Source of the DNA: Candidatus Kapaibacterium sp.
Lineage (GTDB): Bacteria; Patescibacteriota; Patescibacteriia; UBA9934
NCBI GenBank assembly: GCA_044350705.1
Contig: JBILHA010000002.1
Coordinates: forward strand, 178,295 to 242,294
Reading direction: 5' to 3'
Length of the DNA: 64,000 bases
Within the stretch, counting starts at the first letter, position 1; the number at the start of each line of letters is the position of its first letter. Below the pieces are notes generated by a model, which had not been told where the DNA came from, did no database searches, and worked only from the letters and a program-made list of their open reading frames with translations. The translations under genes and the position numbers were made by a program. Below are positions 1 through 64,000 of this stretch, piece by piece.

Positions 1-221
1 CCTAAAAAATTCTGTTGAATCTCTGCACGCAGCTCCTCTTCATCTTGCGAAACGACCGCAAGCATAGCATCCGTATCTCCCGCATTTATCCCGTCTACGA
101 GCGCTCTGAGCTGGCTAAAAACGCTCTGCTGTTCACTGAGAGGAAGGCTTGTTTCTGCAAATACCGGCGTACCTCCCAAGAATAGGAGGGTGAAGAGACT
201 TATCATGAGTATTTTTTTCAT
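1..221 (-). CDS. Partial gene (N-terminal end only; rest lies beyond window start) for a secreted protein with a signal peptide
   Basis: Minus-strand ATG at 221-219 followed by MKKILMISLFTLLFLGGTPVFAETS... (n-region, hydrophobic core, AxA-like site). The ORF runs off the window edge. Confidence 0.4.
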   Translation of the reverse strand, partial: MKKILMISLFTLLFLGGTPVFAETSLPLSEQQSVFSQLRALVDGINAGDTDAMLAVVSQDEEELRAEIQQNFL

Positions 222-276
222 ATGCTTAAAAACAAAAAGATGCATTCAGTATATACCGAATACATCTTCTCGTGGG

Positions 277-2349
277 TTATTCTAGGTGGACTGCATCCAC
301 GTACTCTTTCAGTTTATCGCGTACCGTTGGGAAGTTTGCAAGGTCCGAACCTGTATCAAGCAATTGTTTCGCAAAATCTTTTGCGTAGGACATGAGATCA
401 ATATCTTCCATGGTTCCCATCTTGAATTGCTGAAATCCTGATTGCTCAGTACCAAAGACATTTCCTGATCCACGAAGTTGGAGATCTCTTTCTGCCAGGT
501 CAAAGCCATCTTGATTGTCTTCAATTGCCAACAGGCGCTCACGAGCTACTTCTCCCAAGACTCCCGAAGGATGCAGGAAGCAGTAACTCTGATACTCGCC
601 ACGTCCTACACGGCCGCGGAGCTGGTGCAACTGCGCGAGTCCAAAGCGTTCTGCGCCTTCGATATACATTACCGTCGCGTTCGGGACGTCAACTCCCACT
701 TCGACCACCGTCGTAGAAATAAGCATATCCGCCTCCCCGGCCGCAAACGCGCGCATGACGTCATCTTTTTCTTTCGTCTTCATGCGACCATGGAGCATGA
801 GGATGCGATATCCCTTAAAAGGACCGACCGAGAATTCCTTCAGTACTTCATGGACCGAATTTGCTCCCAGTGCATCGGACTCTTCAATAAGCGGACATAC
901 CACAAATACCTGACGACCTGCATCCATTTCTGTACGCATTTGCATGTATGCTTCTTCTTCTCGACCGAGATCGGTGAGGCGAGTAATGATCGGCTTTCTT
1001 CCAACGGGATATTCATCCAGGATTGAACGATCGAGATCGCCATAGAGCACGAGGGCGAGCGAACGTGGGATCGGTGTTGCCGTCATGGAAAGCAAGTGCG
1101 GAATACCATCTGCGTCTCCTTGTTTGTCTTTCAGCGCTTGACGTTGGCGCACGCCAAAGCGGTGCTGCTCATCTACAACCACAAGCCCCAGACGGTTAAA
1201 GAGCACCTCTTGTGTAAGCAGTGCGTGTGTTCCTACCACCACATCCACCACGCCATTTTTGAGCGCAGAAAGAAGTTGCGCCTTTGTCACCTCCTTCTCT
1301 CCTACGCGACGTTTTGTTCTCGTATAGAGTGCGATGGTGAGCGATTTTCCAAAGAGCTTTTGTAGTGTTTGTGCATGCTGTTCTGCAAGAATTTCGGTAG
1401 GTGCAAGCATTGCGGTTTGCCAGCTTGCTTGCGCAGCATTTAATGCAACCAATGCTGCAACGATCGTTTTTCCGCTTCCCACATCACCTTCTAAGAGCCG
1501 GTTCATGGGCTCTGGGCGGTTCATATCTTGAATAATCGCCCAGATCGCCTTCTTTTGTGCGCCAGTTAATTGAAAAGGCAATTCCGCTACGGTCTTTTTA
1601 ATGAGATCTTCTGCAAACGGCACCCGTGGCGCTTTATGCTCACGGAGTTCACGACGACTCTTTGCATGGAGAAGTTGATACAGGAAAAACTCATCAAATT
1701 TCATGCGACGGAGCGCCCGATCTTTTTCTTCAGGAGAAGGAGGGAAATGCAATAGTGGAATTGCTTCCTGCAGTGACAGGAGCGTCGCCTCTTCTCGCAG
1801 CCGCTCGGGGAGCCACTCTTCAATTTCTTTTACCGCTGAGAGCGCAGCTTCTACAACCTTCCGGCGCATTTTTTGCGTAAGGGCTCCGGTGAGCTTGTAC
1901 ACCGGCATGATCCGTCCGGTTTCTTTCGTCACCTTTCCATTCCCAATGATTTCGTATACCGGATTTACTAGCGAGAGTCCGTAGCGATCATCTACCTTTC
2001 CCGCAAGAGAAACGATCTGTCCAGGCTTTAAAAGCTTCGTAATAAAACCCTGATGAAACCACACTCCTTTGAGTGCGCCGGTACCGTCGTCAACCAGCGC
2101 TTCGGTTACGATCATTCTCCCTTGTTTTGCCTTCCGGTTTTCAATGGCCGTAATCGTACCTTGTACGGTTACCTTTTGCCCCGCTTGTACGTCTGCAATC
2201 GCAAGGGCATGGGATAGATCATCGTACCGGAATGGAAAATCAAATAACGCATCACGCAAGGTTGCAAGACCAAGGCGAGCGAAGTCTTTTGCTTTCGCTC
2301 CCCCCACTCCCAGTACCGCAGAAATAGATGTGGTTAATCGAAAGGCCAT
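277..2349 (-). CDS. recG: ATP-dependent DNA helicase RecG
   Basis: 690-aa ORF with an N-terminal wedge/OB region, Walker A GDVGSGKT, a DEQHRFG DEAH-type box and a helicase C-terminal domain. The overall architecture is that of RecG. Confidence 0.9.
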   Translation of the reverse strand: MAFRLTTSISAVLGVGGAKAKDFARLGLATLRDALFDFPFRYDDLSHALAIADVQAGQKVTVQGTITAIENRKAKQGRMIVTEALVDDGTGALKGVWFHQGFITKLLKPGQIVSLAGKVDDRYGLSLVNPVYEIIGNGKVTKETGRIMPVYKLTGALTQKMRRKVVEAALSAVKEIEEWLPERLREEATLLSLQEAIPLLHFPPSPEEKDRALRRMKFDEFFLYQLLHAKSRRELREHKAPRVPFAEDLIKKTVAELPFQLTGAQKKAIWAIIQDMNRPEPMNRLLEGDVGSGKTIVAALVALNAAQASWQTAMLAPTEILAEQHAQTLQKLFGKSLTIALYTRTKRRVGEKEVTKAQLLSALKNGVVDVVVGTHALLTQEVLFNRLGLVVVDEQHRFGVRQRQALKDKQGDADGIPHLLSMTATPIPRSLALVLYGDLDRSILDEYPVGRKPIITRLTDLGREEEAYMQMRTEMDAGRQVFVVCPLIEESDALGANSVHEVLKEFSVGPFKGYRILMLHGRMKTKEKDDVMRAFAAGEADMLISTTVVEVGVDVPNATVMYIEGAERFGLAQLHQLRGRVGRGEYQSYCFLHPSGVLGEVARERLLAIEDNQDGFDLAERDLQLRGSGNVFGTEQSGFQQFKMGTMEDIDLMSYAKDFAKQLLDTGSDLANFPTVRDKLKEYVDAVHLE

Positions 2350-2406
2350 AAAACATGCATCATCTGAGCGATTATATGATGCGAAGATGAAAAATGCAAG
2401 CTTTCT

Positions 2407-3039
2407 TTAGTCCTGCTTTTCGCCGTCCTCTTTCTTTTGGGCGGCCAAAATTCTCAGTGGGGGAATATTCATCCAAACCCAGCTTTCTTCCACTGCCCCA
2501 AAAGAGGCATGCAGATACTTCCGCATGTCTGAGGTGAAATTAAAAATAAGAAATCTTCCTCCTGGTTTTATCATTTCAGCAGTATCCCGAGTAATTTCAT
2601 CTCGCTCCTTTTCTTCAAGAAAAGAAAACGGAATCCTTGCAATAACCGCATCTACTTCTCCCCCCTTCCTCTTTCTTACGATCTCCTTCCCTTCTTGCGC
2701 CTTTCCCGCTATGACTTCTACTCGCTCGTCTTGTGCAAATTTTTTTTGGAGGTACTCCACAAAATGAGCATTCGTCTCTATTAAAAATAAACGGGATGTG
2801 GGACTCATCCGTCTTACTATTTCCTCTGATACATTCCCTCTTCCCGGTCCGTATTCCACGATGACTACCGGGCGAGTGAAATCTATTTGATCACCAATGT
2901 ACTTCGCTGCACGCTGCGAAGTAGGAATAACGGATGCAATCTGACGATAATTTTTTAAAAATGCAGAAAAAAATTCCCACTTCTCTTTAAGCATATTCCC
3001 CTTTTCATCAAGAACATGAGTGTTTTCTGATAGTAGCAT
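2407..3039 (-). CDS. Class I SAM-dependent methyltransferase
   Basis: 210 aa with a VVIVEYGPGRGNVSEEI glycine-rich SAM-binding motif. Confidence 0.6.
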   Translation of the reverse strand: MLLSENTHVLDEKGNMLKEKWEFFSAFLKNYRQIASVIPTSQRAAKYIGDQIDFTRPVVIVEYGPGRGNVSEEIVRRMSPTSRLFLIETNAHFVEYLQKKFAQDERVEVIAGKAQEGKEIVRKRKGGEVDAVIARIPFSFLEEKERDEITRDTAEMIKPGGRFLIFNFTSDMRKYLHASFGAVEESWVWMNIPPLRILAAQKKEDGEKQD

Positions 3040-3073
3040 TTTCTCTTTTTTTGTGGAATTTTCTTCAAAACCA

Positions 3074-3799
3074 TCAGGCGTGAGAAGCGCCTTCCCCCTC
3101 CAAGGCGATCACGAGCGCTAAAGTAAAACCGTCATGCCCTTTGCTTCCTACGGTTTGGATGGTTGTTGCGCTGACGCGAGGTTCACCGGCAAGCATGTCG
3201 TTTAAACTCCGGATTCCTTGGACGCTTGGGCTCTTACTTTCCTCCTCCAGTACTTCCCCATTTCGAATGACGTTGTCGATTATAATGATGGTTCCAACAC
3301 GCGAGAGTTTGAGCGCCCAAGAAAAATAGTCTGGATTATGCATCTTATCCGCATCGATAAAGATAAGATCAAAAGGCGCTTGCTCCGCGAGGGTTGGAAG
3401 CGTTTCAAGGGCTTTTCCAGGAATAATTCGTACCTTGTCTTCCAGGCCAGCGCGTACAATGTTTTCACGAGACGTCTTTAGGCACAACGGGCTTGCTTCA
3501 AGCGTCACAAGCCGACCATCCGGTGGAAGTGCGCGTGTAAGCCAGATGGTGCTGTAGGCAAAGAGCGTGCCAATTTCGAGTATATTTTTTGCTCCTTGCA
3601 TGCGTGCCAAGAGATGAAGAAACTTTCCCTGGGCGGGTGAAACATTGTGCGGTGGCAGCCCCGCCTTTGCACCTGCCGCAAGCGCCGCATCGAGCACTTC
3701 ATCGGAAGGCACGAGGAGACTATTGATGTAGGCATCTACGGCGGTACATTTTTCTTGAAGAGACACTTCTTGCATATCGCACTCCACTTTAGCACTCAT
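3074..3799 (-). CDS. Class I SAM-dependent O-methyltransferase (caffeoyl-CoA OMT / YrrM-like family)
   Basis: 241 aa with ILEIGTLFAYSTIW motif I and DLIFIDADK..NY motifs typical of the cation-dependent OMT family. Confidence 0.7.
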   Translation of the reverse strand: MSAKVECDMQEVSLQEKCTAVDAYINSLLVPSDEVLDAALAAGAKAGLPPHNVSPAQGKFLHLLARMQGAKNILEIGTLFAYSTIWLTRALPPDGRLVTLEASPLCLKTSRENIVRAGLEDKVRIIPGKALETLPTLAEQAPFDLIFIDADKMHNPDYFSWALKLSRVGTIIIIDNVIRNGEVLEEESKSPSVQGIRSLNDMLAGEPRVSATTIQTVGSKGHDGFTLALVIALEGEGASHA

Positions 3800-3811
3800 T
3801 TTATAAAAACA

Positions 3812-3838
3812 AAAAACCGACCCGTGCGTCGATTTTTT
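3812..3838 (-). terminator. Rho-independent terminator downstream of tRNA-Ser(TGA)
   Basis: On the minus strand, a CGAC-GCACGG-GTCG hairpin is followed by a T-run. Confidence 0.45.
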
Positions 3839-3839
3839 G

Positions 3840-3927
3840 TGGCGGAGAGGGCGAGATTCGAACTCGCGGTACCTTTCAGCACGACAGTTTTCAAGACTGT
3901 TGCCTTAAACCACTCGGCCACCTCTCC
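3840..3927 (-). tRNA. tRNA-Ser (anticodon TGA), 88 nt, long variable arm, CCA encoded
   Basis: The reverse complement folds as a cloverleaf: acceptor GGAGAGG/CCTCTCC, D-arm GGCC..GGC, anticodon loop CTTGAAA, 18-nt variable arm, T-arm GAGTTCGAATCTC, and a 3' GCCA. Confidence 0.9.
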
Positions 3928-4142
3928 TTATACATTTTTACCGCCCAAGTTTGCCATCTACGGTGTCAGATGCCTGCGCCCCTCCTCACCGTACATTTGA
4001 GTACGCCTCGTCGGTGCTCGGCACCTTCCTTGTATATGGCAAACTGAGCAGTAAAAATTTACTTGTCCTTCCTTATTCTTGCGAAACATCGGGAAGCGGA
4101 GATAGAGTAAGAGAAAAAGAAACTTTTGTCCACCGAGACTAT

Positions 4143-4649
4143 ATGGAAGAAAAAACGCTTTTTGAGGCAACGGTCGTATTTCCCATCCGCGAAGACGGGC
4201 AGGTGCTTCTCGCGAAAAAGACCATGAAAATTGGTGCGGGATGCTGGAATGGGTATGGCGGCGGCCGTGAGGGGAATGAGCCGCTCACAAAGACGGCGAT
4301 TCGAGAGTTAGAAGAGGAGTGCGGATTGCGTGTACGAGAAGAAGACCTCGAGAAGATCGGCTTGCTCCGCTCATATAATCACAAGTCTACGGGTGAGGTG
4401 GCTTTCGGCGAAGTACATTTTTATACCGCAAAGAACTGTCAGGGAGAGCCTCGTGCAACCGAGGAAATGGCAACTCCTACCTGGTTTTCTCCCGCCGCAC
4501 TCCCCCTGGATGAGCTCATGCCTGCAGATAAGCTGTGGATTCCCGACGCCCTCGCCGGAAAAAAGCTCATTGTCACCGTCCACTACAGTCCCTTTCAAAA
4601 AGAGCTTCTCCAGCCCATAGACGTGCAAGAAGTCCAGGGATTTGAGTAA
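4143..4649 (+). CDS. NUDIX hydrolase (MutT / 8-oxo-dGTP diphosphatase-like)
   Basis: The Nudix box GGGREGNEPLTKTAIRELEEECGL fits GX5EX7REUXEEXGU. The internal ATG at 4143 is the preferred start. The longer ORF from 3951 carries an N-terminal extension with no homology signal. Confidence 0.8.
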   Translation: MEEKTLFEATVVFPIREDGQVLLAKKTMKIGAGCWNGYGGGREGNEPLTKTAIRELEEECGLRVREEDLEKIGLLRSYNHKSTGEVAFGEVHFYTAKNCQGEPRATEEMATPTWFSPAALPLDELMPADKLWIPDALAGKKLIVTVHYSPFQKELLQPIDVQEVQGFE

Positions 4650-4900
4650 AAATTGAAAAGTTTTTTTCTCTCGTGTACTATCTTTTTCGAATTTGATTGT
4701 TTTCGCCGTGAGAAGAATTAAGGATTAAGAGTAAGAATTGAGAATTAGGGGGGAGGAATGAGAAAGAGCAGATTTGGTACTAAGTTCGTTCAGTTGCCAG
4801 GAGATTTCGAGGCTTGGCCGAGGCGTACCATATCGGTACGGTGAGGCCAAACGCAGAAATCGACGCCGCAAATGGACGAACTTGGGTACCAAATCCCCAA

Positions 4901-4990
4901 GGAGAGGTGGCCGAGTGGTCGAAGGCACCACATTGCTAACGTGGCGAAGGGTAAAACTTTCCGGAGGTTCGAATCCTCTCCTCTCCGCCA
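4901..4990 (+). tRNA. tRNA-Ser (anticodon GCT), 90 nt, CCA encoded
   Basis: Acceptor GGAGAGG/CCTCTCC, anticodon loop TTGCTAA, long variable arm, T-loop GGTTCGAATCC, and a 3' GCCA. Confidence 0.9.
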
Positions 4991-4993
4991 CAT

Positions 4994-5019
4994 AAAAACG
5001 ACTCATCAGAGTCGTTTTT
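4994..5019. terminator. Bidirectional rho-independent terminator
   Basis: A perfect 11-bp hairpin AAAAACGACTC-ATCA-GAGTCGTTTTT with A/T runs on both sides. It lies between the convergent tRNA-Ser(GCT) and the 5024..5398 gene. Confidence 0.65.
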
Positions 5020-5023
5020 ATGT

Positions 5024-5398
5024 TTATTTTTTCTTTGCAAGCATCGTGAAAACTCCCGGAGATGCAAGAAACATGGCCCAAAATACAACCGATGGCATGT
5101 CATAGCTATAGAGCACTATTCCTAGTACCGACATAAGTATCGCGGCGATTATTGCCGGCATTGCAGACATCTTCACCGTTTCTTTTTGCGCTTTTTGCAG
5201 AAGCGCTCCTCCGAGCATTCCCCCAAACGGTATGCCGATTAGCGCGAAAAAAACTCCCCCTGCTTCGTATCCCGCGGCAACTCCGCCAAATGCTGGAAAT
5301 CCACTATTTCCACCTATCACTACTCCAAGTGCAAGTCCTATGCCGCCAAGCACTCCCCCGCCAATGAGTCCCGCGAGGTAGTGTGCGAGTATTTTCAT
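5024..5398 (-). CDS. Small glycine-rich integral membrane protein (glycine-zipper-like), hypothetical
   Basis: 124 aa, very Gly/Ala-rich (GGGVLGGIGLALGVVIGG...), with three hydrophobic segments. Confidence 0.45.
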   Translation of the reverse strand: MKILAHYLAGLIGGGVLGGIGLALGVVIGGNSGFPAFGGVAAGYEAGGVFFALIGIPFGGMLGGALLQKAQKETVKMSAMPAIIAAILMSVLGIVLYSYDMPSVVFWAMFLASPGVFTMLAKKK

Positions 5399-5402
5399 AT
5401 GC

Positions 5403-6443
5403 TTAGAGTAATTCCTTGTTGAGATAAATCATCGCCTTACGGACATCAACTTCGCCAAGCATATTGTAATGCATGCGTTCTTTCATTTTTTCATAGGGCG
5501 TGTTTTGTCCGAGGAGCCACATAAGCTTTGTACTCATGCATTCCATGCTCATATCGAATGCTTGGATCACTCCTCGCTTTACTGCTTCGAGGCCTACTGA
5601 ATCAACACCAAGTAAGGTCGCGCCTCCCGGACACTGCGTTGTAACCACGATAGGGATTTTCTTTTCTTGCGCATATTCAAGCGCAGGAAAAAGCTCTTCC
5701 GGCAAATCTCCCGATCCGTATCCTCGCAAAATAAGCCCTTTTACGTTGACATCTATGAGTGCCGTCATTGCGGTTGCGGTAATACCCGGGATGCAGGTGA
5801 GACACACAATGCTTCGTTCGAAATTGTTTATTAAATTGAGCGACCCTGGATGACGTGGCTTTATTTCTTTCTTAATTTCAATACCTAAACTTATTCGTCC
5901 GAAATCTTTATCATTAAATGTTGCGAATGCATCAAGATCGCTTTCGCTCACTTTTTTTGCACGAGCACCCATGATGATTTTACTTCCAAATACCACGTAT
6001 ACCCCACTTAAATCTAACGTGCACACGCGCAATGCATTTACCAAATTGTTTCGACCATCGGTAGAAATGATCTCTGCGGGAATTTGTGCTCCTGTAAGGA
6101 CCACTGGCTTTCCAAGATTTTGCAAACTAAATGAAAGCGCACTTGCGGTATACGCCATGGTATTGGTTCCGTGTGTTATCAAAAAACCATCGTAGTTATC
6201 ATATTCTTCCGCAATTGCTTCGCCGATGATTCTCCAGTTTTCTGGAGTTGCGTTACTGCTATCGATATTGGATAGCTCTCGTACGTTGATCTGCGCGATT
6301 TCTACGATTCTTGGTTCGAGACGGAAGAACTGATCGGCGCCATGCGCAACATCGAGCGCTCCCGTTTCTGCGTTTTTGGTCATGGAGATTGTTCCTCCGC
6401 AGAAAAGAATGAGAATTCGTTTTTTTGCTTCTTGTGTTTCCAT
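5403..6443 (-). CDS. L-asparaginase (type I / AnsA-like; GatD-related family)
   Basis: ILILFCGGTISM (the threonine catalytic motif), HGTNTMAYTASAL and GAQIP motifs. The start is taken at METQEAKK to avoid overlap with the upstream EamA gene. Confidence 0.8.
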   Translation of the reverse strand: METQEAKKRILILFCGGTISMTKNAETGALDVAHGADQFFRLEPRIVEIAQINVRELSNIDSSNATPENWRIIGEAIAEEYDNYDGFLITHGTNTMAYTASALSFSLQNLGKPVVLTGAQIPAEIISTDGRNNLVNALRVCTLDLSGVYVVFGSKIIMGARAKKVSESDLDAFATFNDKDFGRISLGIEIKKEIKPRHPGSLNLINNFERSIVCLTCIPGITATAMTALIDVNVKGLILRGYGSGDLPEELFPALEYAQEKKIPIVVTTQCPGGATLLGVDSVGLEAVKRGVIQAFDMSMECMSTKLMWLLGQNTPYEKMKERMHYNMLGEVDVRKAMIYLNKELL

Positions 6444-6447
6444 ATTT

Positions 6448-7299
6448 TTATACGATGGTAAGAGAAAGAATAAGAATTGCAAGTGCGGCGAGAATTTTCT
6501 TACTATTCACCCTCTCTTTCAGCACGATCGCGCTTATAAGCAATACGAAGATTGGCGTGATGTTTCCGAGTGTTATTGCAACACCCGTACTTCCCAGGGT
6601 GAGTGCATAATAAAGAAGAATCCATTGTGCAATAACGAACAGTCCGCGTAAAAATATAAAGCGATATGTTTTTGTATCTAGCTCTTTTGGTGAATTTTTA
6701 AAGAAACATGCTGCGAATAATCCGATTAATGCCGCACGAAGCATGTATAACGTAGGCGCGTTTGTTGCCTCCATTCCACTTAAGAGATACTTACTTGGAA
6801 TTGCCGACGCGCCAAATAATACTGCGGAGATTACCGCCGGGTAGAGCGTTGCACTTTTAAACTGCTCGAGATTTTTCCAGTCTATCGATATAGCTATCAT
6901 CGATGCGATGATTACGATTGCTGTAAGCGTGCTCTGCATTGATGGATACTCTCCAAGCACAATAGCGGCAAATCCCAGTGTCGCCATAGGTGCTAGGGAA
7001 AGGATCGGAACCGCGACACTCGCTTCGGTTTTTTCAAAAGTTTTGAAGTAAAAATAATTTGCAACGCTATCGATGAGTGCAATGAGTCCGACGAGCGCAA
7101 TGCTCTTCCATGAAAAGATAAATTTATAAAAAAATGGCGAGATTGCTAACAACGTTGCGGCCATGATAAGAAAATTTGTTGCAAGAATTTTCTTTGCAGG
7201 GATGTCTTTCAACAGCACGCGCGCCAGAATACTCGCGACTGCGGCGAGCAATGCGGACAATATGGGAATTGCGGTAGAAATAGCGATCATATTCCTCAA
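6448..7299 (-). CDS. DMT superfamily transporter (EamA/RhaT-like), 10 TM
   Basis: 283 aa with a duplicated 5-TM EamA-like arrangement and hydrophobic throughout. Confidence 0.75.
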   Translation of the reverse strand: MRNMIAISTAIPILSALLAAVASILARVLLKDIPAKKILATNFLIMAATLLAISPFFYKFIFSWKSIALVGLIALIDSVANYFYFKTFEKTEASVAVPILSLAPMATLGFAAIVLGEYPSMQSTLTAIVIIASMIAISIDWKNLEQFKSATLYPAVISAVLFGASAIPSKYLLSGMEATNAPTLYMLRAALIGLFAACFFKNSPKELDTKTYRFIFLRGLFVIAQWILLYYALTLGSTGVAITLGNITPIFVLLISAIVLKERVNSKKILAALAILILSLTIV

Positions 7300-7380
7300 A
7301 AGGATACTTTATGTGTTCTTTTTTTACTATTTTTCTTACTTATTTCTTCCCCAGTTCTTTATTGTTTTCTCTTCATTTTC

Positions 7381-7929
7381 GTGAAATACTTTCTTTCGTT
7401 TTCTTATCTTTTCTATGCAAAAAATAAACTCCCTTCCGCATGGTACGCCGTTTTCTCAATGGCACTGATCACCTTCATAGGCGCTGGATGCACCACTTCT
7501 GGCAATGTTGAGGTCTCCACCGAAACCAACAACGAAGGAGCCGCTGATGTCGCTTCCAACGCTAACGCATCAGAAAATACCGGAACCCCTGCAACGAACA
7601 GCGATTCTACCCCTACCTCCAAAGATGAGAACGGCTATGCAGATGGAACCTATTCTGCAACCGGTACGTATACCTCCCCTGGAGGCAAGGAGGAACTTCC
7701 TGTTACCCTCACCCTTGAAAACGGCGTCATCGTTGAAGTCTCCATTGAAACGCCTGCCACCAATCCCGCTTCAAAGCGTTGGCAAATGGTTTTTTCAGAA
7801 AATTTCAAACCTCTCGTCGTGGGAAAATCCCTTGCTGATGTGCAACTTGATGCCGTTTCCGGATCATCGCTCACGCCCAAAGGATTCAACGATGCCATCT
7901 CCCAAATAAAAGCACAAGCAAGTTCTTAG
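7381..7929 (+). CDS. Secreted/lipid-anchored FMN-binding domain protein (PplA/RnfG/NqrC-like FMN_bind domain)
   Basis: It has an N-terminal signal/anchor ending ...ITFIGAGC with a GTG start. The C-terminal domain carries ...VDAVSGSSLT..., the flavinylation-site motif (DxxSG[A/S][T/S]) of FMN_bind domains. Confidence 0.7.
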   Translation: MKYFLSFSYLFYAKNKLPSAWYAVFSMALITFIGAGCTTSGNVEVSTETNNEGAADVASNANASENTGTPATNSDSTPTSKDENGYADGTYSATGTYTSPGGKEELPVTLTLENGVIVEVSIETPATNPASKRWQMVFSENFKPLVVGKSLADVQLDAVSGSSLTPKGFNDAISQIKAQASS

Positions 7930-7935
7930 TTCCGT

Positions 7936-8811
7936 ATGGCTTCCCAGCCGTGGATTTTTGATGCGATCGGGACGCGCTGGCAGATCGACATTCCTGACAT
8001 GTACCCGAAGAGCCTCCAAGAAGAGGCTCTTCGTGTTATCCATGAACGCATCGAGATCTACGACAAAGATTATTCTCGTTTTCGCGAGGACTCCTTCGTG
8101 ACGCGTATGTCACGAGAAGGCGGCACTTATACCCTTCCTTCGGACGCCAAACCTCTTTTTGATTTGTATCACGATCTCTATCGCATGACCGGAGGAGCAT
8201 TTACTCCTCTTATCGGAAGGACACTTGTTGAAGCAGGGTACGATGCAAACTATTCTCTTCAACCGGGAGCTCTCACTGCTCCGCCCTCGTGGGAAGAGGC
8301 GCTTTCTTACGCCTTCCCTCGTCTCACTCTTCACACACCTACTCTGCTCGATGTAGGCGCTGGAGGAAAGGGCTATCTTGTCGATATTATTGGCGATCTT
8401 TTAACGAAAAAAGGGATTGCTTCATTTTGCATAAATGCGGGAGGCGATATTCTCTACCGCCATCCTTCACAGAGCTTACGCGTTGGACTGGAGAATCCTC
8501 TCAATGTCCAAGAAGTTTTAGGAATCGTCGAGCTAGAACGAGGAAGTATTTGCGGATCTGCAGGCAATCGTCGCTTGTGGGCGAATTTCCATCACACCAT
8601 TGATCCACGCACCCTTTCATCGCCTTCCCATATTCTGGCTACGTGGGTCGTTGCGGACAACGCCCTTCTCGCTGACGCGCTTTCCACCTGTCTCTTTCTT
8701 ACACCGGCCAGCAGCCTTCATGAAGCCTACGAATTCTCGCATTGTATGCTTTATCCTGATATGACCATCGATACCTCACCCGACTTTCCTGCCGAATTTT
8801 TTACTTCTTAG
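7936..8811 (+). CDS. apbE: FAD:protein FMN transferase (ApbE/Ftp family)
   Basis: 291 aa with TGGAFTP, GAGGKGYLVD and CGSAGNRR motifs characteristic of ApbE. Confidence 0.85.
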   Translation: MASQPWIFDAIGTRWQIDIPDMYPKSLQEEALRVIHERIEIYDKDYSRFREDSFVTRMSREGGTYTLPSDAKPLFDLYHDLYRMTGGAFTPLIGRTLVEAGYDANYSLQPGALTAPPSWEEALSYAFPRLTLHTPTLLDVGAGGKGYLVDIIGDLLTKKGIASFCINAGGDILYRHPSQSLRVGLENPLNVQEVLGIVELERGSICGSAGNRRLWANFHHTIDPRTLSSPSHILATWVVADNALLADALSTCLFLTPASSLHEAYEFSHCMLYPDMTIDTSPDFPAEFFTS

Positions 8812-8814
8812 CCT

Positions 8815-10338
8815 ATGCTCTCTTTTATTGATCGCTTCATCAACGGCATTACCATGTACCGCCTCACGCTTTGGGGACTTTCTCTGCTTGCAGCTCTTTC
8901 AATTCTCTTTGGATTTTTTGGACTTATTTCTTACGATGGATTCCATCTCCTTCTCTCCCTCTTTCTTCTTCTCATTACCTGCTGGATTTCAAATACACTC
9001 TTTGTTCGTCTTTTTAATGCCGCGCCTAGCGTCGAATCCTCCCCCATTACTGCGCTCATTCTTTTCTTTCTCATCATGCCTGTTGCATCGGTGAAAGAAG
9101 CGCTCATTTTAGTGCTCACTGGCATTGTTGCGATGGCATCAAAATATCTTCTTGCTATTCGCGGACGGCACCTGTTTAATCCTGCCGCAATTGGGGCATT
9201 TTTTTCAGGATTTATTTTAGGAAACGGGGCTATTTGGTGGGTAGGAAGCAGCATCTTCCTTCCCTTTGTTGCCGTAGTCGGTCTTCTCATGGTGAGAAAA
9301 ATTCATCGAGGGACGCTCTTTCTTTCGGGAGTTTTCGCTGCCGTTGTTACCCTCCTTGTCGTCAATCTTCTTCAAGAAACGATCGCCTTTACTCTCGTCG
9401 ATCTCAGCTCCTTCATCACGCTCGTTTTCACCTCCTGGCCTCTTGTTTTCTTTGCGTCGGTCATGCTCACGGAACCTACCACCACTCCTTCTACCCGCAA
9501 GAGACAGATCATCTATGGAATCCTTACCGGCATTCTCTTTGGTCTTCCTTTCTCTTTCGGACGTCTCTCCATGTCTCCTGAGCTTGCGCTTCTTTTGGGA
9601 AATATTTATTCCTCCTTCGCAGAAGCAAAGTCTCGCGTAAAAGCGAAACTTCTCCAGAGAACACTTGTCGCAAAGGATACCTACCATCTTACCTTTTCTC
9701 TTCCCCGCCCTCTTACTTTTATCCCAGGCCAATATCTCGAATGGACACTTTTTCATAATAAATCGGACAACCGGGGAACCCGTCGTTACTTTACTATCGC
9801 TTCTTCGCCTACCGAACCCTCTCTAGGACTCGGGGTAAAAATGGGAGGAAAGATGAGTACTTTTAAACAGAAGCTCTTTACTCTTCAGGAAGGGGAAGAA
9901 ATTACCGTCTCTCAGCTTTCTGGAGATTTTGTCCTTCCTCGGGATTCTTCGGAGAAACTCGTTTTTATCGCAGGAGGAATTGGCATTACTCCCTTTAGGA
10001 GCATGGTGCAATGGCTCATTGATACACAGTCTTCTCGAGACATCGTTCTTATCTATGCCTGCAACACCCCGGAAGACTTCGCCTACCTTGATGTATTTAT
10101 GCGCGCTCAATCATGCGGAGTACGGCTTGTCCTTCTTGCGAAAGAAGCACCCGTAGGATGGCAAGGACAACGGGGATATCTCACGATCGAAATGCTGCAA
10201 AAAGAAGTTCCCGACTCTACCGTCCGTCATTTCTATATCTCTGGACCCGGCGGCATGGTCACTGCGTATAAAAAGCTTCTCAGAAAACATGGTATTTCTC
10301 TTTCACGTATTACTACCGATTATTTCCCGGGTCTTTAA
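8815..10338 (+). CDS. Membrane flavoprotein oxidoreductase fusion
   Basis: The N-terminal polytopic domain has an RGRHLFNPAA signature, inferred to be RnfD/NqrB-like. The C-terminal domain is ferredoxin-NADP+ reductase-type FAD/NAD(P)H-binding, with the FAD motif RRYFTIASSP and the NAD motif GGIGITPFRSM. Confidence 0.65.
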   Translation: MLSFIDRFINGITMYRLTLWGLSLLAALSILFGFFGLISYDGFHLLLSLFLLLITCWISNTLFVRLFNAAPSVESSPITALILFFLIMPVASVKEALILVLTGIVAMASKYLLAIRGRHLFNPAAIGAFFSGFILGNGAIWWVGSSIFLPFVAVVGLLMVRKIHRGTLFLSGVFAAVVTLLVVNLLQETIAFTLVDLSSFITLVFTSWPLVFFASVMLTEPTTTPSTRKRQIIYGILTGILFGLPFSFGRLSMSPELALLLGNIYSSFAEAKSRVKAKLLQRTLVAKDTYHLTFSLPRPLTFIPGQYLEWTLFHNKSDNRGTRRYFTIASSPTEPSLGLGVKMGGKMSTFKQKLFTLQEGEEITVSQLSGDFVLPRDSSEKLVFIAGGIGITPFRSMVQWLIDTQSSRDIVLIYACNTPEDFAYLDVFMRAQSCGVRLVLLAKEAPVGWQGQRGYLTIEMLQKEVPDSTVRHFYISGPGGMVTAYKKLLRKHGISLSRITTDYFPGL

Positions 10339-10344
10339 TGCTCT

Positions 10345-10908
10345 TTGTTCAGGAATGCTATACTGTGTATATCTATGGAGGATACTGAGCTGCAACAATC
10401 ACCCACTGCCGCCGATCAATCTTCTGAAGCAATCGATGCAGGAGATATTTTGCTTGCATGGGAGAGTTGGGAGTATCCCCCTATTGAACGTTCAGGAAAG
10501 TGGTACGCCGTCGCAACAAGCCTTGGACTCTTCTGTCTCATTTATGCCATGTTTACCGCGAATTACATTTTTGCGGTTATTGTGGTCATGTTCGCCATCA
10601 TTATCATGATGCGAGACATAAAAAAACCGGCCCGTTTCCAAACGTACATCACCACAGAAGGCGTAGTTTTTGGTGATCGCCTCTATTCCTTTAAAGAGAT
10701 TCGGGATTTTTCTATTACATACGATCCTCCTGAGGTAAAAAATCTTTACCTCACATTCAACTCTTCCTTGCAGCCCATGCTTTCCATTCCCCTTGAGGAT
10801 GCGAATCCCAACCTGGTTCGCGCCGCTCTTTTGCCGTTTGTCTATGAAAACCTGGCACGGGATGGAGAAACCTTGACGGATACCCTTCGTCGCGTGTATA
10901 AATTGTAG
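10345..10908 (+). CDS. Hypothetical membrane protein (2 TM)
   Basis: 187-aa ORF with a central hydrophobic hairpin (FCLIYAMFTANYIFAVIVVMFAIIIMM). The alternative start MEDTEL is at 10375. Confidence 0.45.
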   Translation: MFRNAILCISMEDTELQQSPTAADQSSEAIDAGDILLAWESWEYPPIERSGKWYAVATSLGLFCLIYAMFTANYIFAVIVVMFAIIIMMRDIKKPARFQTYITTEGVVFGDRLYSFKEIRDFSITYDPPEVKNLYLTFNSSLQPMLSIPLEDANPNLVRAALLPFVYENLARDGETLTDTLRRVYKL

Positions 10909-11067
10909 CGTTGTTTTGACGAGTTTACCTCAGAACGCGACAAACAAAATTGCTTTATTTGCGGCGATTTTGGCTCGCGACGATGAAATTTTCGTCAAGG
11001 CGTACCTCCTGGTACGCCGTCGAAAATTTCGAGGAGCATGCCAAAATAAGCCCAAATAAACAATTTT

Positions 11068-11144
11068 GCGCTCGTAGCTCAGTTGGATAGAGCATCAGCT
11101 TGCGGAGCTGAGGGTCGCACGTTCGAGTCGTGCCGAGCGCACCA
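11068..11144 (+). tRNA. tRNA-Arg (anticodon read as GCG), 77 nt, CCA encoded
   Basis: Acceptor GCGCTCG/CGAGCGC, D-arm GCTCAGTTGGATAGAGC (Arg-like), anticodon stem TCAGC/GCTGA with loop TTGCGGA, T-arm GCACGTTCGAGTCGTGC, and a 3' ACCA. Confidence 0.85.
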
Positions 11145-11145
11145 T

Positions 11146-11176
11146 CAAAAAATCTGCCTTACCGGCAGATTTTTTG
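11146..11176. terminator. Bidirectional rho-independent terminator (tRNA-Arg / znuB)
   Basis: AAAAAATCTGCC-TTACC-GGCAGATTTTTT: a perfect 7-bp GC-containing stem with A- and T-runs. Confidence 0.7.
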
Positions 11177-11177
11177 T

Positions 11178-11996
11178 TTATCTTTTTCTTATGAGCGCCG
11201 TCACTCCAAACAGGAGAAGAGATACGAGCACGATGGTCGCTCCCGTGGGAGTATCCACAAGCGCCGATGCAAAGAGCCCTCCGATCACCGCGGTCACTCC
11301 ATACCCTACCCCTATCCCCATGGTGTGCCAGAACCCCTTTCTCCACATATTTGCCGCGAGTACCGGTATTACCAGCAACGCGCTCACCAAGAGCGCTCCT
11401 ACGACTCGCATGCCCACTGCAACAACCAGCGCAGAGAGCATGATAAACAGCGCCTCGTATCGCTCAATAGGGAGCCCTTGCACTTTCGCTAAACGTGCGT
11501 CAGCGGTTGCAAGAAAGAATATCCCTCTCCCGACATACAGTACGCTTCCCACCACTCCAAGCACTGCCCCGATTGAGCACACATCGCCCCACGTTACGGT
11601 CGTGATGCTTCCAAACAAATAGGAGAGTACCTGGGCATTCCAGGAACCGGTTACGCTTAATAGCACCACGGCAAATGCTAAGCTTCCTGAAAGGACCAAT
11701 GCAAGCGCAGCATCTCCTGAGAGTTTCGCATGTCTTCTGAGCCATTCCATTCCTATCGCGGCTCCTAGTGTTGCCGCCATCGCCGCCCAAACGCTTTGGA
11801 TGCCCAGCACCACTCCGAGCGCCACCCCCGCAAGCGAGGCGTGCGCTAACGTATCTGAGAAAAATGCTTGGCGACGTGCGACAAAAAATATCCCAATGAG
11901 AGGTGCGAGTATTCCCATCATAATTCCCGCAAGCAATGCTCGCTGAAAAAAGGCGTATCCAAAGAGTTCAATAAGCATACTAGTGATGATGGGCAT
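11178..11996 (-). CDS. znuB: Metal (Zn/Mn) ABC transporter permease (ABC-3 / ZnuB family)
   Basis: 272 aa, 8-9 TM, with the ABC-3 signature region and clustering with znuC/znuA. Confidence 0.85.
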   Translation of the reverse strand: MPIITSMLIELFGYAFFQRALLAGIMMGILAPLIGIFFVARRQAFFSDTLAHASLAGVALGVVLGIQSVWAAMAATLGAAIGMEWLRRHAKLSGDAALALVLSGSLAFAVVLLSVTGSWNAQVLSYLFGSITTVTWGDVCSIGAVLGVVGSVLYVGRGIFFLATADARLAKVQGLPIERYEALFIMLSALVVAVGMRVVGALLVSALLVIPVLAANMWRKGFWHTMGIGVGYGVTAVIGGLFASALVDTPTGATIVLVSLLLFGVTALIRKR

Positions 11997-13254
11997 GTCC
12001 TTCTTCTTCTACCCGGATAATTCCTTTGCCGTATGCCCATGCGGCAAGTGCGGTCGCCACTGGCACTGCGAGCATAAGCGCAGATCCACCAATGAGTGCA
12101 CGGAGCATTTCTTCGGTCAGCGACTCCCCGTTGAGTAAAACCCACAGTGGCGGGTTATCCGGGAGCGAGAAGAGCAGGAAAAGAGGAAATGACGCTCCTA
12201 CATATGCGAGTGCGAGCGTGTTTACGAGAGCTGCAATATGCTCTCGTCCAACTACCAGCCCTCGTACATACAACTCCTTTACGTCGAGTGAGTGATTTGC
12301 GCGATAGATCTGTTCTACTGCTGCAACTTGTGCGGTCGTAACGTCGTCCAAAACACCCAGCGCACCAATCACCAAGCCTCCGAGGAGGAGTCCGCGTAGA
12401 TCAAGCGATTGTAAATACCCCATCTGCAAGAAGAGCGCCTCTTCCGTACTTGCTCCCGAAAGCATCGCCCAAAAAACCGTTGCATATGCCAATCCAAACG
12501 CGAGGAGCAGCACAAACATGGTGGCAGAAAATGCGAGGAGTGTTCTCTTTTTTAATCCGTGTGCCAAAAACAATGATGTCGTCGCGATTGCAATAGCCCC
12601 CAGCGCGCTAATCACGATGGGATTGTCCCCTGCCATGATACGGGGCGCGATAAATGCTACAAGTACAATAAGCGATACTCCAAGGCCCACCAGTGACATT
12701 ACTCCTCTCCACTTGCCAAGTACTACGGCGAGTCCTCCAAAGACCAATGCCAACGCAATGACCACAGGAAGCCGGAATTGATCGAGAATATAGTACGCCG
12801 TCCCACGAGCATCGGTGGTTTGCACGAGCACGACCGGATCTCCTTTTTCGAGACGCACCTGTGCAAATCCGATCGTTGAGGAACGATACTCGATCGTCTC
12901 TACCTCTCCCGCTTCTTCTCCTGAGGCAATCTTTACTAAGACGAGCTGATAGCTTTCCTCGAGACCGCCGAGGTTATTTTTTCCTTCCTCAACAATACTT
13001 ATCACCTCTCCGAGCACATACTTGTTTGGAATATATTCTCCTACCGGATGGCTCACCATCATCTCGCCGTCTTCTGCAGGCACAAGTTCCGCCTCTTGCG
13101 CAAAAACGACTTGTATCCCTGAAAAAGATAAGACGCAAAGTATCAGCGAAACAAGCAGTGGGCGGAGAAGCAACCGGACCGATGAGAACAGAAAAACACC
13201 GAAATACCAATGTGCCTTCTTAATGCATGTGAGGATGATCCGCATAGGAGCCAT
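11980..13254 (-). CDS. YibE/F-family integral membrane protein with a C-terminal His tail, embedded in the znu operon
   Basis: YibE/F-like TM core (…GALGVLDDVTTAQ…); N-terminal signal plus an extracytoplasmic domain. The C-terminus is ...EEEGHAHHH. Confidence 0.65.
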   Translation of the reverse strand: MAPMRIILTCIKKAHWYFGVFLFSSVRLLLRPLLVSLILCVLSFSGIQVVFAQEAELVPAEDGEMMVSHPVGEYIPNKYVLGEVISIVEEGKNNLGGLEESYQLVLVKIASGEEAGEVETIEYRSSTIGFAQVRLEKGDPVVLVQTTDARGTAYYILDQFRLPVVIALALVFGGLAVVLGKWRGVMSLVGLGVSLIVLVAFIAPRIMAGDNPIVISALGAIAIATTSLFLAHGLKKRTLLAFSATMFVLLLAFGLAYATVFWAMLSGASTEEALFLQMGYLQSLDLRGLLLGGLVIGALGVLDDVTTAQVAAVEQIYRANHSLDVKELYVRGLVVGREHIAALVNTLALAYVGASFPLFLLFSLPDNPPLWVLLNGESLTEEMLRALIGGSALMLAVPVATALAAWAYGKGIIRVEEEGHAHHH

Positions 13255-13921
13255 GACTTACGATTCTCTTATTAAGACAGAGCACACGCGTTGCTTCGCG
13301 CTCAACTGCGTGAAGGTCATGAGAGACCATAAGAATAGTCATATGCGTACGCCGGTGCAATTCACGCAGTACATCGTAGAGCGTCTGCTGTTGGTACTCA
13401 TCTACTGCGGACATCGGTTCATCAAGAACGAGTATACGTGGCTCTCCCGCTAATGCTCGTGCGAGAAAAGCTCGCTGGCGTTCTCCTCCGGAAATCTCTC
13501 CGATTCTTCTTTTCGCAAGGTGGGATATACCGCACGTTTCCATCGCCTTTTCAATACGCACCACATCATGCGCTCGTGGGCCTTGATACCACTTTCTCAA
13601 TGCCACCCGTCCACTTGCAACCATTTCCTCCACGGTTGCGGGAAAAAGTGGATCAAAAGACGCCGCATGCTGAGGGACATATCCCACTTGATGGCGCAAT
13701 TCTCTCCCTTCCCACTCAATCTTTCCCGCCGTTTGGCGCTCAAGACCGAGGAGGATATTCAAGAGCGTCGTCTTTCCTCCCCCATTTGGACCAATAATTC
13801 CTACATACTCTCCTTCTTTGATCGAAAAAGAAACATCTTCAAGAACGACGAAATCACCCCGCGTAAATTGCACGTGGGAAACCGTGAGTAATTCGTGTGA
13901 CCGCTTCGCTACGGTTGACAT
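13220..13921 (-). CDS. znuC: Metal ABC transporter ATP-binding protein (ZnuC-like)
   Basis: Walker A GPNGGGKTT, ABC signature LSGGERQR and Walker B ILVLDEP. Confidence 0.85.
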   Translation of the reverse strand: MSTVAKRSHELLTVSHVQFTRGDFVVLEDVSFSIKEGEYVGIIGPNGGGKTTLLNILLGLERQTAGKIEWEGRELRHQVGYVPQHAASFDPLFPATVEEMVASGRVALRKWYQGPRAHDVVRIEKAMETCGISHLAKRRIGEISGGERQRAFLARALAGEPRILVLDEPMSAVDEYQQQTLYDVLRELHRRTHMTILMVSHDLHAVEREATRVLCLNKRIVSHGSYADHPHMH

Positions 13922-14886
13922 GAGAGTGCTTGCGCAAGTGCGTGAAGATTCTTTCGCATAATGGAAGTATACCCTTCTCCTGCGGCAATTTGCTCTTCCG
14001 TACGGCCTTCAAGGGTGTACAACACATCTACCGATGCGCCAATTTCCTGGGCGATTGTTTCTGCCAGCGCCGTACTTGCGGGAGACTCGAAGAATACCGT
14101 CGTCACTCCTAATTCCTTTGCTTCTTCAATGAGTTTTGCCATATTTTTGACCGATGGTTCCGCCTCGGGAGAAATTCCTGCCACGGCATGTATCGCGATG
14201 TTGTACCGAAGTTCCCAATACCGGAATGCGTCATGCGCCACCAAAACATTGCTTTGTTCGCACGTACGCAATGTTTCAGAAAAATCCGCATCTAATGCCG
14301 CGAGCTCCTCTCGCAGCTTTTGCATTTCATGCGCATACCGCTCGGCATGTGCAGGATCTTTCTCGATGAGCGCTTCGGCGATCGCGCGCACCATTTCTTG
14401 TGCTCGCGCACTATCAAGCCAGGCGTGGGGATCTTGCGCGCCTTCATGCCCGTGCCCGTGCTCTTCTTCCTCCTCTTCATGCCCCTCTTCTTCATGTCCC
14501 TCCTCTTCTCCTGCCAGAAAGGGTACAACGTCGCTCATGCGCACCACTTTTATTCCCGCAGCTTCTGCATCGGGAAGGAGATTTTCTGCCCACGCGTCTA
14601 AACCTCCGCCATTGAGGAGCACCACGTCAGCACTTAAAAAATGTGCGATATCCTGGGGAGATGGCTCATATTCATGCACCTCAACTCCATCAGGCGTTAT
14701 TTGTCGTACCGATACATATTCTTCGCCTATTTCTTGAGCAAAGTCCGCCAAAGGGAAAAACGTTGCCACTACTTCGATCTGGTTCTTTGGGGTATTCCCT
14801 CTTTCACCCCTTCCCAAATACCATCCTCCTGCAAGCAGTGCGCTCACAAGTAGCAGGCCCCCTATTCCATACATCCATTTTTGCAT
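13909..14886 (-). CDS. znuA: Metal ABC transporter substrate-binding protein (ZnuA-like) with a His/Glu-rich loop
   Basis: Cluster-9 SBP fold motifs and the acidic His-rich insert EEEGHEEEGHEEEEEEHGHGHEG typical of zinc-specific ZnuA. The start is taken at MQKWMYGIGGLLLVSA (signal/anchor). Confidence 0.8.
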   Translation of the reverse strand: MQKWMYGIGGLLLVSALLAGGWYLGRGERGNTPKNQIEVVATFFPLADFAQEIGEEYVSVRQITPDGVEVHEYEPSPQDIAHFLSADVVLLNGGGLDAWAENLLPDAEAAGIKVVRMSDVVPFLAGEEEGHEEEGHEEEEEEHGHGHEGAQDPHAWLDSARAQEMVRAIAEALIEKDPAHAERYAHEMQKLREELAALDADFSETLRTCEQSNVLVAHDAFRYWELRYNIAIHAVAGISPEAEPSVKNMAKLIEEAKELGVTTVFFESPASTALAETIAQEIGASVDVLYTLEGRTEEQIAAGEGYTSIMRKNLHALAQALSCQP

Positions 14887-14902
14887 ATTTTTTGCAAAAA
14901 TA

Positions 14903-15556
14903 TCATGCATCGTTTCCATATGCAAGGGTGCATGCGTATACCCGGGAAACCCCCGCTTGTCTGAGAACGTCCGCACACGCTACGAGCGTACTTCCGGTCG
15001 TTGCAACATCATCTACGAGACAGACGCTCTTTGGCACCTTGTCTTGCGGCCTTAACACACTCATGTAGGGATTCTTCTCACGCACCTCTCCCCGATCCTC
15101 TTTTTTTGTTTTTGCCTGCGCCTTTTTTGGTACTCGTTTTAATCCCTCCACGACACTCCATCCTCCTTTTGTCGCGATGCTTTGGGCGAGCATCTCTGCC
15201 TGATTAAATCCACGCTCTGCATACGCTTCTCTTGCCAGGGGAACGGGGATCAGGACTGTTTCTTTATCAAGAAAAAACATCTCTCCCTCTTGCATCCACT
15301 TTTGCCACCATTTTCCCGCCTCTTCATCGCCGCGATATTTCCACGCATGGAGCATTTTTTGTACCGCCGGCTCTTGATAAGAAACTCGTGAGAATATTTC
15401 TACCCCTTCGCATACCTTCTCACGATGCCAAGGAGGGAGCGTCACATTCTTTGCGCACCTTTGACAGAGAATCTCTCCTTCTTTCTTACAAACCACACAC
15501 GCCCTTGGAAAAAGGGCGTCCATGAGGAGGTGATAGATGGCTTTTAGTCTTGCCAT
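14903..15556 (-). CDS. comFC: ComF-family protein (ComFC; phosphoribosyltransferase-like competence protein)
   Basis: N-terminal 4-Cys zinc finger CVVCKK...CQRCAK and a C-terminal PRTase motif LVDDVATTGSTL. Confidence 0.75.
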   Translation of the reverse strand: MARLKAIYHLLMDALFPRACVVCKKEGEILCQRCAKNVTLPPWHREKVCEGVEIFSRVSYQEPAVQKMLHAWKYRGDEEAGKWWQKWMQEGEMFFLDKETVLIPVPLAREAYAERGFNQAEMLAQSIATKGGWSVVEGLKRVPKKAQAKTKKEDRGEVREKNPYMSVLRPQDKVPKSVCLVDDVATTGSTLVACADVLRQAGVSRVYACTLAYGNDA

Positions 15557-16116
15557 GTATAGGCATCTACCTTCCAAACCCCACCTTCTTGTACGAGCAC
15601 AACTTCAATCGCCTGATAACGAATTTCTTCATTTCCTGGGGATCCAAATGCCTCCTCACGCTGCGTTTGAACCATCAATGTCATGGATGTTTCTGTTTCT
15701 TGCGTGGCTTTCGCCCCGAGGCATGAGGTCGACACTCCATAATACCCGCCTTCTCCTCCCGGCTCTTGCGTGCGGGCTTGCTTTGCCTCTCGCTCCAGTT
15801 GGGCACTGAGTCGCGTGGTCACAAGGCCGAGTACATCATCAATATTTTGGAAGTCAGATTCAGAAGAATAACTTCCCACGCGCTCAACAAAGGTTCTTGC
15901 GACCGTTCCGGCAGAGACTTCTTGCGCTTTTGGCACATCCTCTGGATCATATGTTGGTTTTGGAGCAGGCGTGGTATTTGCCGCAGGAAGCGTCGTATTC
16001 TTCTCTTCTTCAATCTGTTGCGCGGTATTTTCCCGGGTCATCCAGAAAATAACTCCAAGCAACGCGAGGAGAATGACGACCGCTACACCGATTTCGATCA
16101 TGCGTTTTCTTTCCAT
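15544..16116 (-). CDS. Hypothetical bitopic membrane protein; candidate VirB8/PrgL-like T4SS component
   Basis: One N-terminal TM, a Pro/Thr-rich linker and a ~120-aa globular domain. Its position immediately downstream of VirB4 is the basis for the VirB8-like guess, which is positional only. Confidence 0.4.
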   Translation of the reverse strand: MERKRMIEIGVAVVILLALLGVIFWMTRENTAQQIEEEKNTTLPAANTTPAPKPTYDPEDVPKAQEVSAGTVARTFVERVGSYSSESDFQNIDDVLGLVTTRLSAQLEREAKQARTQEPGGEGGYYGVSTSCLGAKATQETETSMTLMVQTQREEAFGSPGNEEIRYQAIEVVLVQEGGVWKVDAYTWQD

Positions 16117-16125
16117 AAGAAATGA

Positions 16126-18048
16126 TTATGCTTGTTTTTGCTGCTCCGCGAGTGCGCGCTGATATTCTTCTCGCGCACGTTCCTGCTGCAGGATTTGCTC
16201 TGGATTTGTCGTCACAATTTGATCTTCCGTATATGACGCTACCACTTTAATCGCCGCATGCTTCTGTCCGGCGAAAAAGATCCCCTCCCCTACTGCTGCT
16301 TCGAGCAGAAGATACTTCTCACTTTGCGTGAGGTTAAACGTTCGCGCAACCAGATCCACGGCCGCAGGAGATTGTTTCAACAACATCTGGAGAGAAGAGT
16401 TGGTCACAATTGCTTGGCCGTATTGCGAAGTAAGGAAGTCGTTTACATCTTGCGTGATCGTCGTCACACCCAGGTAGTATTTTCGCGCGCGTTTTACGAG
16501 GGCAAAAATGAACTTTGCCGAATCTTCGTTTTGCATGAGCCACCACGCTTCATCAATCACCAACAAACGCTTTTTACGCTCCGAACGTACGACGTTCCAG
16601 ATGTAGTTTACGATGGTATAAATCGCCATGGGACGCAATTCATCTTCGAGGTCGCGTACGGAGAATACGACGAGCTGATTGCGCATTTGTACGGTTGTGG
16701 GAGAGTTCAGCAATCCCGAGAATGTTCCTGACACGTATTTCTGAATACGCGCAACAAGATTCTCCGCCCCCTGCATTCCCTCAAGGATTTGCATGAGGTC
16801 ATCAAGAATAGGATACGCTGCCACTCCTGCAAGCGAAGGAAGGTCAGGAGTAATATCTTTCTTTGCATACGCCTCCAAAAGTGCGCGATCGAGTACGCTA
16901 TCTTCTTCAGGGGTAAAGCCAAGCGTTCCCTTTTCTCCCATGGGCTTCCCGATCATGATGCGAAGCAGTCCCTTGAGCGTAATCACCGCGCTACGCAAGA
17001 TATCGTCTACCGAACTCTCTTCCCCCTTAGGGCGAGGAAGATCAAAAGGATTGATTTTTGCTTCAGACGCCAAGGAAACGTTTACGAATGTTCCGCCTAC
17101 GGCATCGGATAGCTGGCGATATTCCATTTCGGGGTCAATAACAATAACGTCCGTTCCCATCATGAGCGAACGGAGAATTTCGAGCTTTACCGTATAGCTT
17201 TTTCCCGCACCTGATGTTGCAAAGACGACCGAGTTTGCATTCTGCAGAGAAAAACGATCGAATAAAATGAGCGAGTTGTTGTGCCGATTAATTCCGTACA
17301 GGATGCCGTTATCGCTCGATACATCTGAGGAAATAAAGGGAAATGAAGATGCAATCGGTGACGTGTTCATGTTAAACGTAATCATGAGCTCGTCATTGCA
17401 TTCGGGAAGCGTGGAATTAAACCCTTGTTCTGATTGGTAGAATCCTCGCTTCGTGTAAATGAGTTTCGTGCCGAAAATTGCTTCGATTTCTTCAGTGCGT
17501 TTATCTAAATCCTCCTGATTTTTTCCGTATACGGTAACGTAGAAAGCAAACTGGAAAAAGTGCTCGATTCCTTGTGTCAGATCATCACGAAGTTGCTCAA
17601 TATCGCGCAGTGCGGTTTCCTGGATAGGATCACGAGGCTTTCCACTTTCATGATCCGCAACAATTTGCGCTTCGGTAATACCCACTTTGTCACGCAACTG
17701 TTTTAAAATGATTTCTGGTCGGATCGGATAAAAATACATGCCAATATCGATCGTCCCTTTGTAATTGATAATCGGCGCTCCCCATCCTATTCCTACGTAG
17801 CGAGGATAGGTGGTCACAAAAAGCGTACGCAAATACTGATCTCCAAGACGGAGGAAGTTTGGCTGCACTTCAAACGCTGCCGGCGCAATCAGGTCACGGA
17901 TGGATACGGTTCCCCGGCGATAGACACGCTCTTCTTCAAGCGTTGCGCGCTCTTCAGCTAACTTCTGCTCTTGAGGGGACAGTTTCTTTGGAGCAACTGC
18001 AATCTTCTGTGCCTGCTGCCTTTTGAGGTCTTCAATATTAAATGCCAT
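16126..18048 (-). CDS. VirB4/TraC/PrgJ-family T4SS ATPase, C-terminal ATPase portion (split gene)
   Basis: Walker A ATSGAGKSYT, VirB4-type Walker B LLVIDEAWWLM, and RKYYLGVTTITQ (the motif following Walker B). Confidence 0.85.
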   Translation of the reverse strand: MAFNIEDLKRQQAQKIAVAPKKLSPQEQKLAEERATLEEERVYRRGTVSIRDLIAPAAFEVQPNFLRLGDQYLRTLFVTTYPRYVGIGWGAPIINYKGTIDIGMYFYPIRPEIILKQLRDKVGITEAQIVADHESGKPRDPIQETALRDIEQLRDDLTQGIEHFFQFAFYVTVYGKNQEDLDKRTEEIEAIFGTKLIYTKRGFYQSEQGFNSTLPECNDELMITFNMNTSPIASSFPFISSDVSSDNGILYGINRHNNSLILFDRFSLQNANSVVFATSGAGKSYTVKLEILRSLMMGTDVIVIDPEMEYRQLSDAVGGTFVNVSLASEAKINPFDLPRPKGEESSVDDILRSAVITLKGLLRIMIGKPMGEKGTLGFTPEEDSVLDRALLEAYAKKDITPDLPSLAGVAAYPILDDLMQILEGMQGAENLVARIQKYVSGTFSGLLNSPTTVQMRNQLVVFSVRDLEDELRPMAIYTIVNYIWNVVRSERKKRLLVIDEAWWLMQNEDSAKFIFALVKRARKYYLGVTTITQDVNDFLTSQYGQAIVTNSSLQMLLKQSPAAVDLVARTFNLTQSEKYLLLEAAVGEGIFFAGQKHAAIKVVASYTEDQIVTTNPEQILQQERAREEYQRALAEQQKQA

Positions 18049-18052
18049 ATCT

Positions 18053-18754
18053 TTACGTCAGCTTGGTTTCTACGTGGAGCTTTCCAATTGCCTCAAGCGG
18101 CTGCGTTTCTCCCACCTCAGGATTATACGAGTTGTAGTAGAGCTCAATGAGTCCCTGCGTATCCAATTGCGCCACAGATAACCCCATGCTCTCTAATCCT
18201 CCTGCAATGAGCTGCGTTCGTTGCGTGATGGCATACCTCCTATCCTCGAATTGCTTCGCGTTGAGTTTCACGATAGATGCGGGATAAATAGCATTTTGCA
18301 GCTTTACAAAGAAGCCTTTTCCCTTTTCGTTGCCTTCACTGGCATCATACGGTACGACCACAAAAAAACGCTTCTGCATGATTTCTCCTAAATCTACAAG
18401 CTCTTTGATAAAGGAGGTATAGTCTCGAATTTGCGTTTTGAGGAGTTCGTTACTTATCCCTTCCTCTTGTGCCTTTAGACGCGCGAGATATCCATCGATA
18501 TTCATTTTCCTCGATTGGATGCATACCTGCAGAGGATGGTCGAGGCTGTTTAAAAATTGCATGTAGCCCTGGATGACTGCTTGCTGCTCGTCTTCGCTTT
18601 TGAGCGCAAAGTTAATGCTCGATACCATGAGCACCATGCGCATGGTTCCATCTTTCATCACTACCACGTTTTCTCGGATTTCAGCGATGTCCAAATAACG
18701 CTGGGTAGGAGGTCCAGCCTTTGGCCTTGCGAGTGCATTTCTTTGGTCTGCCAT
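18053..18754 (-). CDS. VirB4/PrgJ N-terminal domain encoded as a separate ORF
   Basis: 233 aa ending 4 nt before the ATPase ORF (TAA-AGAT-ATG, different frame). The segment YLDIAEIRENVVVMKDGTMRMVLMVSSINFALKSEDEQQAVIQGYMQFLNSL matches the conserved N-terminal region of Gram-positive VirB4 (PrgJ/TcpF-like) from memory. The summed length of 873 aa equals a full-length VirB4. Confidence 0.6.
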   Translation of the reverse strand: MADQRNALARPKAGPPTQRYLDIAEIRENVVVMKDGTMRMVLMVSSINFALKSEDEQQAVIQGYMQFLNSLDHPLQVCIQSRKMNIDGYLARLKAQEEGISNELLKTQIRDYTSFIKELVDLGEIMQKRFFVVVPYDASEGNEKGKGFFVKLQNAIYPASIVKLNAKQFEDRRYAITQRTQLIAGGLESMGLSVAQLDTQGLIELYYNSYNPEVGETQPLEAIGKLHVETKLT

Positions 18755-18757
18755 ACT

Positions 18758-19213
18758 TTATACCTGAGGGGGAAGTTCATCGTCGCCCTTGTAGACACCG
18801 CCGGTATTTACGATGAGCGTGAGCTCCGAAAGACGGGAGGATTCAAGGGGTGCTTTTCTTAGTTTTTCAGGCGGCTTTTCTTCCTCCACCTTTTTTAAAT
18901 ACACGCGAAGATCCGTATCAGAGAGCGTTTTATCCCACACTCTTTTTGCGGGCTTTTTAATATACTGCAGGAGGTTGAGCACGATATAGTGCAGTGGCTG
19001 GCCATTTACTTTTCCAAAAGCAAACGCTCCTCCGAGTGCGGCGATCGGGATACCAACCGCGAGCATGGGAAGCAGGCTCAAGAAAATGCGGTAGACTAAA
19101 AACTCTGCCACGATTACCCCTACCATGATGAGAAATTGGCGAAGCGTAATCGGGCCAATGATTTTTGGCTCTACATCAAGAAATTGCGGAACGACAAACT
19201 GGGATCGCGACAT
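18758..19213 (-). CDS. PrgI-like (VirB3-like) small membrane protein
   Basis: 151 aa with the N-terminal motif ...VPQFLDVEPKIIGPITLRQF... followed by two TM helices. It lies immediately upstream of VirB4, as in Gram-positive T4SS loci. Confidence 0.5.
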   Translation of the reverse strand: MSRSQFVVPQFLDVEPKIIGPITLRQFLIMVGVIVAEFLVYRIFLSLLPMLAVGIPIAALGGAFAFGKVNGQPLHYIVLNLLQYIKKPAKRVWDKTLSDTDLRVYLKKVEEEKPPEKLRKAPLESSRLSELTLIVNTGGVYKGDDELPPQV

Positions 19214-19230
19214 GCAGGAAGTATAGCAGA

Positions 19231-20982
19231 TTAGAACCGCGTTTTTTCATTCCAACGTGCTAATGCTTGCATCTCTGCAGGGCCCAGACTTTCCTGTCCC
19301 TGCGATCTTCGCCGTGCGGCAATTTCTGCAACCGCGACACCCGTATTCAGCGACTCTCCCATGAGTGTTACGTACAGGGTTGCAAGTGGACTCTTGCGCC
19401 ATGCGAGCACACCCCGTACCCGATCTTCGTAACTCGTTTTTTGTAATGACAAGAGCAGTGCTTCCATTTTTCTCACGGCTTCATCTGGATTTGTAGAAAG
19501 TCGTCGGAAGTCCGCGAGCGTCATGGTTCCTAACTGTTCAACAGGACCCATGAGCTTGTTTCCTGAGACGATATCCGTCACCTTTTTGGGTACGCCATTC
19601 TCCTGTACAGGAGCGACGCTTCCTACCGTTAACTCGACGACTGCTGGTGCAGGCTTTTGAGATTGCTTCGTGAGGGATGCAAATTTTTCCTCGGTTTTCT
19701 TTGCCTCCTGCTCTTCCCAGGCCTGCGCGTCTTCGTCAGTAATCTCAACGCGCACATCCTCTACACGCTTCAGCGCATCTCCCGCCACACGGTACGCATC
19801 TTGTGCCTGCAAGAGCGCCTGCATGAGGAGAGAAAGCTGCTCGCCTTTCACTTTATAGTCGCGTTCAAGAATATCGCGTGTTTGATACTGATCGCGAATA
19901 CCGCGGAGCATTTTTCCAACGATATCTGCGAATGCTGCGGTAGGAATCTTTCCCTCATCCAGAATAGCCTTACTTTTTTCGAGCGCAATATCAATCGCCT
20001 CTGAGAAGGCGACTTTTATGGCTTCATCTTGATTTTTCTTCGCTTTTTCAGCTCTTTTTTTTGCAATCGCTTCAGGCTTCTCTTCAAGAAGTGCCGGCTC
20101 TGACACCCTGTCCTTTTGCAGCGGCAGCGCGATCGATGCACGCTCTGCTTTTTGTCCTTGCTGTCGTTGCTCCTCCTGAATAGGCGAGGAAATCACCGGC
20201 ACTTCTGCCGCCATTTCATGAGAAGGAGGGATTTCGAGTGCGGTCGTGAAGACTTTCTCCTCATTTTTTGAAGATTCCTCAAGAGGCAATTGCTCCTTGA
20301 CCAGCGCCCCACTCTCTTTTTCTTGAGCATCCGCGACAACTTGCTCTTTCATTTTTTGCTTTGCACGGAATTCCTCTTCAGATACAAGCCGAACGCTCCC
20401 AAGCCCCTCTTCTATTACCTGCAAAAGTGTGTCAATTTGCTCTTTTGCAAGCCCTAATCCTCCAATGGTCAGCGGCCTTCCAAAAAAAATCTTTAAACTT
20501 TCTCCTGTTTTTTGTCCGCTCATTCGCTGCTCGAGGAGAAACGCGAGACGCTTCAACAAGAGATCTGAAAATGTAAGTCCGGCTTGGGATACCACTCTTC
20601 TTGCAAAGCTCTCTGCATCAATCATCTCCTTTTCAATGCGCATCCCCTTTTCGTAAAGCGACACATCAGCCCCCCAAATACGAAGCTGTTCCTCTATTCC
20701 TGGGAAAAAATCTTCCAGAGGGAGAAGTCTCAGGGCTGATACTTCCACGGCAAGTTCCTGAGATCTTGCATCGGAAAGATCAAATGCCTCCTTGAGGAGC
20801 CCGGGCACCTCTGCAAGAGGAATCTGCTCATCAAGGACAGCGTCCGTTAGATCAAGCAATTCTCCCACCCTTTCCTCTGGAATTTGATACTTCTGTCCAA
20901 CATCAATAAGCGCATCATAAATGTCGCCATCTTGAAGAAAGTTCCTTGTCGCATCGATATTAAGTAGCGTCGCGAGCGACAT
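19231..20982 (-). CDS. Hypothetical soluble coiled-coil protein (583 aa) in the T4SS cluster
   Basis: Long ORF with no TM segments and Lys/Glu-rich predicted coiled coils. No recognisable catalytic motif. Confidence 0.5.
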   Translation of the reverse strand: MSLATLLNIDATRNFLQDGDIYDALIDVGQKYQIPEERVGELLDLTDAVLDEQIPLAEVPGLLKEAFDLSDARSQELAVEVSALRLLPLEDFFPGIEEQLRIWGADVSLYEKGMRIEKEMIDAESFARRVVSQAGLTFSDLLLKRLAFLLEQRMSGQKTGESLKIFFGRPLTIGGLGLAKEQIDTLLQVIEEGLGSVRLVSEEEFRAKQKMKEQVVADAQEKESGALVKEQLPLEESSKNEEKVFTTALEIPPSHEMAAEVPVISSPIQEEQRQQGQKAERASIALPLQKDRVSEPALLEEKPEAIAKKRAEKAKKNQDEAIKVAFSEAIDIALEKSKAILDEGKIPTAAFADIVGKMLRGIRDQYQTRDILERDYKVKGEQLSLLMQALLQAQDAYRVAGDALKRVEDVRVEITDEDAQAWEEQEAKKTEEKFASLTKQSQKPAPAVVELTVGSVAPVQENGVPKKVTDIVSGNKLMGPVEQLGTMTLADFRRLSTNPDEAVRKMEALLLSLQKTSYEDRVRGVLAWRKSPLATLYVTLMGESLNTGVAVAEIAARRRSQGQESLGPAEMQALARWNEKTRF

Positions 20983-20990
20983 ACGTTTGT

Positions 20991-23867
20991 CTAAGTCATG
21001 TATCTTTCAGCGGCATTGTACGAACTACGGAGTCCACGAAGGCGCTTTATCTCGTCCGCAGAACTTGCCGTCGTTTCATGCACGCGAAGTGCAGCGCCGA
21101 TGGTACTCATCGCATCTTTTATCGCTGCTTTTTTTCCTGCATCCGTTTCTTTTCTCATCATCTCCGCCAGCTTGTTGAAATCTTCCTTTGAAAGACCGTC
21201 CACAATCGTCTTTGAGAAGTCGTTTCTCGCACCTTTCACTACCGCATCGCGAATCGCATCCTGCATGTGCGCCACAGAAGAAGGGTCCGCTTTCATAAGT
21301 TGCTGCACCTTCATGCGCTCATCTCGTCCAATATTCATGGATGGGTTTGTTGCAGGATTTGTGTCAACGCCTGGAATAATATCGGGAATGGTTTTCCCTG
21401 CCCCCAGAAGCTTCTGACGAATTGCATTTGCATCATCAATACTAATTCTTCCTCCTGCAGCCTCCATTGCCGCGAGCTGTGCTTGGATTTGGCTTTGCGT
21501 TGCCGCATTCATTTTTGAGAAGTCTGCCTTCGATTGTGCGAGCGCCTGAATTGCTTTATCAGCGTTTGCATTTCTTGATGAATCGAACATGGCGTCATTC
21601 AGCTGTCCTTCGCTGACTTGGCCATTCTCAAACGCTCTGCCGATATTCTCTACACTCTGCGTCTGCATGACATTCGTCACAAACTGCTGCTGCACCGAAG
21701 CAGCAGTAACCCCCGGAGGTCGTCCTGCCTTTGCCGCAGCCTTTGCTTCAGCATCGATTTGTTCTTTTGCAAGATTACTTACATCTGTTTTTCCTTCAAT
21801 AATTGCCTGAATAACGCTTGCCTTGCCTACATCAGTCGTCGTTAAATGCGCAGACGCCTCTGTGGTCTTTGATCGACCATATGTTCCTCGATTCAATTCA
21901 TCGAGTTTACTGACCTTCTTTCCACTTTCATACTTTGATGTCGCTCGACCCATTGCGTTTAGAACAGTTTCATCAGCAGCAGCCTGTGAACGCAAAAGGC
22001 GTCCGTTGAAATCTTCTGAATCGATGAATTTTTCTGCCTTACTCTTATCTACCTTTGCATAGAGATCCGCATATTGTGATCGTGCCTTATTCCATGCTTC
22101 TTTATCTATTGGTCGGTCATGCTCATGTTTATCAAAGTCACTCAAGGTGCTCTGTACGATTTCATCAAACTTCTCTTTGCCCACCTCCTTTTCTAAGGCT
22201 TTTGCAAAATCCTTATTCGTAAATAATTCTCCCCGAAGCACCTTCGCATCGGCTAAAATGTCATTTGAAATAGCGCCCGTTCCTGTCGCGGACTTCATCA
22301 ATCGAGATACCCTTTGCGCATCGGTCATGTGTGAAACGCGATCCTTTGCTGCTTTTTTCTCCTTTTCATCAAAACCATGCAAACGTGCATCAATCGAAGA
22401 GCCCGCCGACAAGAGAAGATCTGAACCCGTCGCAGCTCCTGCGGCACTCACAATATTTCCTGCGCGTTTCGCAATTTTCTTACCTCCAATGAGCGAAGAT
22501 TCGAGAGGGCTTTCTGCCACCTGCAGTCCACGCGTAGCGACCCCAGCTGCTTTCTGCGTTAAGTTGCCCGTGCGTTGTAAGAAAGCGTTCAGCCGAGGGC
22601 TGCTCCCTGCGAACATATTGGACCTTCCCAACATTCCTCCCGCTTTTCCCGCCAATTGACTGCCAACTCTTGCCCCCGTAACAGGTAAAGCAAGGGCTCC
22701 TCCAGATATTTTCCTTCCCAGAGAAAGCGCGCGGCGACCGGTCTTTTCATTGAGCGCCATTGCGGCGAGGCCTCCCATTTTTGACGCGATTTTCGCCGAC
22801 TCACGGATACCCATGAGTAAGAAGACGATCGCAATAAGGAGACCGGTGAAGTTGGTGGATTCGAAAATTTCGAGCGTGATTTGTCCGTAGGTTGTACGTT
22901 CTTCTGGCTCTGGGAATGCCTCTGCCTTTGCGAGGTGACCGTTTGAAGATGCGGCAAGCGCCAAATACAAGAAAAATGCGAGCATCGGGCCAAGGATGAG
23001 CGGGGGGACAAATCCCTGCACCCATTCATTCCACACGCGACCCAACCACTTGATGATATCCATGGACCCCCAGGAGAATCCTGCGAAAGGCGCCATGATA
23101 AATGCAATCCAGAGCATGATGATGCGCCAGATGAACGCTACGGCAAGCAGCAAGATGACGATCATCACCGCTACCTGCACCATGAGTTTTACGTAGGCGT
23201 TTGCAATGTTCGATGCCAATGTCACCAGCGTAATTCCCGCCTCAGACGCTCCTTGAAAAGTCGCCGAAGAGTACGTGGTTGCTTGCGGCATGACCATGAG
23301 CTGCGCAAAGTTTCCGGCCGCAATACTCATGAGCGCGTTTACGAACGTCATCATGACGATTTGACTTGCGTCTACAGCAAGACCGCAGATGGTTCTACTA
23401 AAGTTTGCAAAAACGATACCTAAGAAGAATCGAGGAAGGTGTTGCTGCCAGGCGCTACTTCCCTGCCCAACCATCGTTTTTACCGCCAAAATCAAGAGCA
23501 CAATGACCGCAAACATGTTTACCATGTCGCGCGTGAGCGTCCATCCGAGTGTGACGATGCTTGAGCTTGAGAAATTGTTGTAACTGAGGACATTGACGAC
23601 GATCACCTCAATGATCACGAGCGTGAGCGAACCAATCGCATCACCGATGAAGTTGATAATCTGCGCGAGGACGTTTCCAATCCACATGACCAAGCTGTTC
23701 GCCCAGGTGGATTCCTCGGGAGTTTCATATGCGGCATGCGCGATATCTGGTACCACCGCATGCATAAGCATGCCCATGCCAACAAAAAGACCAAGCACAA
23801 GTGCCGTGGTCCCTACTTTACGGAACAACCGACGCATCCCTCCAAACATATGGGAATAGTGTAGCAC
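20991..23867 (-). CDS. Polytopic membrane protein with a long hydrophilic C-terminal extension; candidate VirB6/TcpH/PrgH-like T4SS channel component
   Basis: 958 aa with about 8 TM helices in the first ~400 aa, then a ~550-aa Ala/Lys-rich coiled-coil tail (TcpH-like architecture). The start is GTG at 23867 or ATG at 23849. Confidence 0.5.
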   Translation of the reverse strand: MLHYSHMFGGMRRLFRKVGTTALVLGLFVGMGMLMHAVVPDIAHAAYETPEESTWANSLVMWIGNVLAQIINFIGDAIGSLTLVIIEVIVVNVLSYNNFSSSSIVTLGWTLTRDMVNMFAVIVLLILAVKTMVGQGSSAWQQHLPRFFLGIVFANFSRTICGLAVDASQIVMMTFVNALMSIAAGNFAQLMVMPQATTYSSATFQGASEAGITLVTLASNIANAYVKLMVQVAVMIVILLLAVAFIWRIIMLWIAFIMAPFAGFSWGSMDIIKWLGRVWNEWVQGFVPPLILGPMLAFFLYLALAASSNGHLAKAEAFPEPEERTTYGQITLEIFESTNFTGLLIAIVFLLMGIRESAKIASKMGGLAAMALNEKTGRRALSLGRKISGGALALPVTGARVGSQLAGKAGGMLGRSNMFAGSSPRLNAFLQRTGNLTQKAAGVATRGLQVAESPLESSLIGGKKIAKRAGNIVSAAGAATGSDLLLSAGSSIDARLHGFDEKEKKAAKDRVSHMTDAQRVSRLMKSATGTGAISNDILADAKVLRGELFTNKDFAKALEKEVGKEKFDEIVQSTLSDFDKHEHDRPIDKEAWNKARSQYADLYAKVDKSKAEKFIDSEDFNGRLLRSQAAADETVLNAMGRATSKYESGKKVSKLDELNRGTYGRSKTTEASAHLTTTDVGKASVIQAIIEGKTDVSNLAKEQIDAEAKAAAKAGRPPGVTAASVQQQFVTNVMQTQSVENIGRAFENGQVSEGQLNDAMFDSSRNANADKAIQALAQSKADFSKMNAATQSQIQAQLAAMEAAGGRISIDDANAIRQKLLGAGKTIPDIIPGVDTNPATNPSMNIGRDERMKVQQLMKADPSSVAHMQDAIRDAVVKGARNDFSKTIVDGLSKEDFNKLAEMMRKETDAGKKAAIKDAMSTIGAALRVHETTASSADEIKRLRGLRSSYNAAERYMT

Positions 23868-24096
23868 AAATCCTTTGTGTCATTCCGACGACAGGAGGAA
23901 TCTCTTCCCTTTCATTCATTTACACTTCCCATGTTTGAAAGTAAGGGTTCTTCAACGCAATAAGCGCATATTTCTTTTGTCTTCTCCATTTCTTTAATTC
24001 TTTTTCTCGAGCAATGGCAGCGTGTACATTTGCGGTTGATTCAAAGTAGGGAATTTTTTATGAATGGATCTGAAGGAGATCGCTCCTACCGTCGGG

Positions 24097-24182
24097 ATGA
24101 CACCGGATCTCTTTCGGACTTTTGTATAAGATCCAACAATGACACCGGTTCTCTCTTCCACTTTTTTTGTACAAGACCCAAC
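24097..24182. repeat. Tandem imperfect direct repeat (2 x ~42-44 bp)
   Basis: ATGACACCGGATCTCTTTCGGACTTTTGTATAAGATCCAACA / ATGACACCGGTTCTCTCTTCCACTTTTTTTGTACAAGACCCAAC at about 80% identity. It sits in the 400-bp intergenic region upstream of the T4SS operon. Confidence 0.55.
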
Positions 24183-24215
24183 GTCGTCACTTCTCCCTGT
24201 GAGATACGCAAGACG

Positions 24216-24242
24216 CCTGGGAGAGCAGAACGCTCTCCCAGG
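24216..24242. terminator. Strong hairpin (11-bp perfect stem) downstream of the M23 peptidase gene
   Basis: CCTGGGAGAGC-AGAAC-GCTCTCCCAGG; weak flanking U-tract. Confidence 0.45.
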
Positions 24243-24273
24243 CGCACGATTCTTCTCTTTCGGACAAGAAGAA

Positions 24274-26022
24274 TTATTCCTCGATCACGACCCGCAGTCC
24301 GCAGCCACTTGACGTGGGATCATCGGCGGCGACCACCGACTGCGCATGTCCGTTCCAGGTTGCAGCTACCGTTCCCTGGATGGTTCCGGGCGGAAACGGC
24401 CCCAGGCAGGACCAGCTTGTCGTACCAGAGATGACGTACTCCACCGAAAAGCGGAGTGCGTCGCCCGGTTCCATGACGCGACGGTAGGTGAGGTGGGAGG
24501 TATCTGACCCCTCCGCAAGCACCCCCACCCAGCTCCGCGGATCACCACCCGCGGGGGTGAACTCCCCCGAGAGGGTGATGCGGCTTGCCGTCGCCGCATC
24601 TGGCGTTGTCCAGGTGAGCACGAGCTCCCTCTCTTCCTCGATGTCGGTCTCCGCCGGTGCTTCTTCTTCCTCTTCCCGCGTTTCTTCTTCCTCAGGCGGA
24701 TCACCCGCGCTCTCGTAGGCTCCTCCCCCAACCGCAGCACCGCCGCAGGTGGTGATCAGAGACTCGGTGAGGCAGGAGATGCCCGTCGCACAGCTCCCGC
24801 GCACGGTCACGATGCTCTCGAACTCGCTCCGCTCCACTTCGAGCACCGTTCTTTCCCAGAACCCCATGAGCAGATAGACGCTCCACGTCTCGATGGGCAT
24901 CGCAACACCATCGCTCATGAGGTACACGTCGCTTGCATCGGCCGGAGAGATGAGGCTTCCATCGCGGTAGCGCGCGTTGCCGCTGTGCACCGGATAGTCG
25001 CCAAGATCGTCGGAGAGATCGGACGCCTGGAGCAGGTCATCGTACGTCGCGGCGCTCATGCCCCACGACTTCACAACCCCCTGCCAGCCGAGCGTACCGA
25101 TCTTCTGTCTCGCACGATACTCATCGCCGCGCGTTCCCATGAGAAGCCACACGCCGGTTCCGCCTTCGTCGTCGTACACCGCGCGCACTGCGGACGCATC
25201 TCTCAGGCTCTCGCCTTCTTCGAAGCAGGAAAGCTCCTCGGGGGAGACGAGCGCAACATGCGCGAAGTCGTAATTGCGGGAGGTGAAGGCGCTCTCGGTC
25301 ACGAACACGCGCCTCTTCCCTTCTTCGATGAGGTACACCGCGCTCTCGAAGGGCGTCTTCACGAGCGTGCCGTTCGGGTGCCAGCGCGGCACAGGAAGGG
25401 ACGACTCGTACCGATGACCGGACGTGAGATCGCAGATCATGCTCGTTACCGGCGTTGCCTGTGCCGGCGTTCCCCGCGTGGCATTGCGCGCGAAGAACTC
25501 GAGCCCCTCCTGCGAGATTCCCTGGACGCCGTCGTCCGCTGCATCTCCCCAGTGACGGCCGATATGCAGATGGTCTCCCGTGGAGTTCCCCGTCGTCCCT
25601 TCGATTGCGATGATCTGGCCCGCCACCACTTCGCTCCCATCCTCCACAAAGATGTCGGACAGGTGCGCGAGGATGATATAGGTACCGTCACCGAGATCGA
25701 TGTTGATGTGCAGACCGAAGTTCGTCGTCGAATTGCGGTCGTGCACGTACGCCACGCCCGCGACCGGCGCGTACACCAGATCGTCGGCGTCGTTGGGGGT
25801 GTCGAAGTCCACGTCGTAGCGCGTTGCGGTTCCCCGGTGGGAGTAGCTCCCTCCGGTCCCCTGGCTGCAGCGGTAGCTCTCCCCTTCGGCGAAGGGCAGA
25901 TGAACCGTCACCGCGTCACGCCCTCCCCCGCCGATTCCGGTGTCTTCAGGAATGCTCAGCGGCGGCAGCGGCGAACAGCTACAGAAAAAAAGTACGAGGA
26001 GCGCACAAATAATGAAGGTCAT
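24274..26022 (-). CDS. Secreted/lipoprotein M23-family metallopeptidase with a large C-terminal domain; high-GC gene
   Basis: Signal MTFIICALLVLFFCSCS. The M23 motifs are HRGTATRYDVDF and GNSTGDHLHIG (G-x-STG-x-HLH). An acidic linker PPEEEETREEEEEAP is present. GC is about 65% versus about 45% in flanking genes. Confidence 0.75.
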   Translation of the reverse strand: MTFIICALLVLFFCSCSPLPPLSIPEDTGIGGGGRDAVTVHLPFAEGESYRCSQGTGGSYSHRGTATRYDVDFDTPNDADDLVYAPVAGVAYVHDRNSTTNFGLHINIDLGDGTYIILAHLSDIFVEDGSEVVAGQIIAIEGTTGNSTGDHLHIGRHWGDAADDGVQGISQEGLEFFARNATRGTPAQATPVTSMICDLTSGHRYESSLPVPRWHPNGTLVKTPFESAVYLIEEGKRRVFVTESAFTSRNYDFAHVALVSPEELSCFEEGESLRDASAVRAVYDDEGGTGVWLLMGTRGDEYRARQKIGTLGWQGVVKSWGMSAATYDDLLQASDLSDDLGDYPVHSGNARYRDGSLISPADASDVYLMSDGVAMPIETWSVYLLMGFWERTVLEVERSEFESIVTVRGSCATGISCLTESLITTCGGAAVGGGAYESAGDPPEEEETREEEEEAPAETDIEEERELVLTWTTPDAATASRITLSGEFTPAGGDPRSWVGVLAEGSDTSHLTYRRVMEPGDALRFSVEYVISGTTSWSCLGPFPPGTIQGTVAATWNGHAQSVVAADDPTSSGCGLRVVIEE

Positions 26023-26651
26023 GGGCCGACGTCTCCGGAGATGAAACGATGATTCGTTTCTTTTCCCCTTGCAGAGGGAGTCCCAAAGGAACTGCAAGGG
26101 AAACCGGAGCGCAGCATATGCCCTGGGGTAAGGACTCCCCTCCTTACCCCTTTATTTATTAAGTATGGAATGCTGTTTGCCCGGCTGTCGTTTTGAAAGC
26201 GCGTTTTTTGGTACCCGCTTTCAGGGCGATCAGGCGCGCGTTTGTCATTCCTGCAGACACTCACGAACGTTCCTTCAAGGTCGTGCCCGAACTCGTCGGT
26301 CGTTCTGCTTCCATATCACCATAAAAAAAGAAGTCTTCAAGTAAAAACCTTTAAAAACTCTTCTCTTTTTTGCGCGTTTTCGTTTCTGGTATCTTTTTTT
26401 CTTTTCATTGTCAGAAAACAATGAACAGCTTTTTCGCAAAACATCTCTTTGAAGCGATGCGTTGTCCCCTCTCCAAAAACACCGTGGGAAAAGCTGTCAG
26501 GAGTGCAAAAACTGTGGATAACCTACAAAAAACACGCCCCTTGCAATGGGCGTGTTTCCTCTCTCTTGAAGCTCGCGTATACGCCCCTCCTGGCCTCCCC
26601 GATGGGGAGGATCTCGGTGGAAACTCCCCTGACTCACCCGAGACGCTTTCA

Positions 26652-27020
26652 TTACTTTCCCTGCAAACGCTTTACTTCTTCGTGAATACGCCCCACTACA
26701 CTTTCCACATCTTGAAATACTTCCTCATTCTTTATTCTCATCACGTGAAATCCCGCTCCTATGAGATAGGCCTCACGCTGCATGTCATAAATTCGATGTC
26801 CAAGTTTTTCATGAATTTTTCCATCGATTTCTATTACCAAACGGAGCGGCCAGAAACAAAAATCAACAATAAAAGGACCTATGCCGTGCTGCCTACGGCA
26901 CCTTACTCCGAGCGCATCGTGCGAAAGATGACACCAAATCACCCTTTCCGCCTGAGTCATCCGCTTTCTCAATTCTCTCCGTCGCTCTTTACTCCTCGCG
27001 GGATTGATGAGTCTTTTCAT
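26652..27020 (-). CDS. DUF559 endonuclease-domain protein (Vsr-like / PD-(D/E)XK fold)
   Basis: 122 aa with ...QAERVIWCHLS...GVRCRRQHGIGPFIVDFCFWPLRLVIEIDGKIHE..., matching the DUF559 pattern. Confidence 0.7.
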   Translation of the reverse strand: MKRLINPARSKERRRELRKRMTQAERVIWCHLSHDALGVRCRRQHGIGPFIVDFCFWPLRLVIEIDGKIHEKLGHRIYDMQREAYLIGAGFHVMRIKNEEVFQDVESVVGRIHEEVKRLQGK

Positions 27021-27291
27021 AGGCTTCCATCCTATCGCAACGCGCTTCTAAGAGTTTCCAAAGGAGCTTCCATACAAGTTTCCAAGCGCACTTCCAAGAA
27101 CCCCCCTCCGGGGGAGGGCTTGGGAGGGGGCCCGGACTCTCATATAAGCCTCTGCGTTTCCCTTTATTCCCACCAGAAATCCCCGCGTTTCCATGAGAAA
27201 TCCCTGCGTATCCTCGCAAAATTCCCTTCACTTGCCTCTTTTCCCCACCCCACCTTGACCCCCCTCATTTATCCACTCTTTTTCCCAAAAC

Positions 27292-27320
27292 TTGCTTTTT
27301 TTCAAAATTTTCTGTTATAT
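27292..27320 (+). promoter_or_regulatory. Candidate sigma70-type promoter for the high-GC lipoprotein gene
   Basis: TTGCTT - 17 nt - TTATAT, about 135 nt upstream of the ATG at 27456. Confidence 0.35.
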
Positions 27321-27455
27321 TAGCGCTGTCTAGGCATCTCCTGCGGCGCAAGCCGAGGTGAGAAGCCAAAACACGTACCTTAAACAACACCACCCCACCC
27401 ACCCGGTAAGTGCCGGGAAAGGTGTCGTGGGCAGTCCATGAGTAAGGAGAGCGCC

Positions 27456-28205
27456 ATGCGCATCTTGATTCTGGCCGCCCTGCTGGGCGGCTGCGGGGGA
27501 TCCTCCCCCGACCTCGCCAACGGCGAGGTCGGCAACGACGGCAACGACACCAACCCGGATGACAAGACCGGCAAGGCCACCCTGTCCTACACCGTCTCGG
27601 TGATGGGCAAGGTCGAGCCCTGCAAGATCAACATCGAGTGCGAAGACATCGACCTGCTGACGGTCTCCTCCGGAGAAATCGTCGAAGTCGATGTCCCCGC
27701 CTCGTGCGTGATCTCTGCGGGTCTCCTGGACTACACCGACATCTTCGGGTACCCCGTCCACCTGGGCGAAGATGGCGAGTACTGGGCGGCAACCCCGCTC
27801 ACGCTCGACCTCGAGCCCCAGGACGAAATCCTGGATCAGTTCATCACCTTCAACGTCTTCGAGCCCGGCTACTACGACTGCGAGTACGACAAGTACGAGC
27901 TGGATGAGTCCGCCGGAGATCTCAAGGGCGAGCAGTGGATGGAGGACCATCCGGTGGACGAGCAGTTCATCGAGGTCGGCCAGGACGGCATCGTCGAGAT
28001 CGAGGGCAACAACGAAACCCTCGATGTCGTCGGTGGACCCCAAAGCCACCTGCAGACGGTCGACGACGGTCTCGTCCTCGTGGTGGCTGGTGAGGAAATC
28101 CCCTACTACATCGCCGAGTCCGACATCGGCGTTGACAACTTCTCCCTCACGGTGGTCAACACCGAGTTGGGACATGTGTCCGACGTCCGGTGCGAGCTGG
28201 ACTAG
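27456..28205 (+). CDS. Acidic lipoprotein of unknown function; high-GC gene
   Basis: Lipoprotein signal MRILILAALLGGC (lipobox LGGC) and a strong SD AAGGAG 7 nt upstream. GC is about 65%. The antisense 355-aa ORF is an artefact of the high GC. Confidence 0.7.
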   Translation: MRILILAALLGGCGGSSPDLANGEVGNDGNDTNPDDKTGKATLSYTVSVMGKVEPCKINIECEDIDLLTVSSGEIVEVDVPASCVISAGLLDYTDIFGYPVHLGEDGEYWAATPLTLDLEPQDEILDQFITFNVFEPGYYDCEYDKYELDESAGDLKGEQWMEDHPVDEQFIEVGQDGIVEIEGNNETLDVVGGPQSHLQTVDDGLVLVVAGEEIPYYIAESDIGVDNFSLTVVNTELGHVSDVRCELD

Positions 28206-28410
28206 GCGTGGGTGGGGGTCGCGTACCCCCGGTTCCGCAGCAGCGGGGCCGGGGGTCGCATCTTTTTTTGGGGAAGTAAGGAGTGAAAGGAAGGGTGAAC
28301 TTTTTATACTATTTCGTGTGGGAACGTTGGATTCCGGGTCCCCTCGGAGACCTCGGGGCAATGCAAGTCCGGAATGACAGAGCTCCAATCGGAACACCTA
28401 TCTCTAAATC

Positions 28411-28436
28411 AAAAACAGCTCATCTGAGCTGTTTTT
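28411..28436. terminator. Bidirectional terminator at the 3' end of the giant gene
   Basis: AAAAACAGCTCA-TC-TGAGCTGTTTTT: a perfect 12-bp stem flanked by A/T runs. Confidence 0.65.
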
Positions 28437-28439
28437 GAT

Positions 28440-31400
28440 TTACGGAGTTACCGTGATGACTCCATCGTACTCCACCCAAGGATTTATCGAGGAGTTTTGT
28501 TCTGGGTAAATTCCGTATGAACACTCGCTGTAATCCATTGTACTGGACGCATTGGCATCGTTGTACATTCCCACAAAGCATCCGCCTGGACTTGTCGTTC
28601 CATAGCTTGAAGTGCTTGATTCGATTGCGTTTCCATCCGTACATGTTCCCGTACACCAGCCCCAGTTGTCGCGGACGTGGACGCGGGGACGGAAGACGCA
28701 GGAATCTGCGGCATCGTCACCGGTTTCGTCGATCGCACAAGGGAACTCGTCGTATTCGCCGTCGCCATCGGTATCATCACAGCGGTCGCCACGAAGTACT
28801 TCTGATGTACAGGTATAGACGTGGTTGTAGTTGAAGTAGTACGGATCGCAGCTTTCATCGGTAAGACCCCATTCAGAATCAAGGTCACATTTTGATTCTT
28901 GCTGGCCGTCCTGCAAACCACGAGCGTTCTTGAAGTAGTTCTCGTCGTCATCTGATCCGGTTTGCATTCCGTCTCCCCAGTCAATCATGACCTGACGGAT
29001 AGGAAGCTGGTTCTTGTCTGCGGCCGCGTAGAACTTAATCGTCGCATTGAAGAACTGAATTCCGGATTGATCACCTGTTTCTTGACCGTTGAGGGTAATC
29101 GCACTCTGCGTTCCTTCTTCACACATAAGGCCGTCACTTGAACACGAACCGACATCGACCGCCCATACCGTTGGCGGAACTCCTTCTGCCGGACGGACGT
29201 CGTACGCTTCATCATCTGCATCATAGTCTGCCCATAGACTCGTCTCCGTAGGAAGAACGGAGAAATAATCTCCTACATCTTCCCAATCACCATCTATATA
29301 TTCTCGTTCACCTGTAAAGTCACCCTTCCAGATCCATAGGGCAGCATCTGCTACCGAAGCGAATACTTGCGTAATTGATTCAAGCGAGTACTGCAGTGGC
29401 TCTGAAGTCGCCGTATAGAAGTAGTATGAGGATGTATCTGATACGTATGCGTACGGATGTCCATCCCATCCATATCCCACACCGTCCCAGCTTCCTGTAA
29501 AGGTGAATGGAATATATGAGCGTGCTTGTAACAGCTCAGATGCAGGATCACCTAAGGTTCCTACGTCAGGATATCCGCTTGGGCACGAATCAAATGTAAC
29601 TCCCGTCGCAATCGTAATGTCGTCTCCTCCGTGATAGTTATCTGAGCACTGCGCTACATAGAATGGCGCTTCGTATTCCTGAACCGGCTTATCGAGATTG
29701 ATAGCGCCAAATATGCCTGGGGTTGTTTCTTGATTGTATTCAACATTGGAAGACAGGTCTGACTGCAGCGTATGTCCATTGTAAACACGATCCGTCCATG
29801 CATACGATCCTTCGTCATCAGATGAAACCTGCACTACTACAGAACATGCAATATTTTCATCCATAGCATCATGGAATCTGTCTGCATAGATTTCAGGAGC
29901 GTTCATCCAAAGATTTCGGTATCCGGTTCCTCCCGATGAGGACTCCGTATCGTCTGCACCGTCGCTTTGTGGATAGTCCGTAATATCTAGCACGTCATAG
30001 AAAATATCCGCCTCTGCGTATTCTCCTCCACGCATGTAAATACCGCGTACTTTACAGTCCTGATAATCATCTGCAACCGTGTCGAAATGACCGTAGGTTC
30101 TCTCCTCTGAATCGCTACTTCCGCTGCTCGTATCTCCTCCTCCTTCTTTTGGATTGAGCGATGCATACCAGACACGCGTTCCGTCATTACTCGTACCTTC
30201 ATTGGATATTCGACTATCTTCGCTTGGGTCACAAGACTCATAGTCGTACTCCACTTCCCCATCGCTTTCTACATATTTCGCAGAGTTCTCAGGAACGCAT
30301 ATATACGGACAGTCATTATCTCCCACGCCATCCCTACACGTATCAGCTGAGTAGTTATTACTCACTCCCGCACCACGGGCACGTGCTCCCATGATCGCAA
30401 AGAATCCCTCCGGGCAATGCACCGCCTGATCACAGGCCGCATCACTCGTGCTCCACGCATCCTCATCGTTACCCACACTACTATCATCACTCTCCGCACA
30501 TGCAACACCCTCCGTATATCCATCTTGAATTACGCTGCTTGGCGAAGGGGTGATCGTTGAGAATGCCTGTACGTCTGCACACATGTAAATATCTTCGAAG
30601 AATCCCGCGCTTGCGTACTTTGCCTGCAAGTCTGTATCTCCCTGTAGGCGGTCAACCGGCAACCAAGAGATACACGCCTGCTTTGTACGGTCGCCAAGGA
30701 TATTGAGCGACGTATCTTTCTCGAGACAGAAGCCATTCAAGCCGTAGATTACGTCTTCTCGGGTGGACTTTGCACAGGTCGATCCATCTCCACACTGCTC
30801 GTCTTCCGTGCAGTATCCTCCTGAACGCTCTCCACCCTGACATACACCCAATTGATCAGCTACCGCAATACAGGATCCGGATTCGCATGTGCTTCCATCA
30901 GTACATATTTCCCCTGCATCCGTATCCGCCTCTTCCTCACCATCTCCATCAAGATCACCTCCACAAATCGAGAATTCTGGATCCCAATCTTGGTTGTAGT
31001 ATCTCGTTTCCATCCCTTCTCCGAAGCTCACCTTGGTGTACGAACAGTCACATACTTCCCCATATGCACACGCTTCAACGTTCTCAAATCCCGAGAGAAG
31101 ATCGTAGGGCAATGCATCATACGTAGGATCGGTGTCAATCGTTCCTTGATCCGAAGGGTCATACCACGCTTCAACAACTTCATTTGGGAATGGACTCGTT
31201 CCCTCTGGGTATGCGCGACAAATCTTTCCTTCAGTAACGCCGTTTGCGTACGTTTCACCATCAGGCGTCAGCAAACACTTGCTATTGATACATGATCCGA
31301 GTTTGAGTTCGGCAGCGGGAATGAAGGTTTCTGCAGAGCTACAGGTGCTCGCTTCTGCGGTTTCACTATCGTAGTCTTCGATCGCCACGTCATTACCTAC

Positions 31401-34400
31401 TTCTGCACACGTACCGCTGTAACACGTTTGACCTTCTGAACAATCAGCTGCGGTCTGACAGAGTACCGGATTTCCACTGGCATCTTCGTCGAGGTCGTAA
31501 CATGCGCCAACAATACAGTCACCATCGCCGCATTGGTCGCTTGAAGCACATGCGGCACCGTTTGACGAGCAGTACCCCACTGCACACGCATTGCCATAAT
31601 CTTCCGAACAGCTTCCGGCATCAAGAACGAGCGCGTAGTCAACCTCATCAATGAGTCCTGCGGCTTCCGTCGCCTCTGGAGACATACAAATACCCGAACC
31701 CGCCATACATGCCTCTCCCACGGCTTCACACGAGGAGTCGCTGGCAAGCGAGGGGGAAGCTGTACTCGCACCATATACACAATATGCAATCGGGCTTACA
31801 TCAGCTTGACTCAGCGACTGCACGGGGAATAAATCAGGAATCGCCATGCCCGAGTATTCATTTCCATACCAAGAGGTATCGCGTGAGGCATACCACTCCT
31901 TATCAAAGAGCACATCTGGCTCTTCCATGTCCCACTCTGCGCAGGAGGAAGTTCCGGTTGTTGCATCGTAGTCGGTACAGAGCTCGATATCGGTACACGT
32001 GTTGATGAAGCTTGCGGTATCTTCGTCCCAACGTGGGTTATCGCTTGCACAGGCAAGCCATTCTGAACATGCACGGTCGCGATTTACTTTCAATACCGTG
32101 TTTACATCATTTTCTTGGCGAGGCACCCAATCGAAGTTTGCATTGAGTTCATCTTCCATCCATGCGCTAAATCCAAGCGATCCAAAAAGTCCTGGATCAA
32201 CACGTACCTGGGTTCCACACGTTACCGCTTCAACACTTCGTCCAGATTCACTTTCAACCAATGCACAGTCCGTAGAATCTACACAGGAGCCACCGAATAC
32301 GAAGAGGTCATCTCGATCGTAATCCCCCCCAAACGAGAGTTCGCTTGCGAGCTTTGCTCGATAGGTATCTCCATCGGTTAAATCGTATACCTCCCCGTAG
32401 TCATAAATACAGCGCGTAGCACAGAGGTCAATTTCAAGACCATCCGACGTGGTAATCGTTGTATCTCCCCCATTCTCACAATCGATAGGATCGACCAACC
32501 CGTATGGCTCGGTACCAAACAATTCATCAGCATGACGACTCGATACTTCCGTTGCAGAAGCATTTGCCGTAAGTGAGGTGCTGGACGTGTCATAGAACAT
32601 GGCACACCCGTTCTTGAGCGACACTTGTCCATCACACTTTTGACTATCCGAAAGGCCGTATTCACTTAGGGTGTCGTTGTTGAGATAGAAATAAGATGTT
32701 CCGTCGCTCATGCCGTAAATCTCCCCATCATCTTGCGCGAGGGTGTCCTGGAATTCGCTACAGGTGTCATAGGTTGCGTCACATGTTCCTGCCCAGCCGC
32801 CAAATCCAGCATCTCCGTTCTTCCAAATACCAGACTCATCCCCTCCAATGACATACGAAGGATTCTGCGCATTACAAGTCTCCCCCGATCCACAATCCGC
32901 GCTACTTCCACATGCATCTCCTTCATTTCCCCCGGAATCTTCACACGTTCCGTAACAGAAGTCCTGCGTTCCTTCGCGGAACCATCCGGTGTATCCCACC
33001 CCGTCTATCGTGACATCCGTGCGGTATTCACACTTTTGATCAAGCGGGTGCTTAAAGTAATACGTTGCCGCCTGGTTGGTTGTGAACGCATCACAGAAAA
33101 GCTCTTCATGGGCGCAGAGCGTGCTGTCGTATTCATCTGGAAGATTTAAGAAGTACACACTTTCTGCACCGTCCGTACTATTACGATCTTGATTCCAGTC
33201 TGGATCACCGAATTCTGTACATCCTGCAGCGGAAGCAGAGCACGTTACCTCGTCGGTCACCACCAAGAACATTGCCTGGTCTGCAGGCACGATGGTTGTT
33301 TCCGGTCCATACGAAACGGCAGTTTCGCCAAGTCCCCAAGCAGGCGTGAAGCCATCCATTGAGAAGAGACAGGAAGATTCACCTACCGCAATCGTACAAA
33401 GGTATGGCGAAGCCTCGTCGAAATCTGCCGAGGATTCATAGAAGTAATAACACGCGGTTGCCGATGTTGCAGTATCCGGCTCACTGTCTCCATCGTCGTC
33501 GATATTGTTACAGGTTGCGTTCACAGTTTTTGCCGTGTGACTTGCGCTTTCCTGGGTCTTGAAGAAGGCGTCGCATCCTACTTTGTCTTCATCACAGAGT
33601 GAGCTAAAGCTCTTGAGATACTCAGTCTCATCGTCTTGCGTCGTGTATTCCTGACAACCCAAGTAATACTGCGGGCTTGCATCTCCCGTGACCGATTGAT
33701 CGCACGACGCAGGGGTTACCCAAGAATCTCGGATCACCGTGATATTCTCCTCACCCTCTCGGAGAACGATATTGTCGACATATGCCGAACCCGTAGGCAC
33801 GAGCACAAGCGACGTACCCTCACCAAAACGTGGGTAATCCTCCGCATCCATGACGAGCGGTCCGAGAGTAATTTGCTGCCATCCGTCTTCAAGCTCTACT
33901 GCGCTATCAAATGCGAGATCAATAGAAGGAGATGAAGGATCTGCCTCAAAGTCAAAGCCTACCTCAAGCGTACCCGTTCCCTTTGCGACCACACTTACCG
34001 TGTAGGTTTTTCCGGCAAAGAGTTCGTTATGCAGCGTTCCGCAATAGCCATCATTCTCCGCTATCGTACATTCTCCACCAAAACTGAGCGCCGTACCCGC
34101 ACATCCTCCTTCGGTCGTACAGGTTCCCCCGTTATCTGCGATAAAGGAAGTGACCGGTCCGGTCATGAGCATGGAGTGCCCATCAGAAGCAAGTGATTCG
34201 TTACTGTAGGTCGCATATGAAGCTGATGCCGCATCCCATTGATTGAGCGTTCCGCTTTCAAAGATTTCTTCGAGCACTAAACGACTATTTCTGCTTCGAC
34301 CTCCTGCGTATGCACGACAACCGTTTGCCGAGGCATCACACGAGGTACTTTCTTCTGGGTAGCCGTAATAGCGACACTCTCCCGAGTCTCCCACGTAGTA

Positions 34401-37400
34401 TCCTCCTGAATCTTCACAAGTGATCTGTTGCGCTGCCGCTGTCTCCCCTGCGACTTCCGTCTTTCGGTATGCCTGACAGGAATTATGAATCGTCACGGTT
34501 TTTGTCCATTCTCGGTAATGAATGTTTCCGCTTTCGTCGTAGAATTCTCGACAATCTGCGTTCGTAAAGATATCTGCACGGGAGTTACAGTCTTCCGTAT
34601 CCCAATCGTAATAGCCGTCTCCATCATCATCAGCGGAGTCATTACAAGTAATGCCGTCATCGGTCGCGGTCCAGTTACTACAAGGCGCCAAGTTAGGAGC
34701 GGTATCGGTTACCCCATCGGTTCCTGTGTGCGTATAGCTTGAAGAACCGAGATCTGACTCCAAGAGCGTCCAGGTTTGCAGCTGATATCCGTCTTCATCT
34801 GATCCCTCCCAGGTGTAATATGTCGCTTCTGTTCCTGCAGCTTGTGTTTCAGTGACACATGCACGCAAGAAGCTGTAGTACTCCTGCTCTTCTGTTGCGA
34901 GGTTGGTAAATTCGTCACATCCCACTTCTTCAGCGGAACACTCAGTTGCGGTATCAGGAATGAAGTACACCGCATCTATTCCATCAGGTTCATAGAGCGT
35001 TGCCTCTTGGCGATAGGTGTCGTATCCCGCACACTCCGAAGGACAGCTATCTAACTCCGTTGCAATACCTGAAAGCGCAGGATCGCCGTTTGTTGGGGTG
35101 TACATCGTACATCCCATGTCTTGCTCGGAGCACACCTGTGCGTAGTTTGCACATTCCGCAGGATCATCTTCGCTTCCAGTACATCCAAGATATGCAGGCG
35201 CAACCTTTGCGACTACGGTCGTGTAGTCGGTGTCGCTATATCCATTTACTGGAGTAGACGTATCTTCCCCTTGTTCGAGCTGCATGCTATCAACATAGCC
35301 ATCGAATGCGAGAACGTATAAATCACCGAATACGCGCAATGACGGCTCTGGCAGAGGCGGAACGGTAAAGGTACAGCTAAAACGCTCATACGACGTTCCT
35401 TCCGGCTGCATGTTTTCAATTCCTACCCCGTCGGTTCTTGTTGCGCCAAAAATATCTACGTAGCTATCGTCACAATCTCCAATAATTGCCAGTCCTTCAA
35501 TATCAATGCCCGCTCCTTCTTCATCTTTCAATGCTAATCCTACGCTTACCGTATCGGTACCTGCATCGGTTGCTTGGCGCGCATAAAATGAAAGCGTGTA
35601 GGTACTTGCTTGCGTTAATTCAATACCAGGCTGATAGAGCGCTCCACGCCCACCGGATCCTGGAGAAATCGCCACCTCTCCCTCTCTTGCAACACTGCCA
35701 TCCAAAGAAACGGTTGAAGGCCATGAGGTTCCTGCAAGGTGATAATCAAACCAGCCGTCTGGACGGTCATCGCTGTCGTCATCCTCTTCAAAACTTGGGT
35801 TCAATACGACATTGAGGCGAAGATCGGTGTCGCGTTCGATCAGCGTGGAACATCCTCCTTCTTCTTCATCGCAATCTTCGATCTGACTATTGAAGTAGAT
35901 ACGAGATGCGTATGTTTCGCTGTCTGCATCCGCGCCTGCAATATCATCAATTGCCGCAAAAGCAAATGTTCCGTCATCTTGTTGCTCTTTTACCGTGTTA
36001 TACCAGCGACATCCTACGGTGTCCGAAGTACAAGGTCCGGGATCAACGGTATTCTTTAACAGCGCGATATCATCCCCCGCTGAATCTTCAAACACCAAAC
36101 AAGAAGCCGCGTATTCTGGACAGCTCTCTCCGCGGAATTGCCACGTATTTTCTTCTGCCACACAGTAGCCGTATCCTCCAATACAGTTTCCATTTTCATC
36201 CTCTGCGATACAGCTTGGCATATCCACACACACCTGTGCGCGTTCATCTGCCTCCTTGGTCAGCAAAAGTTCTCCATACGCCTGCATGCGGCACTGGGTA
36301 TCCGGGTACTTCAGCACCCAATCCGGATCGATCATTTTGCACCAGGGATGGTTATCATCCGGAAGGCCATCTGGACCGCAGGAGTTAAATCCGTTGATTA
36401 CCTCCTGAAGGGTAACCGGGCTTTCTGCAGAATTTGCTGAGGAATTTGCCGCAAGTTCCCATCCGATAGAAATTACGCGTGCTTTTCGAAGCTTTACCAA
36501 GTTTCCATAACAGAATCCATACGTGTAACAGAAAGCATCCTGGTTGCGAGCCGCGTCAGAGGAAGGAATGAGCGGCCAATCCCCATTCATAAGACCGTCA
36601 TCGATCGCTTCTTCAATGGTTAGGGGCGCCCCAGACTCTGCTCGTGCAATTGCTGATACAAAATTTGAATCCGCTACACAGTTATATAGTCCGCGCGTTG
36701 ATGAACCTGGGCAGGTAATAAACTCCGACAGAATACTGTAGTTCGTAATCTGCAACGGCGCTGCAGTGAGCAATGAGCGATACCGATCTGCCGCTGCCTG
36801 CTGCGTTCCGAGCGCAAAACTCTCAGGATCAAACGGATCAACCTGCGTCACGTCAAAATCAAAGAGCCCCATCCAAATGCGCTCCTGGAGCTTTGAAAGC
36901 AGGGTATTCGTAAATACACTTGCTGCATGTATTCCCACCTGTCTAATCAGGTCTTTATTTCCCAGCATGGCGAATGTTGCCTGCTGACGTACATCTCCAC
37001 TGTTTTTCTGCGCATCTTTTACCTGCGTTGAAAGGATATCAGCCGGAGTTTCTACATTTCCCGTAATAAAATCTACAATATCCTTAAATCCTCCATCATT
37101 GAGCTTTTTCTGTACACCGATCAGGGGAAGAAAAGTCGTTTCTCCAAAGACATCGGTATACACCCCAAGTCCCGCGCCAAACTCTGCCTTTTGGGGATCG
37201 TACATGTTGGCAAGTTCCGCAAGGACGAGCTGGTTTTTAAAAGGCGCTTTGTATCCCTCTAAATCTGCAATAAATGCCTGCCAAGTTCCTTCTGGACCAA
37301 ACATTTTGTTAAAGTCACATTTTGGCTCTGGACGATCGAAGACCCCCTTAATACCCAACTTGAACTGCAGCAAAATGTACGGGGTTGAAGGCGCACAAAG

Positions 37401-37808
37401 ATCAAAATTCGAGAGAAGCCCCCCTGCGCCTTCTATCGTTTCAGATAGAGATCCGATCGCTTCACCAGCAGCGCCCATTGCAAGCTCCTTCAGATACTCG
37501 CCATCAGGGGTGCCGTCAAAGAGCGGCTCTTCTGCCGAGCCTCCGGTTACAATGCGAACCGCCGCATCGTAGGCCAAGCGGTCAGCTGCAAATGAAACGG
37601 CATTCACCAATGCGGTCACAATTGCGGCCTGCATGGTGTTCGTTATGAAATCCGTCACTGCATTTTTAATCCACTCTAAGACACGAGGGGCGTCCGCTAC
37701 CGTGGAGTTTTGTGCGTACGCGATACGAGCCCCTGCTATCGGCGTTGCAATAAAAAATATCACCATCCATGCCGCAAAAAGCTTTTTCGCAAAACCGTTG
37801 AAATTCAT
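28440..37808 (-). CDS. Giant secreted protein (3122 aa), Cys- and Asp/Gly-rich, with thrombospondin type-3-like Ca-binding motifs; probable surface adhesin
   Basis: Uninterrupted 9.4-kb ORF with signal peptide MNFNGFAKKLFAAWMVIFFIATPIAGARIAYAQ. It contains several hundred Cys residues and DxDxDGxxD motifs (DDDGDGYYDWD, NIDDDGDSEPD, DTDGDGEYDE, DLDGDGEEEAD). No TM segment follows the signal. Confidence 0.85.
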   Translation of the reverse strand: MNFNGFAKKLFAAWMVIFFIATPIAGARIAYAQNSTVADAPRVLEWIKNAVTDFITNTMQAAIVTALVNAVSFAADRLAYDAAVRIVTGGSAEEPLFDGTPDGEYLKELAMGAAGEAIGSLSETIEGAGGLLSNFDLCAPSTPYILLQFKLGIKGVFDRPEPKCDFNKMFGPEGTWQAFIADLEGYKAPFKNQLVLAELANMYDPQKAEFGAGLGVYTDVFGETTFLPLIGVQKKLNDGGFKDIVDFITGNVETPADILSTQVKDAQKNSGDVRQQATFAMLGNKDLIRQVGIHAASVFTNTLLSKLQERIWMGLFDFDVTQVDPFDPESFALGTQQAAADRYRSLLTAAPLQITNYSILSEFITCPGSSTRGLYNCVADSNFVSAIARAESGAPLTIEEAIDDGLMNGDWPLIPSSDAARNQDAFCYTYGFCYGNLVKLRKARVISIGWELAANSSANSAESPVTLQEVINGFNSCGPDGLPDDNHPWCKMIDPDWVLKYPDTQCRMQAYGELLLTKEADERAQVCVDMPSCIAEDENGNCIGGYGYCVAEENTWQFRGESCPEYAASCLVFEDSAGDDIALLKNTVDPGPCTSDTVGCRWYNTVKEQQDDGTFAFAAIDDIAGADADSETYASRIYFNSQIEDCDEEEGGCSTLIERDTDLRLNVVLNPSFEEDDDSDDRPDGWFDYHLAGTSWPSTVSLDGSVAREGEVAISPGSGGRGALYQPGIELTQASTYTLSFYARQATDAGTDTVSVGLALKDEEGAGIDIEGLAIIGDCDDSYVDIFGATRTDGVGIENMQPEGTSYERFSCTFTVPPLPEPSLRVFGDLYVLAFDGYVDSMQLEQGEDTSTPVNGYSDTDYTTVVAKVAPAYLGCTGSEDDPAECANYAQVCSEQDMGCTMYTPTNGDPALSGIATELDSCPSECAGYDTYRQEATLYEPDGIDAVYFIPDTATECSAEEVGCDEFTNLATEEQEYYSFLRACVTETQAAGTEATYYTWEGSDEDGYQLQTWTLLESDLGSSSYTHTGTDGVTDTAPNLAPCSNWTATDDGITCNDSADDDGDGYYDWDTEDCNSRADIFTNADCREFYDESGNIHYREWTKTVTIHNSCQAYRKTEVAGETAAAQQITCEDSGGYYVGDSGECRYYGYPEESTSCDASANGCRAYAGGRSRNSRLVLEEIFESGTLNQWDAASASYATYSNESLASDGHSMLMTGPVTSFIADNGGTCTTEGGCAGTALSFGGECTIAENDGYCGTLHNELFAGKTYTVSVVAKGTGTLEVGFDFEADPSSPSIDLAFDSAVELEDGWQQITLGPLVMDAEDYPRFGEGTSLVLVPTGSAYVDNIVLREGEENITVIRDSWVTPASCDQSVTGDASPQYYLGCQEYTTQDDETEYLKSFSSLCDEDKVGCDAFFKTQESASHTAKTVNATCNNIDDDGDSEPDTATSATACYYFYESSADFDEASPYLCTIAVGESSCLFSMDGFTPAWGLGETAVSYGPETTIVPADQAMFLVVTDEVTCSASAAGCTEFGDPDWNQDRNSTDGAESVYFLNLPDEYDSTLCAHEELFCDAFTTNQAATYYFKHPLDQKCEYRTDVTIDGVGYTGWFREGTQDFCYGTCEDSGGNEGDACGSSADCGSGETCNAQNPSYVIGGDESGIWKNGDAGFGGWAGTCDATYDTCSEFQDTLAQDDGEIYGMSDGTSYFYLNNDTLSEYGLSDSQKCDGQVSLKNGCAMFYDTSSTSLTANASATEVSSRHADELFGTEPYGLVDPIDCENGGDTTITTSDGLEIDLCATRCIYDYGEVYDLTDGDTYRAKLASELSFGGDYDRDDLFVFGGSCVDSTDCALVESESGRSVEAVTCGTQVRVDPGLFGSLGFSAWMEDELNANFDWVPRQENDVNTVLKVNRDRACSEWLACASDNPRWDEDTASFINTCTDIELCTDYDATTGTSSCAEWDMEEPDVLFDKEWYASRDTSWYGNEYSGMAIPDLFPVQSLSQADVSPIAYCVYGASTASPSLASDSSCEAVGEACMAGSGICMSPEATEAAGLIDEVDYALVLDAGSCSEDYGNACAVGYCSSNGAACASSDQCGDGDCIVGACYDLDEDASGNPVLCQTAADCSEGQTCYSGTCAEVGNDVAIEDYDSETAEASTCSSAETFIPAAELKLGSCINSKCLLTPDGETYANGVTEGKICRAYPEGTSPFPNEVVEAWYDPSDQGTIDTDPTYDALPYDLLSGFENVEACAYGEVCDCSYTKVSFGEGMETRYYNQDWDPEFSICGGDLDGDGEEEADTDAGEICTDGSTCESGSCIAVADQLGVCQGGERSGGYCTEDEQCGDGSTCAKSTREDVIYGLNGFCLEKDTSLNILGDRTKQACISWLPVDRLQGDTDLQAKYASAGFFEDIYMCADVQAFSTITPSPSSVIQDGYTEGVACAESDDSSVGNDEDAWSTSDAACDQAVHCPEGFFAIMGARARGAGVSNNYSADTCRDGVGDNDCPYICVPENSAKYVESDGEVEYDYESCDPSEDSRISNEGTSNDGTRVWYASLNPKEGGGDTSSGSSDSEERTYGHFDTVADDYQDCKVRGIYMRGGEYAEADIFYDVLDITDYPQSDGADDTESSSGGTGYRNLWMNAPEIYADRFHDAMDENIACSVVVQVSSDDEGSYAWTDRVYNGHTLQSDLSSNVEYNQETTPGIFGAINLDKPVQEYEAPFYVAQCSDNYHGGDDITIATGVTFDSCPSGYPDVGTLGDPASELLQARSYIPFTFTGSWDGVGYGWDGHPYAYVSDTSSYYFYTATSEPLQYSLESITQVFASVADAALWIWKGDFTGEREYIDGDWEDVGDYFSVLPTETSLWADYDADDEAYDVRPAEGVPPTVWAVDVGSCSSDGLMCEEGTQSAITLNGQETGDQSGIQFFNATIKFYAAADKNQLPIRQVMIDWGDGMQTGSDDDENYFKNARGLQDGQQESKCDLDSEWGLTDESCDPYYFNYNHVYTCTSEVLRGDRCDDTDGDGEYDEFPCAIDETGDDAADSCVFRPRVHVRDNWGWCTGTCTDGNAIESSTSSYGTTSPGGCFVGMYNDANASSTMDYSECSYGIYPEQNSSINPWVEYDGVITVTP

Positions 37809-37823
37809 ACCTATACAGGATCA

Positions 37824-38570
37824 TTAGGGTGTGGTCACCGTTGTATTTTCTTCTCCTCCTGCTTCCACCTCCTCTCCTTCTTCTTGGTCAAGCTCTGTTA
37901 CCGCCTGTCCTAATGCCTCTTGATACAGCTGCATGACCTGCTCATCTGAGAGACTTGCCAGTACGTCCTGTTCAAGGCCTGAGTCTGCCAGGAGTGCGCG
38001 CACCTCCTCTACGGAAAGCTGCTGTAGTACTCCTACCGCATCTTCTACGGTGGGCACTTCAGCGCTTGGCGCTTCGGGAGCCTGCGCCTCTAAGAAGGCG
38101 GCGGTTGCTCCTGCCTGAATGGTTTCCGAGGTCACACAGGTTTTTCCCATTGCACAGTTCGGATCTCCTCCTGCTGCAATTTCCGCACCATCCGTTCTCC
38201 CATCGGAATCGCTGTCCGCGATATAGGGACTCGTTGCAAAGATGCGCAATTCATCGTAGTCAGAAATCCCATCGTTATCCGTGTCTGAAAGACGCTGCAT
38301 GGCTACTTGTTCACTTTCTTTCTCTGCGGATGTTACGTACCGAGGACCGGTATATGAAATGAGGAAAGGCTTTTTTACATTACTGAAGAAATGTAAGCCT
38401 CCAAAAATTACTGCCCCTACTCCACACGCAGCAATAAAACCAAAAGCCACGCGTTCTTCGCGTGATAATGATTTTTTTGACCGCTCAAGCAGTAAGCGTG
38501 CTCCGTTTTCTTCGGGCACTTCCCTCATATGCACGTCAAAGTATAACAAATGACGCACCCAAGTATTCAC
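37824..38570 (-). CDS. Membrane-anchored protein with two thrombospondin type-3-like (DxDxDG) motifs, encoded directly upstream of and co-oriented with the giant gene
   Basis: One TM (VAFGFIAACGVGAVIFGGLHFF), then DTDNDGISDYDE and DSDSDGRTDGAE, then an acidic tail. The alternative start MREVPEENG is at 38528. Confidence 0.55.
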   Translation of the reverse strand: MNTWVRHLLYFDVHMREVPEENGARLLLERSKKSLSREERVAFGFIAACGVGAVIFGGLHFFSNVKKPFLISYTGPRYVTSAEKESEQVAMQRLSDTDNDGISDYDELRIFATSPYIADSDSDGRTDGAEIAAGGDPNCAMGKTCVTSETIQAGATAAFLEAQAPEAPSAEVPTVEDAVGVLQQLSVEEVRALLADSGLEQDVLASLSDEQVMQLYQEALGQAVTELDQEEGEEVEAGGEENTTVTTP

Positions 38571-38597
38571 TTGTAATGCGCCATGTGTGCATAGCTT

Positions 38598-39401
38598 CTA
38601 TTTTCGGTGTTCATCGATCGTCGCCCAAGCGGCCAAAGGAAGTTCTTCAGGTCGAGCAAGTGCGCTCAAGCCATACGATTCAAGCACCTCACCCAGACGT
38701 TCCTTCTCCCCTACCCCTTCTTGCGCGAGCGTTTGTCTCAGTTGCTTTCGTGCATGCGCGAATCCTTTTTTTGCGAGAGCAACTACGCGTTTTGCTTTCT
38801 CGCTTGCATACATCTCGCGGTGCGTCAGCAGGATTACGATCGAATCCACCTTTGGCGGAGGAACAAATGCGCCCGGCTTTACGGTGCACACCCGCCTTCC
38901 CTCTGTCTTTACTTGTATTGCTACCGATAATAAGCTCATATCTGGCGGCGTTGCGAGCATACGTTCTCCCACCTCTTTCTGCAGCATGATCACCGCCGCA
39001 AGCGGAGGATGTTCTCCCCAAAATGCTTCGTTTACGATTGCGGTTCCTGCGTTATACGGCAAATTTCCTACCAATACCCATGGTTTTCCTTGGGTATGTT
39101 TCTTCCAGTCCGCATGCGTTGCGTCGGCGTTTACGATATGCGCATCAGGAAAGCGCTCTTCAAGCTCTGGAAGCAAGTCGCGATCAAGCTCAACAAGCAT
39201 GAGATCTGTTGTTTTTCCCATTTGTTGGAGCTTTTCATAGAGAGGACCGGTGAGCGCGCCATGTCCTGGCCCTACCTCTACAATCTTCTCTGCTTTTTCC
39301 CATGGCACTGCGGCAAGTATTTTTTTTATTACCGATGCATCACGCAAAAAATGCTGTCCAAAACGTTTTTTAGCGCCCAAAGGTTGTTTTATACCATGCA
39401 T
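38598..39401 (-). CDS. rsmA: 16S rRNA (adenine1518-N6/adenine1519-N6)-dimethyltransferase RsmA/KsgA
   Basis: FGQHFL, VVEVGPGHGALT and NLPYN motifs. Confidence 0.85.
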   Translation of the reverse strand: MHGIKQPLGAKKRFGQHFLRDASVIKKILAAVPWEKAEKIVEVGPGHGALTGPLYEKLQQMGKTTDLMLVELDRDLLPELEERFPDAHIVNADATHADWKKHTQGKPWVLVGNLPYNAGTAIVNEAFWGEHPPLAAVIMLQKEVGERMLATPPDMSLLSVAIQVKTEGRRVCTVKPGAFVPPPKVDSIVILLTHREMYASEKAKRVVALAKKGFAHARKQLRQTLAQEGVGEKERLGEVLESYGLSALARPEELPLAAWATIDEHRK

Positions 39402-40311
39402 AGGTTTCTTTGAGGCCATCTTCAAAGGTTACGCGTGCTTCCCAAGCGAGTACGGCCTTGGCAGATGCGGGATCAATACTACTTCTGCGCACCTCCCCTC
39501 TTCTTTCTGGAGCAAAAAGGAAGGGATGATCCGTGCCATGAATTTTCAGGAGCGCATCGATCAACTCTTGTATGGTTATTTCACTTCCTGTACCTGCATT
39601 TACGATGCCTGAAAATGGCGATGCTGCCGCTTTTACGAGGATTGCCACTGCGTCGCTGACGTGCAGATAGTCACGACTTGCTGATCCATCACCAAATACC
39701 GTGAATGGTTCCCCGGTTACTAAAAGCTTTTCTAAGAAGAGCGAGATGACATTTCCTTCCCCGATCGGCTTTGCTACCTGCTGACGCGAACCGTATAAAT
39801 TTGCAAAACGCACCGATACCCAAGGAAGATCATGGGTTCTCTTTGCACTTGCAAGGTAGTATTCAAATGCCTGTTTTCCAATGCCGTAGGGCGAGAGCGG
39901 CTGCGCATCTTCTATGAGCGGCGTGGGGAGCATGGGATTGTCGCCGTAAATTGCCCCTCCCGATGAGGCGAATACAAATTTCCCTATTCCTGCATCTTTG
40001 CACCACTCCAGCAATCGAATTGATGCAAGGACATTCCGCTTTGCATCTTCAATAGGAAAAATGACTGATTTCGTCACACTGATTTGCGCCGCAAGGTGGA
40101 AAACGACATCTGGCCTTACTTCCATAATCACTTCCCGCACATGCGGGTCCGTAAAATCAAGCGCATGTACCTCTGCGCTCTTTGGAAGAAAGCGGACTTT
40201 TTCTCGCCGATGATGATCGACGATGATCACTCGATCGCCTTTTTCTGCATAATAGTCTGCAAGGTGTGAGCCGAGAAATCCCGCACCTCCGGTAATGAGT
40301 ATAGTTGCCAT
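39370..40311 (-). CDS. NAD-dependent epimerase/dehydratase (extended SDR; GalE/UXS-like), paralog 1
   Basis: TGGAGFLGSH Rossmann motif and a catalytic YGIGK (YxxxK). Confidence 0.8.
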   Translation of the reverse strand: MATILITGGAGFLGSHLADYYAEKGDRVIIVDHHRREKVRFLPKSAEVHALDFTDPHVREVIMEVRPDVVFHLAAQISVTKSVIFPIEDAKRNVLASIRLLEWCKDAGIGKFVFASSGGAIYGDNPMLPTPLIEDAQPLSPYGIGKQAFEYYLASAKRTHDLPWVSVRFANLYGSRQQVAKPIGEGNVISLFLEKLLVTGEPFTVFGDGSASRDYLHVSDAVAILVKAAASPFSGIVNAGTGSEITIQELIDALLKIHGTDHPFLFAPERRGEVRRSSIDPASAKAVLAWEARVTFEDGLKETYAWYKTTFGR

Positions 40312-40313
40312 AG

Positions 40314-41237
40314 TTATGCTCTGCCTTGCGCCTTATACCACTGCACGGTTTCTTCTATCCCCTGCTCGATGCCTCTTTCCGGCCTCCAACCTAACACCTG
40401 CTCCGCTTTTTTGGCAGAGAGCGCAATTCGCGCAACCGCATCCGTCACTTCAGGACGCGAAAGAGCGGAAGCATTTCCTCCTACGGCCTGCGCCACGCGA
40501 TCGAATATTTCCTTGGTTGTTGTTTCTTTTCCTGTACCCACATTCATGACCGTTTCTTCCGTATTTTCCAGCGCAAGCAGGAAGGCACGAGTCACATCGG
40601 CAACATGCACATAATCTCTCGTCGTTTCTCCCGTGCCATTGATAAATGGTTGCTCGCCTTGGAGAAGTTTTTTTGTAAAAATCGCGATCGCCCCACACTC
40701 CTTGCTGCCGTCTTGGCGAGGTCCATACACATTCGCGAGACGTAACGCGCAACCGGATAAACCTAACTGAAGAGAAAAATACCGAAGGTACCGCTCGCCC
40801 GTGAGCTTGCTTACCGCATAGGGAGTTAGCGGACGACAGATTGCGTCTTCGGAAATCGGGAGATTTTCTTGTTCTCCGTAGGTTACTCCCGTGGAGGCGA
40901 AGACTACGCGCCTTGCCCCTGCAACACGTGCGGCATCGAGTACATTAATTGTTCCGATAATATTATGATCCGCATTTTCGACTGGCTCAATCACCGATGC
41001 ACGATCATCTACGTGTGCGGCAAGGTGTATCACCGCCTCAGGGTGCACATCGATACATACATCAGCGAGATGCTCATCTCGAATATCTCTTTGTATATAT
41101 GTCGCTGCGGTATTTCCCCAAAGAGGGTGTGGCGGCGCAATATCTATCACGGTTACTTCATCGCCTCGCGCAATAAGCGCGTCAACGATGTGCGACCCGA
41201 TGAACCCCGCTCCTCCTGTGACGATGATTGATGCCAT
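40314..41237 (-). CDS. NAD-dependent epimerase/dehydratase (extended SDR), paralog 2
   Basis: TGGAGFIGSH and a catalytic YAVSK. It is in tandem with paralog 1. Confidence 0.8.
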   Translation of the reverse strand: MASIIVTGGAGFIGSHIVDALIARGDEVTVIDIAPPHPLWGNTAATYIQRDIRDEHLADVCIDVHPEAVIHLAAHVDDRASVIEPVENADHNIIGTINVLDAARVAGARRVVFASTGVTYGEQENLPISEDAICRPLTPYAVSKLTGERYLRYFSLQLGLSGCALRLANVYGPRQDGSKECGAIAIFTKKLLQGEQPFINGTGETTRDYVHVADVTRAFLLALENTEETVMNVGTGKETTTKEIFDRVAQAVGGNASALSRPEVTDAVARIALSAKKAEQVLGWRPERGIEQGIEETVQWYKAQGRA

Positions 41238-41239
41238 AT

Positions 41240-42364
41240 TTATAGACGTTCTTGAGCGCTTTCTTGCCTCTTTTCTTCTCGGAGGTATGCTTCGATAAAA
41301 GGAAGAATCTCTCCTCCTAACACCGCCTCGGTGTCGGTCGTTTCCTCATCTGTTCGATGATCTTTCACCATTTTATACGGATGCAGAACATAGCTGCGAA
41401 TCTGGTTTCCCCATGCCGCAGTCTTGTGTTCACCCTTTACGTCTGCAATCTTCTCCGCTCGAGCTTCCACCATAATACGGTATAGTTTCGCCTTCAAGAG
41501 ACGCATCGCGATATCTTTGTTCTGTGACTGTGAACGCTCATTTTGGCAGGCTACCGCGATTCCCGTCGGGATATGCGTAATACGCACCGCGGAATACGTG
41601 GTGTTTACTGACTGTCCACCCTTTCCCGAGGACATAAACGTATCAATGCGCAGGTCATCAGGATCAAGCTCAATAGAAGCTGCATCAACTTCCGCAAATT
41701 CAGGGACTACTTCACAGAGCGCAAAGGTTGTATGGCGCATTTGCTCTGCATCGAATGGAGAGATGCGTACGAGCCGGTGTACCCCATGCTCACTCTTGAG
41801 ATACCCGTATGCATGGCGGCCACGCACGACGAGTGTAATACTCTTGTATCCCGCAACTTCTGCGGGAGATTCTTCCAATATCTCCACCGACCATCCCTGC
41901 TTTTCTGCAAAGCGCGTATACATGCGCAGCAGCATGGCTACCCAGTCGTTCGCATCCGTTCCTCCTGCTCCAGCGTGCAGAGATAACATGGCATTGCGCG
42001 CATCGAACTCTCCTGAAAACAGCATCTGAAATTCCATGCCTGCGAAACGCGTTTCCAGGTCTTCTATCCCTTTTTCTACCTGCTCTTTCATCCCTTGTTC
42101 TTCCCCTTCCTCAATAAGATCCAAGAGATCCCTTTGATCTTCGACTTCTTTTTTTAGCGCCTTCCATGATTCCGCTTCTTTCTTAAGATCTGCCGCTTCT
42201 TGAGAAATTACTCTCGCTTTTTCAGGATTATTCCAAAATGCAGGATCATTCATCTCGTTTTCCAATTCTTGAACACGCGCTAAAACGGCATCAAGCCGCA
42301 AGGTTTCCCAAGCGGCCTGAATACGTTTTTCTAACTCCTGAATTCGATCTGCAAGATGCGACAT
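41240..42364 (-). CDS. prfB: Peptide chain release factor 2
   Basis: SPF tripeptide (RISPFD) and the GGQ motif (SGKGGQSVNTT). The ORF is a single continuous frame with no +1 frameshift site. Confidence 0.85.
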   Translation of the reverse strand: MSHLADRIQELEKRIQAAWETLRLDAVLARVQELENEMNDPAFWNNPEKARVISQEAADLKKEAESWKALKKEVEDQRDLLDLIEEGEEQGMKEQVEKGIEDLETRFAGMEFQMLFSGEFDARNAMLSLHAGAGGTDANDWVAMLLRMYTRFAEKQGWSVEILEESPAEVAGYKSITLVVRGRHAYGYLKSEHGVHRLVRISPFDAEQMRHTTFALCEVVPEFAEVDAASIELDPDDLRIDTFMSSGKGGQSVNTTYSAVRITHIPTGIAVACQNERSQSQNKDIAMRLLKAKLYRIMVEARAEKIADVKGEHKTAAWGNQIRSYVLHPYKMVKDHRTDEETTDTEAVLGGEILPFIEAYLREEKRQESAQERL

Positions 42365-42366
42365 GC

Positions 42367-42723
42367 TTACAGCTTAATCTCTTTTGCAAATTTTCCTACT
42401 AAAGGAAGCTCCCACTTTTCTCCCTTATACGCATGCCATGCTCCTCCCACAATAAGCACAAATACAAACAGGTTATACGCCATGACTACCAGTCCTCCAA
42501 TAATCGGAATGAGCATTGCAACGATGGGACTGAGAATTCCTCCAATTACGGAAAGGATGGTCACGATAAGTCCCTGTTTGCCATGCCATACGGAATATTC
42601 ATCTTTCTTTCCTAAGTACAGGGGTACAAAAAACAACGGCGGAAGATAGCCAACGGCTGCAAAAAGGCGTGACTGTTCATCAGGCGCACCAGGGATGACC
42701 GTGTTTTCTGGAGTGGTGTTCAT
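42367..42723 (-). CDS. Small membrane protein, DUF4870-like
   Basis: 118 aa, 3 TM, with conserved ...YLPPLFFVPLY...WHGKQGL... features resembling the DUF4870 family. Confidence 0.5.
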   Translation of the reverse strand: MNTTPENTVIPGAPDEQSRLFAAVGYLPPLFFVPLYLGKKDEYSVWHGKQGLIVTILSVIGGILSPIVAMLIPIIGGLVVMAYNLFVFVLIVGGAWHAYKGEKWELPLVGKFAKEIKL

Positions 42724-42830
42724 ATGGATAAAGGGTACCAGATCAGCTTTTGCGCGCCAACATTTTCTTGATTTTTTTGCTATTTTCTGCTAAATTCTTG
42801 CCGCACAGTTCCGTGCATTCGGAGGTCCTC

Positions 42831-43382
42831 ATGGACGAAATCTCGGGGCCTCACGGCCCCCACCAGCTCCCCGCGGTCCCGGTGGAGCGCCCGACCGGCC
42901 TTGTGGCCAGTACGGTCCACGACGCTGCTGAGCGTCTGCGCCCGCACTGGCCCGGCGTGGCCGATTGGGCGCAACGGCATGTGTGGGCCGCGGTCTTCAG
43001 CAGCATCGGCTCCGCGGTCGGCACCCTGCTCATCGTCGATCTTCTCGTCGTCCGCGGGCTCTCGAGCCTTGCGGAATACAAGGAGACCGAACCGATCTCG
43101 CCACTGCCGGTCGAGGTCAGCATTGCCCCCGCCGCCGACCCTTCCCTGATCGCCCCCGGCGAGCAGAAGTACACGGTGAAGCGCAACGACACCCTGAGCG
43201 ACATCGCGGAGAAGCACGAGGTCGCGCTCAGCGCCCTGCGCGAGCGCAACGCGGTCACGCTCGAGGCCTGGCGCGCTCAGTGCCTCGAGAACGCCAAGCT
43301 TCAGCCCGGAGCCTGCCCGGACGTCGTGTTCAAGGGCGGGAAGCTCATCATCCCCGCCCCGCAGGCCGTCAGCCCGGAGTAA
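42831..43382 (+). CDS. Membrane-anchored LysM-domain protein; high-GC gene
   Basis: SD GGAGG 5 nt upstream of the ATG; one TM (VWAAVFSSIGSAVGTLLIVDLLVV). The LysM motif is YTVKRNDTLSDIAEKHEVALSALRERN. GC is about 68%. A local AT-rich promoter TTGATT-17-TAAATT lies at about 42765-42795. Confidence 0.7.
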   Translation: MDEISGPHGPHQLPAVPVERPTGLVASTVHDAAERLRPHWPGVADWAQRHVWAAVFSSIGSAVGTLLIVDLLVVRGLSSLAEYKETEPISPLPVEVSIAPAADPSLIAPGEQKYTVKRNDTLSDIAEKHEVALSALRERNAVTLEAWRAQCLENAKLQPGACPDVVFKGGKLIIPAPQAVSPE

Positions 43383-43485
43383 GCATGACTCCGGGCATCA
43401 GAGTCCGCATCGCTCGATTCTTCGGGTGGTGCCGGAACTCTCGTCACGCCGTATCCCATCCGTGGGGTGCGGCGTTTATGCTTTT

Positions 43486-43522
43486 AAAAGAAAGGAACGC
43501 CCGTGTACGGACGTTCTTTTCT

Positions 43523-43524
<2 letters not shown>
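43486..43524. terminator. Bidirectional terminator between the LysM gene and groEL
   Basis: AAAGAAAGGAACG-loop-CGTTCTTTTCTTT: a 13-bp stem with one mismatch. Confidence 0.55.
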
Positions 43525-45441
<1,917 letters not shown>

Positions 45442-45490
45442 AGGGATGAAATTAACTTTTTTTGTACAACGATTTTTGCAAAACTAGCAA

Positions 45491-46747
45491 TCACCTGTCA
45501 AGACTGCTAATAAACAGGCCTGCGGCTGTCGCAGTGTACGCCATTCCACTCCACGACGTCCACAATGCGTGATCAAACCATACGAGCGACCAAAGCACGA
45601 TCAGCAAGGGCGCTCCTCTGAGTCCGATTTTTTTTCCTTCCTCCCACGAGTACTTTCTTGCAAGAACCACGCAGAGCACCACCCCTCCCCCGATCATGAG
45701 TAATCCCCCTTCGGCAATGATGAGCAGGAGCGTGTGGTGGATGGGCTGATATGTCCAAGCGGGCATCGAAGCACCATGCATCTCCGCCAAAGCATCTGCG
45801 TATCGATATATCCCCGTTCCCAATAAGCCATGTTCTTGCATCACCCTTCCCCACTCCTGCACTTGCAGTACCCGCTCCGTCAGCGATCTTTGCTCTAGCG
45901 CTGACCGTCCGCGGACTGCCAACATTCCGGGAGATAGAAACTGTAGAAGCCATACTATCACCGGTACGAGCACTATTCCTTTTATGAGATTTCTTTTGTG
46001 CTCCCTTATGGCATACACCATCAGCATCGCACATCCCAGTGCCAGGGCCGCACTCCGAGAAATCAAAAACGCCCCTCCAAGCATCGCCCCTATTCCTACA
46101 GCTGCATGCACTTTTTTCATTTGCTCAGCAAACAACGTCATCATCATTCCCCCAACCAACGCGAGAGCTGTGCCAAAGATGTTTGGATGCGGAAACGCCC
46201 CGTACATCCGTAACACTCGTTCACCTTTTATGAGGATGACTGCATCCCCCACCTGCTCAGCGCTTCGCGCTGCTAAGCCGAGAACGCTCCTTGCAGGCAT
46301 CATTCCTTGCACGACCTGCCAAATTCCCAGCATGAGCGAAGGCACAAGACCCGCAACGAATGCCAAACAGAGTGAGGATATATTTTTTTTCGCGCTCCGG
46401 TATACCGCGTATCCGAGCCCCAATGCACTGACGAAATTGAGTATCCAGGCATGTGTTTCCGTGGGATACGTCAGTATAAAAAGTCCCCCAAGGAAAATCA
46501 CCGTGGCAATGCTTACCGGAAGCATCAAAGTTTTTTTCTTTTCTTCTTCCAGCTGTGCAAGCCCCAGGAGTACCGCAGCGAGGACGCTCAGCACCATGGT
46601 CGCGTAAAGGCTTATTACTCCAAATTCACCCTCGGTGGTCCCTACCCATGGACGCCAAAAAATATATCTCGTTTGCCAGGGCAGAACTGCAAGCGTCATG
46701 ATCGTCAGATACCTTCCTCCATGCTCGAAAAGTTCTTTCCCCTTCAT
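45491..46747 (-). CDS. O-antigen ligase/polymerase-family membrane protein (Wzy_C domain)
   Basis: 418 aa, about 10 TM, with a large loop containing RMYGAFPHPNIFGTALAL typical of WaaL/Wzy_C. Confidence 0.65.
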   Translation of the reverse strand: MKGKELFEHGGRYLTIMTLAVLPWQTRYIFWRPWVGTTEGEFGVISLYATMVLSVLAAVLLGLAQLEEEKKKTLMLPVSIATVIFLGGLFILTYPTETHAWILNFVSALGLGYAVYRSAKKNISSLCLAFVAGLVPSLMLGIWQVVQGMMPARSVLGLAARSAEQVGDAVILIKGERVLRMYGAFPHPNIFGTALALVGGMMMTLFAEQMKKVHAAVGIGAMLGGAFLISRSAALALGCAMLMVYAIREHKRNLIKGIVLVPVIVWLLQFLSPGMLAVRGRSALEQRSLTERVLQVQEWGRVMQEHGLLGTGIYRYADALAEMHGASMPAWTYQPIHHTLLLIIAEGGLLMIGGGVVLCVVLARKYSWEEGKKIGLRGAPLLIVLWSLVWFDHALWTSWSGMAYTATAAGLFISSLDR

Positions 46748-47649
46748 ACAATTCCTGCCTTCTGCAGGTGTAATCGTACAAAGGCGGATATCGATGCCCG
46801 TCGATCCTCTTCATGGAATTTCAGCATATGATCATTAATGATCACATGCGTCCCTTCATTCTGCTTCTTCTTAATACGTTCCGAGAACAGCCTTTGCTGA
46901 ATCCGTTTTGCAAAAGATTCCGGAACCACAAGCGGTACCTTTCGTGTACGCTTTACTTTTACGGTAGATACCATTCGTGTTGGTTGAGCATGTGGGAGCA
47001 CTTGTTGTATCCAGGGGTTTTGTGCAAAAAACTGCTCGACAAGCGCCTGAGATCCGGCAATCCACCGCAAAGAAGCGGCCCAATACGCAAGATACCAGTC
47101 TTCTTCCCCTTCACGCAGCCTTGCAAATGCCAGCACCTCTTTATCCGCAAAAAAACTCAGGCACACCGGATCACGGATCGTTTCTCCCGGACGCATGCCA
47201 AAAAGACGCAAAGGAATTGTGGCAAAGAGACGGGTATTCCAAATTCTTCCCGGCTTTGTCACGATAAAAAAGTCGATATCTCCTTCTTTATGCGTTGCAT
47301 GCCAAGCGAGCGAATTACACACTGCTATCCCCTCCACTCCCGGTAAACGCATGAGCAGCGCTGCAACGCGCGTTGCTTTTCGATGTTTACGCTGTGCATC
47401 AATATACTTTTTTTCTCGCTCTCTTACCCATTCTTCGCATTCCTGCAGGCTTATATAGCCTTGGTAACGATCTGTATGTTTTTGCATCCACAGCGATTCA
47501 TTAATGCACTTTTCTACTTCTTCTGCTGCGTATGTACGATCCGGTGCAAGCAGCCATGCATGCGCCTCTCTGCGTGTCAGCGGAAACCGAAAATATGCGA
47601 AATACGCAAGCGTTCGATACAGAGCCTTTTCTAAAGGATTGGGTGCCAT
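46744..47649 (-). CDS. Hypothetical protein, possible pol-beta-type nucleotidyltransferase fold
   Basis: 301 aa with a motif NSLAWHATHKEGDIDFFIV resembling the [GS]-x(9-13)-DxD NTase signature. It overlaps the O-antigen ligase gene by 4 nt. Confidence 0.4.
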   Translation of the reverse strand: MAPNPLEKALYRTLAYFAYFRFPLTRREAHAWLLAPDRTYAAEEVEKCINESLWMQKHTDRYQGYISLQECEEWVREREKKYIDAQRKHRKATRVAALLMRLPGVEGIAVCNSLAWHATHKEGDIDFFIVTKPGRIWNTRLFATIPLRLFGMRPGETIRDPVCLSFFADKEVLAFARLREGEEDWYLAYWAASLRWIAGSQALVEQFFAQNPWIQQVLPHAQPTRMVSTVKVKRTRKVPLVVPESFAKRIQQRLFSERIKKKQNEGTHVIINDHMLKFHEEDRRASISAFVRLHLQKAGIV

Positions 47650-47668
47650 ATCCCTATCCTATCAAGCC

Positions 47669-48673
47669 TTAGGTTTTTCTTCGACCAATCCATCCCGCTC
47701 CTTCTCGGATACCGTGCAATGCGCCTACGGTAATAAAAAGAAAATCTCGCAGACGAATAATCATCGTAAATGCAATTGCCGGTGTTCTCAGACCAAGCGT
47801 TGCAAGCATTGCTGCAGTACTTGCTTCGAGTAACCCCAACCCGCCAGGTACGGGCGCCAGGAGCGCCAATCCCGGAATCGTACTTAATAAAATTGACCCA
47901 GCAAGCGTTAGTGATTCTCCAAACGCTCCCGCAATAAACCATACTTCCACTGCTCTGAACCCTGTCATTACCAATGAGAGGAGAATGACCACGGCGAGCA
48001 CCTTTACCCGCCCTGCAAAGAAATGCGTCATTATCTTTTCAACTCCTAACATCCACTCCGCAAAACGCTGAATGCGCTTATGGCTTTTAAAGAATGGTCG
48101 TTTAAAAAATATATGGAATATATTCCACCCTTTTCCCACTGATACGAAAAAAAGCGTCATGAGCAGCACCAGCATTGCAAGGGCAACGTAGGCCACTATG
48201 CCGAAGGTACCGAGTCCTACTCCGGTCGTCAGGGCGAGCACCATGCCGAATACGACATATAAGAGGAAGGCGGATATCTCAAATGCAAGATCAAGCACCA
48301 CCGAACTCGTCGCGGTTTGTGCAGAGATTCCTTCTGTTGCCAACAATGCTACCCGCACGGGTTCTCCTGCTACTTGTGCACCTGGCGTCAGGTAGCCCGT
48401 AGCAAATCCACTCATGCGGTGAAAGAAGAGTCTCACAAAAGATACCCCTTTCTTCTTTTCCATTTCCTCAAGAATAATCTTCCATCGGAGCGTATACAGT
48501 CCAAAATTCAGGATAGAAATTCCCAAAAAAAGCGCAAACGATCCGAGGCCAAATGATACGAGACTCTCCCAGATAAGTGCGGGTCCTGCTTTTTGCACGA
48601 GGAATACAAAAAGCGCACCACCAATCCCTGTCGCAACAATTCCTATCGCGATATGGCGTGTGCGCTCTTGCAT
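47669..48673 (-). CDS. Flippase-like (UPF0104 / lysyl-PG synthase TM-region-like) membrane protein
   Basis: 334 aa, about 8 TM, with N-terminal conservation typical of the UPF0104 family. Confidence 0.55.
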   Translation of the reverse strand: MQERTRHIAIGIVATGIGGALFVFLVQKAGPALIWESLVSFGLGSFALFLGISILNFGLYTLRWKIILEEMEKKKGVSFVRLFFHRMSGFATGYLTPGAQVAGEPVRVALLATEGISAQTATSSVVLDLAFEISAFLLYVVFGMVLALTTGVGLGTFGIVAYVALAMLVLLMTLFFVSVGKGWNIFHIFFKRPFFKSHKRIQRFAEWMLGVEKIMTHFFAGRVKVLAVVILLSLVMTGFRAVEVWFIAGAFGESLTLAGSILLSTIPGLALLAPVPGGLGLLEASTAAMLATLGLRTPAIAFTMIIRLRDFLFITVGALHGIREGAGWIGRRKT

Positions 48674-48676
48674 AGT

Positions 48677-49429
48677 TTACGTGGTTGCTGGTGAAGAAGA
48701 GGATGAAGCAGTCTTTTTTCCGAGGAATACCTTGTACATCACGTATGTCAAGAACGTACTTACAATGATGTACATCGTTAATCCCGCAGGAATAATGAAT
48801 GATCCCATGATTAACATGAGCAGCGGAAGCATGTACAGCATGCTCCGATTCATCGCTGCGGTCATATCTTCATCAAGAGAGGCTGCACTCTCTCGAGCGG
48901 CCTTTGGAGGACGCGTAGTTACCATTTGTTTTGCCTGTACGTACTGCACCAACCCTGCAATGATACCAAGCAGAGGAGAAACTTCTCGCAGATCCATTCC
49001 TAAGAAGTCTGCGGTCATGGTACCCGGGTTTGATACAAAGCTATACAGCACCTCTGGCCGAATATCGCCGAACCCTGCTGAAAGCACTTGATACAGCGCA
49101 ATAAATACGAACATCTGTACGATTGCGGGAAGACAGGATGCAAAAGGATTGACGTTGTGCGTCTTGTATACCTGCATGAGCTCCTTTGCCATCGCCTCTT
49201 TATCATCTTTCAATCGCTCACGGATCTCCGCAATTTTTGGCTGGATCTCCTGCATCTCTTTTTGCGCCTTGAGTGACTTATAGGTTGCAGGGAGAACGAT
49301 CAATTTCACCAAAATCGTCACAATGATGATCGCAAGTCCTAATCCACCCCACGCGGGGAGGAGATCGTATACCGCGACAAGCAGGTTATACAGCGGCTGA
49401 TAGAGCACCGCGAAAAAAAGGTCTCCCAT
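48677..49429 (-). CDS. yidC: Membrane protein insertase YidC (short Gram-positive/CPR type)
   Basis: 250 aa with KSLKAQKEMQEIQPKIAEIRE and the NPFASCLPAIVQM YidC/Oxa1 core. Confidence 0.85.
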   Translation of the reverse strand: MGDLFFAVLYQPLYNLLVAVYDLLPAWGGLGLAIIIVTILVKLIVLPATYKSLKAQKEMQEIQPKIAEIRERLKDDKEAMAKELMQVYKTHNVNPFASCLPAIVQMFVFIALYQVLSAGFGDIRPEVLYSFVSNPGTMTADFLGMDLREVSPLLGIIAGLVQYVQAKQMVTTRPPKAARESAASLDEDMTAAMNRSMLYMLPLLMLIMGSFIIPAGLTMYIIVSTFLTYVMYKVFLGKKTASSSSSPATT

Positions 49430-49432
49430 ATC

Positions 49433-50701
49433 TTATTCTGCACCTTCCGAGGACTCTTCCTTCTCCTGCACGCTCGGCCTCTCTTCTTGCGGCTCACTTT
49501 CTCCCTGCTCCTCTTCTGCAACTCTTTCTTCATTTCCCCCTCCAAGCGGCGCACCTTCTTCGAGGATATTGATTTTCCAGCCGGTGAGGCGCGCGGCAAG
49601 ACGGACATTCTGCCCTCCTCGTCCAATAGCCAAAGAAAGCTGATCTCCCATGACTCTTACCGTTGCCACATGCTCCTCTTCATCAAGTCCAAGAGAGACG
49701 ATTTTCGCAGGGGCAAGCGCCTGGGTAATAAACTGCTCGGCACTATCGTTCCATTCAATGATGTCGATTTTTTCTCCGGAAAGTTCCGCAATGACCGTCT
49801 GAATACGCGTCCCACGCTGACCAATGCAGGCTCCAATAGGATCAATGCGTGGATCTCGAGAAGATACTGCGATCTTGGTACGAGATCCGGCTTCGCGCGC
49901 TAATGCGCGAATTTCCACCGCTCCTTCTCCAATTTCTGGGATTTCCGTTTCAAATAACTTTTGTACCAACATTTCGTGCGTACGCGAAAGGAGGATTTGC
50001 GCCCCCCGCTGACCAAGAGATACTTCGCGTACATATACCTGTACACGATCTCCTGAACGATACCGATCCGTAGGCATCTGATCTTCAGGACGCAAAATTC
50101 CTGCGGTACGACCAATGTCTACCAAAATGACTCGACCCTCGCGACGCTGCACCGTACCGGTAATCACGGTTCCTTCAATGCCCTTGTATTCATTGAAGAT
50201 GATTTCCCGCTCCGCTTCGCGCAACTTCTGCATAATCACCTGCTTTGCCGTCATTGCCGCCATGCGTCCGAATTCTCCCGGAAGAGGAAGTTCTCGGCGG
50301 AGTGTTTCTCCCACCTGCGCACTCATTTTTAATACGCGAGCATCAGAAATCATGATGTCGGTCTTCGGGTTAAACACGGGGCCGCTTTCTGCGGGAAGAT
50401 CTTCGGCGATCACCTCGCCCGCAACACGACGCGCTTCACGAAGCGCGGTTGCTTCTGCCTCTTTTTGACGAATCTCTTCCAATTCTTCTGGAGAAATATC
50501 TTCTACGATCGTCTTTACATCAAAAATGCGGACATTTCCCGTTTCTGGATCGAATTCCGCTTCAAGATTGTGATATTTATCACCAAAGTCTTTGCGATAC
50601 GCCGCGGCAAGTGCTGACTCAATAGTGGCAAGCACTGACTCATAAGCCAAACCTTTTTCTTCACAAATTTGGCGCATGGCCTGCTCAATAGGAGATGACA
50701 T
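49433..50701 (-). CDS. nusA: Transcription termination/antitermination factor NusA
   Basis: N-terminal domain, S1 and two KH domains (GACIGQRGTRIQ, GRGGQNVRLA). The start is taken at MSSPIEQ. Confidence 0.85.
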   Translation of the reverse strand: MSSPIEQAMRQICEEKGLAYESVLATIESALAAAYRKDFGDKYHNLEAEFDPETGNVRIFDVKTIVEDISPEELEEIRQKEAEATALREARRVAGEVIAEDLPAESGPVFNPKTDIMISDARVLKMSAQVGETLRRELPLPGEFGRMAAMTAKQVIMQKLREAEREIIFNEYKGIEGTVITGTVQRREGRVILVDIGRTAGILRPEDQMPTDRYRSGDRVQVYVREVSLGQRGAQILLSRTHEMLVQKLFETEIPEIGEGAVEIRALAREAGSRTKIAVSSRDPRIDPIGACIGQRGTRIQTVIAELSGEKIDIIEWNDSAEQFITQALAPAKIVSLGLDEEEHVATVRVMGDQLSLAIGRGGQNVRLAARLTGWKINILEEGAPLGGGNEERVAEEEQGESEPQEERPSVQEKEESSEGAE

Positions 50702-50789
50702 AAAACGATAGATTCCATTCAATAGAACGACCCGGCGGTCAGCCAGGTCGGATACTATGAGCATACTGCATCTCCCTTAAACAGGCAAG

Positions 50790-51152
50790 CTATCCTACCG
50801 CAGGAAAGTGTCGAAGAAAAATGGGCTTTTGCGGGAACATATCCAGCGCAACTACATCAATGCGGTAGCGCACTTTTGCCAACCTGAGCCCTCCAATGTA
50901 CACCTGGAGCGCGCGGGTTATTTTCTTTATTTTATGAGCCGTTACCGCCTCTTCCGGCAAACCATATTTGTGCGATCTCCGCGCCTTTACTTCTACAAAT
51001 ATCCACGTCCCTTCCGGGTCTCTCGCGATCACATCAATCTCCCCCATACGCGTTCTAAATTGTCGTGCCAGAATTTCCCATCCCAGTCGCTGGAGATACT
51101 GCACGACATATTCTTCCGCCCAGGTTCCTTGTAGTTGCTTTGTACTTGGCAT
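50790..51152 (-). CDS. yraN: YraN-family endonuclease (UPF0102)
   Basis: 120 aa with GEIDVIARD...FVEVKAR. Confidence 0.75.
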   Translation of the reverse strand: MPSTKQLQGTWAEEYVVQYLQRLGWEILARQFRTRMGEIDVIARDPEGTWIFVEVKARRSHKYGLPEEAVTAHKIKKITRALQVYIGGLRLAKVRYRIDVVALDMFPQKPIFLRHFPAVG

Positions 51153-51155
51153 AAA

Positions 51156-51185
51156 AGAAAAAACTCACCTGTTGGGGAGTTTTTT
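51156..51185 (-). terminator. Weak hairpin + T-run terminator after the 51211..51630 gene
   Basis: ACTCACC-TGTT-GGGGAGT followed by TTTTT; one mismatch in the stem. Confidence 0.35.
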
Positions 51186-51210
51186 CAGGACATGTTTTCA
51201 GTCTAGCACA

Positions 51211-51630
51211 CTATCGCGCACGGCGTGGGAGATACTTATTTTGCACTGTGGAAAGCGTGCGACGGAGACGCTCTTCAGGCATTTCCTTCTTCCAGTGGAT
51301 AAAGAGTTTTCGAGCAGAGATCGCCATTCCGATGGCAATGACGATAAACCAAAAACGAGAACCAAAGAAAGAAATTTCCTCAAATGAGAAAAAGAGCCAG
51401 AAAAATCCGATCACGCCCCACGTCGTTGCCTTTCCTGCGAAATTCTGCAGAAAATGCTTCATAGGCTTGTCTACCTCTGCGTTGCGCTTTGCAATTCTCG
51501 CCGCCGATGCAGCGATCACGAGGGATGCGAAGAGTACAAAAAAGGCGATGGTGAAACCGCTTCCCATGCGTACCGGCGTCATGTCAAACCAAAACGAGAG
51601 GTCGAAAATATTCAGCATAGATTGCTGCAT
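51211..51630 (-). CDS. Hypothetical membrane protein (4 TM)
   Basis: 139-aa hydrophobic ORF; no family recognised. Confidence 0.45.
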   Translation of the reverse strand: MQQSMLNIFDLSFWFDMTPVRMGSGFTIAFFVLFASLVIAASAARIAKRNAEVDKPMKHFLQNFAGKATTWGVIGFFWLFFSFEEISFFGSRFWFIVIAIGMAISARKLFIHWKKEMPEERLRRTLSTVQNKYLPRRAR

Positions 51631-51654
51631 GGTAGCTGAATAGGGGTCGAATCG

Positions 51655-52197
51655 TCAAAACTGCTGATAGACACGGACCCAATGCCAAGGCGTTACCTCT
51701 ACCCGCTCTATTGCGCGCAGTCCAATATGCGCGAGTACTACATCTAACCGCTTTGGGTCTATCCGAAAATCCCACCGGGGAGCAAGCGCATGCCTTCCTT
51801 CAGGCATCCAGTCCACGACAATAATCTTCCCCTTTTTTCCTAAACTCTTTGCCAGCCGGGAAAACACCCCTGCATGACGCTTAAACATCCAGGTGGTATT
51901 TACGACAAACACTGCATCAATATCAGAGACTGGCAGGTCATGCTCTCCCTCCACATCCATCCACAAAAAATCTACTTGATGCACGAGATATTGACGACGT
52001 AATCCTTCAAGCATTTCCAGCGTGTCACGAGAAACATCTATCCCTATCACCCTCCCCTTTCCTCCCACGCGCTGCGCGGCAGGGAAAAGAATGTGTCCCG
52101 TTCTTCCCGGTCCCACATCAAGCACGGCATGCCCTTCTTCAAGCTGCGCGATATCAAGCAATGTTTCCGCTGAGAGAAGCGCTGAGCCAGCACGCAT
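51655..52197 (-). CDS. Class I SAM-dependent methyltransferase
   Basis: VLDVGPGRTGHILF motif I and VIGIDVS motif II. Confidence 0.6.
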   Translation of the reverse strand: MRAGSALLSAETLLDIAQLEEGHAVLDVGPGRTGHILFPAAQRVGGKGRVIGIDVSRDTLEMLEGLRRQYLVHQVDFLWMDVEGEHDLPVSDIDAVFVVNTTWMFKRHAGVFSRLAKSLGKKGKIIVVDWMPEGRHALAPRWDFRIDPKRLDVVLAHIGLRAIERVEVTPWHWVRVYQQF

Positions 52198-52200
52198 AGC

Positions 52201-52446
52201 TTAAAACGCAAAAAGTGAACGAATAAAACCTCCCACGATAATCTCAAATGAGTTTGTCATGACCATGACGCCCACGATGATAATTGCCGTTCCGAGCAGT
52301 TTATAAAACAACCGCGTTCCTCCCCCTCCCAAGGTACGGTCCGCCCAAGGCACTGATCCGAGGAGCCCATAGAAAAAATCCGTTTTCCACACCATGAAAA
52401 ACCCTGCCACTCCAATTGCGAGTCCGATAAGAATACGTGCGAGCAT
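52201..52446 (-). CDS. Small membrane protein (81 aa), hypothetical
   Basis: MLARILIGLAIGVAGFFMVW... The longer ORF reaching 52602 has a junk-like N-terminus, so the internal start is preferred. Confidence 0.4.
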   Translation of the reverse strand: MLARILIGLAIGVAGFFMVWKTDFFYGLLGSVPWADRTLGGGGTRLFYKLLGTAIIIVGVMVMTNSFEIIVGGFIRSLFAF

Positions 52447-52504
52447 AGATACTTGCAGTATATAACAAAACCCCTCTTCATATGAAAAAGAAGAGGGGTG
52501 CTGT

Positions 52505-52580
52505 TGGTGGACCTTAGCGGGCTCGAACCGCTGACCTCTTCCATGCCATGGAAGCGCTCTACCAGCTGAGCTAAAGGCCC
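52505..52580 (-). tRNA. tRNA-Ala (anticodon GGC), 76 nt, CCA encoded
   Basis: Reverse complement GGGCCTTTAGCTCAGCTGGTAGAGCGCTTCCATGGCATGGAAG...GGTTCGAGCCCGCTAAGGTCCACCA. It has the G3:U70 Ala identity pair and anticodon loop ATGGCAT. Confidence 0.9.
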
Positions 52581-52685
52581 TGAAGTGAGCACAAGTAAAC
52601 ACGCCTCAAATGAAATCGTCAACGATTTTGTATACAAAAAACCCCACTTCGCTCTTCCTATCGTCGGAGCTATGGTGGGGATTTT

Positions 52686-52762
52686 TGGTGGACGCTGGGG
52701 GATTCGAACCCGCGACCCTCTCGGTGTAAACGAGATGCTCTAACCAGCTGAGCTAAGCGTCC
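52686..52762 (-). tRNA. tRNA-Val (anticodon TAC), 77 nt, CCA encoded
   Basis: Reverse complement GGACGCTTAGCTCAGCTGGTTAGAGCATCTCGTTTACACCGAGAGGGTCGCGGGTTCGAATCCCCCAGCGTCCACCA, with acceptor GGACGCT/AGCGTCC. Confidence 0.85.
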
Positions 52763-52856
52763 GCACATGTGGGTATCTCAGGAACGAGAAATAGGATACA
52801 TCACCTTTTTGGTCTTGCCAAGTGTTTTGTCCTTTAGTATCCTACTACCGCCTTAA

Positions 52857-52943
52857 GCGGACGTGGCGGAATTGGTATACGCGCTAGCTTGAGGGGCTAG
52901 TGCCAGCAATGGCTTGAGAGTTCGAGTCTCTCCGTCCGCACCA
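52857..52943 (+). tRNA. tRNA-Leu (anticodon GAG), 87 nt, long variable arm, CCA encoded
   Basis: Acceptor GCGGACG/CGTCCGC, anticodon stem-loop CTAGC-TTGAGGG-GCTAG, variable arm TGCCAGCAATGGC, and T-arm GAGAGTTCGAGTCTCTC. Confidence 0.9.
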
Positions 52944-52957
52944 AGAACATCCTTCCT

Positions 52958-53692
52958 ATGTGGAGGGATGTTGTTGTTTTTGCCCTCATTTTCCAGTACC
53001 CTTTCTTTACTATGTCTTTAGGATTTTCCCGCGGTTTCCGCTTTGGTTTGTACGGCCTTGCCGTGTTTATTCTTGCGGCAAGCATGTATGCGCTTGCGAA
53101 GCCAAGCCTCAGTGGCGGCATTCCTGCGGTTTCAGAGGCCGACCATGTAAAAGGCACCTCTGAAGCGTCTGTTACGCTCGTAGAATATTCCGACTTTCAA
53201 TGTCCTGCGTGTAAGGCATTCCAACCTGTTCTTGAAGATGTGCTCGCGACGTATGGCGATCAAGTACGCCTTGTCTACCGCCACTTTCCTCTTTACACCA
53301 TCCATCCAAATGCCGAAGCTGCAGCCATTGCATCCGAGGCTGCTGCAAACCAAGGAAAGTTTTGGGAAATGCATGACCTGCTCTTTGACCGCCAGGCAGA
53401 CTGGGAAACCCTTCCCAATCCCCAAGATCTTTTCGTTGCGTATGCAGAACTTCTTGGTCTCAACACCGAGCAGTTTCGAGCAGATCTTACCAACGGCGCC
53501 ACAAGAGATCGGGTGCGTCTTGATGTAAATTCGGGAAATGCGGCAAATATTTCCGCCACCCCTACCCTCTATCTTAACGGCACTGCCCTCACCTTCCCTC
53601 GCACCGAAAGCCCGCTGACGTATCTTAAGACGCAAATCGACGCTCTTCTCGCAAACCAACCCCAAGCTTCCTCAGAAGCTCCTACCGAATAA
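52958..53692 (+). CDS. DsbA-family thiol:disulfide oxidoreductase (thioredoxin fold, CPAC active site), membrane-anchored
   Basis: N-terminal TM/signal, VTLVEYSDFQCPACKAF, and TPTLYLNG (cis-Pro loop region). Confidence 0.75.
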   Translation: MWRDVVVFALIFQYPFFTMSLGFSRGFRFGLYGLAVFILAASMYALAKPSLSGGIPAVSEADHVKGTSEASVTLVEYSDFQCPACKAFQPVLEDVLATYGDQVRLVYRHFPLYTIHPNAEAAAIASEAAANQGKFWEMHDLLFDRQADWETLPNPQDLFVAYAELLGLNTEQFRADLTNGATRDRVRLDVNSGNAANISATPTLYLNGTALTFPRTESPLTYLKTQIDALLANQPQASSEAPTE

Positions 53693-53701
53693 TTACGACG
53701 T

Positions 53702-54172
53702 ATGTCTTTGCCAAAATGGGCGCCGCTCATTCCCATCGTCGCGTTCATCGGCCTCGCCGATGCGCTTTACCTTACCCTCAATCACTACTTCGGCGTCCCT
53801 TTGGCATGCGGTCCTCTTTCGGGATGCGATACGGTCACCTCGAGCGTCTATTCAATCGTTCTCGGCATTCCCGTCGCACTCTTTGGCGTCCTTTACTATC
53901 TCGCCATGTTCTTCGGCATGCTCTTTGCTCTTGAATATCAGTCGGCCATTTATTTTAGACTCTTCTGCCTGTTCTCTCTTGCTGGACTCATTGCGTCTGG
54001 ATGGTTTGTCTTTGTCATGGCCGTTCTTCTCCAAGCCTGGTGCACCTACTGTCTCGTTTCCGCGTTTACTTCTACGCTCCTTTTCCTCTTGAGTATGTTT
54101 GCACTTTCCACCCTGAAACGTACCCCGCCCCCCTCTGTTTCTTCCGAGGAACCGAAAGGCTCTCAGGTATAA
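53702..54172 (+). CDS. Vitamin K epoxide reductase (VKOR)-family protein, the DsbB-type partner of DsbA
   Basis: 156 aa, 4-5 TM, with loop cysteines ACGPLSGCD and the active-site CTYC in the last TM. Confidence 0.8.
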   Translation: MSLPKWAPLIPIVAFIGLADALYLTLNHYFGVPLACGPLSGCDTVTSSVYSIVLGIPVALFGVLYYLAMFFGMLFALEYQSAIYFRLFCLFSLAGLIASGWFVFVMAVLLQAWCTYCLVSAFTSTLLFLLSMFALSTLKRTPPPSVSSEEPKGSQV

Positions 54173-54175
54173 ATA

Positions 54176-54206
54176 AAAACAGATGGATGTTATCCATCTG
54201 TTTTTA
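54176..54206. terminator. Bidirectional rho-independent terminator
   Basis: AAAAACAGATGGA-TGTTA-TCCATCTGTTTTT: a perfect 8-bp stem plus A/T runs. Confidence 0.65.
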
Positions 54207-54207
54207 T

Positions 54208-54963
54208 TTATACGACAAATTTTCTCTCTCTTCCCGTGATTACCCGCAATCTTCCTGGAAGCGTTTTGAAGGAAAACTCTTGTGCGGTTATTTTCGTTCC
54301 GTCCGCTTGCAGCGTTACCTGTTTTGGCGCGTACACTCGCATGTTTGCCACGTGTACCTTTCCTATGTCCTGCTTCTTTCCAAATAAAGACAGTCGCGCG
54401 ATCCGGGTTACGAGCGTGATCTTTCCATCGGTAGGACTTACCACTCCAATATCCGGCTGTTCTGCGGAGAGATTCACGAAGCAGAACTGTGTCCTTCGCT
54501 TTACTGAAAGCGTATACCGATCTTCGCACGAAACGACGCACCCTGTCCCGTCCATAATCGCCTCGTGCAAAAACTTTCTTCCATTTACTTCCCCGATATC
54601 CAGATCTTCAACCAGGCGTGCGGAGAGGATATCGCACGCAGCAGCGCCTTGCGGTACACCTAAAAGCTCTGCAAAGGGATTATCAGGAGTGATCGGGATA
54701 TACCCAACTACCGTCCTTGTTTCTTCGACGGCATTTAACACTTTCTCTAGGGTCGCATCATTTCCTACCGCTACGATTGTTTTTACTCCTTTACGGATTT
54801 CCTGGTGAAGCACTTGCTGTGCATCACGAAAAAAAGCAAGCCGGATGACATTTCCGGTTATTCCCAGGTCGGTCAGACGCGTTTCTATGAGACTAATGTC
54901 CCGTTCGTACCGCCGGTCCTGCAGAAAATCGTCGTACACGTAGACGTACATAGGGAAGCGCAT
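54208..54963 (-). CDS. YegS/BmrU/DAGK-family lipid kinase-like protein
   Basis: 251 aa. The N-terminal VKTIVAVGNDATL resembles the GGDGT-type nucleotide-binding loop of DAGK_cat (degenerate). Confidence 0.55.
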   Translation of the reverse strand: MRFPMYVYVYDDFLQDRRYERDISLIETRLTDLGITGNVIRLAFFRDAQQVLHQEIRKGVKTIVAVGNDATLEKVLNAVEETRTVVGYIPITPDNPFAELLGVPQGAAACDILSARLVEDLDIGEVNGRKFLHEAIMDGTGCVVSCEDRYTLSVKRRTQFCFVNLSAEQPDIGVVSPTDGKITLVTRIARLSLFGKKQDIGKVHVANMRVYAPKQVTLQADGTKITAQEFSFKTLPGRLRVITGRERKFVV

Positions 54964-54977
54964 TCTCCTTCCCCGCT

Positions 54978-55367
54978 TTACTCTTCTGTCTCAACCGCTC
55001 TCTTGCCTTTCTTTCCTCCCGTGGCAAGTTGCGCCACTTCTTCTCCCATGCGAACGGTACCGTTTACTTGCGCACCTGCACCCACGGAGAGCACATCCAC
55101 CGCCAAATCTCCCGTGAATTTTGACGTTGGCATGAGTTCAAGCTTTCCAAGAATATGCATCGTTCCTCGCACTTCTCCAGATACAATGGCGTTCTGCGCA
55201 CGAATATCCGCCTCTACCTTTGCCGCATCTCCAATACGCAAATCTCCTGCCGTGGTAATCGTTCCCCGTACTTCACCCTCAATAACGATATCTCCTTCTG
55301 CAATGAATTCACCTTCAATGCGGACCCCTTGTGCAATAATTGTTTCGTTGTAGTTATTTTTTGCCAT
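54978..55367 (-). CDS. Bactofilin (BacA/CcmA family cytoskeletal protein)
   Basis: 129 aa of repetitive beta-helical G-rich repeats: IEGEFIAEGDIVIEGEVRGTITTAGDLRIGDAAKVEADIRA.... Confidence 0.75.
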   Translation of the reverse strand: MAKNNYNETIIAQGVRIEGEFIAEGDIVIEGEVRGTITTAGDLRIGDAAKVEADIRAQNAIVSGEVRGTMHILGKLELMPTSKFTGDLAVDVLSVGAGAQVNGTVRMGEEVAQLATGGKKGKRAVETEE

Positions 55368-55385
55368 AGGAATGAATAGAGTGTG

Positions 55386-57125
55386 TTACATTTCTTCGAT
55401 TGCCGCAATGCCAAGTAATCCTAGTGCATTGGTAAGCGTTTGACGGATCGCTCCGCAAAGCGCAAGACGTTCAGTGGTTCCTTCATGGTCATCGTCAGCC
55501 AATACCCGAACCGACTCATAGTACCGCGCGTAGGTTTGCGCCAGTTCAAAGGCATATTGCGCAATCACTGAAGGCTTCAGATGCAGCCCCGCTTGCAAAA
55601 CCACTTCAGGATATTTCGCAATTTTTCCTACCAGCTCACGTTCGAGAGGGTGCTTGAGATGAGTTATGGTCTTTGCAGGTTTTACAAATGCCTTTCGCAA
55701 AATACTTGAGATACGCGCAATGGTGTACATCACGTAGGGACCCGTGAATCCTTCTGTTGCCATTGCGTCATCCATGGAAAAGGTGATGACCTTGTCTGGA
55801 TCTTGCTTGAGCATGCCAAATTTAATCGATGCAAAAAGGAGAGCTCGTGCCGTTTTTTGCACTTGCTTTTCTTTCCAGTCCGCATGCCTGCTCCGGATTG
55901 CCTCTTCGAGCTTCTCGAGCATTGCATCCCGAATATCACTCCACCGCACAATGTTTCCCTTTCGAGAGCTCATTGCTCCCTCGGGAAGCGTGACGAACTC
56001 ATAAGGCAAGTGCACGATTTCTCGAGAGAAGTCCATGCGCTTGAGTGTTGCAATGAGTTGTTTAAATGCTAACGATTGTCGTACGTCTACAACAATAATG
56101 AGGCGGTCAGCATGGTAGTTTTCTTCTTTTTTATAAGCGAGTGCGAGATCTTTCGCGTTGTAGAGGAGGGTGCCATCGGTTTTTCTGAGAAGATTTACCC
56201 CCAATCCCTCTTTCTCCAAGTCGACAATCGCCGCTCCTTCTGACATCTTTGCGATACCACTGGTCAGCAGCTTCTTCACGATGTTGTGCGTTTCATCAAT
56301 GAGCTCGTGCTCAACATAGGTGTGTGCGAGCTCTAATCCAAACTCTGCATATACCTCTCGAAGATTATCCATGGACCACTTCTGCGTCTTCTTCCAAAGA
56401 GGCACATGGGCGCCCTCCATATTCTCCAACTGACGCTGTATTTCTGAAACTTCTGCACGCTTTGATTCGTCAGCTTCAAGTGCTGCAGTTGCCTCAGTAT
56501 ATACACGGCCTAAAAAGTTCAGATAATCTCCTTCTGGCTGCACGTCGGGATAAAGCGTCGTCATTCCCCACAAACAGCGTGCGACGTTATTTCCGAGATC
56601 ATTAATGTAGGCCACGGGAATGACTTCATATCCATTTGCCCGCATGATTTCTACGGTAGCCTGACCCAATGCCAGGTTCCGCAAGTGCCCTACGTGGACC
56701 TCCTTGTGCGTATTCAGGTTTGCGTATTCCACCATGACCTTTCTTCCCTTCCCCGTTCCTCCTTTTCCGTACCGACTCTTCTGGGAGAGCACGTCGCGCA
56801 CCGTTGCCGCCCCAAAAGCATCTGCATTGAATACAAAGTTTACATAGGGTCCCACGGCATGAATGCGTGCAATAAGTTCTGAAGGGCCCATTTTCGCCGC
56901 CAGTTCTGTCGCGATTTCTACCGGGTTTCTTCCCATGCCCTTTGCAAGCTGAAAGCACGGAAAACTCAAGTCTCCATACTCAGGCTTTGGAGGCTCTGCG
57001 AGCATGTCGGCGGTTACGGTAAACCCTTTGCCGATGTGTTTCTTGAGACTCGTAAGAGCTTCTTTTTTTGCTTGTTGAAGTGCGTACATAGGGGGAGTGA
57101 GGGGAGTATGGGGAGTGAGGTGCAC
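55386..57125 (-). CDS. argS: Arginine--tRNA ligase
   Basis: Class I aaRS with HVGH (HIGH-type), an Arg-specific N-terminal add-1 domain, and a C-terminal DALR anticodon-binding region. Confidence 0.9.
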   Translation of the reverse strand: MHLTPHTPLTPPMYALQQAKKEALTSLKKHIGKGFTVTADMLAEPPKPEYGDLSFPCFQLAKGMGRNPVEIATELAAKMGPSELIARIHAVGPYVNFVFNADAFGAATVRDVLSQKSRYGKGGTGKGRKVMVEYANLNTHKEVHVGHLRNLALGQATVEIMRANGYEVIPVAYINDLGNNVARCLWGMTTLYPDVQPEGDYLNFLGRVYTEATAALEADESKRAEVSEIQRQLENMEGAHVPLWKKTQKWSMDNLREVYAEFGLELAHTYVEHELIDETHNIVKKLLTSGIAKMSEGAAIVDLEKEGLGVNLLRKTDGTLLYNAKDLALAYKKEENYHADRLIIVVDVRQSLAFKQLIATLKRMDFSREIVHLPYEFVTLPEGAMSSRKGNIVRWSDIRDAMLEKLEEAIRSRHADWKEKQVQKTARALLFASIKFGMLKQDPDKVITFSMDDAMATEGFTGPYVMYTIARISSILRKAFVKPAKTITHLKHPLERELVGKIAKYPEVVLQAGLHLKPSVIAQYAFELAQTYARYYESVRVLADDDHEGTTERLALCGAIRQTLTNALGLLGIAAIEEM

Positions 57126-57129
57126 TGCC

Positions 57130-58347
57130 TTACACGCTCTCTTTCACTAATCTCACAAAGCTGCGCTTTCCCTTTTGAAGAACGAGGGGGAGCGTTGATG
57201 CGTCGAGCGTTGCGGCAACGTCTGAAACGACGTTTTCACCAAGCTTTACGCCGCCTTGTTCAATAAGCTGGCGTGCGTTTGTTTTTGATGTGGCAAGTTT
57301 TGTGTTCACGAGAATGTCTACAATGGACATTCCGTCTTCAACCTTTACTTCATCCATTTCTTCTGGGAGTGCATGTTTTTGAAAAACGTTCACAAAGTGC
57401 TCGCGAGCTTTTTGCGCGGCATCTTGACCGTGATACATGCGCACCACTTCTTCTGCGAGTTCCATTTTTATATTGCGAGGATTTTCACCTTGCTCAAGGC
57501 GCGCCTTACTATTGCTCAGTATCTCTTCGCTTGCGTCGAGCACGTGTGCAAAATATGGCACGATCATGCTATCACCCATCGCCATAATCTTTCCGAACAT
57601 ATCTTCCGGAGTATCATCGATTGCGATCATTCCTCCTTCTGACTTGCTCATCTTTTTCCCTTCTTCATTCGTGAGGAGCTTTACTGCGACAACAAATTTT
57701 TCTTTTGGTTTATGACCAAGCACGCCTGCTTTCATGAGGGTACGACCGGCAAGCATGTTAAACGTTTGATCGTTTCCGCCGATTTCAATATCAACCTCCA
57801 TTGCTACAGAATCGAAGCCCTGCATGAGTGGGTACATGAATTCATGCAGGCCAATAGGCCTTTCTTCGTTCCAGCGCTTCTCGAACATGTCACGTTCCAT
57901 CATTTGCTGAACGGTGAATTGCGACGTGAGTTCGAGGACGTCTTTAAATGAAAGCTTCGCGAGCCATTCGTCGTTGAACATGAGCTTTGCAGGATTCTCG
58001 CCGTCAAAGCGGATAATCTTTGCCGCTTGTTCTTTGTAGGTTTTCGCATTTGCCATGACCTCTTCTGCAGTCAGTTGCTTTCGCGTTGCTGACTTGTCCG
58101 TAGGATCGCCGATCATGGCCGTGAAAGAGCCGATCAGCAAAATAACTTCGTGTCCGAGATCTTGAAACTCACGCAACTTTTTGAATTGCATGGCGTGTCC
58201 AATGTGCAAATGTGGTGACGTTGGATCAACCCCTACGTAGAGACGAAGCTTTTTTCCCGATTTCAACACTTCGCGAAGCGCATCTGCCGTGGGGTAAATG
58301 CGTTCGACGTTATGGGTAAGGGCTTTTTCAATTGCTTTGGGATCCAT
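57130..58347 (-). CDS. tyrS: Tyrosine--tRNA ligase
   Basis: HLHIGH, KMSKSEGG and a C-terminal S4 domain. The start is taken at MDPKAIEK. Confidence 0.9.
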   Translation of the reverse strand: MDPKAIEKALTHNVERIYPTADALREVLKSGKKLRLYVGVDPTSPHLHIGHAMQFKKLREFQDLGHEVILLIGSFTAMIGDPTDKSATRKQLTAEEVMANAKTYKEQAAKIIRFDGENPAKLMFNDEWLAKLSFKDVLELTSQFTVQQMMERDMFEKRWNEERPIGLHEFMYPLMQGFDSVAMEVDIEIGGNDQTFNMLAGRTLMKAGVLGHKPKEKFVVAVKLLTNEEGKKMSKSEGGMIAIDDTPEDMFGKIMAMGDSMIVPYFAHVLDASEEILSNSKARLEQGENPRNIKMELAEEVVRMYHGQDAAQKAREHFVNVFQKHALPEEMDEVKVEDGMSIVDILVNTKLATSKTNARQLIEQGGVKLGENVVSDVAATLDASTLPLVLQKGKRSFVRLVKESV

Positions 58348-58396
58348 ATTTTTTCTTGTTGACGCTGGATTCCGGGTCAAGCCCAGAATGACCAGT

Positions 58397-61009
58397 CTAT
58401 TGTGCCACAGTTGCAAGTTCGCGACGAAGAGCCTCGAGGCGCACTTCTGCATCAGCGAGCTTTTGTTTTTCTTGAGTTACGACCGCCTCAGGAGCGCGCG
58501 CAATAAAGTCCGCGTTCTCGAGTTTTGCGGAGAGTTGTGTAACAAATTTCTCTACAGATGCGATCTCTTTTTCAAGGCGTTCACGCTCTTTAGCAAAATC
58601 CACCATTCCTGCAAGCGGAATTGCGATGGTCATATTCCCCACTACCGCCTTGGCAACGCCTGCTGATGGAATTTCGTCTACGGATTCGATGGTGACGCGA
58701 GCCATTTTTTCGATGGCGATAATGTTTTCTGCGTGAGACGCCATAAATAGCGTCTGTACATTTGCCACAATCTGCGTTTTTTGATCTACCTTATATTGCG
58801 CTCGAATATTGCGAATTGTCGTAATGATTTCTTGTACTTCGATAAATTTCTTTTCCGCTTCTTCATTTACGAACGATTTCAGCGCAGAAACATCTGGCCA
58901 CTGTGCAACAACGATCAAACCGTTATTCCACTGCTTGTATACCTCTTCGGTTACAAACGGCATGAATGGATGCCACATGATGAGGAGGCGCTCAAGAATA
59001 AAGAGCAACATCTCTTCTTTTTCTCCTTCTGCTTTTGCAACCTCGAGATACCAGTCCGCAAACTCTCCCCATGTAAAATCACGGAGGATTTCTCCTGCCA
59101 ATGAGAGGTCATACGTCTCCTGCATACGCGTCACCTTTTCAACAACCGTTGCAAAACGAGAAAGAATCCACTGATCAGCAAGGGTTTTTGGCGTGACCGA
59201 TTCTACATGACGAATTTCCGCAACTCCTCCAAGGACAAAGCGAGAAATATTCCAGAGCTTGTTTGTAAAGTTGCGGAAGCCAGCAATTTTTTCCTCGGAA
59301 AGCTTCATGTCATTTCCTGGAGAGCTTCCAAGTACGAGGGAGAGACGCGTTGCGTCTGCACCGTACTTTTCGATCATCGTAAGCGGATCGATGATGTTTC
59401 CGAGCGACTTACTCATCTTTCTTCCCTGTTCATCGCGTACAAGTCCGTGCAGGTACACCGTCTTGAACGGAATGTCGTTCACGAGATACGTAGACATGAG
59501 GATCATGCGCGCAACCCAGAAGAACAAAATGTCGTATCCGGTTTCGAGCACGGAGGTTGGATGGTACAGCTTGAGATCTTCTGCGTTTTCGTTTGGCCAG
59601 CCGAGCGTAGAGAATGTCCAAAGACCTGAAGAGAACCAGGTATCGAGCGTGTCTTCATCTTGGGTCCATCCTTCCCCTTCGGGAGCCTCTCCTACGACTA
59701 TTTCTTCGTTGCGGTACCAAACGGGAATACGATGACCAAACCAAATCTGGCGGCTAATACACCAGTCGCGGAGATTATCAATCCAATGGAAGTAGGTGCG
59801 TTCAAAGCGATCGGGGAGAATTTCAACCTTCTTACTACGTACCGCGTCTTGCATGAGCGACTTAAGCGTCACCATCTTTCCGTCGCGCTCGAATTCTTTG
59901 TTTACGTTTACAAACCACTGAAGCTTGGGAAGAGGCTCGATCACTCCCCCTGTACGCTCTGCCGTGGAGAGATTCTGCATGGTTTTTTCTTCATTTTGAA
60001 GCAATCCTTCTTTTTTGAGCCATTCAACCCCCGCTTCACGCGCTTCTTTTGTGGTCATGCCTGCAAGCATTCCTGCGTTTGGCATCATGCGCGCGTTTTC
60101 ATCAATCACCTGCTTCATTTCCAAGCCATGACGCTGGGCAATTTCTGCGTCGATGGTGCTGTGTGCCGGCGTTACGCCAAGCGCGCCCGTTCCAAATGCA
60201 GGATCAACCGATTCATCAGCAACGACTTTTACCGAAATTTTTGCTCCGGCAAATTCCATATCGAATGTTCTTCCTACGTATTGTGCGTAACGCTCATCTG
60301 AAGGATGTACGGCAACCGCAGTATCTCCCACTTTTGTTTCGGGACGAGTGGTGGAAATGGCAATAGGAAAATCTTTGCTGTAGGTGAAGGTATACAGCAT
60401 GGCTTCGACCTCTTTATAAACAATTTCATCATCAGCGATCGTGGTTTGTCCGACAGGGTCCCAGTTAATAACACGATTTCCTCGATAAATAAGACCGTCG
60501 TCGTACATGCGCTTGAAGGCCGTGTTTACCGCGAGATTGCGCGCATCGTCGAGCGTGTACGCTTCGCGACTCCAGTCTACTGAGGAGCCCATTTTCTTTA
60601 CCTGGTTCACGATCGTGTCATGACTTTCTTGCGCAAAGGCACGCACGCGATCCAAAAATGCTTCACGTCCAAGATCATGACGAGACTTTCCCCCCTCTTC
60701 TTTGATGATTTTTTCTACCTTCGACTGCGTTGCGATTGCCGCATGGTCAGTACCCGGAAGCCAGAGCGCTTTCTTTCCTTGCAAACGCGCAAAACGCACC
60801 ATCGCATCTTCAATGGCGAGCATGGTTGCATGCCCCATATGCAATGTTCCCGTCACGTTTGGTGGAGGCAGCACAATCGTGAAAGACTCCGTCCGGTTAC
60901 CTGGAAGGTTATCAGGATTGAAATAGCCGCTTTCGAGCCAAGCTTGGTAAATGGCATCCTCGATGCCTTGTGGCTCGTACGCTTTTCCCATGGACTGCAG
61001 ATCTGACAT
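58397..61009 (-). CDS. valS: Valine--tRNA ligase
   Basis: 870 aa with PPPNVTGTLHMGHA, KMSKSLGN and a C-terminal coiled coil. Confidence 0.9.
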   Translation of the reverse strand: MSDLQSMGKAYEPQGIEDAIYQAWLESGYFNPDNLPGNRTESFTIVLPPPNVTGTLHMGHATMLAIEDAMVRFARLQGKKALWLPGTDHAAIATQSKVEKIIKEEGGKSRHDLGREAFLDRVRAFAQESHDTIVNQVKKMGSSVDWSREAYTLDDARNLAVNTAFKRMYDDGLIYRGNRVINWDPVGQTTIADDEIVYKEVEAMLYTFTYSKDFPIAISTTRPETKVGDTAVAVHPSDERYAQYVGRTFDMEFAGAKISVKVVADESVDPAFGTGALGVTPAHSTIDAEIAQRHGLEMKQVIDENARMMPNAGMLAGMTTKEAREAGVEWLKKEGLLQNEEKTMQNLSTAERTGGVIEPLPKLQWFVNVNKEFERDGKMVTLKSLMQDAVRSKKVEILPDRFERTYFHWIDNLRDWCISRQIWFGHRIPVWYRNEEIVVGEAPEGEGWTQDEDTLDTWFSSGLWTFSTLGWPNENAEDLKLYHPTSVLETGYDILFFWVARMILMSTYLVNDIPFKTVYLHGLVRDEQGRKMSKSLGNIIDPLTMIEKYGADATRLSLVLGSSPGNDMKLSEEKIAGFRNFTNKLWNISRFVLGGVAEIRHVESVTPKTLADQWILSRFATVVEKVTRMQETYDLSLAGEILRDFTWGEFADWYLEVAKAEGEKEEMLLFILERLLIMWHPFMPFVTEEVYKQWNNGLIVVAQWPDVSALKSFVNEEAEKKFIEVQEIITTIRNIRAQYKVDQKTQIVANVQTLFMASHAENIIAIEKMARVTIESVDEIPSAGVAKAVVGNMTIAIPLAGMVDFAKERERLEKEIASVEKFVTQLSAKLENADFIARAPEAVVTQEKQKLADAEVRLEALRRELATVAQ

Positions 61010-61114
61010 AGTGGATAGAGTGTAACGAATCGTGTGTTTTGTGTCACCTGAGCCGCTTTATAAAAAAGAGCTGCGGCATTTTTTCGCCAACCTTCCTTCT
61101 TCCCACAGAAATGC

Positions 61115-62284
61115 TTGACTCCGGGGGTCCGTCTTTGTACCTTTCCCCCTTATCTTCCTCCTGTGGCAAAAGATATTCTGACTCAATGGAAAGATGCCAT
61201 TTGGGGCGCTGAGCGTCCACTTTTCGTGCTCCCTCGAAGTGTTGATACGGACATGTTTGCCGCAGCTTGCGCTCTTGGGCATGCCCTGCAGCAAACCGGG
61301 CGTACGGTTACTTTGCTGTGTCCGAGAACCATGAGTACTCATGCAGAATTTCTCATTGGCTCCCTTGTCGTTAAGCGTTCTCTTGAAGAAATCCGGACAT
61401 ATACGTGCACCCTTCCTTCTGCACTTGTCGTTTCGCAGGTGACTCATGAGCTTCTCCCTACGGGCGGAGGAAATATCACCCTCCATCTGGAGCACCCCCT
61501 CCCCTCTCCGGCACTTCCCCAACTCCATTTCTCCACTACACTCCCCCCTTTTGATCGCCTCATTGTTTTTGGCGCACAAGATCTTTCTGAAGTTGCTCCT
61601 CTTTTTGGCGATGCTCATGCTCTTCTCGCTCAAACACCTCTTGCTACCCTCAGTTGGCAGCCTGCCACGGAGCCTTTTGGGCGTTGGAATATTGTTTACG
61701 AACAAGCTACGACTCTTTCAGAAGTAGTTGCCGGACTCCTTCGAGACCTTTCCCCCGAGAGCTTAAAGGATCATGTCGCGACGTGTGCGCTCGCAGGAAT
61801 TATTGCAAAAACGAAGCATTTTCGTTCTGAACTTGTCACTCCTTCCCTGCTCAATATGTGCGCAGACCTCGTTGCAGCAGGTGCAGATCGACTCAAGATC
61901 ATTGAAGAGCTCTATCGAACTCGCTCGGTAGATACTCTCCGGCTTTGGGGTGCCGCCTGCTCTCGTTTGCAAGAAATTGTTCCCGGAATTCTTTCTTCGG
62001 AAATTACCGAAGAGGATTTTCTCCGCACGCATACCACTTCCGAAGCACTTCAAGATATCGCACAGGAGGTACTTCAGAGTAGTGAAAAAACACACGAAGT
62101 CCTCTTCTTCTATCATGAGCGCGACATCCTTCACGCACGGGTTGTTGCAAAACGTCCTTTTGATGCGAGAACTTTTATCGGCGCGCTCCGTACTGAAGGA
62201 ACGCGCGAATCAGCAGTTCACATTTTTGAAAAAGAGACTTCGAGCAGTCACATTATCGAGCAGCTTCGGAAAGCAGCATCGTAA
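61115..62284 (+). CDS. DHH-superfamily (NrnA-like) phosphoesterase homolog with degenerate motifs
   Basis: TTG start. LFVLPRSVDTDMFAAACALGHAL aligns with DHH motif I (..H.NPDGDA.GS..AL) with H->R and G->T substitutions. The antisense 215-aa ORF was rejected. Confidence 0.45.
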   Translation: MTPGVRLCTFPPYLPPVAKDILTQWKDAIWGAERPLFVLPRSVDTDMFAAACALGHALQQTGRTVTLLCPRTMSTHAEFLIGSLVVKRSLEEIRTYTCTLPSALVVSQVTHELLPTGGGNITLHLEHPLPSPALPQLHFSTTLPPFDRLIVFGAQDLSEVAPLFGDAHALLAQTPLATLSWQPATEPFGRWNIVYEQATTLSEVVAGLLRDLSPESLKDHVATCALAGIIAKTKHFRSELVTPSLLNMCADLVAAGADRLKIIEELYRTRSVDTLRLWGAACSRLQEIVPGILSSEITEEDFLRTHTTSEALQDIAQEVLQSSEKTHEVLFFYHERDILHARVVAKRPFDARTFIGALRTEGTRESAVHIFEKETSSSHIIEQLRKAAS

Positions 62285-62302
62285 ACTCTGCTATACTTTC
62301 TC

Positions 62303-63590
62303 CATGCTTGCTCCGTGGATTTCTCCCCTGCCTCCCGTAGATCGAGTGGGATATCACATTGCACACACGCCTGAATTTGCGTGGGTCTTTCGTTTTTTGC
62401 GCGCATTTCCACGCACATCCGCCGCCCTTGTAGGAAGCACCGTTCGCGATGCGATCATGGGTCGTCTTCCTCATACTGGACACCTTCTTATTACTCACCT
62501 TTCTCCTGCTCGGGCACAGGCATGGCTTCATACCTCTCCTGCTCCTTCTTTTTTACAGGTCACCTTTTCTCCTCGACCCATAAGCGCCTTTCTTGCTTCG
62601 CAGGTTTTTACCCCCGATGCACTTGCTTATGATATTGGGCGAGGCATCCTTCATGATCCTTTTGATGGCATGAGCTCGTTGCAACAGGGTCTTCTTACCA
62701 CCGTTCCCGATCCCTCCGCGCATTTCAGGCAATCCCCTGAAGATGCTTTTGCTGCACTCCGCTTAAGCGCTCAGCTTGGCCTTTCCCCAAGTCCGAGAGT
62801 CTGGAAGGCGGCCATTCAGCATCTCCCCCGAGTCAATCACCTCACCACCGACGAGCAAGGCTTTGCCACGTACCGCACCCCTCGTCACCATCTTGTGCGG
62901 GAAGGGCTTCTTGCGCTCAAGCACGGACTGTATGGTTGGGAGCTCTTTTCTCGTGCTCGCGCCGTCCCCTTCTCCTTCCCTCATCTTCGTGATTCCGAAG
63001 ACCATGAGCAAGCATCTTCCCATGTCGCCGGTATCCATGACGACCAGGTACGCTCACGTTATGGTGCTACCCCGCTTTCTGACACCCTTACCGCGGCTGC
63101 GCTTTTCAATCATCATCACGACCGCGCTCGACACTATGACCTCCATGCTCATCACATGAGCCATCACCATGTTTCGCATCCCCGTCTCTCTTTCTCTCGA
63201 CCCACCGTTACTCAAACGCTCGCAAAAGCCCAAGCGCTTCTTACGGAGAATCCTTCTCTTTGGCCGCTCTCCCGTACCGAAAAAGTGCTCATGGGCCCTC
63301 AGGGAGCAGAAGCAATCGCCCTTGCACACCTTGCGACACTGCATGACCGTTCCCTCAGAGAACAATCAACGCATATTGCCCGCGCCGCCCTCACTCGCGA
63401 CCAGCTCGTTCGCGACGTTCGCCCTATTCCTCTTCTTCGTGGACGCGATCTTCTTCCTCTTGGCCTCTCGTCGGGACCCCATCTTCGCTCTTATCTTAAC
63501 CGCGTACGGGATGAACAGCTCAAAGGCGATCTTCACACTCGAGAAGATGCCCTTCATTTCGTGCGTACGCTTGTTCGCCAGCAGCTCTAG
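62303..63590 (+). CDS. tRNA nucleotidyltransferase (CCA-adding enzyme)/poly(A) polymerase-family homolog; catalytic DxD motif apparently replaced
   Basis: LVGSTVRDAIMGRLPHTGHLLIT aligns with the GGAVRDLLLGRxPKDIDLAT head motif. The C-terminal LLRGRDLLPLGLSSGPHLRSYLNRV matches the CCA-enzyme C-terminal region. There is a His-rich stretch NHHHDRARHYDLHAHHMSHHH. Confidence 0.55.
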
Positions 63591-63612
63591 CTTTCCTTTG
63601 CGTTGACGTTCG

Positions 63613-63641
63613 CTTTTCCAAACGCTATACTCTTGCCCGGT
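63613..63641 (+). promoter_or_regulatory. Candidate sigma70 promoter for tRNA-Val(GAC)
   Basis: TTGACG - 17 nt - TATACT, about 18 nt upstream of the tRNA 5' end. Confidence 0.45.
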
Positions 63642-63658
63642 TCCTGCCTTTATTTCGC

Positions 63659-63735
63659 GGGCGATTAGCTCAGTTGGTTAGAGCGTCACATTGACATTGT
63701 GAAGGTCAGAAGTTCGAGTCTTCTATCGCCCACCA
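63659..63735 (+). tRNA. tRNA-Val (anticodon GAC), 77 nt, CCA encoded
   Basis: Acceptor GGGCGAT/ATCGCCC, anticodon stem-loop TCACA-TTGACAT-TGTGA, T-arm AGAAGTTCGAGTCTTCT, and a 3' ACCA. Confidence 0.9.
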
Positions 63736-63767
63736 AAAAACCGCTTCCTTTTGAGAAGCGGTTTTTT
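63736..63767 (+). terminator. Rho-independent terminator after tRNA-Val
   Basis: AAAAAACCGCTTC-CTTTTGA-GAAGCGGTTTTTT. Confidence 0.7.
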
Positions 63768-64000
63768 GCTACTTTCGCTCTTCTGACCTTCGAAAAATGA
63801 GCATCATGCTCAATCCCACGGCCATGAGCAGGAGGAACCAAAGTATTCCTGAGGAAAATACTCCGCTTTCCCCACAAAGAAAAATAAGCTGAAAAGCATC
63901 CCCTATCGTCTCTCCTCGCTCAGTACAGCTTGAGGATTGAGCAAGTATCTGGCTTCCCATCCATGCCGCCCCATACGCTGCACTCATACTGAGTAAGGTA

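Follow-up and report, generated by a model that had tools for sequence, protein, structure and literature searches.

The acidic lipoprotein gene at 27456..28205 (forward strand; 249 aa; stop TAG 28203-28205) of the window, by which we mean the whole 64,000-nt stretch of DNA analysed here, lies in a monocistronic unit with a promoter, a structured 5' leader and a terminator that recur in homologous loci. Our best joint explanation, to which we assign a probability of roughly 45%, is that the gene has been inherited vertically, that its transcription unit is built for high and durable expression, and that its leader acts in a manner similar to the 5' untranslated region (UTR) of E. coli ompA. 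We think, from comparison of sequences and predicted folds, that the leader represents a novel cis-acting RNA that is absent from Rfam; given that it is conserved and has a common secondary structure, the possible cis-acting RNA of the original prediction was a reasonable call.

Organization of the transcription unit

A -35-like hexamer, TTGCTT (27292..27297, forward strand), can be read from the sequence upstream of the gene, and is separated by an 18-nt spacer from an extended -10 element, TGtTATATT (27313..27321, forward strand). This arrangement, TTGCTT-N18-(TGt)TATATT, is conserved, has the features of a sigma-70 extended -10 promoter, and is predicted to act as one. Each of the 8 close loci has the -10 sequence TG(T/C/A)TATA(T/G)T, as do L012 and L013, hexamers of the TTGC(T/A)(T/A) type occupy the same position as TTGCTT in most homologous loci (L008 has TTGTGT and L013 has TTGGAC), and columns T25, T26, T29, G30, T32, A33, T34, A35 and T37 of the promoter are invariant in alignment A1. 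One promoter type is kept across nine distinct homologous loci. A generic consensus promoter scan of the window did not flag it because the -35 hexamer matches the consensus at only 3/6 positions. The original prediction had also proposed a promoter here; its -35 hexamer stands, but its -10 element and 17-nt spacer are better replaced by TGtTATATT and 18 nt. At the other end of the unit lies a strong intrinsic terminator (28225..28268, forward strand) that comprises a G+C-rich hairpin (28225-28256; 14-bp stem, 11 of its pairs G-C) and a T-run (CGCATCTTTTTTT) after it, and similar hairpin and U-run elements are found downstream of the lipoprotein gene in L012, L013 and L014.

The Shine-Dalgarno (SD) sequence AAGGAG (27444-27449, forward strand) is located 6 nt ahead of ATG 27456; its duplex with CACCUCCUUU has a free energy of -8.2 kcal/mol, and alignment A1 shows no variation in its GGAG core. 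Although the public (JGI) annotation places the start at ATG 27438, we favour ATG 27456 because of the homologue alignment and the SD spacing. An SD could not be detected for the majority of the window's other genes, including those of GroEL and ValRS, a VirB4-like gene and a giant ORF (dG near 0 for all four), and the canonical SD therefore distinguishes this gene from its neighbours, as had been proposed.

Structure and conservation of the leader

Judging from the position of the -10 element, we predict a transcription start that yields a C-rich leader of ~128 nt (27328..27455, forward strand). The leader folds better than shuffled sequences (z = -3.3; 0/200 shuffles equally good) and consists of three helices, namely P1 beside the predicted 5' end, an invariant P2 with one C-rich and one G-rich strand, and a variable P3. 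P1 is a 5'-proximal hairpin (27333..27367, forward strand) that is enlarged in the window, where an outer extension pairs 27327-27329 with 27371-27373; its start falls 10-11 nt past the -10 hexamer at each of the 7 loci, and at the more distant L012 as well, and the hairpin persists where the window, L005 and L001 carry apical insertions. In predicted folds for several loci, UGU at the start of the transcript pairs with (A/G)CA located 3' of P1. The 5' strand of P2, CCAC-CC-CACC (27390..27399, forward strand), is invariant in 7 sequences and pairs with the 3' strand, GGUG-UC-GUGG (27421..27430, forward strand), which is invariant in the 7 loci that have P2 and is absent from L005, a natural deletion variant. 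The window has one C fewer on the 5' strand of P2, matched by the loss of GA on the 3' strand. P3, CCCGGU-AAGU-GCCGGG (27402..27417, forward strand), is the CCCGG-N6-CCGGG hairpin of the original prediction and folds by itself in 7/7 leaders, with variable loops; because its length varies, the spacing between the P2 arms ranges from ~21 to 32 nt. The pseudoknot pairing that had been suggested alongside this hairpin is not borne out, as no conserved pairing supports it.

Conservation of the leader in homologous loci, on which the RNA proposal depended, is evident: across these loci, identity reaches 0.68 for the promoter and leader and 0.72 for the coding sequence, compared to 0.41 for the stretch directly upstream. 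Among the 7-8 loci that conserve the promoter and leader, the proteins are only 49-58% identical; seven of these loci keep the three-helix leader, and the sequence upstream of the -35 hexamer cannot be aligned. A covariance model of the leader has one match in the window (27326-27458, 76.8 bits) and one per homologous locus, and the consensus structure is 95.5% paired across the 7 sequences, compared to 37-50% when partners are slid. Covariation is modest because the alignment contains only seven distinct leaders from 2-3 subclades; double changes occur at only 3 pairs, and 13/500 shuffles reach the observed score. P2 never varies, P1 changes on one side only, and P3 shows one clean G-C to A-U double change together with several wobble changes.

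Searches of the window with Rfam 15 at gathering thresholds recovered tRNAs alone, and none of 4227 Rfam models reached threshold for the leader in the window or in 8 homologous loci. At E values up to 10 the leader region matched Lambda_thermo (26.9 bits against a threshold of 50), which we dismissed as driven by the SD and ATG. The covariance-model search identified no second copy of the leader in the window or the other loci, and exact and degenerate pattern searches of metagenome, genome and viral contigs yielded no true copies; three candidates (L009-L011) were chance matches within coding sequence of 72% GC. Looking for the locus in GTDB genomes by way of the protein likewise gave none. 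We also rejected a leader peptide with a TPPPP motif, for which the ATG or GTG near the transcription start is not conserved, an ATG-TAG occurs in two loci, and a 1-nt indel breaks the frame, as well as CsrA-type sites, given that the GGA motifs of P1 are not conserved in the window. Literature searches returned nothing on the leader RNA or the lipoprotein.

Possible roles of the leader

The transcription unit appears to be geared to high and lasting expression of the lipoprotein, with a near-consensus extended -10 element, the 5' hairpin P1, the P2-P3 structure, a strong SD, codons ending in C or G, and a 14-bp terminator as its design elements. If transcription starts where predicted, the first nucleotides of the mRNA would be locked in the P1 hairpin, and P1 and the structured UTR would shield the mRNA from 5'-end-dependent decay, as in the E. 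coli ompA 5' UTR, while the SD would stay free for translation. Bacterial mRNAs are stabilised by 5'-terminal stem-loops, which in Bacillus protect against RNase J, and a stem-loop in the ompA 5' UTR is said to stabilise its mRNA in work by Emory, Bouvet and Belasco from 1992. The ompA 5' UTR (133 nt) and the leader described here are both ~130 nt in length and precede an envelope-protein gene; in both, and in the Gram-positive stabilisers aprE and ermC, a hairpin is found few nucleotides from the 5' end (for P1, within ~5 nt of the predicted end), and a second structured element precedes an exposed SD in a monocistronic unit with a strong terminator. There is no sequence or covariance-model similarity to ompA, aprE or ermC, and a stabilising role would hold by analogy. 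Some features sit less easily with such a role: both P2 strands are more invariant than a passive stabiliser of the ompA type requires, and the more distant homologues L013 and L014 have no P2 or P3, L013 having no clear 5' hairpin either.

The invariance of P2 suggests recognition by a factor, perhaps a protein or small ligand, and the leader may be a regulator-binding element. It is possible, but in our view rather unlikely, that it is a true riboregulator (a riboswitch or an operator bound by a protein), with P2-P3 detecting a signal and governing how the lipoprotein mRNA is translated. The P2 strands and internal loop remain sequence-invariant while the protein drifts to ~50% identity, the P3 loop contains UCC(U), complementary to GGA(G) of the SD, in 5/7 leaders, and for L001 and L006 the minimum-free-energy fold pairs the G-rich strand with CAUUCACACC instead; however, the P3 loop of the window is AAGU and contains no UCC, and neither the window nor L003 and L007 conserve this alternative helix. 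The genomic context also fits regulation: the neighbouring M23 gene has a long conserved leader as well, and riboswitch-like leaders are common among genes related to the cell wall, the ydaO/c-di-AMP and lysM motifs being examples. The ydaO/c-di-AMP, lysM-TM7, lysM-Actino and NLPC_P60 motifs likewise are structured, conserved 5' leaders before secreted or envelope genes; our leader is located beside M23 and LysM genes and, like lysM-TM7, belongs to a CPR lineage. Compared to these Rfam families, the leader here has a 5' hairpin and a single extended hairpin with internal loops, matches no model at threshold, and has no recognisable expression platform: neither a hairpin with a U-tract nor conserved anti-SD pairing is found in it, SD sequestration was rejected for want of a conserved helix, and the SD has an unpaired probability of 0.34-0.59 across leaders. 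With n=7, sequences are also too few for a statistical covariation test. Since the leader shows neither a terminator nor a conserved anti-SD helix, an ompA-like stabilising leader that serves high expression would be the best reading.

We consider it very improbable that the leader has no RNA function and is conserved as DNA, in the form of a transcription-factor operator, or merely by recent common ancestry. P2 is an invariant inverted repeat that could be read as an operator and sampling covers 2-3 subclades only, but the variable spacing of the P2 arms is a poor fit for a dimeric DNA-binding site, P2-P3 lies far from the promoter at about +60 to +105, and G-U wobble substitutions, which are relevant to RNA and not to DNA, are tolerated in P1 and P3. 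Shared ancestry alone is insufficient to explain conservation of the leader because the sequence immediately 5' of the -35 hexamer is unalignable in the very same loci.

Composition and origin of the gene

The lipoprotein gene has a GC content of 0.62, somewhat below the ~65% quoted in the original prediction but high for a window with a GC content of 0.499. GC at the three codon positions is 0.65/0.34/0.88, compared to a GC3 of 0.39-0.64 (~0.47) for the window background; we rejected amino-acid composition as the cause because GC2 is only 0.34 and the excess is found at third positions. Almost all codons end in C or G, with C-ending ones dominant, and tRNAs with G34 that decode C-ending codons are encoded in the window (Ala-GGC, Val-GAC, Leu-GAG and Arg-GCG). 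Karlin codon bias relative to the window background is 0.92 (background mean 0.30, sd 0.08, max 0.47), or ~7 sd off, so that codon usage is indeed non-native. GC steps up and then down at the two edges of the transcription unit. High-expression codon bias alone is contradicted as an explanation by GroEL, usually a very abundant protein, which has a GC3 of 0.52 and no SD; the lipoprotein gene thus departs from the pattern of an ordinary highly expressed gene. An assembly chimera was rejected given identical junctions in independent assemblies.

These features had been taken to imply a foreign origin, and one way to account for them would be that the gene, leader and SD are a recent import from a high-GC donor, with composition as the scar of transfer. 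Beyond the codon bias and the GC shifts at the edges of the unit, this could draw on the presence of an SD in an SD-poor genome, on the adjacent DUF559 endonuclease gene (26652..27020, reverse strand; domain match E = 1.7e-28), correctly placed between the M23 and lipoprotein genes by the original prediction, and on the GroEL-RF gap of a relative, which carries a different set of high-GC genes, indicating that such genes turn over. Yet the homologues (25-58% identity) are found in independent assemblies, all in lower-GC DNA (flanks of 0.40-0.55) and in the same place relative to the giant ORF and the M23 gene. GC3 is elevated in all 10 homologues for which DNA is available, and stays at 0.66-0.88 even though synonymous sites must be saturated: gene GC is 0.60-0.66 in the closer seven, and GC3 is 0.83 and 0.86 in two distant homologues, with 0.66 for the most distant one. 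The high-GC M23, LysM and L015 genes have AT-rich promoters of the same extended -10 type; no integrase, tRNA junction or repeats flank the lipoprotein gene, with only the DUF559 gene nearby; and homologues were found neither in phages, plasmids and GTDB representatives (185,579 species genomes) nor, among the 46 clusters of the family, in any named high-GC lineage. By the standards of a genomic island, composition is atypical, but relatives (L001, L012, L013 and L014) carry the gene at the syntenic position and these clusters contain no donor-lineage homologues of matching composition. Recent horizontal transfer is thus not supported and is largely refuted by these sequence comparisons, and we consider it very unlikely; an ancient transfer followed by selection on GC3 may have occurred. 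The GC-rich codon usage is an inherited trait that has probably been selected, and not a mark of recent foreign origin.

Synteny around the gene is extensive. The convergent giant ORF (28440..37808, reverse strand; 3122 aa, acidic, CBM_4_9) is a conserved neighbour that is arranged in the same manner in L001, L012, L013 and L014, or 4/4 of the homologous loci that reach past the 3' end of the lipoprotein gene, and the divergent M23 peptidase gene (24274..26022, reverse strand; GC3 0.76) is part of the same neighbourhood, adjoining the lipoprotein gene in L001 and located 3.3 kb away in L014. Our best reading is that the lipoprotein gene is vertically inherited and restricted to a lineage of ultra-small Patescibacteria with Candidatus Uhrbacteria as its closest named relatives.

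A possible class of envelope genes

In this lineage, high GC3 and an SD also characterise the M23 and LysM genes and further genes for acidic lipoproteins; all of these have long leaders with the exception of LysM (~30 nt). We raise as a speculative and unlikely extension that these form an expression class of recoded acidic-envelope genes under a dedicated post-transcriptional programme. Its members may be secreted, very acidic envelope proteins (lipoproteins, the M23 peptidase and the LysM protein) with a GC3 of 0.76-0.90, and may share an SD in an SD-poor genome, mostly long, structured and conserved leaders, and turnover at hotspots. In a bolder version, the class may be tuned for expression in a host cell that is high in GC and uses SDs, with delivery through the adjacent conjugation-like type IV secretion system. 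If such a class exists, its programme would involve either riboregulators of new kinds or selectivity in translation or stability, as might apply when the cell attaches to a host.

Patescibacteria (CPR) comprise a large and mostly uncultured share of bacterial diversity, and to our knowledge almost nothing is known of their post-transcriptional control; the leader provides a concrete, conserved and unclassified RNA that is open to direct testing in this group. The gene also indicates that compositional outliers in CPR genomes are not necessarily foreign, and an envelope-gene class that keeps GC-rich codons and SDs in the long term would bear on the detection of horizontal transfer, gene calling and expression prediction in CPR. 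Lasting GC-rich codons could stem from biased gene conversion, or from selection that acts on the stability of the mRNA or on its decoding.

The lipoprotein family

The lipoprotein begins with MRILILAALLGGC and has the basic n-region, short hydrophobic stretch and lipobox (M-R-ILILAALL-GG-C13) of a predicted Lgt/LspA substrate; Cys13 (codon 27492-27494) is invariant in 33 aligned family members, most of which have L-x-[AG]-C. The mature protein contains 54 D+E and 7 K+R, with a net charge of ~-47. The family comprises ~46 clusters among 1.84 billion representatives and has no Pfam, NCBIfam or PDB relative, in agreement with the earlier description of an acidic, LGGC-lipobox lipoprotein with no assigned function. 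P0034 (2624 aa, 20 partial matches) was rejected as a relative because it is a generic InlB-type repeat protein, and the L015 lipoproteins are not homologous to that encoded at 27456..28205.

An AlphaFold model built from 33 sequences has a pLDDT of 89.5 and is all-beta with two domains, improving on a mediocre model from 8 sequences (pLDDT 72). Searches of the PDB with both models yielded nothing significant (Foldseek, best E = 5e-3, TMq at most 0.27). The N-terminal lipobox and all-beta, two-domain mature protein are reminiscent of TbpB-type 'handle and barrel' lobes and Bacteroides adhesin-like lipoproteins; compared to these proteins with a beta-sandwich and 8-stranded barrel, the family described here is extremely acidic and shows no sequence relationship or significant structural match. 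The result is a new, confidently modelled surface-lipoprotein family that is invariably found with a giant surface protein, next to a cluster of genes for type IV secretion and cell-wall hydrolases, machinery of a kind thought to mediate an epibiotic lifestyle. At the level of single domains, the model weakly resembles a transthyretin-like domain (5aq0, TMt 0.47), the exclusion-domain barrel of cathepsin C (TMt 0.44), 3hoe and 4o3x.

The lipoprotein gene and its signals

The ORF at 27456..28205 (+) is a genuine gene and is compositionally atypical, as the original prediction had it, with a GC content of 0.62 against 0.499 for the window. Its GC1, GC2 and GC3 (GC at first, second and third codon positions) are 0.65, 0.34 and 0.88, which makes the excess a synonymous one; 59% of all codons end in C, and the codon bias of 0.92 is far above that of 35 other genes of the window (0.30 ± 0.08, maximum 0.47), which bears out the suspicion of non-native codon statistics. 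The product begins with MRILILAALLGGC, in which the Cys is invariant among 33 relatives, and the mature form of the predicted lipoprotein is indeed extremely acidic (54 D+E versus 7 K+R, net charge about -47). The AAGGAG Shine-Dalgarno (SD) site lies 6 nt upstream of ATG 27456. The public (JGI) annotation places the start codon 18 nt further upstream, at ATG 27438; we rejected this start, which would place the SD within the coding sequence and does not match the N-termini of homologues.

The proposed promoter was recovered, with TTGCTT at 27292-27297 and a -10 element whose best reading is an extended one, TGtTATATT, at 27313-27321. A generic promoter scan of the window did not flag it because the -35 fits at only three of six positions; the same scan detected a strong terminator at 28225-28256. 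Further downstream, a near-perfect palindrome, AAATCAAAAACAGCTCA-TC-TGAGCTGTTTTTGATTT (~28407..28442), overlaps the stop codon of a convergent giant ORF (28440..37808, -) and is probably the terminator of that ORF, possibly a bidirectional one. On the upstream side, the predicted DUF559 gene was confirmed at 26652..27020 (-; E = 1.7e-28), and given this score on the minus strand, the 300-aa plus-strand ORF that JGI annotates across it (26370..27323) is probably spurious. Between DUF559 and the promoter are short tandem direct repeats at 27053-27096 and 27167-27208, one with a period of 12 nt (AG(T/C)TTCCA..., 3-4 copies) and one with a 21-nt unit (TT(C/T)CCA..GAGAAATCCC(C/T)GCG, 2 copies); neither can be aligned to other loci.

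Homologous loci and genomic context

A search of 5.8 billion proteins returned the lipoprotein itself and seven homologues (49-58% identity), and in an HMM search across all 1.84 billion representatives 46 clusters matched, nearly all of them lipoproteins 230-270 aa long. Homologous DNA was recovered for ten loci (L001-L008 and L012-L014, with L004 a second contig of the same sequence as L003). The raised GC of the gene is a family trait: it is 0.60-0.66 in every homologue except the most distant, L014 (0.53), while flanks have 0.40-0.55, and L012 and L013 have a GC3 of 0.83-0.86, against 0.66 in L014, whose protein is 25% identical. The order of gene, terminator and 3' end of the convergent giant ORF is shared by the window, L001, L012, L013 and L014, and an M23 peptidase gene with raised GC3 adjoins the lipoprotein gene in L001 and lies 3.3 kb away in L014. 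Directly upstream of the window's own M23 gene (24274..26022, -) is a type IV secretion cluster of monoderm type (16126..23867, -) that includes a VirB4/TraG-like ATPase, a PrgI/VirB3-like protein and a 958-aa polytopic membrane protein. Type IV secretion loci with M23/LysM hydrolases have already been described in Patescibacteria (PMC12102498), and the layout here agrees with them; the window's GroEL shares 76-80% identity with proteins annotated as Patescibacteria group or Candidatus Uhrbacteria.

A conserved structured leader

The leader of ~128 nt is conserved across homologous loci. Among seven distinct close loci, similarity begins at the -35 and extends to the ATG, with an identity of 0.68 over this stretch, close to the 0.72 of the coding sequence, while the 240 nt upstream of the -35 are unalignable (0.41). 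Folding of the leader beats all 200 shuffles (z = -3.3), and RNAalifold and single-sequence folds concur on three helices. P1 (GGUGUCU...GGACGCC in most loci) starts a constant 10-11 nt past the -10 hexamer and thus no more than about 5 nt from the predicted 5' end; the first leader nucleotides, UGU, are able to pair with (A/G)CA right after it. Apical insertions in L001 and in the window and L005 leave this hairpin longer and unbroken, and L012, a more distant locus, carries a different hairpin equally far from the -10. In P2 the C-rich tract CCACC-CC-CACC is paired with GGUG-UC-G-A-GUGG; neither strand varies across the seven sequences except in the window, where the 5' strand is one C short and the 3' strand lacks GA, so that a base pair and a bulge are lost together. 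P3 is the CCCGG/CCGGG hairpin noticed originally (27402-27417), of 5-7 bp with a loop variable in sequence and length, and in it a G-C pair has been cleanly replaced by A-U once, alongside several wobble changes.

In the consensus structure 95.5% of cells are paired, compared to 37-50% with slid partners. Covariation is modest, with double changes in three pairs and a score reached by 13 of 500 shuffles; support for the structure therefore comes from thermodynamics, conservation and indels that preserve it, and covariation statistics do not prove it. A covariance model of the leader hits the window just once and each homologous locus once, and no match to any Rfam family was obtained for the window, for the leader under relaxed thresholds or for eight homologous loci.

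A class of high-GC envelope genes

The window contains three high-GC tracts, namely the M23 gene (GC3 0.76), the lipoprotein gene and a LysM-domain protein gene (42831..43382, +; GC 0.66, GC3 0.85) flanked by the genes for the release factor and GroEL. Each of the three encodes an envelope protein and has an extended -10 promoter and an SD (dG -6.6, -8.2 and -10.7 kcal/mol, respectively); most window genes with secure starts have no SD (GroEL, ValRS, RF, VirB4-like, epimerases and the giant ORF). The RNA motif and the lipoprotein family are new and both of known kinds, and they sit within this more surprising, lineage-wide dichotomy of gene-expression signals. The LysM gene is preceded by the promoter TTGATT-N17-TGCTAAATT, and its leader is short, with a GGAGG SD. 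The M23 gene has a conserved leader of ~300 nt (window 26023..~26330, -; L001 1901..~2200, -), with a promoter-like block TTTTTTATGGTGA(T/G)AT, a perfect hairpin GGGGTAAGGA-GGGGAG-TCCTTACCCC and no Rfam match; because the loop of this hairpin, GGGAGTCC, is an exact complement of GGACTCCC ~40 nt downstream, the sequence suggests a pseudoknot or alternative pairing.

In a relative's contig (L015; GCA_964599455.1, CAZREA010000002.1), whose GroEL is 83% identical to the window's, the gap between GroEL and RF (~12050..18150) has six other high-GC genes instead of LysM, separated by AT-rich spacers. These encode two acidic lipoproteins and four Asp-rich proteins, at least three of the latter also lipoproteins, with repeated CDDxDxxINPGAxExCDGxDxDCDG motifs, D+E of 0.30 and GC3 of 0.85-0.90; the genes have long leaders and GGAGG SD sites. 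This gap looks like a turnover hotspot for high-GC envelope genes. As the lipoprotein gene is one of several such genes, high GC3 is a maintained property of a gene class, for which selection on mRNA stability or decoding and biased gene conversion among often-exchanged surface genes are candidate causes.

Origin of the gene and role of the leader

Recent horizontal transfer, as implied by the original prediction, would account for the non-native codon usage, but it is not supported, all other evidence being contrary. The position is conserved across independent assemblies, high GC3 is kept at divergences with saturated synonymous sites, other high-GC genes share this native promoter type, no mobility genes flank the locus, phages, plasmids and GTDB representatives yielded no homologue, and there is no candidate donor lineage.

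The suggestion of a cis-regulatory RNA holds in the sense of a conserved, structured and unclassified leader, from which we infer a mechanism. The unit has a near-consensus extended -10 promoter, the 5'-proximal P1 stem-loop, a strong SD, C/G-ending codons in keeping with G34 tRNAs encoded nearby and, at its end, a 14-bp terminator hairpin. Four G34 tRNAs of four-codon boxes (Arg-GCG, 11068-11144; Ala-GGC, 52505-52580; Leu-GAG, 52857-52943; Val-GAC, 63659-63735) would decode, by Watson-Crick pairing, the C-ending codons favoured in high-GC genes. Together these features may be those of a monocistronic message designed for stability and strong expression, a reading to which we give a probability of about 0.45; the textbook parallel is the ompA 5' UTR (Emory et al. 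1992). That the leader is instead a riboregulator is less likely: an invariant P2, UCC(U) in most P3 loops and an alternative pairing in some folds speak for it, but with no hairpin followed by a U-tract and no conserved anti-SD helix in the leaders (SD unpaired probability 0.34-0.59), no classical expression platform is visible. Conservation as a DNA operator or by mere ancestry is unlikely, because the spacing of the P2 arms varies, G-U changes are tolerated and the adjoining upstream DNA is not conserved.

The L005 leader (35..139) is a natural variant with P1 enlarged as in the window and P3 present, in which the 3' strand of P2 and the next ~30 nt are deleted and P3 abuts the SD directly; it could act as a ready-made P2-open mutant.

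Structure and possible role of the lipoprotein

The lipoprotein had no sequence match in Pfam, NCBIfam or PDB, including with a 33-sequence profile. An AlphaFold2 model from the 33-sequence alignment (pLDDT 89.5) has two all-beta domains behind a disordered acidic linker of ~25 residues that comes after the lipidated Cys. Foldseek against PDB gave nothing significant for the model (best E = 5e-3, TMq <= 0.27), with hints at the domain level only, of a transthyretin-like sandwich and of an 8-stranded barrel that recalls TbpB lobes or the exclusion domain of cathepsin C. Two cysteines, C142 and C246, show almost no variation, a pattern compatible with an extracytoplasmic disulfide. Most simply, since the gene is always positioned beside the giant ORF, which bears a carbohydrate-binding CBM_4_9 domain, the lipoprotein would be an abundant surface protein working with that giant surface protein.

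Follow-up and report, generated by a model that had tools for sequence, protein, structure and literature searches.

We analysed a 64-kb stretch of DNA (the window) from a CPR/Patescibacteria bacterium. A single giant gene lies in it between a small membrane-protein gene, a convergent lipoprotein gene and a cluster resembling a type IV secretion system (T4SS). The features are as follows; aa numbers within the giant gene are those of its product.

16126..26097 (-), Gram-positive-type (MPF-FATA-like) T4SS-like cluster, context of the giant gene
27438..28205 (+), convergent acidic lipoprotein, 255 aa, with signal and lipobox LLGGC
28225..28256 (no strand), GC-rich hairpin with a 14-bp stem between two convergent stop codons, from a consensus scan only
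28440..37808 (-), giant gene, a single uninterrupted ORF with an ATG start, 3122 aa, 14.6% of the window
28443..29222 (-), C-terminal Ig-like beta-sandwich, aa 2863-3122, conserved, with disulfide-rich inserts and a variable tail (aa ~3055-3110)
29223..30578 (-), hypervariable domain (HVD), aa 2411-2862, ~450 aa, Cys scaffold kept
30579..33758 (-), Cys-rich core, aa 1351-2410, recurrent C-x5/6-(G)C-x2-[YF] hairpins and small 4-Cys modules
33759..34271 (-), CBM4/9-like jelly roll 2, aa ~1180-1350, from profile matches
35229..35813 (-), CBM4/9-type jelly roll 1, aa 666-860, Pfam CBM_4_9 (PF02018)
35814..36713 (-), most conserved Cys-rich region, aa 366-665, with the first C-x6-C hairpins
36714..37709 (-), N-terminal domain, nearly Cys-free, aa 34-365, sole conserved pair C138/C164
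37713..37808 (-), Sec-type signal peptide, aa 1-32, predicted cleavage between AYA and Q
37824..38528 (-), small bitopic partner protein, 234 aa from Met15; the mechanical ORF extends to a GTG at 38570
52958..54172 (+), DsbA-like thioredoxin (244 aa) and VKOR (156 aa), an extracytoplasmic disulfide-forming pair

An earlier note, made from the sequence of this region, had described a 3122-aa ORF filling 15% of the window, whose product has a Sec signal, no membrane anchor and no long internal repeats; all of this was borne out. The predicted signal consists of a KK n-region followed by hydrophobic residues 10-27, and an equivalent h-region is found in 105 of 111 full-length homologues. No transmembrane segment after the signal or at the C-terminus, no PEP-CTERM and no match to LP.[TSA][GAN] anywhere was found, and Pfam and motif searches recognised no LPXTG, SLH, LysM or RTX anchoring module. 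High-identity internal repeats and tandem repeats are absent; the only internal relationships are one ancient duplication, of a CBM with a Cys hairpin (hhalign probability 85-89%), and a few 4-Cys mini-modules related to each other. The product contains 557 acidic (D+E) against 144 basic (K+R) residues, and in the reading preferred below it would be a very acidic extracellular protein of ~330 kDa. Compared with a 96%-identical allele, dN/dS is 0.09, which indicates strong purifying selection on the gene.

The cysteines number 132 (4.2%), not the several hundred of the earlier note. Of these, 119 are at least 90% conserved, compared with 30-50% identity for other residue types, and we therefore expect some 60 or more disulfides; the non-conserved cysteines have been gained or lost in blocks of four. 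C-x6-C spacings are over-represented, with 16 occurrences against 5.5-6.5 expected, a number reached in none of 2000 shuffled sequences. Together with the signal, the conserved cysteines and the DsbA-like and VKOR genes place the giant among predicted disulfide-bonded extracytoplasmic proteins. The assignments of the latter two are based on matches to Thioredoxin_4 (91 bits) and DSBA (60 bits) for the first and to VKOR (75.5 bits) for the second, and in the locus of a divergent giant orthologue (L078) a DsbA gene adjoins the giant gene. The predicted ~60 or more conserved disulfides are probably made by the pair encoded in the window.

Domain and structure searches identified few known modules. 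CBM_4_9 matched aa 666-765 with 40.2 bits (E 5e-10, gathering cut-off 25.9) and exceeded the Pfam cut-off in all 15 homologues scanned. The second jelly roll was recognised by a family profile against the PDB (1gui, CBM4-2, E 0.008) and, with the hairpin that follows it, by hhalign against the first; blastp of aa 838-900 against aa 1343-1412 gave E 2e-5. Judged from sequence, both modules are generic jelly rolls, for which sugar binding is putative. The C-terminal domain was modelled confidently by AF2 (pLDDT 80-94) as a beta-sandwich, whose Foldseek matches are generic Ig-like or E-set folds at E 0.1-1 (NPC2, RhoGDI, GH3 FnIII-like, BcpA and PKD-containing phage proteins). A DWGDG motif seen by eye had suggested a PKD-like C-terminus, which found no Pfam support; the domain itself has no Pfam match and is kept as a generic Ig-like sandwich.

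The remainder of the protein, ~90% of its sequence, has no known homologue, and fold searches with the models gave nothing significant. AF2 models for most of it are of low confidence (pLDDT 50 and 65) because the alignments held only 26-27 sequences. For aa 34-665 (26 sequences) the mean pLDDT was 50; its sole confident stretch is aa 373-503 (pLDDT 70-86), and a Foldseek search of the PDB with this model returned only insignificant helical-bundle matches (E at least 2). Within it, the N-terminal domain is predicted at low confidence to form long alpha-helices and has no Pfam or PDB match, and the conserved region that follows carries an invariant polar/basic cluster (Q423, D424, N436, K439, R441, R444, E451). 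In the core, two of the 4-Cys modules, at aa 1622-1645 and 2282-2313, are optional. Pfam searches of seven tiles (E up to 10) and of 15 family members added nothing to CBM_4_9, and the sole NCBIfam match, to a "GTA spike fiber" jelly roll, was sub-threshold and overlapped the first CBM. One stray Pfam match, to DUF7107, was seen in one family member.

The earlier note had also called the giant rich in calcium-binding motifs and had assigned the same motifs to the small upstream protein. The first statement was not borne out, and the case for motifs shared between the two proteins is accordingly weak. The giant contains no full DxDxDGxxDxxD consensus and three DxDxDG motifs, where shuffled sequences would give 0.33 (p ~0.005). 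Of these motifs, one sits in an optional insert carried by only 9% of homologues, and the other two are conserved at just 20-80% per position. No Pfam match to TSP3 (TSP3_bac, PF18884) was found in its tiles at E up to 10, nor in 15 homologues. In contrast, the small protein has two TSP3-type Ca loops, DTDNDGISDYDE and DSDSDGRTDGAE, which are invariant in three orthologues. Its score against TSP3_bac is 24.3-24.6 bits, where the gathering cut-off is 25; the orthologue in L078 has an unmarked precomputed Pfam TSP3 match (E ≤ 1e-5), and NCBIfam gave weak matches to the TSP3 regions of CglD/MtsD. Compared with bacterial TSP3-repeat proteins, such as OmpA-like proteins and CglD/MtsD of Myxococcus, it shares the loop pattern (DxDxDGxxDxxE), but its repeats number only two and it carries neither an OmpA domain nor any other.

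The small protein is bitopic, as proposed, with one N-in transmembrane helix, a DPNC..C pair and an acidic helical C-terminal tail. Its translation probably begins at Met15 (38528), where two public records also place the start. Its stop lies 15 nt before the ATG of the giant gene, and it is directly upstream of and co-oriented with the giant gene in 65 of 66 loci. This near-invariant pairing agrees with the earlier suggestion that it is a partner of the giant.

Proteins of the giant's family are ~2500-3700 aa long and form at least 1195 clusters at 50% identity in Candidatus Uhrbacteria/Patescibacteria. The family is single-copy and lineage-wide, was found in 335 stretches from species representatives of GTDB, and seems to occur throughout Uhrbacteria. 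The giant shares 34-96% identity with more than 120 full-length homologues; homologues are labelled Candidatus Uhrbacteria, in agreement with the earlier assignment to a CPR bacterium. Tile searches for fragment homologues recovered 19 N-terminal and only 2 C-terminal ones. No relatives were found in IMG/VR viral contigs, and a viral origin was rejected on this ground. Literature searches found no description of the family.

The HVD is set off sharply from the rest of the protein. Its boundaries are fixed, with nucleotide alignments breaking at the same places in two loci, L077 and L003. Between close strains its amino acid identity is 14-48%, where the core reaches 96-100%, and its dS is saturated, where the flanks have 0.1-0.3, although the gene is otherwise 91-95% identical. 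Family-wide, pairs with 80-88% core identity have HVD identities of 28-38%, so that divergence of the domain is decoupled from that of the core. The pattern across these alignments is that of a sequence swapped by recombination between otherwise ~95% identical strains. The ends of the gene are mosaic too. A tract at the 5' side takes in the tail of the small protein and the giant's N-domain, and one at the 3' side takes in the giant's tail and the lipoprotein. Against L077, positions 36465-37964 show 63-80% nucleotide identity on a 95-98% background, and the giant's tail (aa ~3055-3110) is 30-41% identical to that of a strain with 95% nucleotide identity.

The HVD is replaced in the manner of a cassette, as is the C-tail together with the adjacent, rapidly evolving lipoprotein gene, and this would also fit a polymorphic toxin or secreted enzyme, with a swappable C-proximal effector on a delivery scaffold and the lipoprotein as immunity protein or partner. 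We regard this as very improbable. The cysteines of the HVD are 83-100% conserved, and the variants are therefore better seen as one fold with variable surfaces than as unrelated toxin domains. Moreover, the HVD lies inside the protein, with a conserved domain after it, and no toxin, Rhs/YD, CDI, peptidase or nuclease family was detected at E up to 10; YD motifs number zero. The lipoprotein is convergent and exported, unlike typical co-directional immunity genes, and its divergence does not track that of the HVD (Spearman 0.03); rank correlations of the lipoprotein with HVD or tail were weak overall (0.03-0.21), most pairs being saturated.

By analogy, the HVD is compatible with the kind of recombining hypervariable domain known from receptor-binding proteins. 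As in phage tail-fibre tips and pilin variable regions, a conserved scaffold carries a discrete recombining segment whose divergence is decoupled from its surroundings. The giant differs from these in that no viral protein matched it in structure (best E 0.1), and neither silent HVD cassettes nor a DGR-like template repeat were found within the 64-kb window.

We suggest that the giant is exported by Sec and serves at the cell surface as a fibre or adhesin, braced by disulfides, with a variable C-proximal domain that recognises a partner cell; we give this function a probability of about one half. After Sec export, the protein would fold oxidatively and form an elongated structure of many domains on the surface. 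Its N-terminal domain, helical and poor in Cys, may be retained at the cell by the bitopic TSP3 membrane protein, which would be co-transcribed with the giant and bind Ca. The shaft would be the disulfide-stapled core with its two CBM4/9 lectin-type jelly rolls, and the HVD and the Ig-like end domain would form the distal binding face. The target of this face may be a glycan or a protein at the surface of a partner or host cell, and the face would be diversified by replacement of cassettes through recombination between lineages. The adhesin reading in its broad sense is partly supported by the export signal, the acidic, Cys-rich composition, the CBM4/9 modules, the Ig-like sandwich, the pairing in 65 of 66 loci and the HVD. 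The earlier note had arrived at a giant adhesin for host attachment as well; that broad proposal is compatible with the data, while the reasons given for it were wrong or overstated. Its "architecture of a giant adhesin" in particular is not that of a classical fibrillar adhesin: the shaft is built without the tandem Ig-like repeats typical of these, and no anchoring module was recognised.

The fibrillar and giant adhesins (Gram-positive LPXTG types, and RTX types such as LapA/MpIBP) are likewise very large, secreted and acidic, with lectin-type (CBM) and Ig-like modules and a variable putative binding region near one end. The giant lacks their tandem stalk repeats, LPXTG/sortase signal, RTX repeats and T1SS signal, and ~90% of its sequence is unrelated to any described domain. 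From the RTX adhesins, which use a T1SS, it differs further in its Sec signal and in having no GGxGxD motif. Ca-binding loops of TSP3 type are here found in the partner protein, and rigidity would stem from ~60 disulfides rather than from Ca-loaded BIg repeats.

Hypervariability fits evasion of phages or predators by an envelope protein equally as well as host recognition. The giant might be an envelope or S-layer-type structural protein, the HVD being an exposed face that diversifies against such attackers and does not bind hosts. Its gene is a universal, single-copy and strongly syntenic core gene; the protein is secreted and very acidic, with conserved "inner" parts and a variable exposed part, and the membrane protein and lipoprotein could tether a layer. 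However, neither SLH nor other S-layer anchoring or lattice domains were found in it, and 3100 aa, ~60 disulfides and lectin-type modules are atypical of known S-layer proteins. We consider a structural layer unlikely.

Downstream of the giant gene, the hairpin at 28225..28256 is likely a bidirectional terminator. The lipoprotein gene beyond it is conserved in position and evolves fast: a convergent ORF of 125-300 aa, mostly with a lipobox, lies 3' of the giant gene in 49 of 50 loci, and its products include two homology clusters of 24 and 13 of 51. Two mechanical ORFs, 27330-28397 (-) and 26370-27323 (+), were rejected as spurious antisense or low-complexity translations; the genuine gene downstream of the giant is 27438-28205 (+). 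The T4SS-like cluster that follows encodes an M23 peptidase, PrgI/VirB3, a VirB4 ATPase and three further proteins: one of 583 aa, a TraC-like one of 233 aa and a polytopic one of 958 aa. The 958-aa protein has no family match and is taken as VirB6-like from its topology and position only.

This neighbourhood raises the possibility that the giant is the extracellular arm of the Patescibacteria T4SS-like machine, a "missing" target-cell adhesin analogous to PrgB that brings the channel to the host. The cluster is on the same strand, with its M23 gene 1.2-9.5 kb downstream of the giant gene in 33 of 41 loci, across orthologues of 34-65% identity, and a T4SS_pilin gene lies near a divergent family member. 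A published survey (PMC12102498) found Patescibacteria T4SS loci to be without relaxase or PrgB-type adhesin and detected no PrgB homologues in Patescibacteria. Like the PrgB-type adhesins of MPF-FATA systems, the giant is a large, putative surface protein encoded near PrgI/VirB4-type genes of a monoderm, and it could provide target-cell contact. But no sequence or domain similarity to PrgB was detected by Pfam or NCBIfam, CBM_4_9 being its sole Pfam family. It lies outside the T4SS operon, separated by the terminator-like hairpin, the convergent gene and a variable spacer of 1-10 kb, and 8 of the 41 loci (L079 among them) have no T4SS gene within 9-10 kb. The protein is Sec-dependent and no T4SS substrate. 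Furthermore, the linkage may be mere conserved gene order, because the upstream housekeeping genes prfB, epimerases and ksgA are equally syntenic. We think a role as T4SS arm doubtful. A bolder version, in which the bitopic TSP3 protein, the giant and the convergent lipoprotein would build a lineage-specific host-contact organelle, the adhesin arm of the relaxase-less T4SS, with the HVD setting host range, is speculative and improbable on present evidence.

Little is known of how ultra-small CPR bacteria recognise their hosts and stay attached to them, except in a few cultivated Saccharibacteria. In these, type IV pili and a T4SS-like system have been implicated in host contact. With its sharply bounded HVD, swapped between near-identical strains, the giant is a concrete and testable candidate for a determinant of host specificity. 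HVD alleles lend themselves to typing in metagenomes, where they could be correlated with the hosts that co-occur, and CBM and HVD modules could be expressed as probes; should the organelle reading be true, the HVD would be a molecular barcode of who parasitises whom among uncultivated Uhrbacteria. The gene is very costly, taking up ~1% of a ~1-Mb genome, yet it is conserved and single-copy. The protein also represents an unusual engineering solution for a bacterium, being non-repetitive and extracellular over 3100 aa, with ~60 conserved disulfides and ~90% of its length structurally uncharacterised.

Giant extracellular proteins of small-genome or predatory bacteria have been described in Omnitrophota (bioRxiv 10.1101/2023.11.21.568195) and as Giant1-5 of Apilactobacillus kunkeei (PMC12863079). 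They are reported likewise to exceed 3000 aa, to occupy ~1% of a small genome, to be predicted extracellular and to lie near a secretion or pilus-type machine. They are also reported to be far larger and/or repeat-based, and no homology to the Uhrbacteria giant was detected; in comparison with them, the Uhrbacteria family is of conserved length, single-copy, non-repetitive and Cys-rich.

The giant gene is a single uninterrupted ORF with an ATG start (28440-37808, minus strand) encoding 3122 amino acids. Comparison with the 96%-identical allele of a close strain, L075, gives dN 0.018, dS 0.197 and omega 0.09, which indicates a functional gene and not a pseudogene. As the earlier note had recognized, the product carries a signal of the Sec type, in which KK precedes a hydrophobic stretch (residues 10-27) and AYA/Q, and a hydropathy scan shows no other TM-like segment. 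Among 111 full-length homologues the N-terminal hydrophobic region is present in 105 and a later borderline hydrophobic segment in only 2. No LPXTG, RTX (GGxGxD), YD or PEP-CTERM motif appeared in a motif scan of the protein, which is strongly acidic (D 10.4%, E 7.4%; D+E 557 versus K+R 144). Its cysteines number 132 (4.2%) rather than the several hundred first claimed. The claim that it is rich in calcium-binding motifs also fails: the full DxDxDGxxDxxD consensus has 0 matches, and DxDxDG occurs 3 times (shuffling expectation 0.33, p about 0.005). One of these three lies within an insert carried by 9% of homologues, and the other two have per-position conservation of 20-80%. A TSP3 profile matched neither the giant nor 15 of its homologues. 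The gene is real, and the organism type and general role were plausible guesses; several of the features described for it were incorrect.

The size of the giant family and its lineage-wide conservation are newly added here. A word-indexed search gave over 120 full-length homologues, 2900-3400 aa long and 34-96% identical, all unnamed or "hypothetical"; where the organism is named, it belongs to Patescibacteria or Candidatus Uhrbacteria. Among the GTDB species representatives, 335 stretches were found to encode a relative, and the best 72 distinct loci were again from Uhrbacteria or Patescibacteria MAGs. When a HMMER profile of the N-terminal 650 residues was run against 1.84 billion cluster representatives, at least 1195 clusters matched at E <= 1e-30, the top matches all being either 2500-3670 aa in length or clearly fragments at contig ends. 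Divergent members (26-33% identity) preserve this N-to-C order. No relatives were found among IMG/VR viral contigs, and a literature search found no paper describing the family. The family is length-conserved, single-copy and orthologous, and is not a repeat-expanded adhesin.

Conservation of the cysteines was measured in a 59-sequence alignment, in which 119 of the 132 are conserved at 90% or more. Mean identity to the query is 0.94 at Cys and 0.62 at Trp positions, and most other residues have values of 0.3-0.5. The few non-conserved cysteines are grouped in fours (1622/1633/1639/1645 and 2282/2302/2308/2313), and look like optional two-disulfide mini-modules. The spacing C-x6-C is found 16 times, against about 6 expected, a count reached by 0 of 2000 shuffles, and there are about a dozen copies of a hairpin-like motif, C-x5/6-(G)C-x2-[YF]. 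We infer about 60 or more structural disulfides. Elsewhere in the window two adjacent genes encode an extracytoplasmic disulfide-forming pair:

52958-53692, plus strand: DsbA-like thioredoxin
53702-54172, plus strand: VKOR

This pair fits a proteome with heavily disulfide-bonded exported proteins. Together with it, the framework of roughly 60 disulfides is a second addition.

Searches for known domains gave little. Pfam identified only CBM_4_9 (aa 666-765, 40 bits), which matched in all 15 members scanned; seven tiles of the giant scanned at E values up to 10 yielded nothing more. A second, CBM4-like module lies near aa 1260-1345 (family profile against PDB sequences: 1gui, E 0.008). Profile-profile comparison indicates that the unit of CBM plus following Cys hairpin was duplicated once (730-903 versus 1262-1415, probability 85-89%), and certain 4-Cys modules are mutually related. 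AlphaFold2 modelling of aa 34-665 with 26 sequences supplied (pLDDT 50) drew the Cys-poor N-terminal domain as long helices, with confidence only at aa 373-503, and Foldseek found nothing in PDB for this model. The model of aa 2340-3122 (pLDDT 65, pTM 0.62) contains a confident C-terminal beta-sandwich (aa about 2869-3059 and 3089-3122, pLDDT 80-94), for which Foldseek against PDB and BFVD returned only generic Ig-like/E-set sandwiches at E >= 0.1. Because the Pfam, profile and Foldseek searches returned so little, about 90% of the giant has no recognisable relative. An invariant polar/basic cluster, QD...N..K.RK.R...GWE.AA, occurs at aa 423-451 (window about 36456-36542), where conservation of this otherwise extremely acidic protein is highest, and could be a candidate ligand- or partner-binding site.

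The gene evolves as a mosaic. Against the close strain L077 (83% identical), where background nucleotide identity is 95-98%, aa 450-2390 are 96-100% identical and aa 2394-2861 only 14-48%; dS is saturated in the latter tract and 0.1-0.3 in its flanks. Nucleotide alignments to L077 and to the far more distant locus L003 break at the same two sites (window 30562/30579 and 29220/29224), which delimit a discrete hypervariable domain (HVD), aa 2411-2862. Family-wide, pairs with 80-88% core identity show only 28-38% in the HVD, while the N- and C-terminal domains track core divergence. The HVD Cys scaffold is still 83-100% conserved. Saturated dS within a near-identical gene argues that divergent alleles were imported by recombination and did not arise merely by fast point substitution. 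A second divergent tract relative to L077 (window 36465-37964, 63-80% nucleotide identity) takes in about 45 codons at the end of the upstream gene, which encodes the small TSP3 protein, together with the signal peptide and N-terminal domain of the giant. Against L075 the locus is collinear over 19.2 kb at 95% as far as position 28647; beyond it, the giant's final codons (about 65) and the downstream lipoprotein gene are of a different allele, nearer to that of L003. No silent cassettes or template repeats were found in the window. This recombining domain with sharp bounds is likewise new. In a rival reading, which we consider rather unlikely, the giant is an S-layer-like envelope protein and its variable face serves to evade phages.

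The small membrane protein encoded upstream (mechanical ORF 37824-38570, minus strand) was correctly reported: it contains a single TM helix plus two TSP3-type loops, which are invariant in three orthologues, and it scores 24.3-24.6 bits against Pfam TSP3_bac, just under the cut-off of 25. Translation probably begins at Met15 (38528, 234 aa), the start given in two public records. Its stop lies 15 nt ahead of the giant ATG, and the gene is directly upstream of and co-oriented with the giant in 65 of 66 loci. The upstream order in orthologue loci (34-65% identity) is groES-groEL ... prfB, epimerase(s), ksgA, small TSP3 protein, giant. Even the divergent locus L078, whose giant is 26% identical and 2545 aa long and whose upstream context differs, retains the order ksgA, TSP3 protein, giant. 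Genes for a T4SS_pilin (VirB2-like, PF18895) and DsbA are also found in L078, at 2663-3475 and 3531-4214 (both minus strand), a few kb upstream of these three. L077 bears an ISL3-family transposase gene (3313-4038, minus strand) between groEL and prfB in an otherwise collinear neighbourhood, and in another locus, L079, a Y1 transposase directly follows the giant gene; mobile elements are thus found in the regions flanking the giant locus.

The true gene downstream of the giant encodes a convergent, acidic 255-aa lipoprotein (27438-28205, plus strand). Mechanical ORFs listed there are spurious, and a public call in L075 of an antisense ORF (317 aa) in its place looks spurious as well. A strong hairpin (28225-28256) lies between the stop codons of the two genes. 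In 49 of 50 loci the next gene after the giant is a convergent ORF of 125-300 aa, which mostly carries a lipobox. This ORF is fast-evolving: tblastn detects the lipoprotein in 9 loci, and 51 such ORFs include two homology clusters of 24 and 13. The three-gene module of small TSP3 protein, giant and lipoprotein is newly added. That the giant is a polymorphic toxin with the lipoprotein as its partner is most improbable, since the Cys scaffold of the HVD is conserved, no toxin families were matched in the giant, and the lipoprotein is convergent and exported.

We favour, at a probability of about one half, a Sec-exported, disulfide-braced surface fibre or adhesin. The TSP3 membrane partner would tether the helical N-terminal domain to the cell, the shaft would bear the two lectin-type modules, and the HVD and Ig-like end may face outward and bind a structure on a partner cell.

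Further downstream lies a T4SS-like cluster.

Genes of the T4SS-like cluster.
16126-26097, minus strand (that of the giant): whole cluster, Gram-positive type
607-aa ORF, minus strand: M23 peptidase
958 aa, minus strand: polytopic protein, about 7 TM segments; called VirB6-like solely from topology and position, no Pfam match
583 aa, minus strand: soluble protein
151 aa, minus strand: PrgI/VirB3
233 aa, minus strand: TraC-like protein, family assigned to its L001 (another locus) orthologue
640 aa, minus strand: VirB4/TraG-P-loop ATPase

A 190-aa TM protein and a ComF-like phosphoribosyltransferase (14903-15577) follow. The ORFs scanned included neither a relaxase nor a coupling protein. The cluster corresponds to the relaxase-less T4SS of MPF-FATA-like type that has been described for Patescibacteria, in which "no adhesins, such as PrgB, were detected" (PMC12102498). 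The giant might be a functional arm of this machine, an explanation that overlaps with the fibre or adhesin reading, so that the two likelihoods do not add. Linkage is frequent, with an M23 gene 1.2-9.5 kb downstream of the giant in 33 of the 41 loci whose flanks reach far enough, but it is neither strict nor operonic, the other 8 (L079 among them) having none within 9-10 kb, and we consider such a role rather unlikely. Read from Met26, the M23 product starts with a signal/lipobox-like segment, and its long C-terminal extension is non-catalytic; a local G+C peak of 0.61 at 24001-26000 (window about 0.49) coincides with its gene. Between the lipoprotein and M23 genes, a variable spacer holds a 122-aa ORF (26652-27020, minus strand) with a resemblance by eye to DUF559/Vsr-like endonuclease domains (...GIGPFIVDFCFWPLRLVIEIDG...), the only convincing ORF in 26100-27400. 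Finally, plus-strand genes at 7381-10338 encode FMN_bind, ApbE and an RnfD/NQR2-like fusion to a FAD/NAD-binding reductase, a small flavin-based membrane redox module that is unusual for a reduced CPR genome.

Follow-up and report, generated by a model that had tools for sequence, protein, structure and literature searches.

A slot-bound, hypervariable and GC-rich gene for a predicted membrane-anchored LysM protein in a group of Patescibacteria

Strain-variable surface and accessory loci, such as capsule, O-antigen and antigen alleles under balancing selection, are exchanged by homologous recombination between conserved flanks. Genes of outlying composition are routinely read as recent horizontal transfers. 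The effects reported for GC-biased gene conversion (gBGC) in bacteria come to a few percent of GC3, spread over many genes. The process itself has reportedly been described in bacteria by Lassalle et al. in 2015. YneA of Bacillus subtilis, ChiZ (Rv2719c) of Mycobacterium tuberculosis and SpoIIIM are small proteins with a cytoplasmic N-terminus, a transmembrane (TM) helix, a linker and an extracellular LysM domain. In YneA, the residues D46 and T47 are required for peptidoglycan (PG) binding (PMC13396833).

The gene described here codes for a predicted LysM membrane protein. It lies antisense in the spacer between groEL and a DUF4870 gene of the window, which is the whole 64-kb stretch of DNA that was analysed. 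The surroundings are housekeeping genes (prfB and groEL/groES besides DUF4870), as the initial annotation of this DNA had described. The gene model, the promoter TTGATT-17-TAAATT and the GGAGG Shine-Dalgarno (SD) sequence were also all found where that annotation had put them (Table 1). It had reported a block of about 68% GC; the GC content is 68.3% in 42805-43475, and 65.8% when the limits of that annotation (42760-43440) are used. The edges of the block are sharp in 100-nt windows, where GC changes from 0.38-0.47 at 42700-42849 to 0.64-0.75 at 42800-43449 and then to 0.50. The coding sequence has a GC1 of 0.72, a GC2 of 0.48 and a GC3 of 0.88, compared with a GC3 of 0.473 ± 0.044 for the 42 other genes of the window (z = 9.2). 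The only other GC3 outliers in the window are an M23 peptidase gene and an acidic lipoprotein gene.

Table 1. Coordinates of the LysM transcription unit, its neighbours and the two other GC-rich genes of the window.
Feature	Position	Strand	Details
LysM CDS	42831-43382	+	183-aa ORF; bitopic membrane LysM protein; GC 0.694, GC3 0.88
Promoter	42768-42796	+	-35 TTGATT (42768-42773), 17-nt spacer, -10 TAAATT (42791-42796); read from sequence
Shine-Dalgarno GGAGG	42821-42825	+	5 nt before ATG; GGAG at the equivalent place in orthologues
Transmembrane helix	42993-43049	+	Residues 55-73; sole hydrophobic segment; Kyte-Doolittle maximum 2.01
LysM-like domain, extracytoplasmic (predicted)	43164-43355	+	Residues ~112-175; Pfam, AF2, Foldseek
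3'UTR and intrinsic terminator	43383-43485	+	64.5% GC; stem 43446-43475 then U-tract; terminator scan
groEL terminator hairpin	43495-43516	-	Convergent with LysM terminator
groEL	43523-45133	-	Bounds the slot on the right
DUF4870 (MamF/MmsF-like) small membrane protein gene	42367-42723	-	PF09685, 3.2e-8; divergent; left border of the slot
M23 peptidase gene	24274-26097	-	Pfam M23 2.5e-14; lipoprotein-type N-terminus; GC3 0.76
Acidic lipoprotein gene	27438-28205	+	pI 4.05; LLGGC lipobox; GC3 0.875; convergent with gene of 3122-aa giant protein

Positions 42768-43485 form a self-contained one-gene transcription unit with promoter, SD sequence, ORF, 3'UTR and terminator. The promoter lies in an AT-rich stretch (42760-42804, 31% GC) and is of the sigma-70 type, native in character and conserved across the clade: both hexamers and their spacing are kept in the orthologues of loci L006-L009, L039, L040 and L041, and the -10 element of orthologues reads TATTAT, TAGTAT or TACTAT. 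It was not called by a consensus scanner because it matches at 8 of 12 positions. The 10-bp stem of the terminator is kept with compensatory changes in seven orthologues, and the 3'UTR/terminator region is 100% identical among the window, L002 and L003. Rfam gave no credible match in 42600-43650, which includes the 3'UTR. Compared with close orthologues, the coding sequence has a dN/dS of 0.33-0.41, therefore the ORF is a real coding gene. A hairpin homologous to the groEL terminator also stands 3' of groEL in L004, L005 and L041, and DUF4870 adjoins the LysM gene in all nine orthologous loci that cover that side (L002 begins inside the LysM gene). A 24-nt inverted repeat (75%) between the DUF4870 coding sequence and the LysM terminator was taken as chance.

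The predicted topology of the protein consists of a cytoplasmic N-terminal region of about 45 residues, one TM helix, a Pro/Ala-rich linker of about 30 residues and, at the C-terminus, a LysM domain. This agrees with the single-pass LysM architecture proposed by the initial annotation, which is borne out by the hydrophobic segment and by the LysM assignments of Pfam, AF2 and Foldseek. In the AF2 model, one long helix (residues 41-81) spans the TM segment. Pfam LysM (PF01476) matches residues 114-140 with 28.3 bits against a gathering cut-off of 20.9 (E = 1.7e-6), and the match is limited to profile positions 1-27 of 43 because a segment of about 20 residues, which forms a third helix, is inserted between helix 2 and beta2. 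The modelled domain has the order beta-alpha-alpha-(extra helix)-beta (E112-115, H122-128, H133-139, extra H141-154, E171-174), with block-mean pLDDT of 89-94 for residues 111-150 and 76-87 for residues 151-180. In Foldseek searches of the PDB, the best 8 matches and nearly all of the best 36 are LysM domains or LysM-containing proteins (probability about 1.0, target-normalised TM-score up to 0.8). A PDB profile search returned only LysM proteins (LytE, Ecp6, AtlA, MltD and similar) over residues 101-139. The residues G110, E111, Y114, D120, L122, I125, A126, R139, L144, W147, C162, P175 and A176 are invariant in the family and T121 is common. The cysteine pair C151/C162, borne on the inserted segment, is nearly invariant and is predicted to form a disulfide.

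The LysM domain is predicted to bind the glycan strands of PG at the outer face of the membrane. Only the D120/T121/L122 motif and the conservation of the final strand point to glycan binding. The most likely target would be the cell's own nascent wall, because the linker is so short. The protein may thus act as a membrane-to-wall tether, or as a modulator of wall synthesis or hydrolysis, like the small TM-plus-LysM proteins YneA, ChiZ and SpoIIIM.

Full-length homologues were found by exhaustive HMMER search of 1.84 billion representative proteins, exclusively in related Patescibacteria of about 48-51% GC; the matches that were not full-length covered the generic LysM core only. Among the matches listed from 5.8 billion clusters there were no further full-length homologues, and a word-indexed protein search gave at least three homologues, or at least nine with a profile, among the matches listed. 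About 14 members of the family are known, many of them on short contigs. Ten loci with DNA were examined (the window, L002, L003, L006, L007, L008, L009, L039, L040 and L041). In all ten the gene occupies this one groEL-DUF4870 spacer, points the same way and is GC-rich, with GC3 of 0.73-0.95 versus 0.42-0.58 in the flanks, and the housekeeping genes of the carrier sub-clades are only about 72% identical in nucleotides. In two relatives, L004 and L005, the LysM gene is absent and groEL is directly followed by DUF4870. L004 is nested in the clade of L006, L039 and L040 (prfB 94-96% identical in amino acids), yet it is without the whole unit, the gap running from just past the groEL terminator to a point between TTAT and TGGCG. 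Because L004 is nested among carriers, its lack of the gene represents a loss. The gene of L003 is split by a 1459-bp ISL3 element with a 9-bp target-site duplication, and that of P0274 is frameshifted. Judged from these comparisons, the LysM gene is an accessory gene confined to one lineage, a group of ultra-small Patescibacteria of about 48-51% GC. It has been in one slot since before the split of three sub-clades, and several times it was lost by deletion, disrupted by an IS or put out of frame.

The coding sequence is much more variable than its surroundings. It is 55-61% identical in nucleotides, compared with 82-86% for prfB and DUF4870 and 91-96% for its own UTRs. Between L006 and L039, for example, identity is 60% for the coding sequence versus 86% for prfB and DUF4870, 95% for the 3'UTR and 96% for the upstream region; between the window and L003, identity is 53-85% across 42950-43310 and 93-100% in the flanks. 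The synonymous divergence is 2-8 times that of the flanks. In the comparison of L002 with L003, dS is 0.39 versus 0.02-0.09 in the flanks and dN is 0.14 versus 0.002-0.013. For residues 43-78 (the TM region), a dS of 1.18 and a dN of 0.27 were obtained. Among close relatives, the TM helix and the linker are the most diverged part. Everywhere dN/dS is below 1 (0.21-0.56), so positive selection is not demonstrated, and the high variability of the cytoplasmic N-terminal module, the most variable one, fits relaxed constraint better than phage or host recognition. The two modules of the protein also differ in relationship: in P0009 the N-module is nearest to P0013 (64%) and the C-module to P0004 (76%), and between P0013 and P0031 identity is 77% for the C-module versus 33% for the N-module. 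These alignments indicate a mosaic gene with a coding sequence close to saturation, set between non-coding flanks that are conserved. A diversity-generating retroelement target was considered and rejected: no part of the gene recurs elsewhere in the 64-kb window, and the differences span the coding sequence, include indels and are not adenine-restricted (31 of 108 are G<->C).

The other two GC-rich genes have deep orthologues too. The M23 gene is the first of a conserved T4SS-like cluster that reaches 16126. It has more than 120 full-length homologues, and all those with source names come from Patescibacteria or Uhrbacteria. Its orthologues have a GC3 of 0.76 in L035 and 0.73 in L038, versus about 0.3-0.45 for their neighbours; the gene is GC-rich within genomes of 41-50% GC and is not obviously hypervariable. 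The lipoprotein has an orthologue at the same position in L035, which is 46% identical and has a GC3 of 0.80. Both genes are still GC-rich in orthologues that are 46-55% identical, and by this comparison they are old residents that stay GC-rich. Head-on orientation was dismissed as a cause of high GC, since the M23 gene is co-oriented with its neighbours and other genes on the + strand have normal GC3.

As separate observations, the GC-rich set of these genomes also includes a collagen-like/DUF7151 protein, and the GC-rich genes of relatives also include AstE/AspA-like and sulfotransferase-like genes, which are probably cytoplasmic. A literature search for GC-rich gene sets in Patescibacteria returned nothing relevant.

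The third-position substitutions were polarised with three sequences (the window, L002 and L003). In the LysM gene, 20 S->W, 9 W->S and 22 S<->S changes were counted, versus 100, 99 and 16 in the flanks. S<->S changes are therefore as common as S->W in the LysM gene, whereas S->W is 6-fold commoner than S<->S in the flanks, so that, measured against S<->S, the gene is depleted about 6-fold in S->W changes (Fisher p = 3e-6 for S->W versus S->S, LysM versus flanks). Amelioration would be expected to give S->W and W->S at about 9:1, which is rejected by the observed 20:9 (p = 0.002; small sample), and the implied equilibrium GC3 is about 0.78. These results indicate that the high GC is maintained, and is not a relic or the fading signal of an import. 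At the third sites of the gene, S->W changes nevertheless outnumber W->S changes 2.2:1 (p = 0.03 versus 1:1); its GC may be drifting down slowly, or S->W may be inflated by parsimony bias. The GC excess also reaches GC1, GC2 and the non-coding 3'UTR, suggesting that the pressure bears on the region's nucleotides and not on the choice of codons.

On balance we consider it probable, though by no means assured, that this is an old, slot-bound, hypervariable gene for a LysM tether whose GC is maintained; its function and its recombination-linked evolution are what we infer. Allelic segments may be swapped among strains and sub-clades by homologous recombination, and a recombination-linked, GC-biased (gBGC-like) fixation could then be what raises the synonymous divergence and the GC alike. 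The same force might act on a few other wall-directed genes, such as those of the M23 peptidase and the lipoprotein. These three steps are proposed with low confidence. We know of no report of gBGC this strong (GC3 +0.4) in bacteria, which counts against the favoured reading. Wholesale replacement of highly diverged alleles would also leave little heteroduplex for biased repair, and the M23 gene, GC-rich while not obviously hypervariable, suggests that recombination and GC may be unlinked. A bolder version, to which we give little credence, is that Uhrbacteria-like Patescibacteria have a locus-restricted GC-biased diversification (a hot spot of recombination or gene conversion, or a targeted repair pathway) bounded by conserved non-coding flanks, which would hold a few wall- or host-interface genes (the LysM anchor, the M23 peptidase of the T4SS-like cluster and lipoproteins) at GC3 0.75-0.95 in genomes of about 48% GC and drive the excess of synonymous and non-synonymous divergence observed.

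The main alternative to a gBGC-like process is selection on GC-rich DNA or RNA. High GC would then be kept by mRNA stability or structure, or by translation kinetics of secreted wall-active proteins, and recombination would not be involved. The filtering of S->W changes is in line with this, as are the lack of obvious hypervariability in the M23 gene and the enrichment of the GC-rich set in exported wall-directed proteins (M23, lipoproteins, LysM and collagen-like/DUF7151). However, the exported 3122-aa giant protein and the membrane proteins of the window have ordinary GC3, and the probably cytoplasmic GC-rich genes of relatives do not fit the pattern. The reach of the excess into GC1 and GC2, that is into amino-acid content, and over the 3'UTR also speaks against it. 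We regard this alternative as somewhat unlikely, with an appreciable chance of being right.

With respect to function, the protein could be a stress-induced division inhibitor of the YneA/ChiZ type, whose TM segment docks on FtsW and whose LysM domain blocks septal glycan synthesis. It has the same architecture, a small bitopic TM protein with a linker and, C-terminally, a LysM domain. ChiZ has a disordered cytoplasmic N-terminus too, inhibitors of this type are dispensable and fast-evolving as the LysM gene is, and the PG-binding D-T of the GDTL motif of YneA is kept here (D120 invariant, T121 common). Beyond the LysM domain there is no sequence similarity, however, and the TM segment, which is the FtsW-specificity element of YneA, is the least conserved part of the present family; its poor conservation argues weakly against a conserved partner such as FtsW. 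SOS control was rejected because no LexA-type box was found: the divergent neighbour is DUF4870 rather than lexA, and no GAAC-N4-GTTC box with up to one mismatch occurs in 42724-42830, the promoter included, which is a weak negative as this consensus may not be that of Patescibacteria. Division inhibition would also leave the GC and the excess dS unexplained. Such an inhibitor is accordingly an unlikely identity for the protein.

It is rather improbable, to our judgement, that the gene is old but that its alleles are re-imported by homologous replacement through the conserved flanks from an as yet unsampled reservoir of high GC, be it phage, plasmid or a GC-rich sister or host lineage, which would supply the GC. 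Conserved non-coding flanks around a saturated coding sequence, elevated dS and mosaic modules common to different sub-clades would all be expected from such imports. Five of the ten contigs break at the LysM gene, which suggests strain-level heterogeneity and would suit a reservoir as well. On the other hand, all ten copies stand at the slot and none was found in another context. A family-alignment scan of JGI metagenome contigs gave generic LysM proteins only, none of them in the syntenic context. The GC-rich 3'UTR is itself conserved within sub-clades, and the M23 gene, operon-borne and high in GC inside genomes of 41-50% GC, would call for a second reservoir in parallel.

The initial annotation had read the gene as a foreign, host-type insertion and, together with the M23 peptidase and the acidic lipoprotein, as one of three repeated acquisitions. 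Its observation that all three GC-rich genes are envelope- or wall-directed was confirmed. A recent insertion from a GC-rich organism such as a host, as one of three independent wall-gene acquisitions, is in contrast very unlikely. The LysM GC3 does lie 9 SD above the genes of the window, and the profile of GC1, GC2 and GC3 resembles that of a gene from a high-GC genome, as judged from the general relation between codon-position and genome GC. The insertion claim also holds in part, since the unit behaves like an indel: the spacer is uninterrupted in L004 and L005, and it took an IS element in L003 and, in L006, an orphan gene of low GC. Against a recent insertion, the absence in the nested L004 is a loss. 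Comparison of synteny, as that annotation had proposed, gave two relatives without the gene, and carriers that share the exact slot. An orthologue of normal GC at this position was looked for among the ten loci and none was found; the orthologues there are high in GC, and in this different manner they count against a recent transfer. The slot and the high GC are common to all ten loci even though the sub-clades are so diverged in housekeeping genes. No homologue of the LysM protein was found in any GC-rich lineage among the 1.84 billion representatives, the full-length homologues all belonging to the same Patescibacteria group, and with the conserved native promoter this gives no support to the labels foreign and host-type. 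The borders of the slot have no integrase or recombinase ORF and no significant repeats, and no tRNA lies within 9 kb. An integron cassette or mobile element was likewise discarded, with no recombinase and no attC-like site other than the plain terminator. The substitution spectrum rejects amelioration, and repeated acquisition is further opposed by the deep same-position orthologues in Patescibacteria of the M23 gene (L035 and L038) and the lipoprotein (L035). Although the abrupt composition change is confined to one gene, an assembly chimera or contamination has a negligible probability, because a junction of the window recurs with 100% identity on an independent 1132-bp ENA contig, and NCBI and Logan assemblies of other samples show homologous junctions at either end, in agreement with the initial annotation, which had preferred other causes to contamination.

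The three composition outliers of this DNA are seen as old residents, with a GC-richness that outlasts synonymous saturation among relatives, and this undercuts GC-based calls of horizontal transfer in candidate-phyla genomes. With its 0.55 kb and dozens of its alleles in public metagenomes, the LysM gene is a compact natural system in which to separate biased gene conversion from selection on GC in bacteria. A small wall-directed set is flagged as evolving under special rules, including a peptidase that heads a T4SS-like cluster implicated in epibiotic life. If the locus-restricted GC-biased diversification were true, it would be the strongest single-gene bacterial case of gBGC-like evolution, or a new hypermutation mechanism. 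The protein itself represents a new LysM variant on a YneA/ChiZ-like scaffold, marked by its inserted helix and cysteine pair.

Compared with known systems, the locus resembles a genomic islet in its atypical composition, its indel behaviour and a spacer that also takes an IS element and an orphan gene. Unlike an islet, it has no mobility genes, tRNA, repeats, donor or amelioration, and its position and promoter are conserved in the clade. Conserved flanks, a diverged centre, mosaic cross-lineage alleles, presence/absence and inactivated variants, and assembly breaks are shared with strain-variable surface loci. The difference is that a single 0.55-kb gene is concerned here, with dN/dS below 1, its most variable part predicted to be cytoplasmic and a composition offset that is strong and persistent. 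As in bacterial gBGC, higher GC3 goes with signals of recombination, and non-synonymous and non-coding sites are also affected; here, in contrast, single genes show an offset of +0.3 to +0.45 that is kept over deep divergence, and the causal link is a conjecture. The LysM domain (PF01476/CBM50) shares the beta-alpha-alpha-beta core, with a profile match above the gathering score in its N-terminal half. The D-T-L motif of the loop that follows beta1 is conserved, and so is the hydrophobic last strand, L-[VI]-[IV]-P-A. The domain differs from the typical one by the segment of about 20 residues between helix 2 and beta2, which forms the third helix and bears the cysteine pair, and it occurs as a single copy on a membrane anchor instead of a repeat array on an enzyme. 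With YneA, ChiZ and SpoIIIM the protein shares small size and the layout described above, and the putative PG-binding residues of YneA are conserved here (PMC13396833). It differs from these three in having no detectable homology outside the LysM domain, a TM helix that is not conserved, an extra helix in the LysM domain, and a gene that is both hypervariable and GC-rich.

The GC-rich block that the initial annotation placed between groEL and a DUF4870 gene (PF09685) was borne out, with sharp edges. In 100-nt windows, GC content is 0.38–0.47 ahead of the block, steps up near 42800 to 0.64–0.75, and drops near 43480 to 0.50; the block itself (42805–43475) contains 68.3% GC. The GC content of its LysM gene is 0.694 (GC1/GC2/GC3 = 0.72/0.48/0.88). 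GC3 of the other 42 window genes is 0.473 ± 0.044 and nowhere exceeds 0.59, placing the LysM gene 9.2 SD out; the only other composition outliers are the genes of an M23 peptidase and an acidic lipoprotein. The promoter-like hexamers and the Shine-Dalgarno sequence noticed earlier were also found in place; a generic scanner did not call the promoter, which matches at 8 of 12 positions.

Features discussed in the text (window positions unless a relative's locus is named)
Feature	Position	Strand	Remarks
LysM ORF	42831–43382	+	183 aa; sole plausible ORF in the GC-rich block
LysM promoter-like hexamers	TTGATT 42768–42773; TAAATT 42791–42796	+	17-nt spacer; read from sequence
Shine-Dalgarno GGAGG	5 nt upstream of LysM ATG	+	read from sequence
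LysM 3'UTR	43383–43485; L006 8598–8715; L039 1683–1800; L040 2760–2877; L041 10553–10660		~110 nt, GC-rich
LysM terminator	hairpin 43446–43475, plus U-tract	+	closes 93-nt GC-rich 3'UTR
groEL terminator	43516–43495	-	convergent with LysM terminator
ISL3-family IS in L003	L003 10235–11693		1459 bp; terminal inverted repeats (GGATCACACG...); 9-bp target duplication (GGGGTGTCG)
Orphan gene in L006	L006 8732–9751	-	339 aa, 37% GC, GC3 0.29
T4SS-like cluster	26097 to 16126	-	M23 first gene
M23 peptidase	24274–26097	-	GC3 0.76
M23-lipoprotein interval	26100–27440; L035 7800–9900 and 12100–14650		variable
DUF559 endonuclease-like gene	26652–27020		in window interval
Collagen-like/DUF7151 gene	L035 12846–13745		GC-rich, secreted; in L035 interval
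Acidic lipoprotein	27438–28205	+	GC3 0.875, pI 4.05
Giant protein	28440–37808	-	3122 aa, Cys- and Asp-rich, exported; ordinary GC3 (0.46)

A word-indexed search of 5.8 billion clusters returned three matching proteins: a protein identical to the window's, from an independent 1.1-kb ENA contig whose junction to groEL is the same (L001), a partial, 75% identical copy adjoining groEL (L002, GCA_009921885.1), and a copy between DUF4870 and groEL on a Logan contig, interrupted by an ISL3 element (L003). Exhaustive HMMER searching of 1.84 billion representatives added about ten full-length homologues (~145–200 aa, 33–47% identity), and its remaining matches covered the generic LysM core only. DNA was fetched for seven distant homologues (L006–L009 and L039–L041). 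All seven occupy the same slot, divergent from DUF4870, and are also convergent with groEL wherever the contig reaches far enough. Their contigs contain 48–51% GC, and the LysM genes have GC of 0.61–0.74 and GC3 of 0.73–0.95, with neighbours' GC3 at 0.42–0.58. A foreign origin found no backing here, as no copy of this gene outside the groEL-DUF4870 slot or in a GC-rich genome was found in the searches and fetched loci. These proteins make up a new membrane protein family with a variant LysM domain, restricted to a single chromosomal slot within one clade of Patescibacteria. Five of the ten LysM-bearing contigs (L001, L002, L009, L039 and L040) stop within the gene or at most 265 bp away, a pattern that would fit assemblies breaking over strain-level differences or where coverage falls across the GC-rich segment.

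The LysM gene had been regarded as an insertion, and two GTDB genomes located via DUF4870 (L004, 'Patescibacteria group bacterium', and L005) indeed show the order groES, groEL, ~80 bp, DUF4870, prfB without it. However, L004 falls within the carrier clade L006/L039/L040 in a distance tree of prfB and DUF4870 (prfB 94–96% aa identical). Removing the entire LysM unit from the spacer of the carrier L041 gives the L004 spacer; the missing stretch starts just past the groEL terminator and ends at TTAT|TGGCG, on the upstream side of DUF4870. The parsimonious reading is that the gene was anciently present and lost later. Inactivated alleles were also detected, IS-split in L003 and frameshifted in P0274; together with the losses, they show a dispensable gene that is inactivated frequently. 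Both halves of the L003 orthologue remain in frame, so the ISL3 insertion is recent. In P0274 (Logan contig, 12.8 kb), the N-terminal 75 residues are Arg-rich and resemble out-of-frame translation of GC-rich DNA, and a normal LysM module makes up the C-terminal half; a frameshift in the allele or an error in assembly is the probable cause. The spacer takes in DNA of both compositional extremes: in L006, an orphan gene with no Pfam match shares it with a 71%-GC LysM gene.

The high GC of the LysM gene is maintained and is not a relic. Housekeeping genes are ~72% identical in nucleotides between sub-clades, so their synonymous sites are saturated; despite this, all LysM orthologues retain GC3 of 0.73–0.95. 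Substitutions were polarised among the window, L002 and L003. At LysM third positions, 20 changes from G/C to A/T (S→W), 9 W→S and 22 S↔S were counted, versus 100, 99 and 16 in the flanks, so that S→W, set against S↔S, is depleted ~6-fold (Fisher p = 3e-6). The ratio near 9:1 expected from amelioration toward GC3 ~0.48 was rejected (binomial p = 0.002); going by the per-site rates, GC3 would equilibrate at ~0.78. Because the GC excess also reaches GC1, GC2 and the non-coding 3'UTR (64.5% GC), it points to pressure on the region's nucleotides rather than on codon choice.

The same gene is hypervariable between conserved flanks. Compared with L002 and L003, the flanks are 93–96% identical in nucleotides, and 95–100% identity holds for the promoter, the first ~120 and last ~70 nt and the 3'UTR, versus 53–85% for the gene centre (42950–43310). 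The dN/dS of 0.33–0.41 against these close relatives indicates a constrained coding sequence. Its dN is 0.14–0.15 versus 0.002–0.04 for the neighbours, and its dS is 0.35–0.47 versus 0.03–0.25, reaching ~1.0–1.2 in the TM and linker segments; between L002 and L003, dS is 0.39 for LysM and 0.02–0.09 for the flanks. The contrast is stronger in the second sub-clade (L006 versus L039), where the CDS is 60% identical, prfB and DUF4870 86%, the upstream region 96% and the 3'UTR 95%. The nearest relative of the homologue P0009 is P0013 for the N-module (64%) and P0004 for the C-module (76%), and P0013 and P0031 share 77% identity in the C-module versus 33% in the N-module. Since module identities are discordant, the gene is mosaic and recombining. 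The favoured explanation of the evolutionary pattern, with low confidence, is exchange of allelic segments through homologous recombination coupled to GC-biased fixation. The main alternative, selection acting on GC-rich DNA or RNA, is less likely, and repeated import out of a GC-rich reservoir not yet sampled is more doubtful still, every fetched copy lying in the one slot.

The 3'UTR outdoes adjacent housekeeping CDS in conservation in three of four sub-clade pairs compared: it is 91–95% identical in the L006/L039/L040 pairs (housekeeping 82–86%) and 75% in L006-L041 (prfB 88%, DUF4870 80%). Parts of it are common to different sub-clades. It has no Rfam match, and covariation supports the terminator stem, the one structure established there; the region may act in cis as a regulatory element or give rise to an sRNA. 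The groEL phylogeny (window 43523–45133; L004, L005, L006, L008, L041) is at odds with prfB/DUF4870. Window groEL (536 aa) matches that of L008 at 94% of amino acids and 81% of nucleotides; for the 552-aa groEL of L004, L005 and L006, the figures are ~75% and 71%. Window prfB is ~81–84% aa identical to all of these. A recombination boundary may lie at the LysM slot.

The two companion genes likewise stay GC-rich in relatives. More than 120 full-length homologues of M23 were found, and all those with a source name are called Patescibacteria or Uhrbacteria. In the T4SS-like cluster, it is followed by 958-aa and 583-aa membrane proteins, PrgI-like, TraC-like and VirB4-like (640 aa) proteins. The gene order is the same in a Uhrbacteria genome of ~41–44% GC (L038, 10001–19503), and M23 is the only GC-rich gene of the cluster in both. 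GC3 is 0.76 and 0.73 in M23 orthologues of 55% and 48% identity (neighbours ~0.3–0.45), and a 46% identical lipoprotein orthologue (L035) lies in the same place, convergent with the giant protein gene, with GC3 of 0.80. As GC-rich orthologues stand at the same places in relatives, all three genes are long-standing residents with persistent GC-richness, and the proposed repeated acquisition of host-type genes is not supported. Further GC-rich genes in relatives encode exported (collagen-like/DUF7151 protein, lipoprotein) or probably cytoplasmic products (AstE/AspA-like, sulfotransferase-like); because of the latter, a cell-wall link is suggestive but not exclusive. The LysM family joins hypervariability between conserved flanks with a maintained GC excess common to a few other wall-directed genes. 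It offers a clear counter-example to inferring HGT from composition and lends itself to asking how bacteria maintain GC.

The L035 M23-lipoprotein interval also holds a PemK toxin, HicA/HicB and an Avd-like/23S-rRNA-IVP four-helix protein. The giant protein, with a weak CBM_4_9 match in relatives, is kept beside the GC-rich lipoprotein in L035, L003, L006 and L041. The L005/L035 record (CAYPWV010000004.1) is titled 'uncultured Gammaproteobacteria bacterium', probably wrongly, judging from its gene-for-gene synteny with Patescibacteria loci (groES-groEL-DUF4870-prfB-epimerase run, giant protein, M23).

Pfam LysM matched residues 114–140 (28.3 bits, cut-off 20.9; first 27 of 43 profile positions), and a PDB search with an 11-member family profile returned LysM proteins only, over residues ~101–139. 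The AF2 model built from the family alignment (mean pLDDT 72.7; block means 89–94 for residues 111–150 and 76–87 for 151–180) contains a helix (22–36), a long TM helix (41–81; hydrophobicity peak 55–73) and a disordered linker, followed by a LysM domain with strand 112–115, helices 122–128 and 133–139, an extra helix 141–154 and strand 171–174. In Foldseek against PDB, the best 8 and nearly all of the best 36 matches were LysM domains or LysM-containing proteins. G110, E111, Y114, D120, L122, I125, A126, R139, L144, W147, C162, P175 and A176 are invariant in the family alignment, and C151 nearly so. The protein is thus a LysM variant on a single-pass membrane anchor, with an inserted helix that a C151-C162 disulfide probably holds in place. 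Oriented N-in/C-out, it would bind peptidoglycan glycan strands, and since the linker has only ~30 residues, the likely target would be the cell's own membrane-proximal wall, as with YneA, ChiZ and SpoIIIM.

This is not a new kind of system. YneA, ChiZ and SpoIIIM have a similar TM-plus-LysM build; however, no LexA-type box was found upstream of the LysM gene (42724–42830) and the family's TM helix is not conserved, so the protein is not grouped with these division inhibitors. The LysM protein family also conserves the D-T motif, which YneA requires to bind peptidoglycan (PMC13396833).
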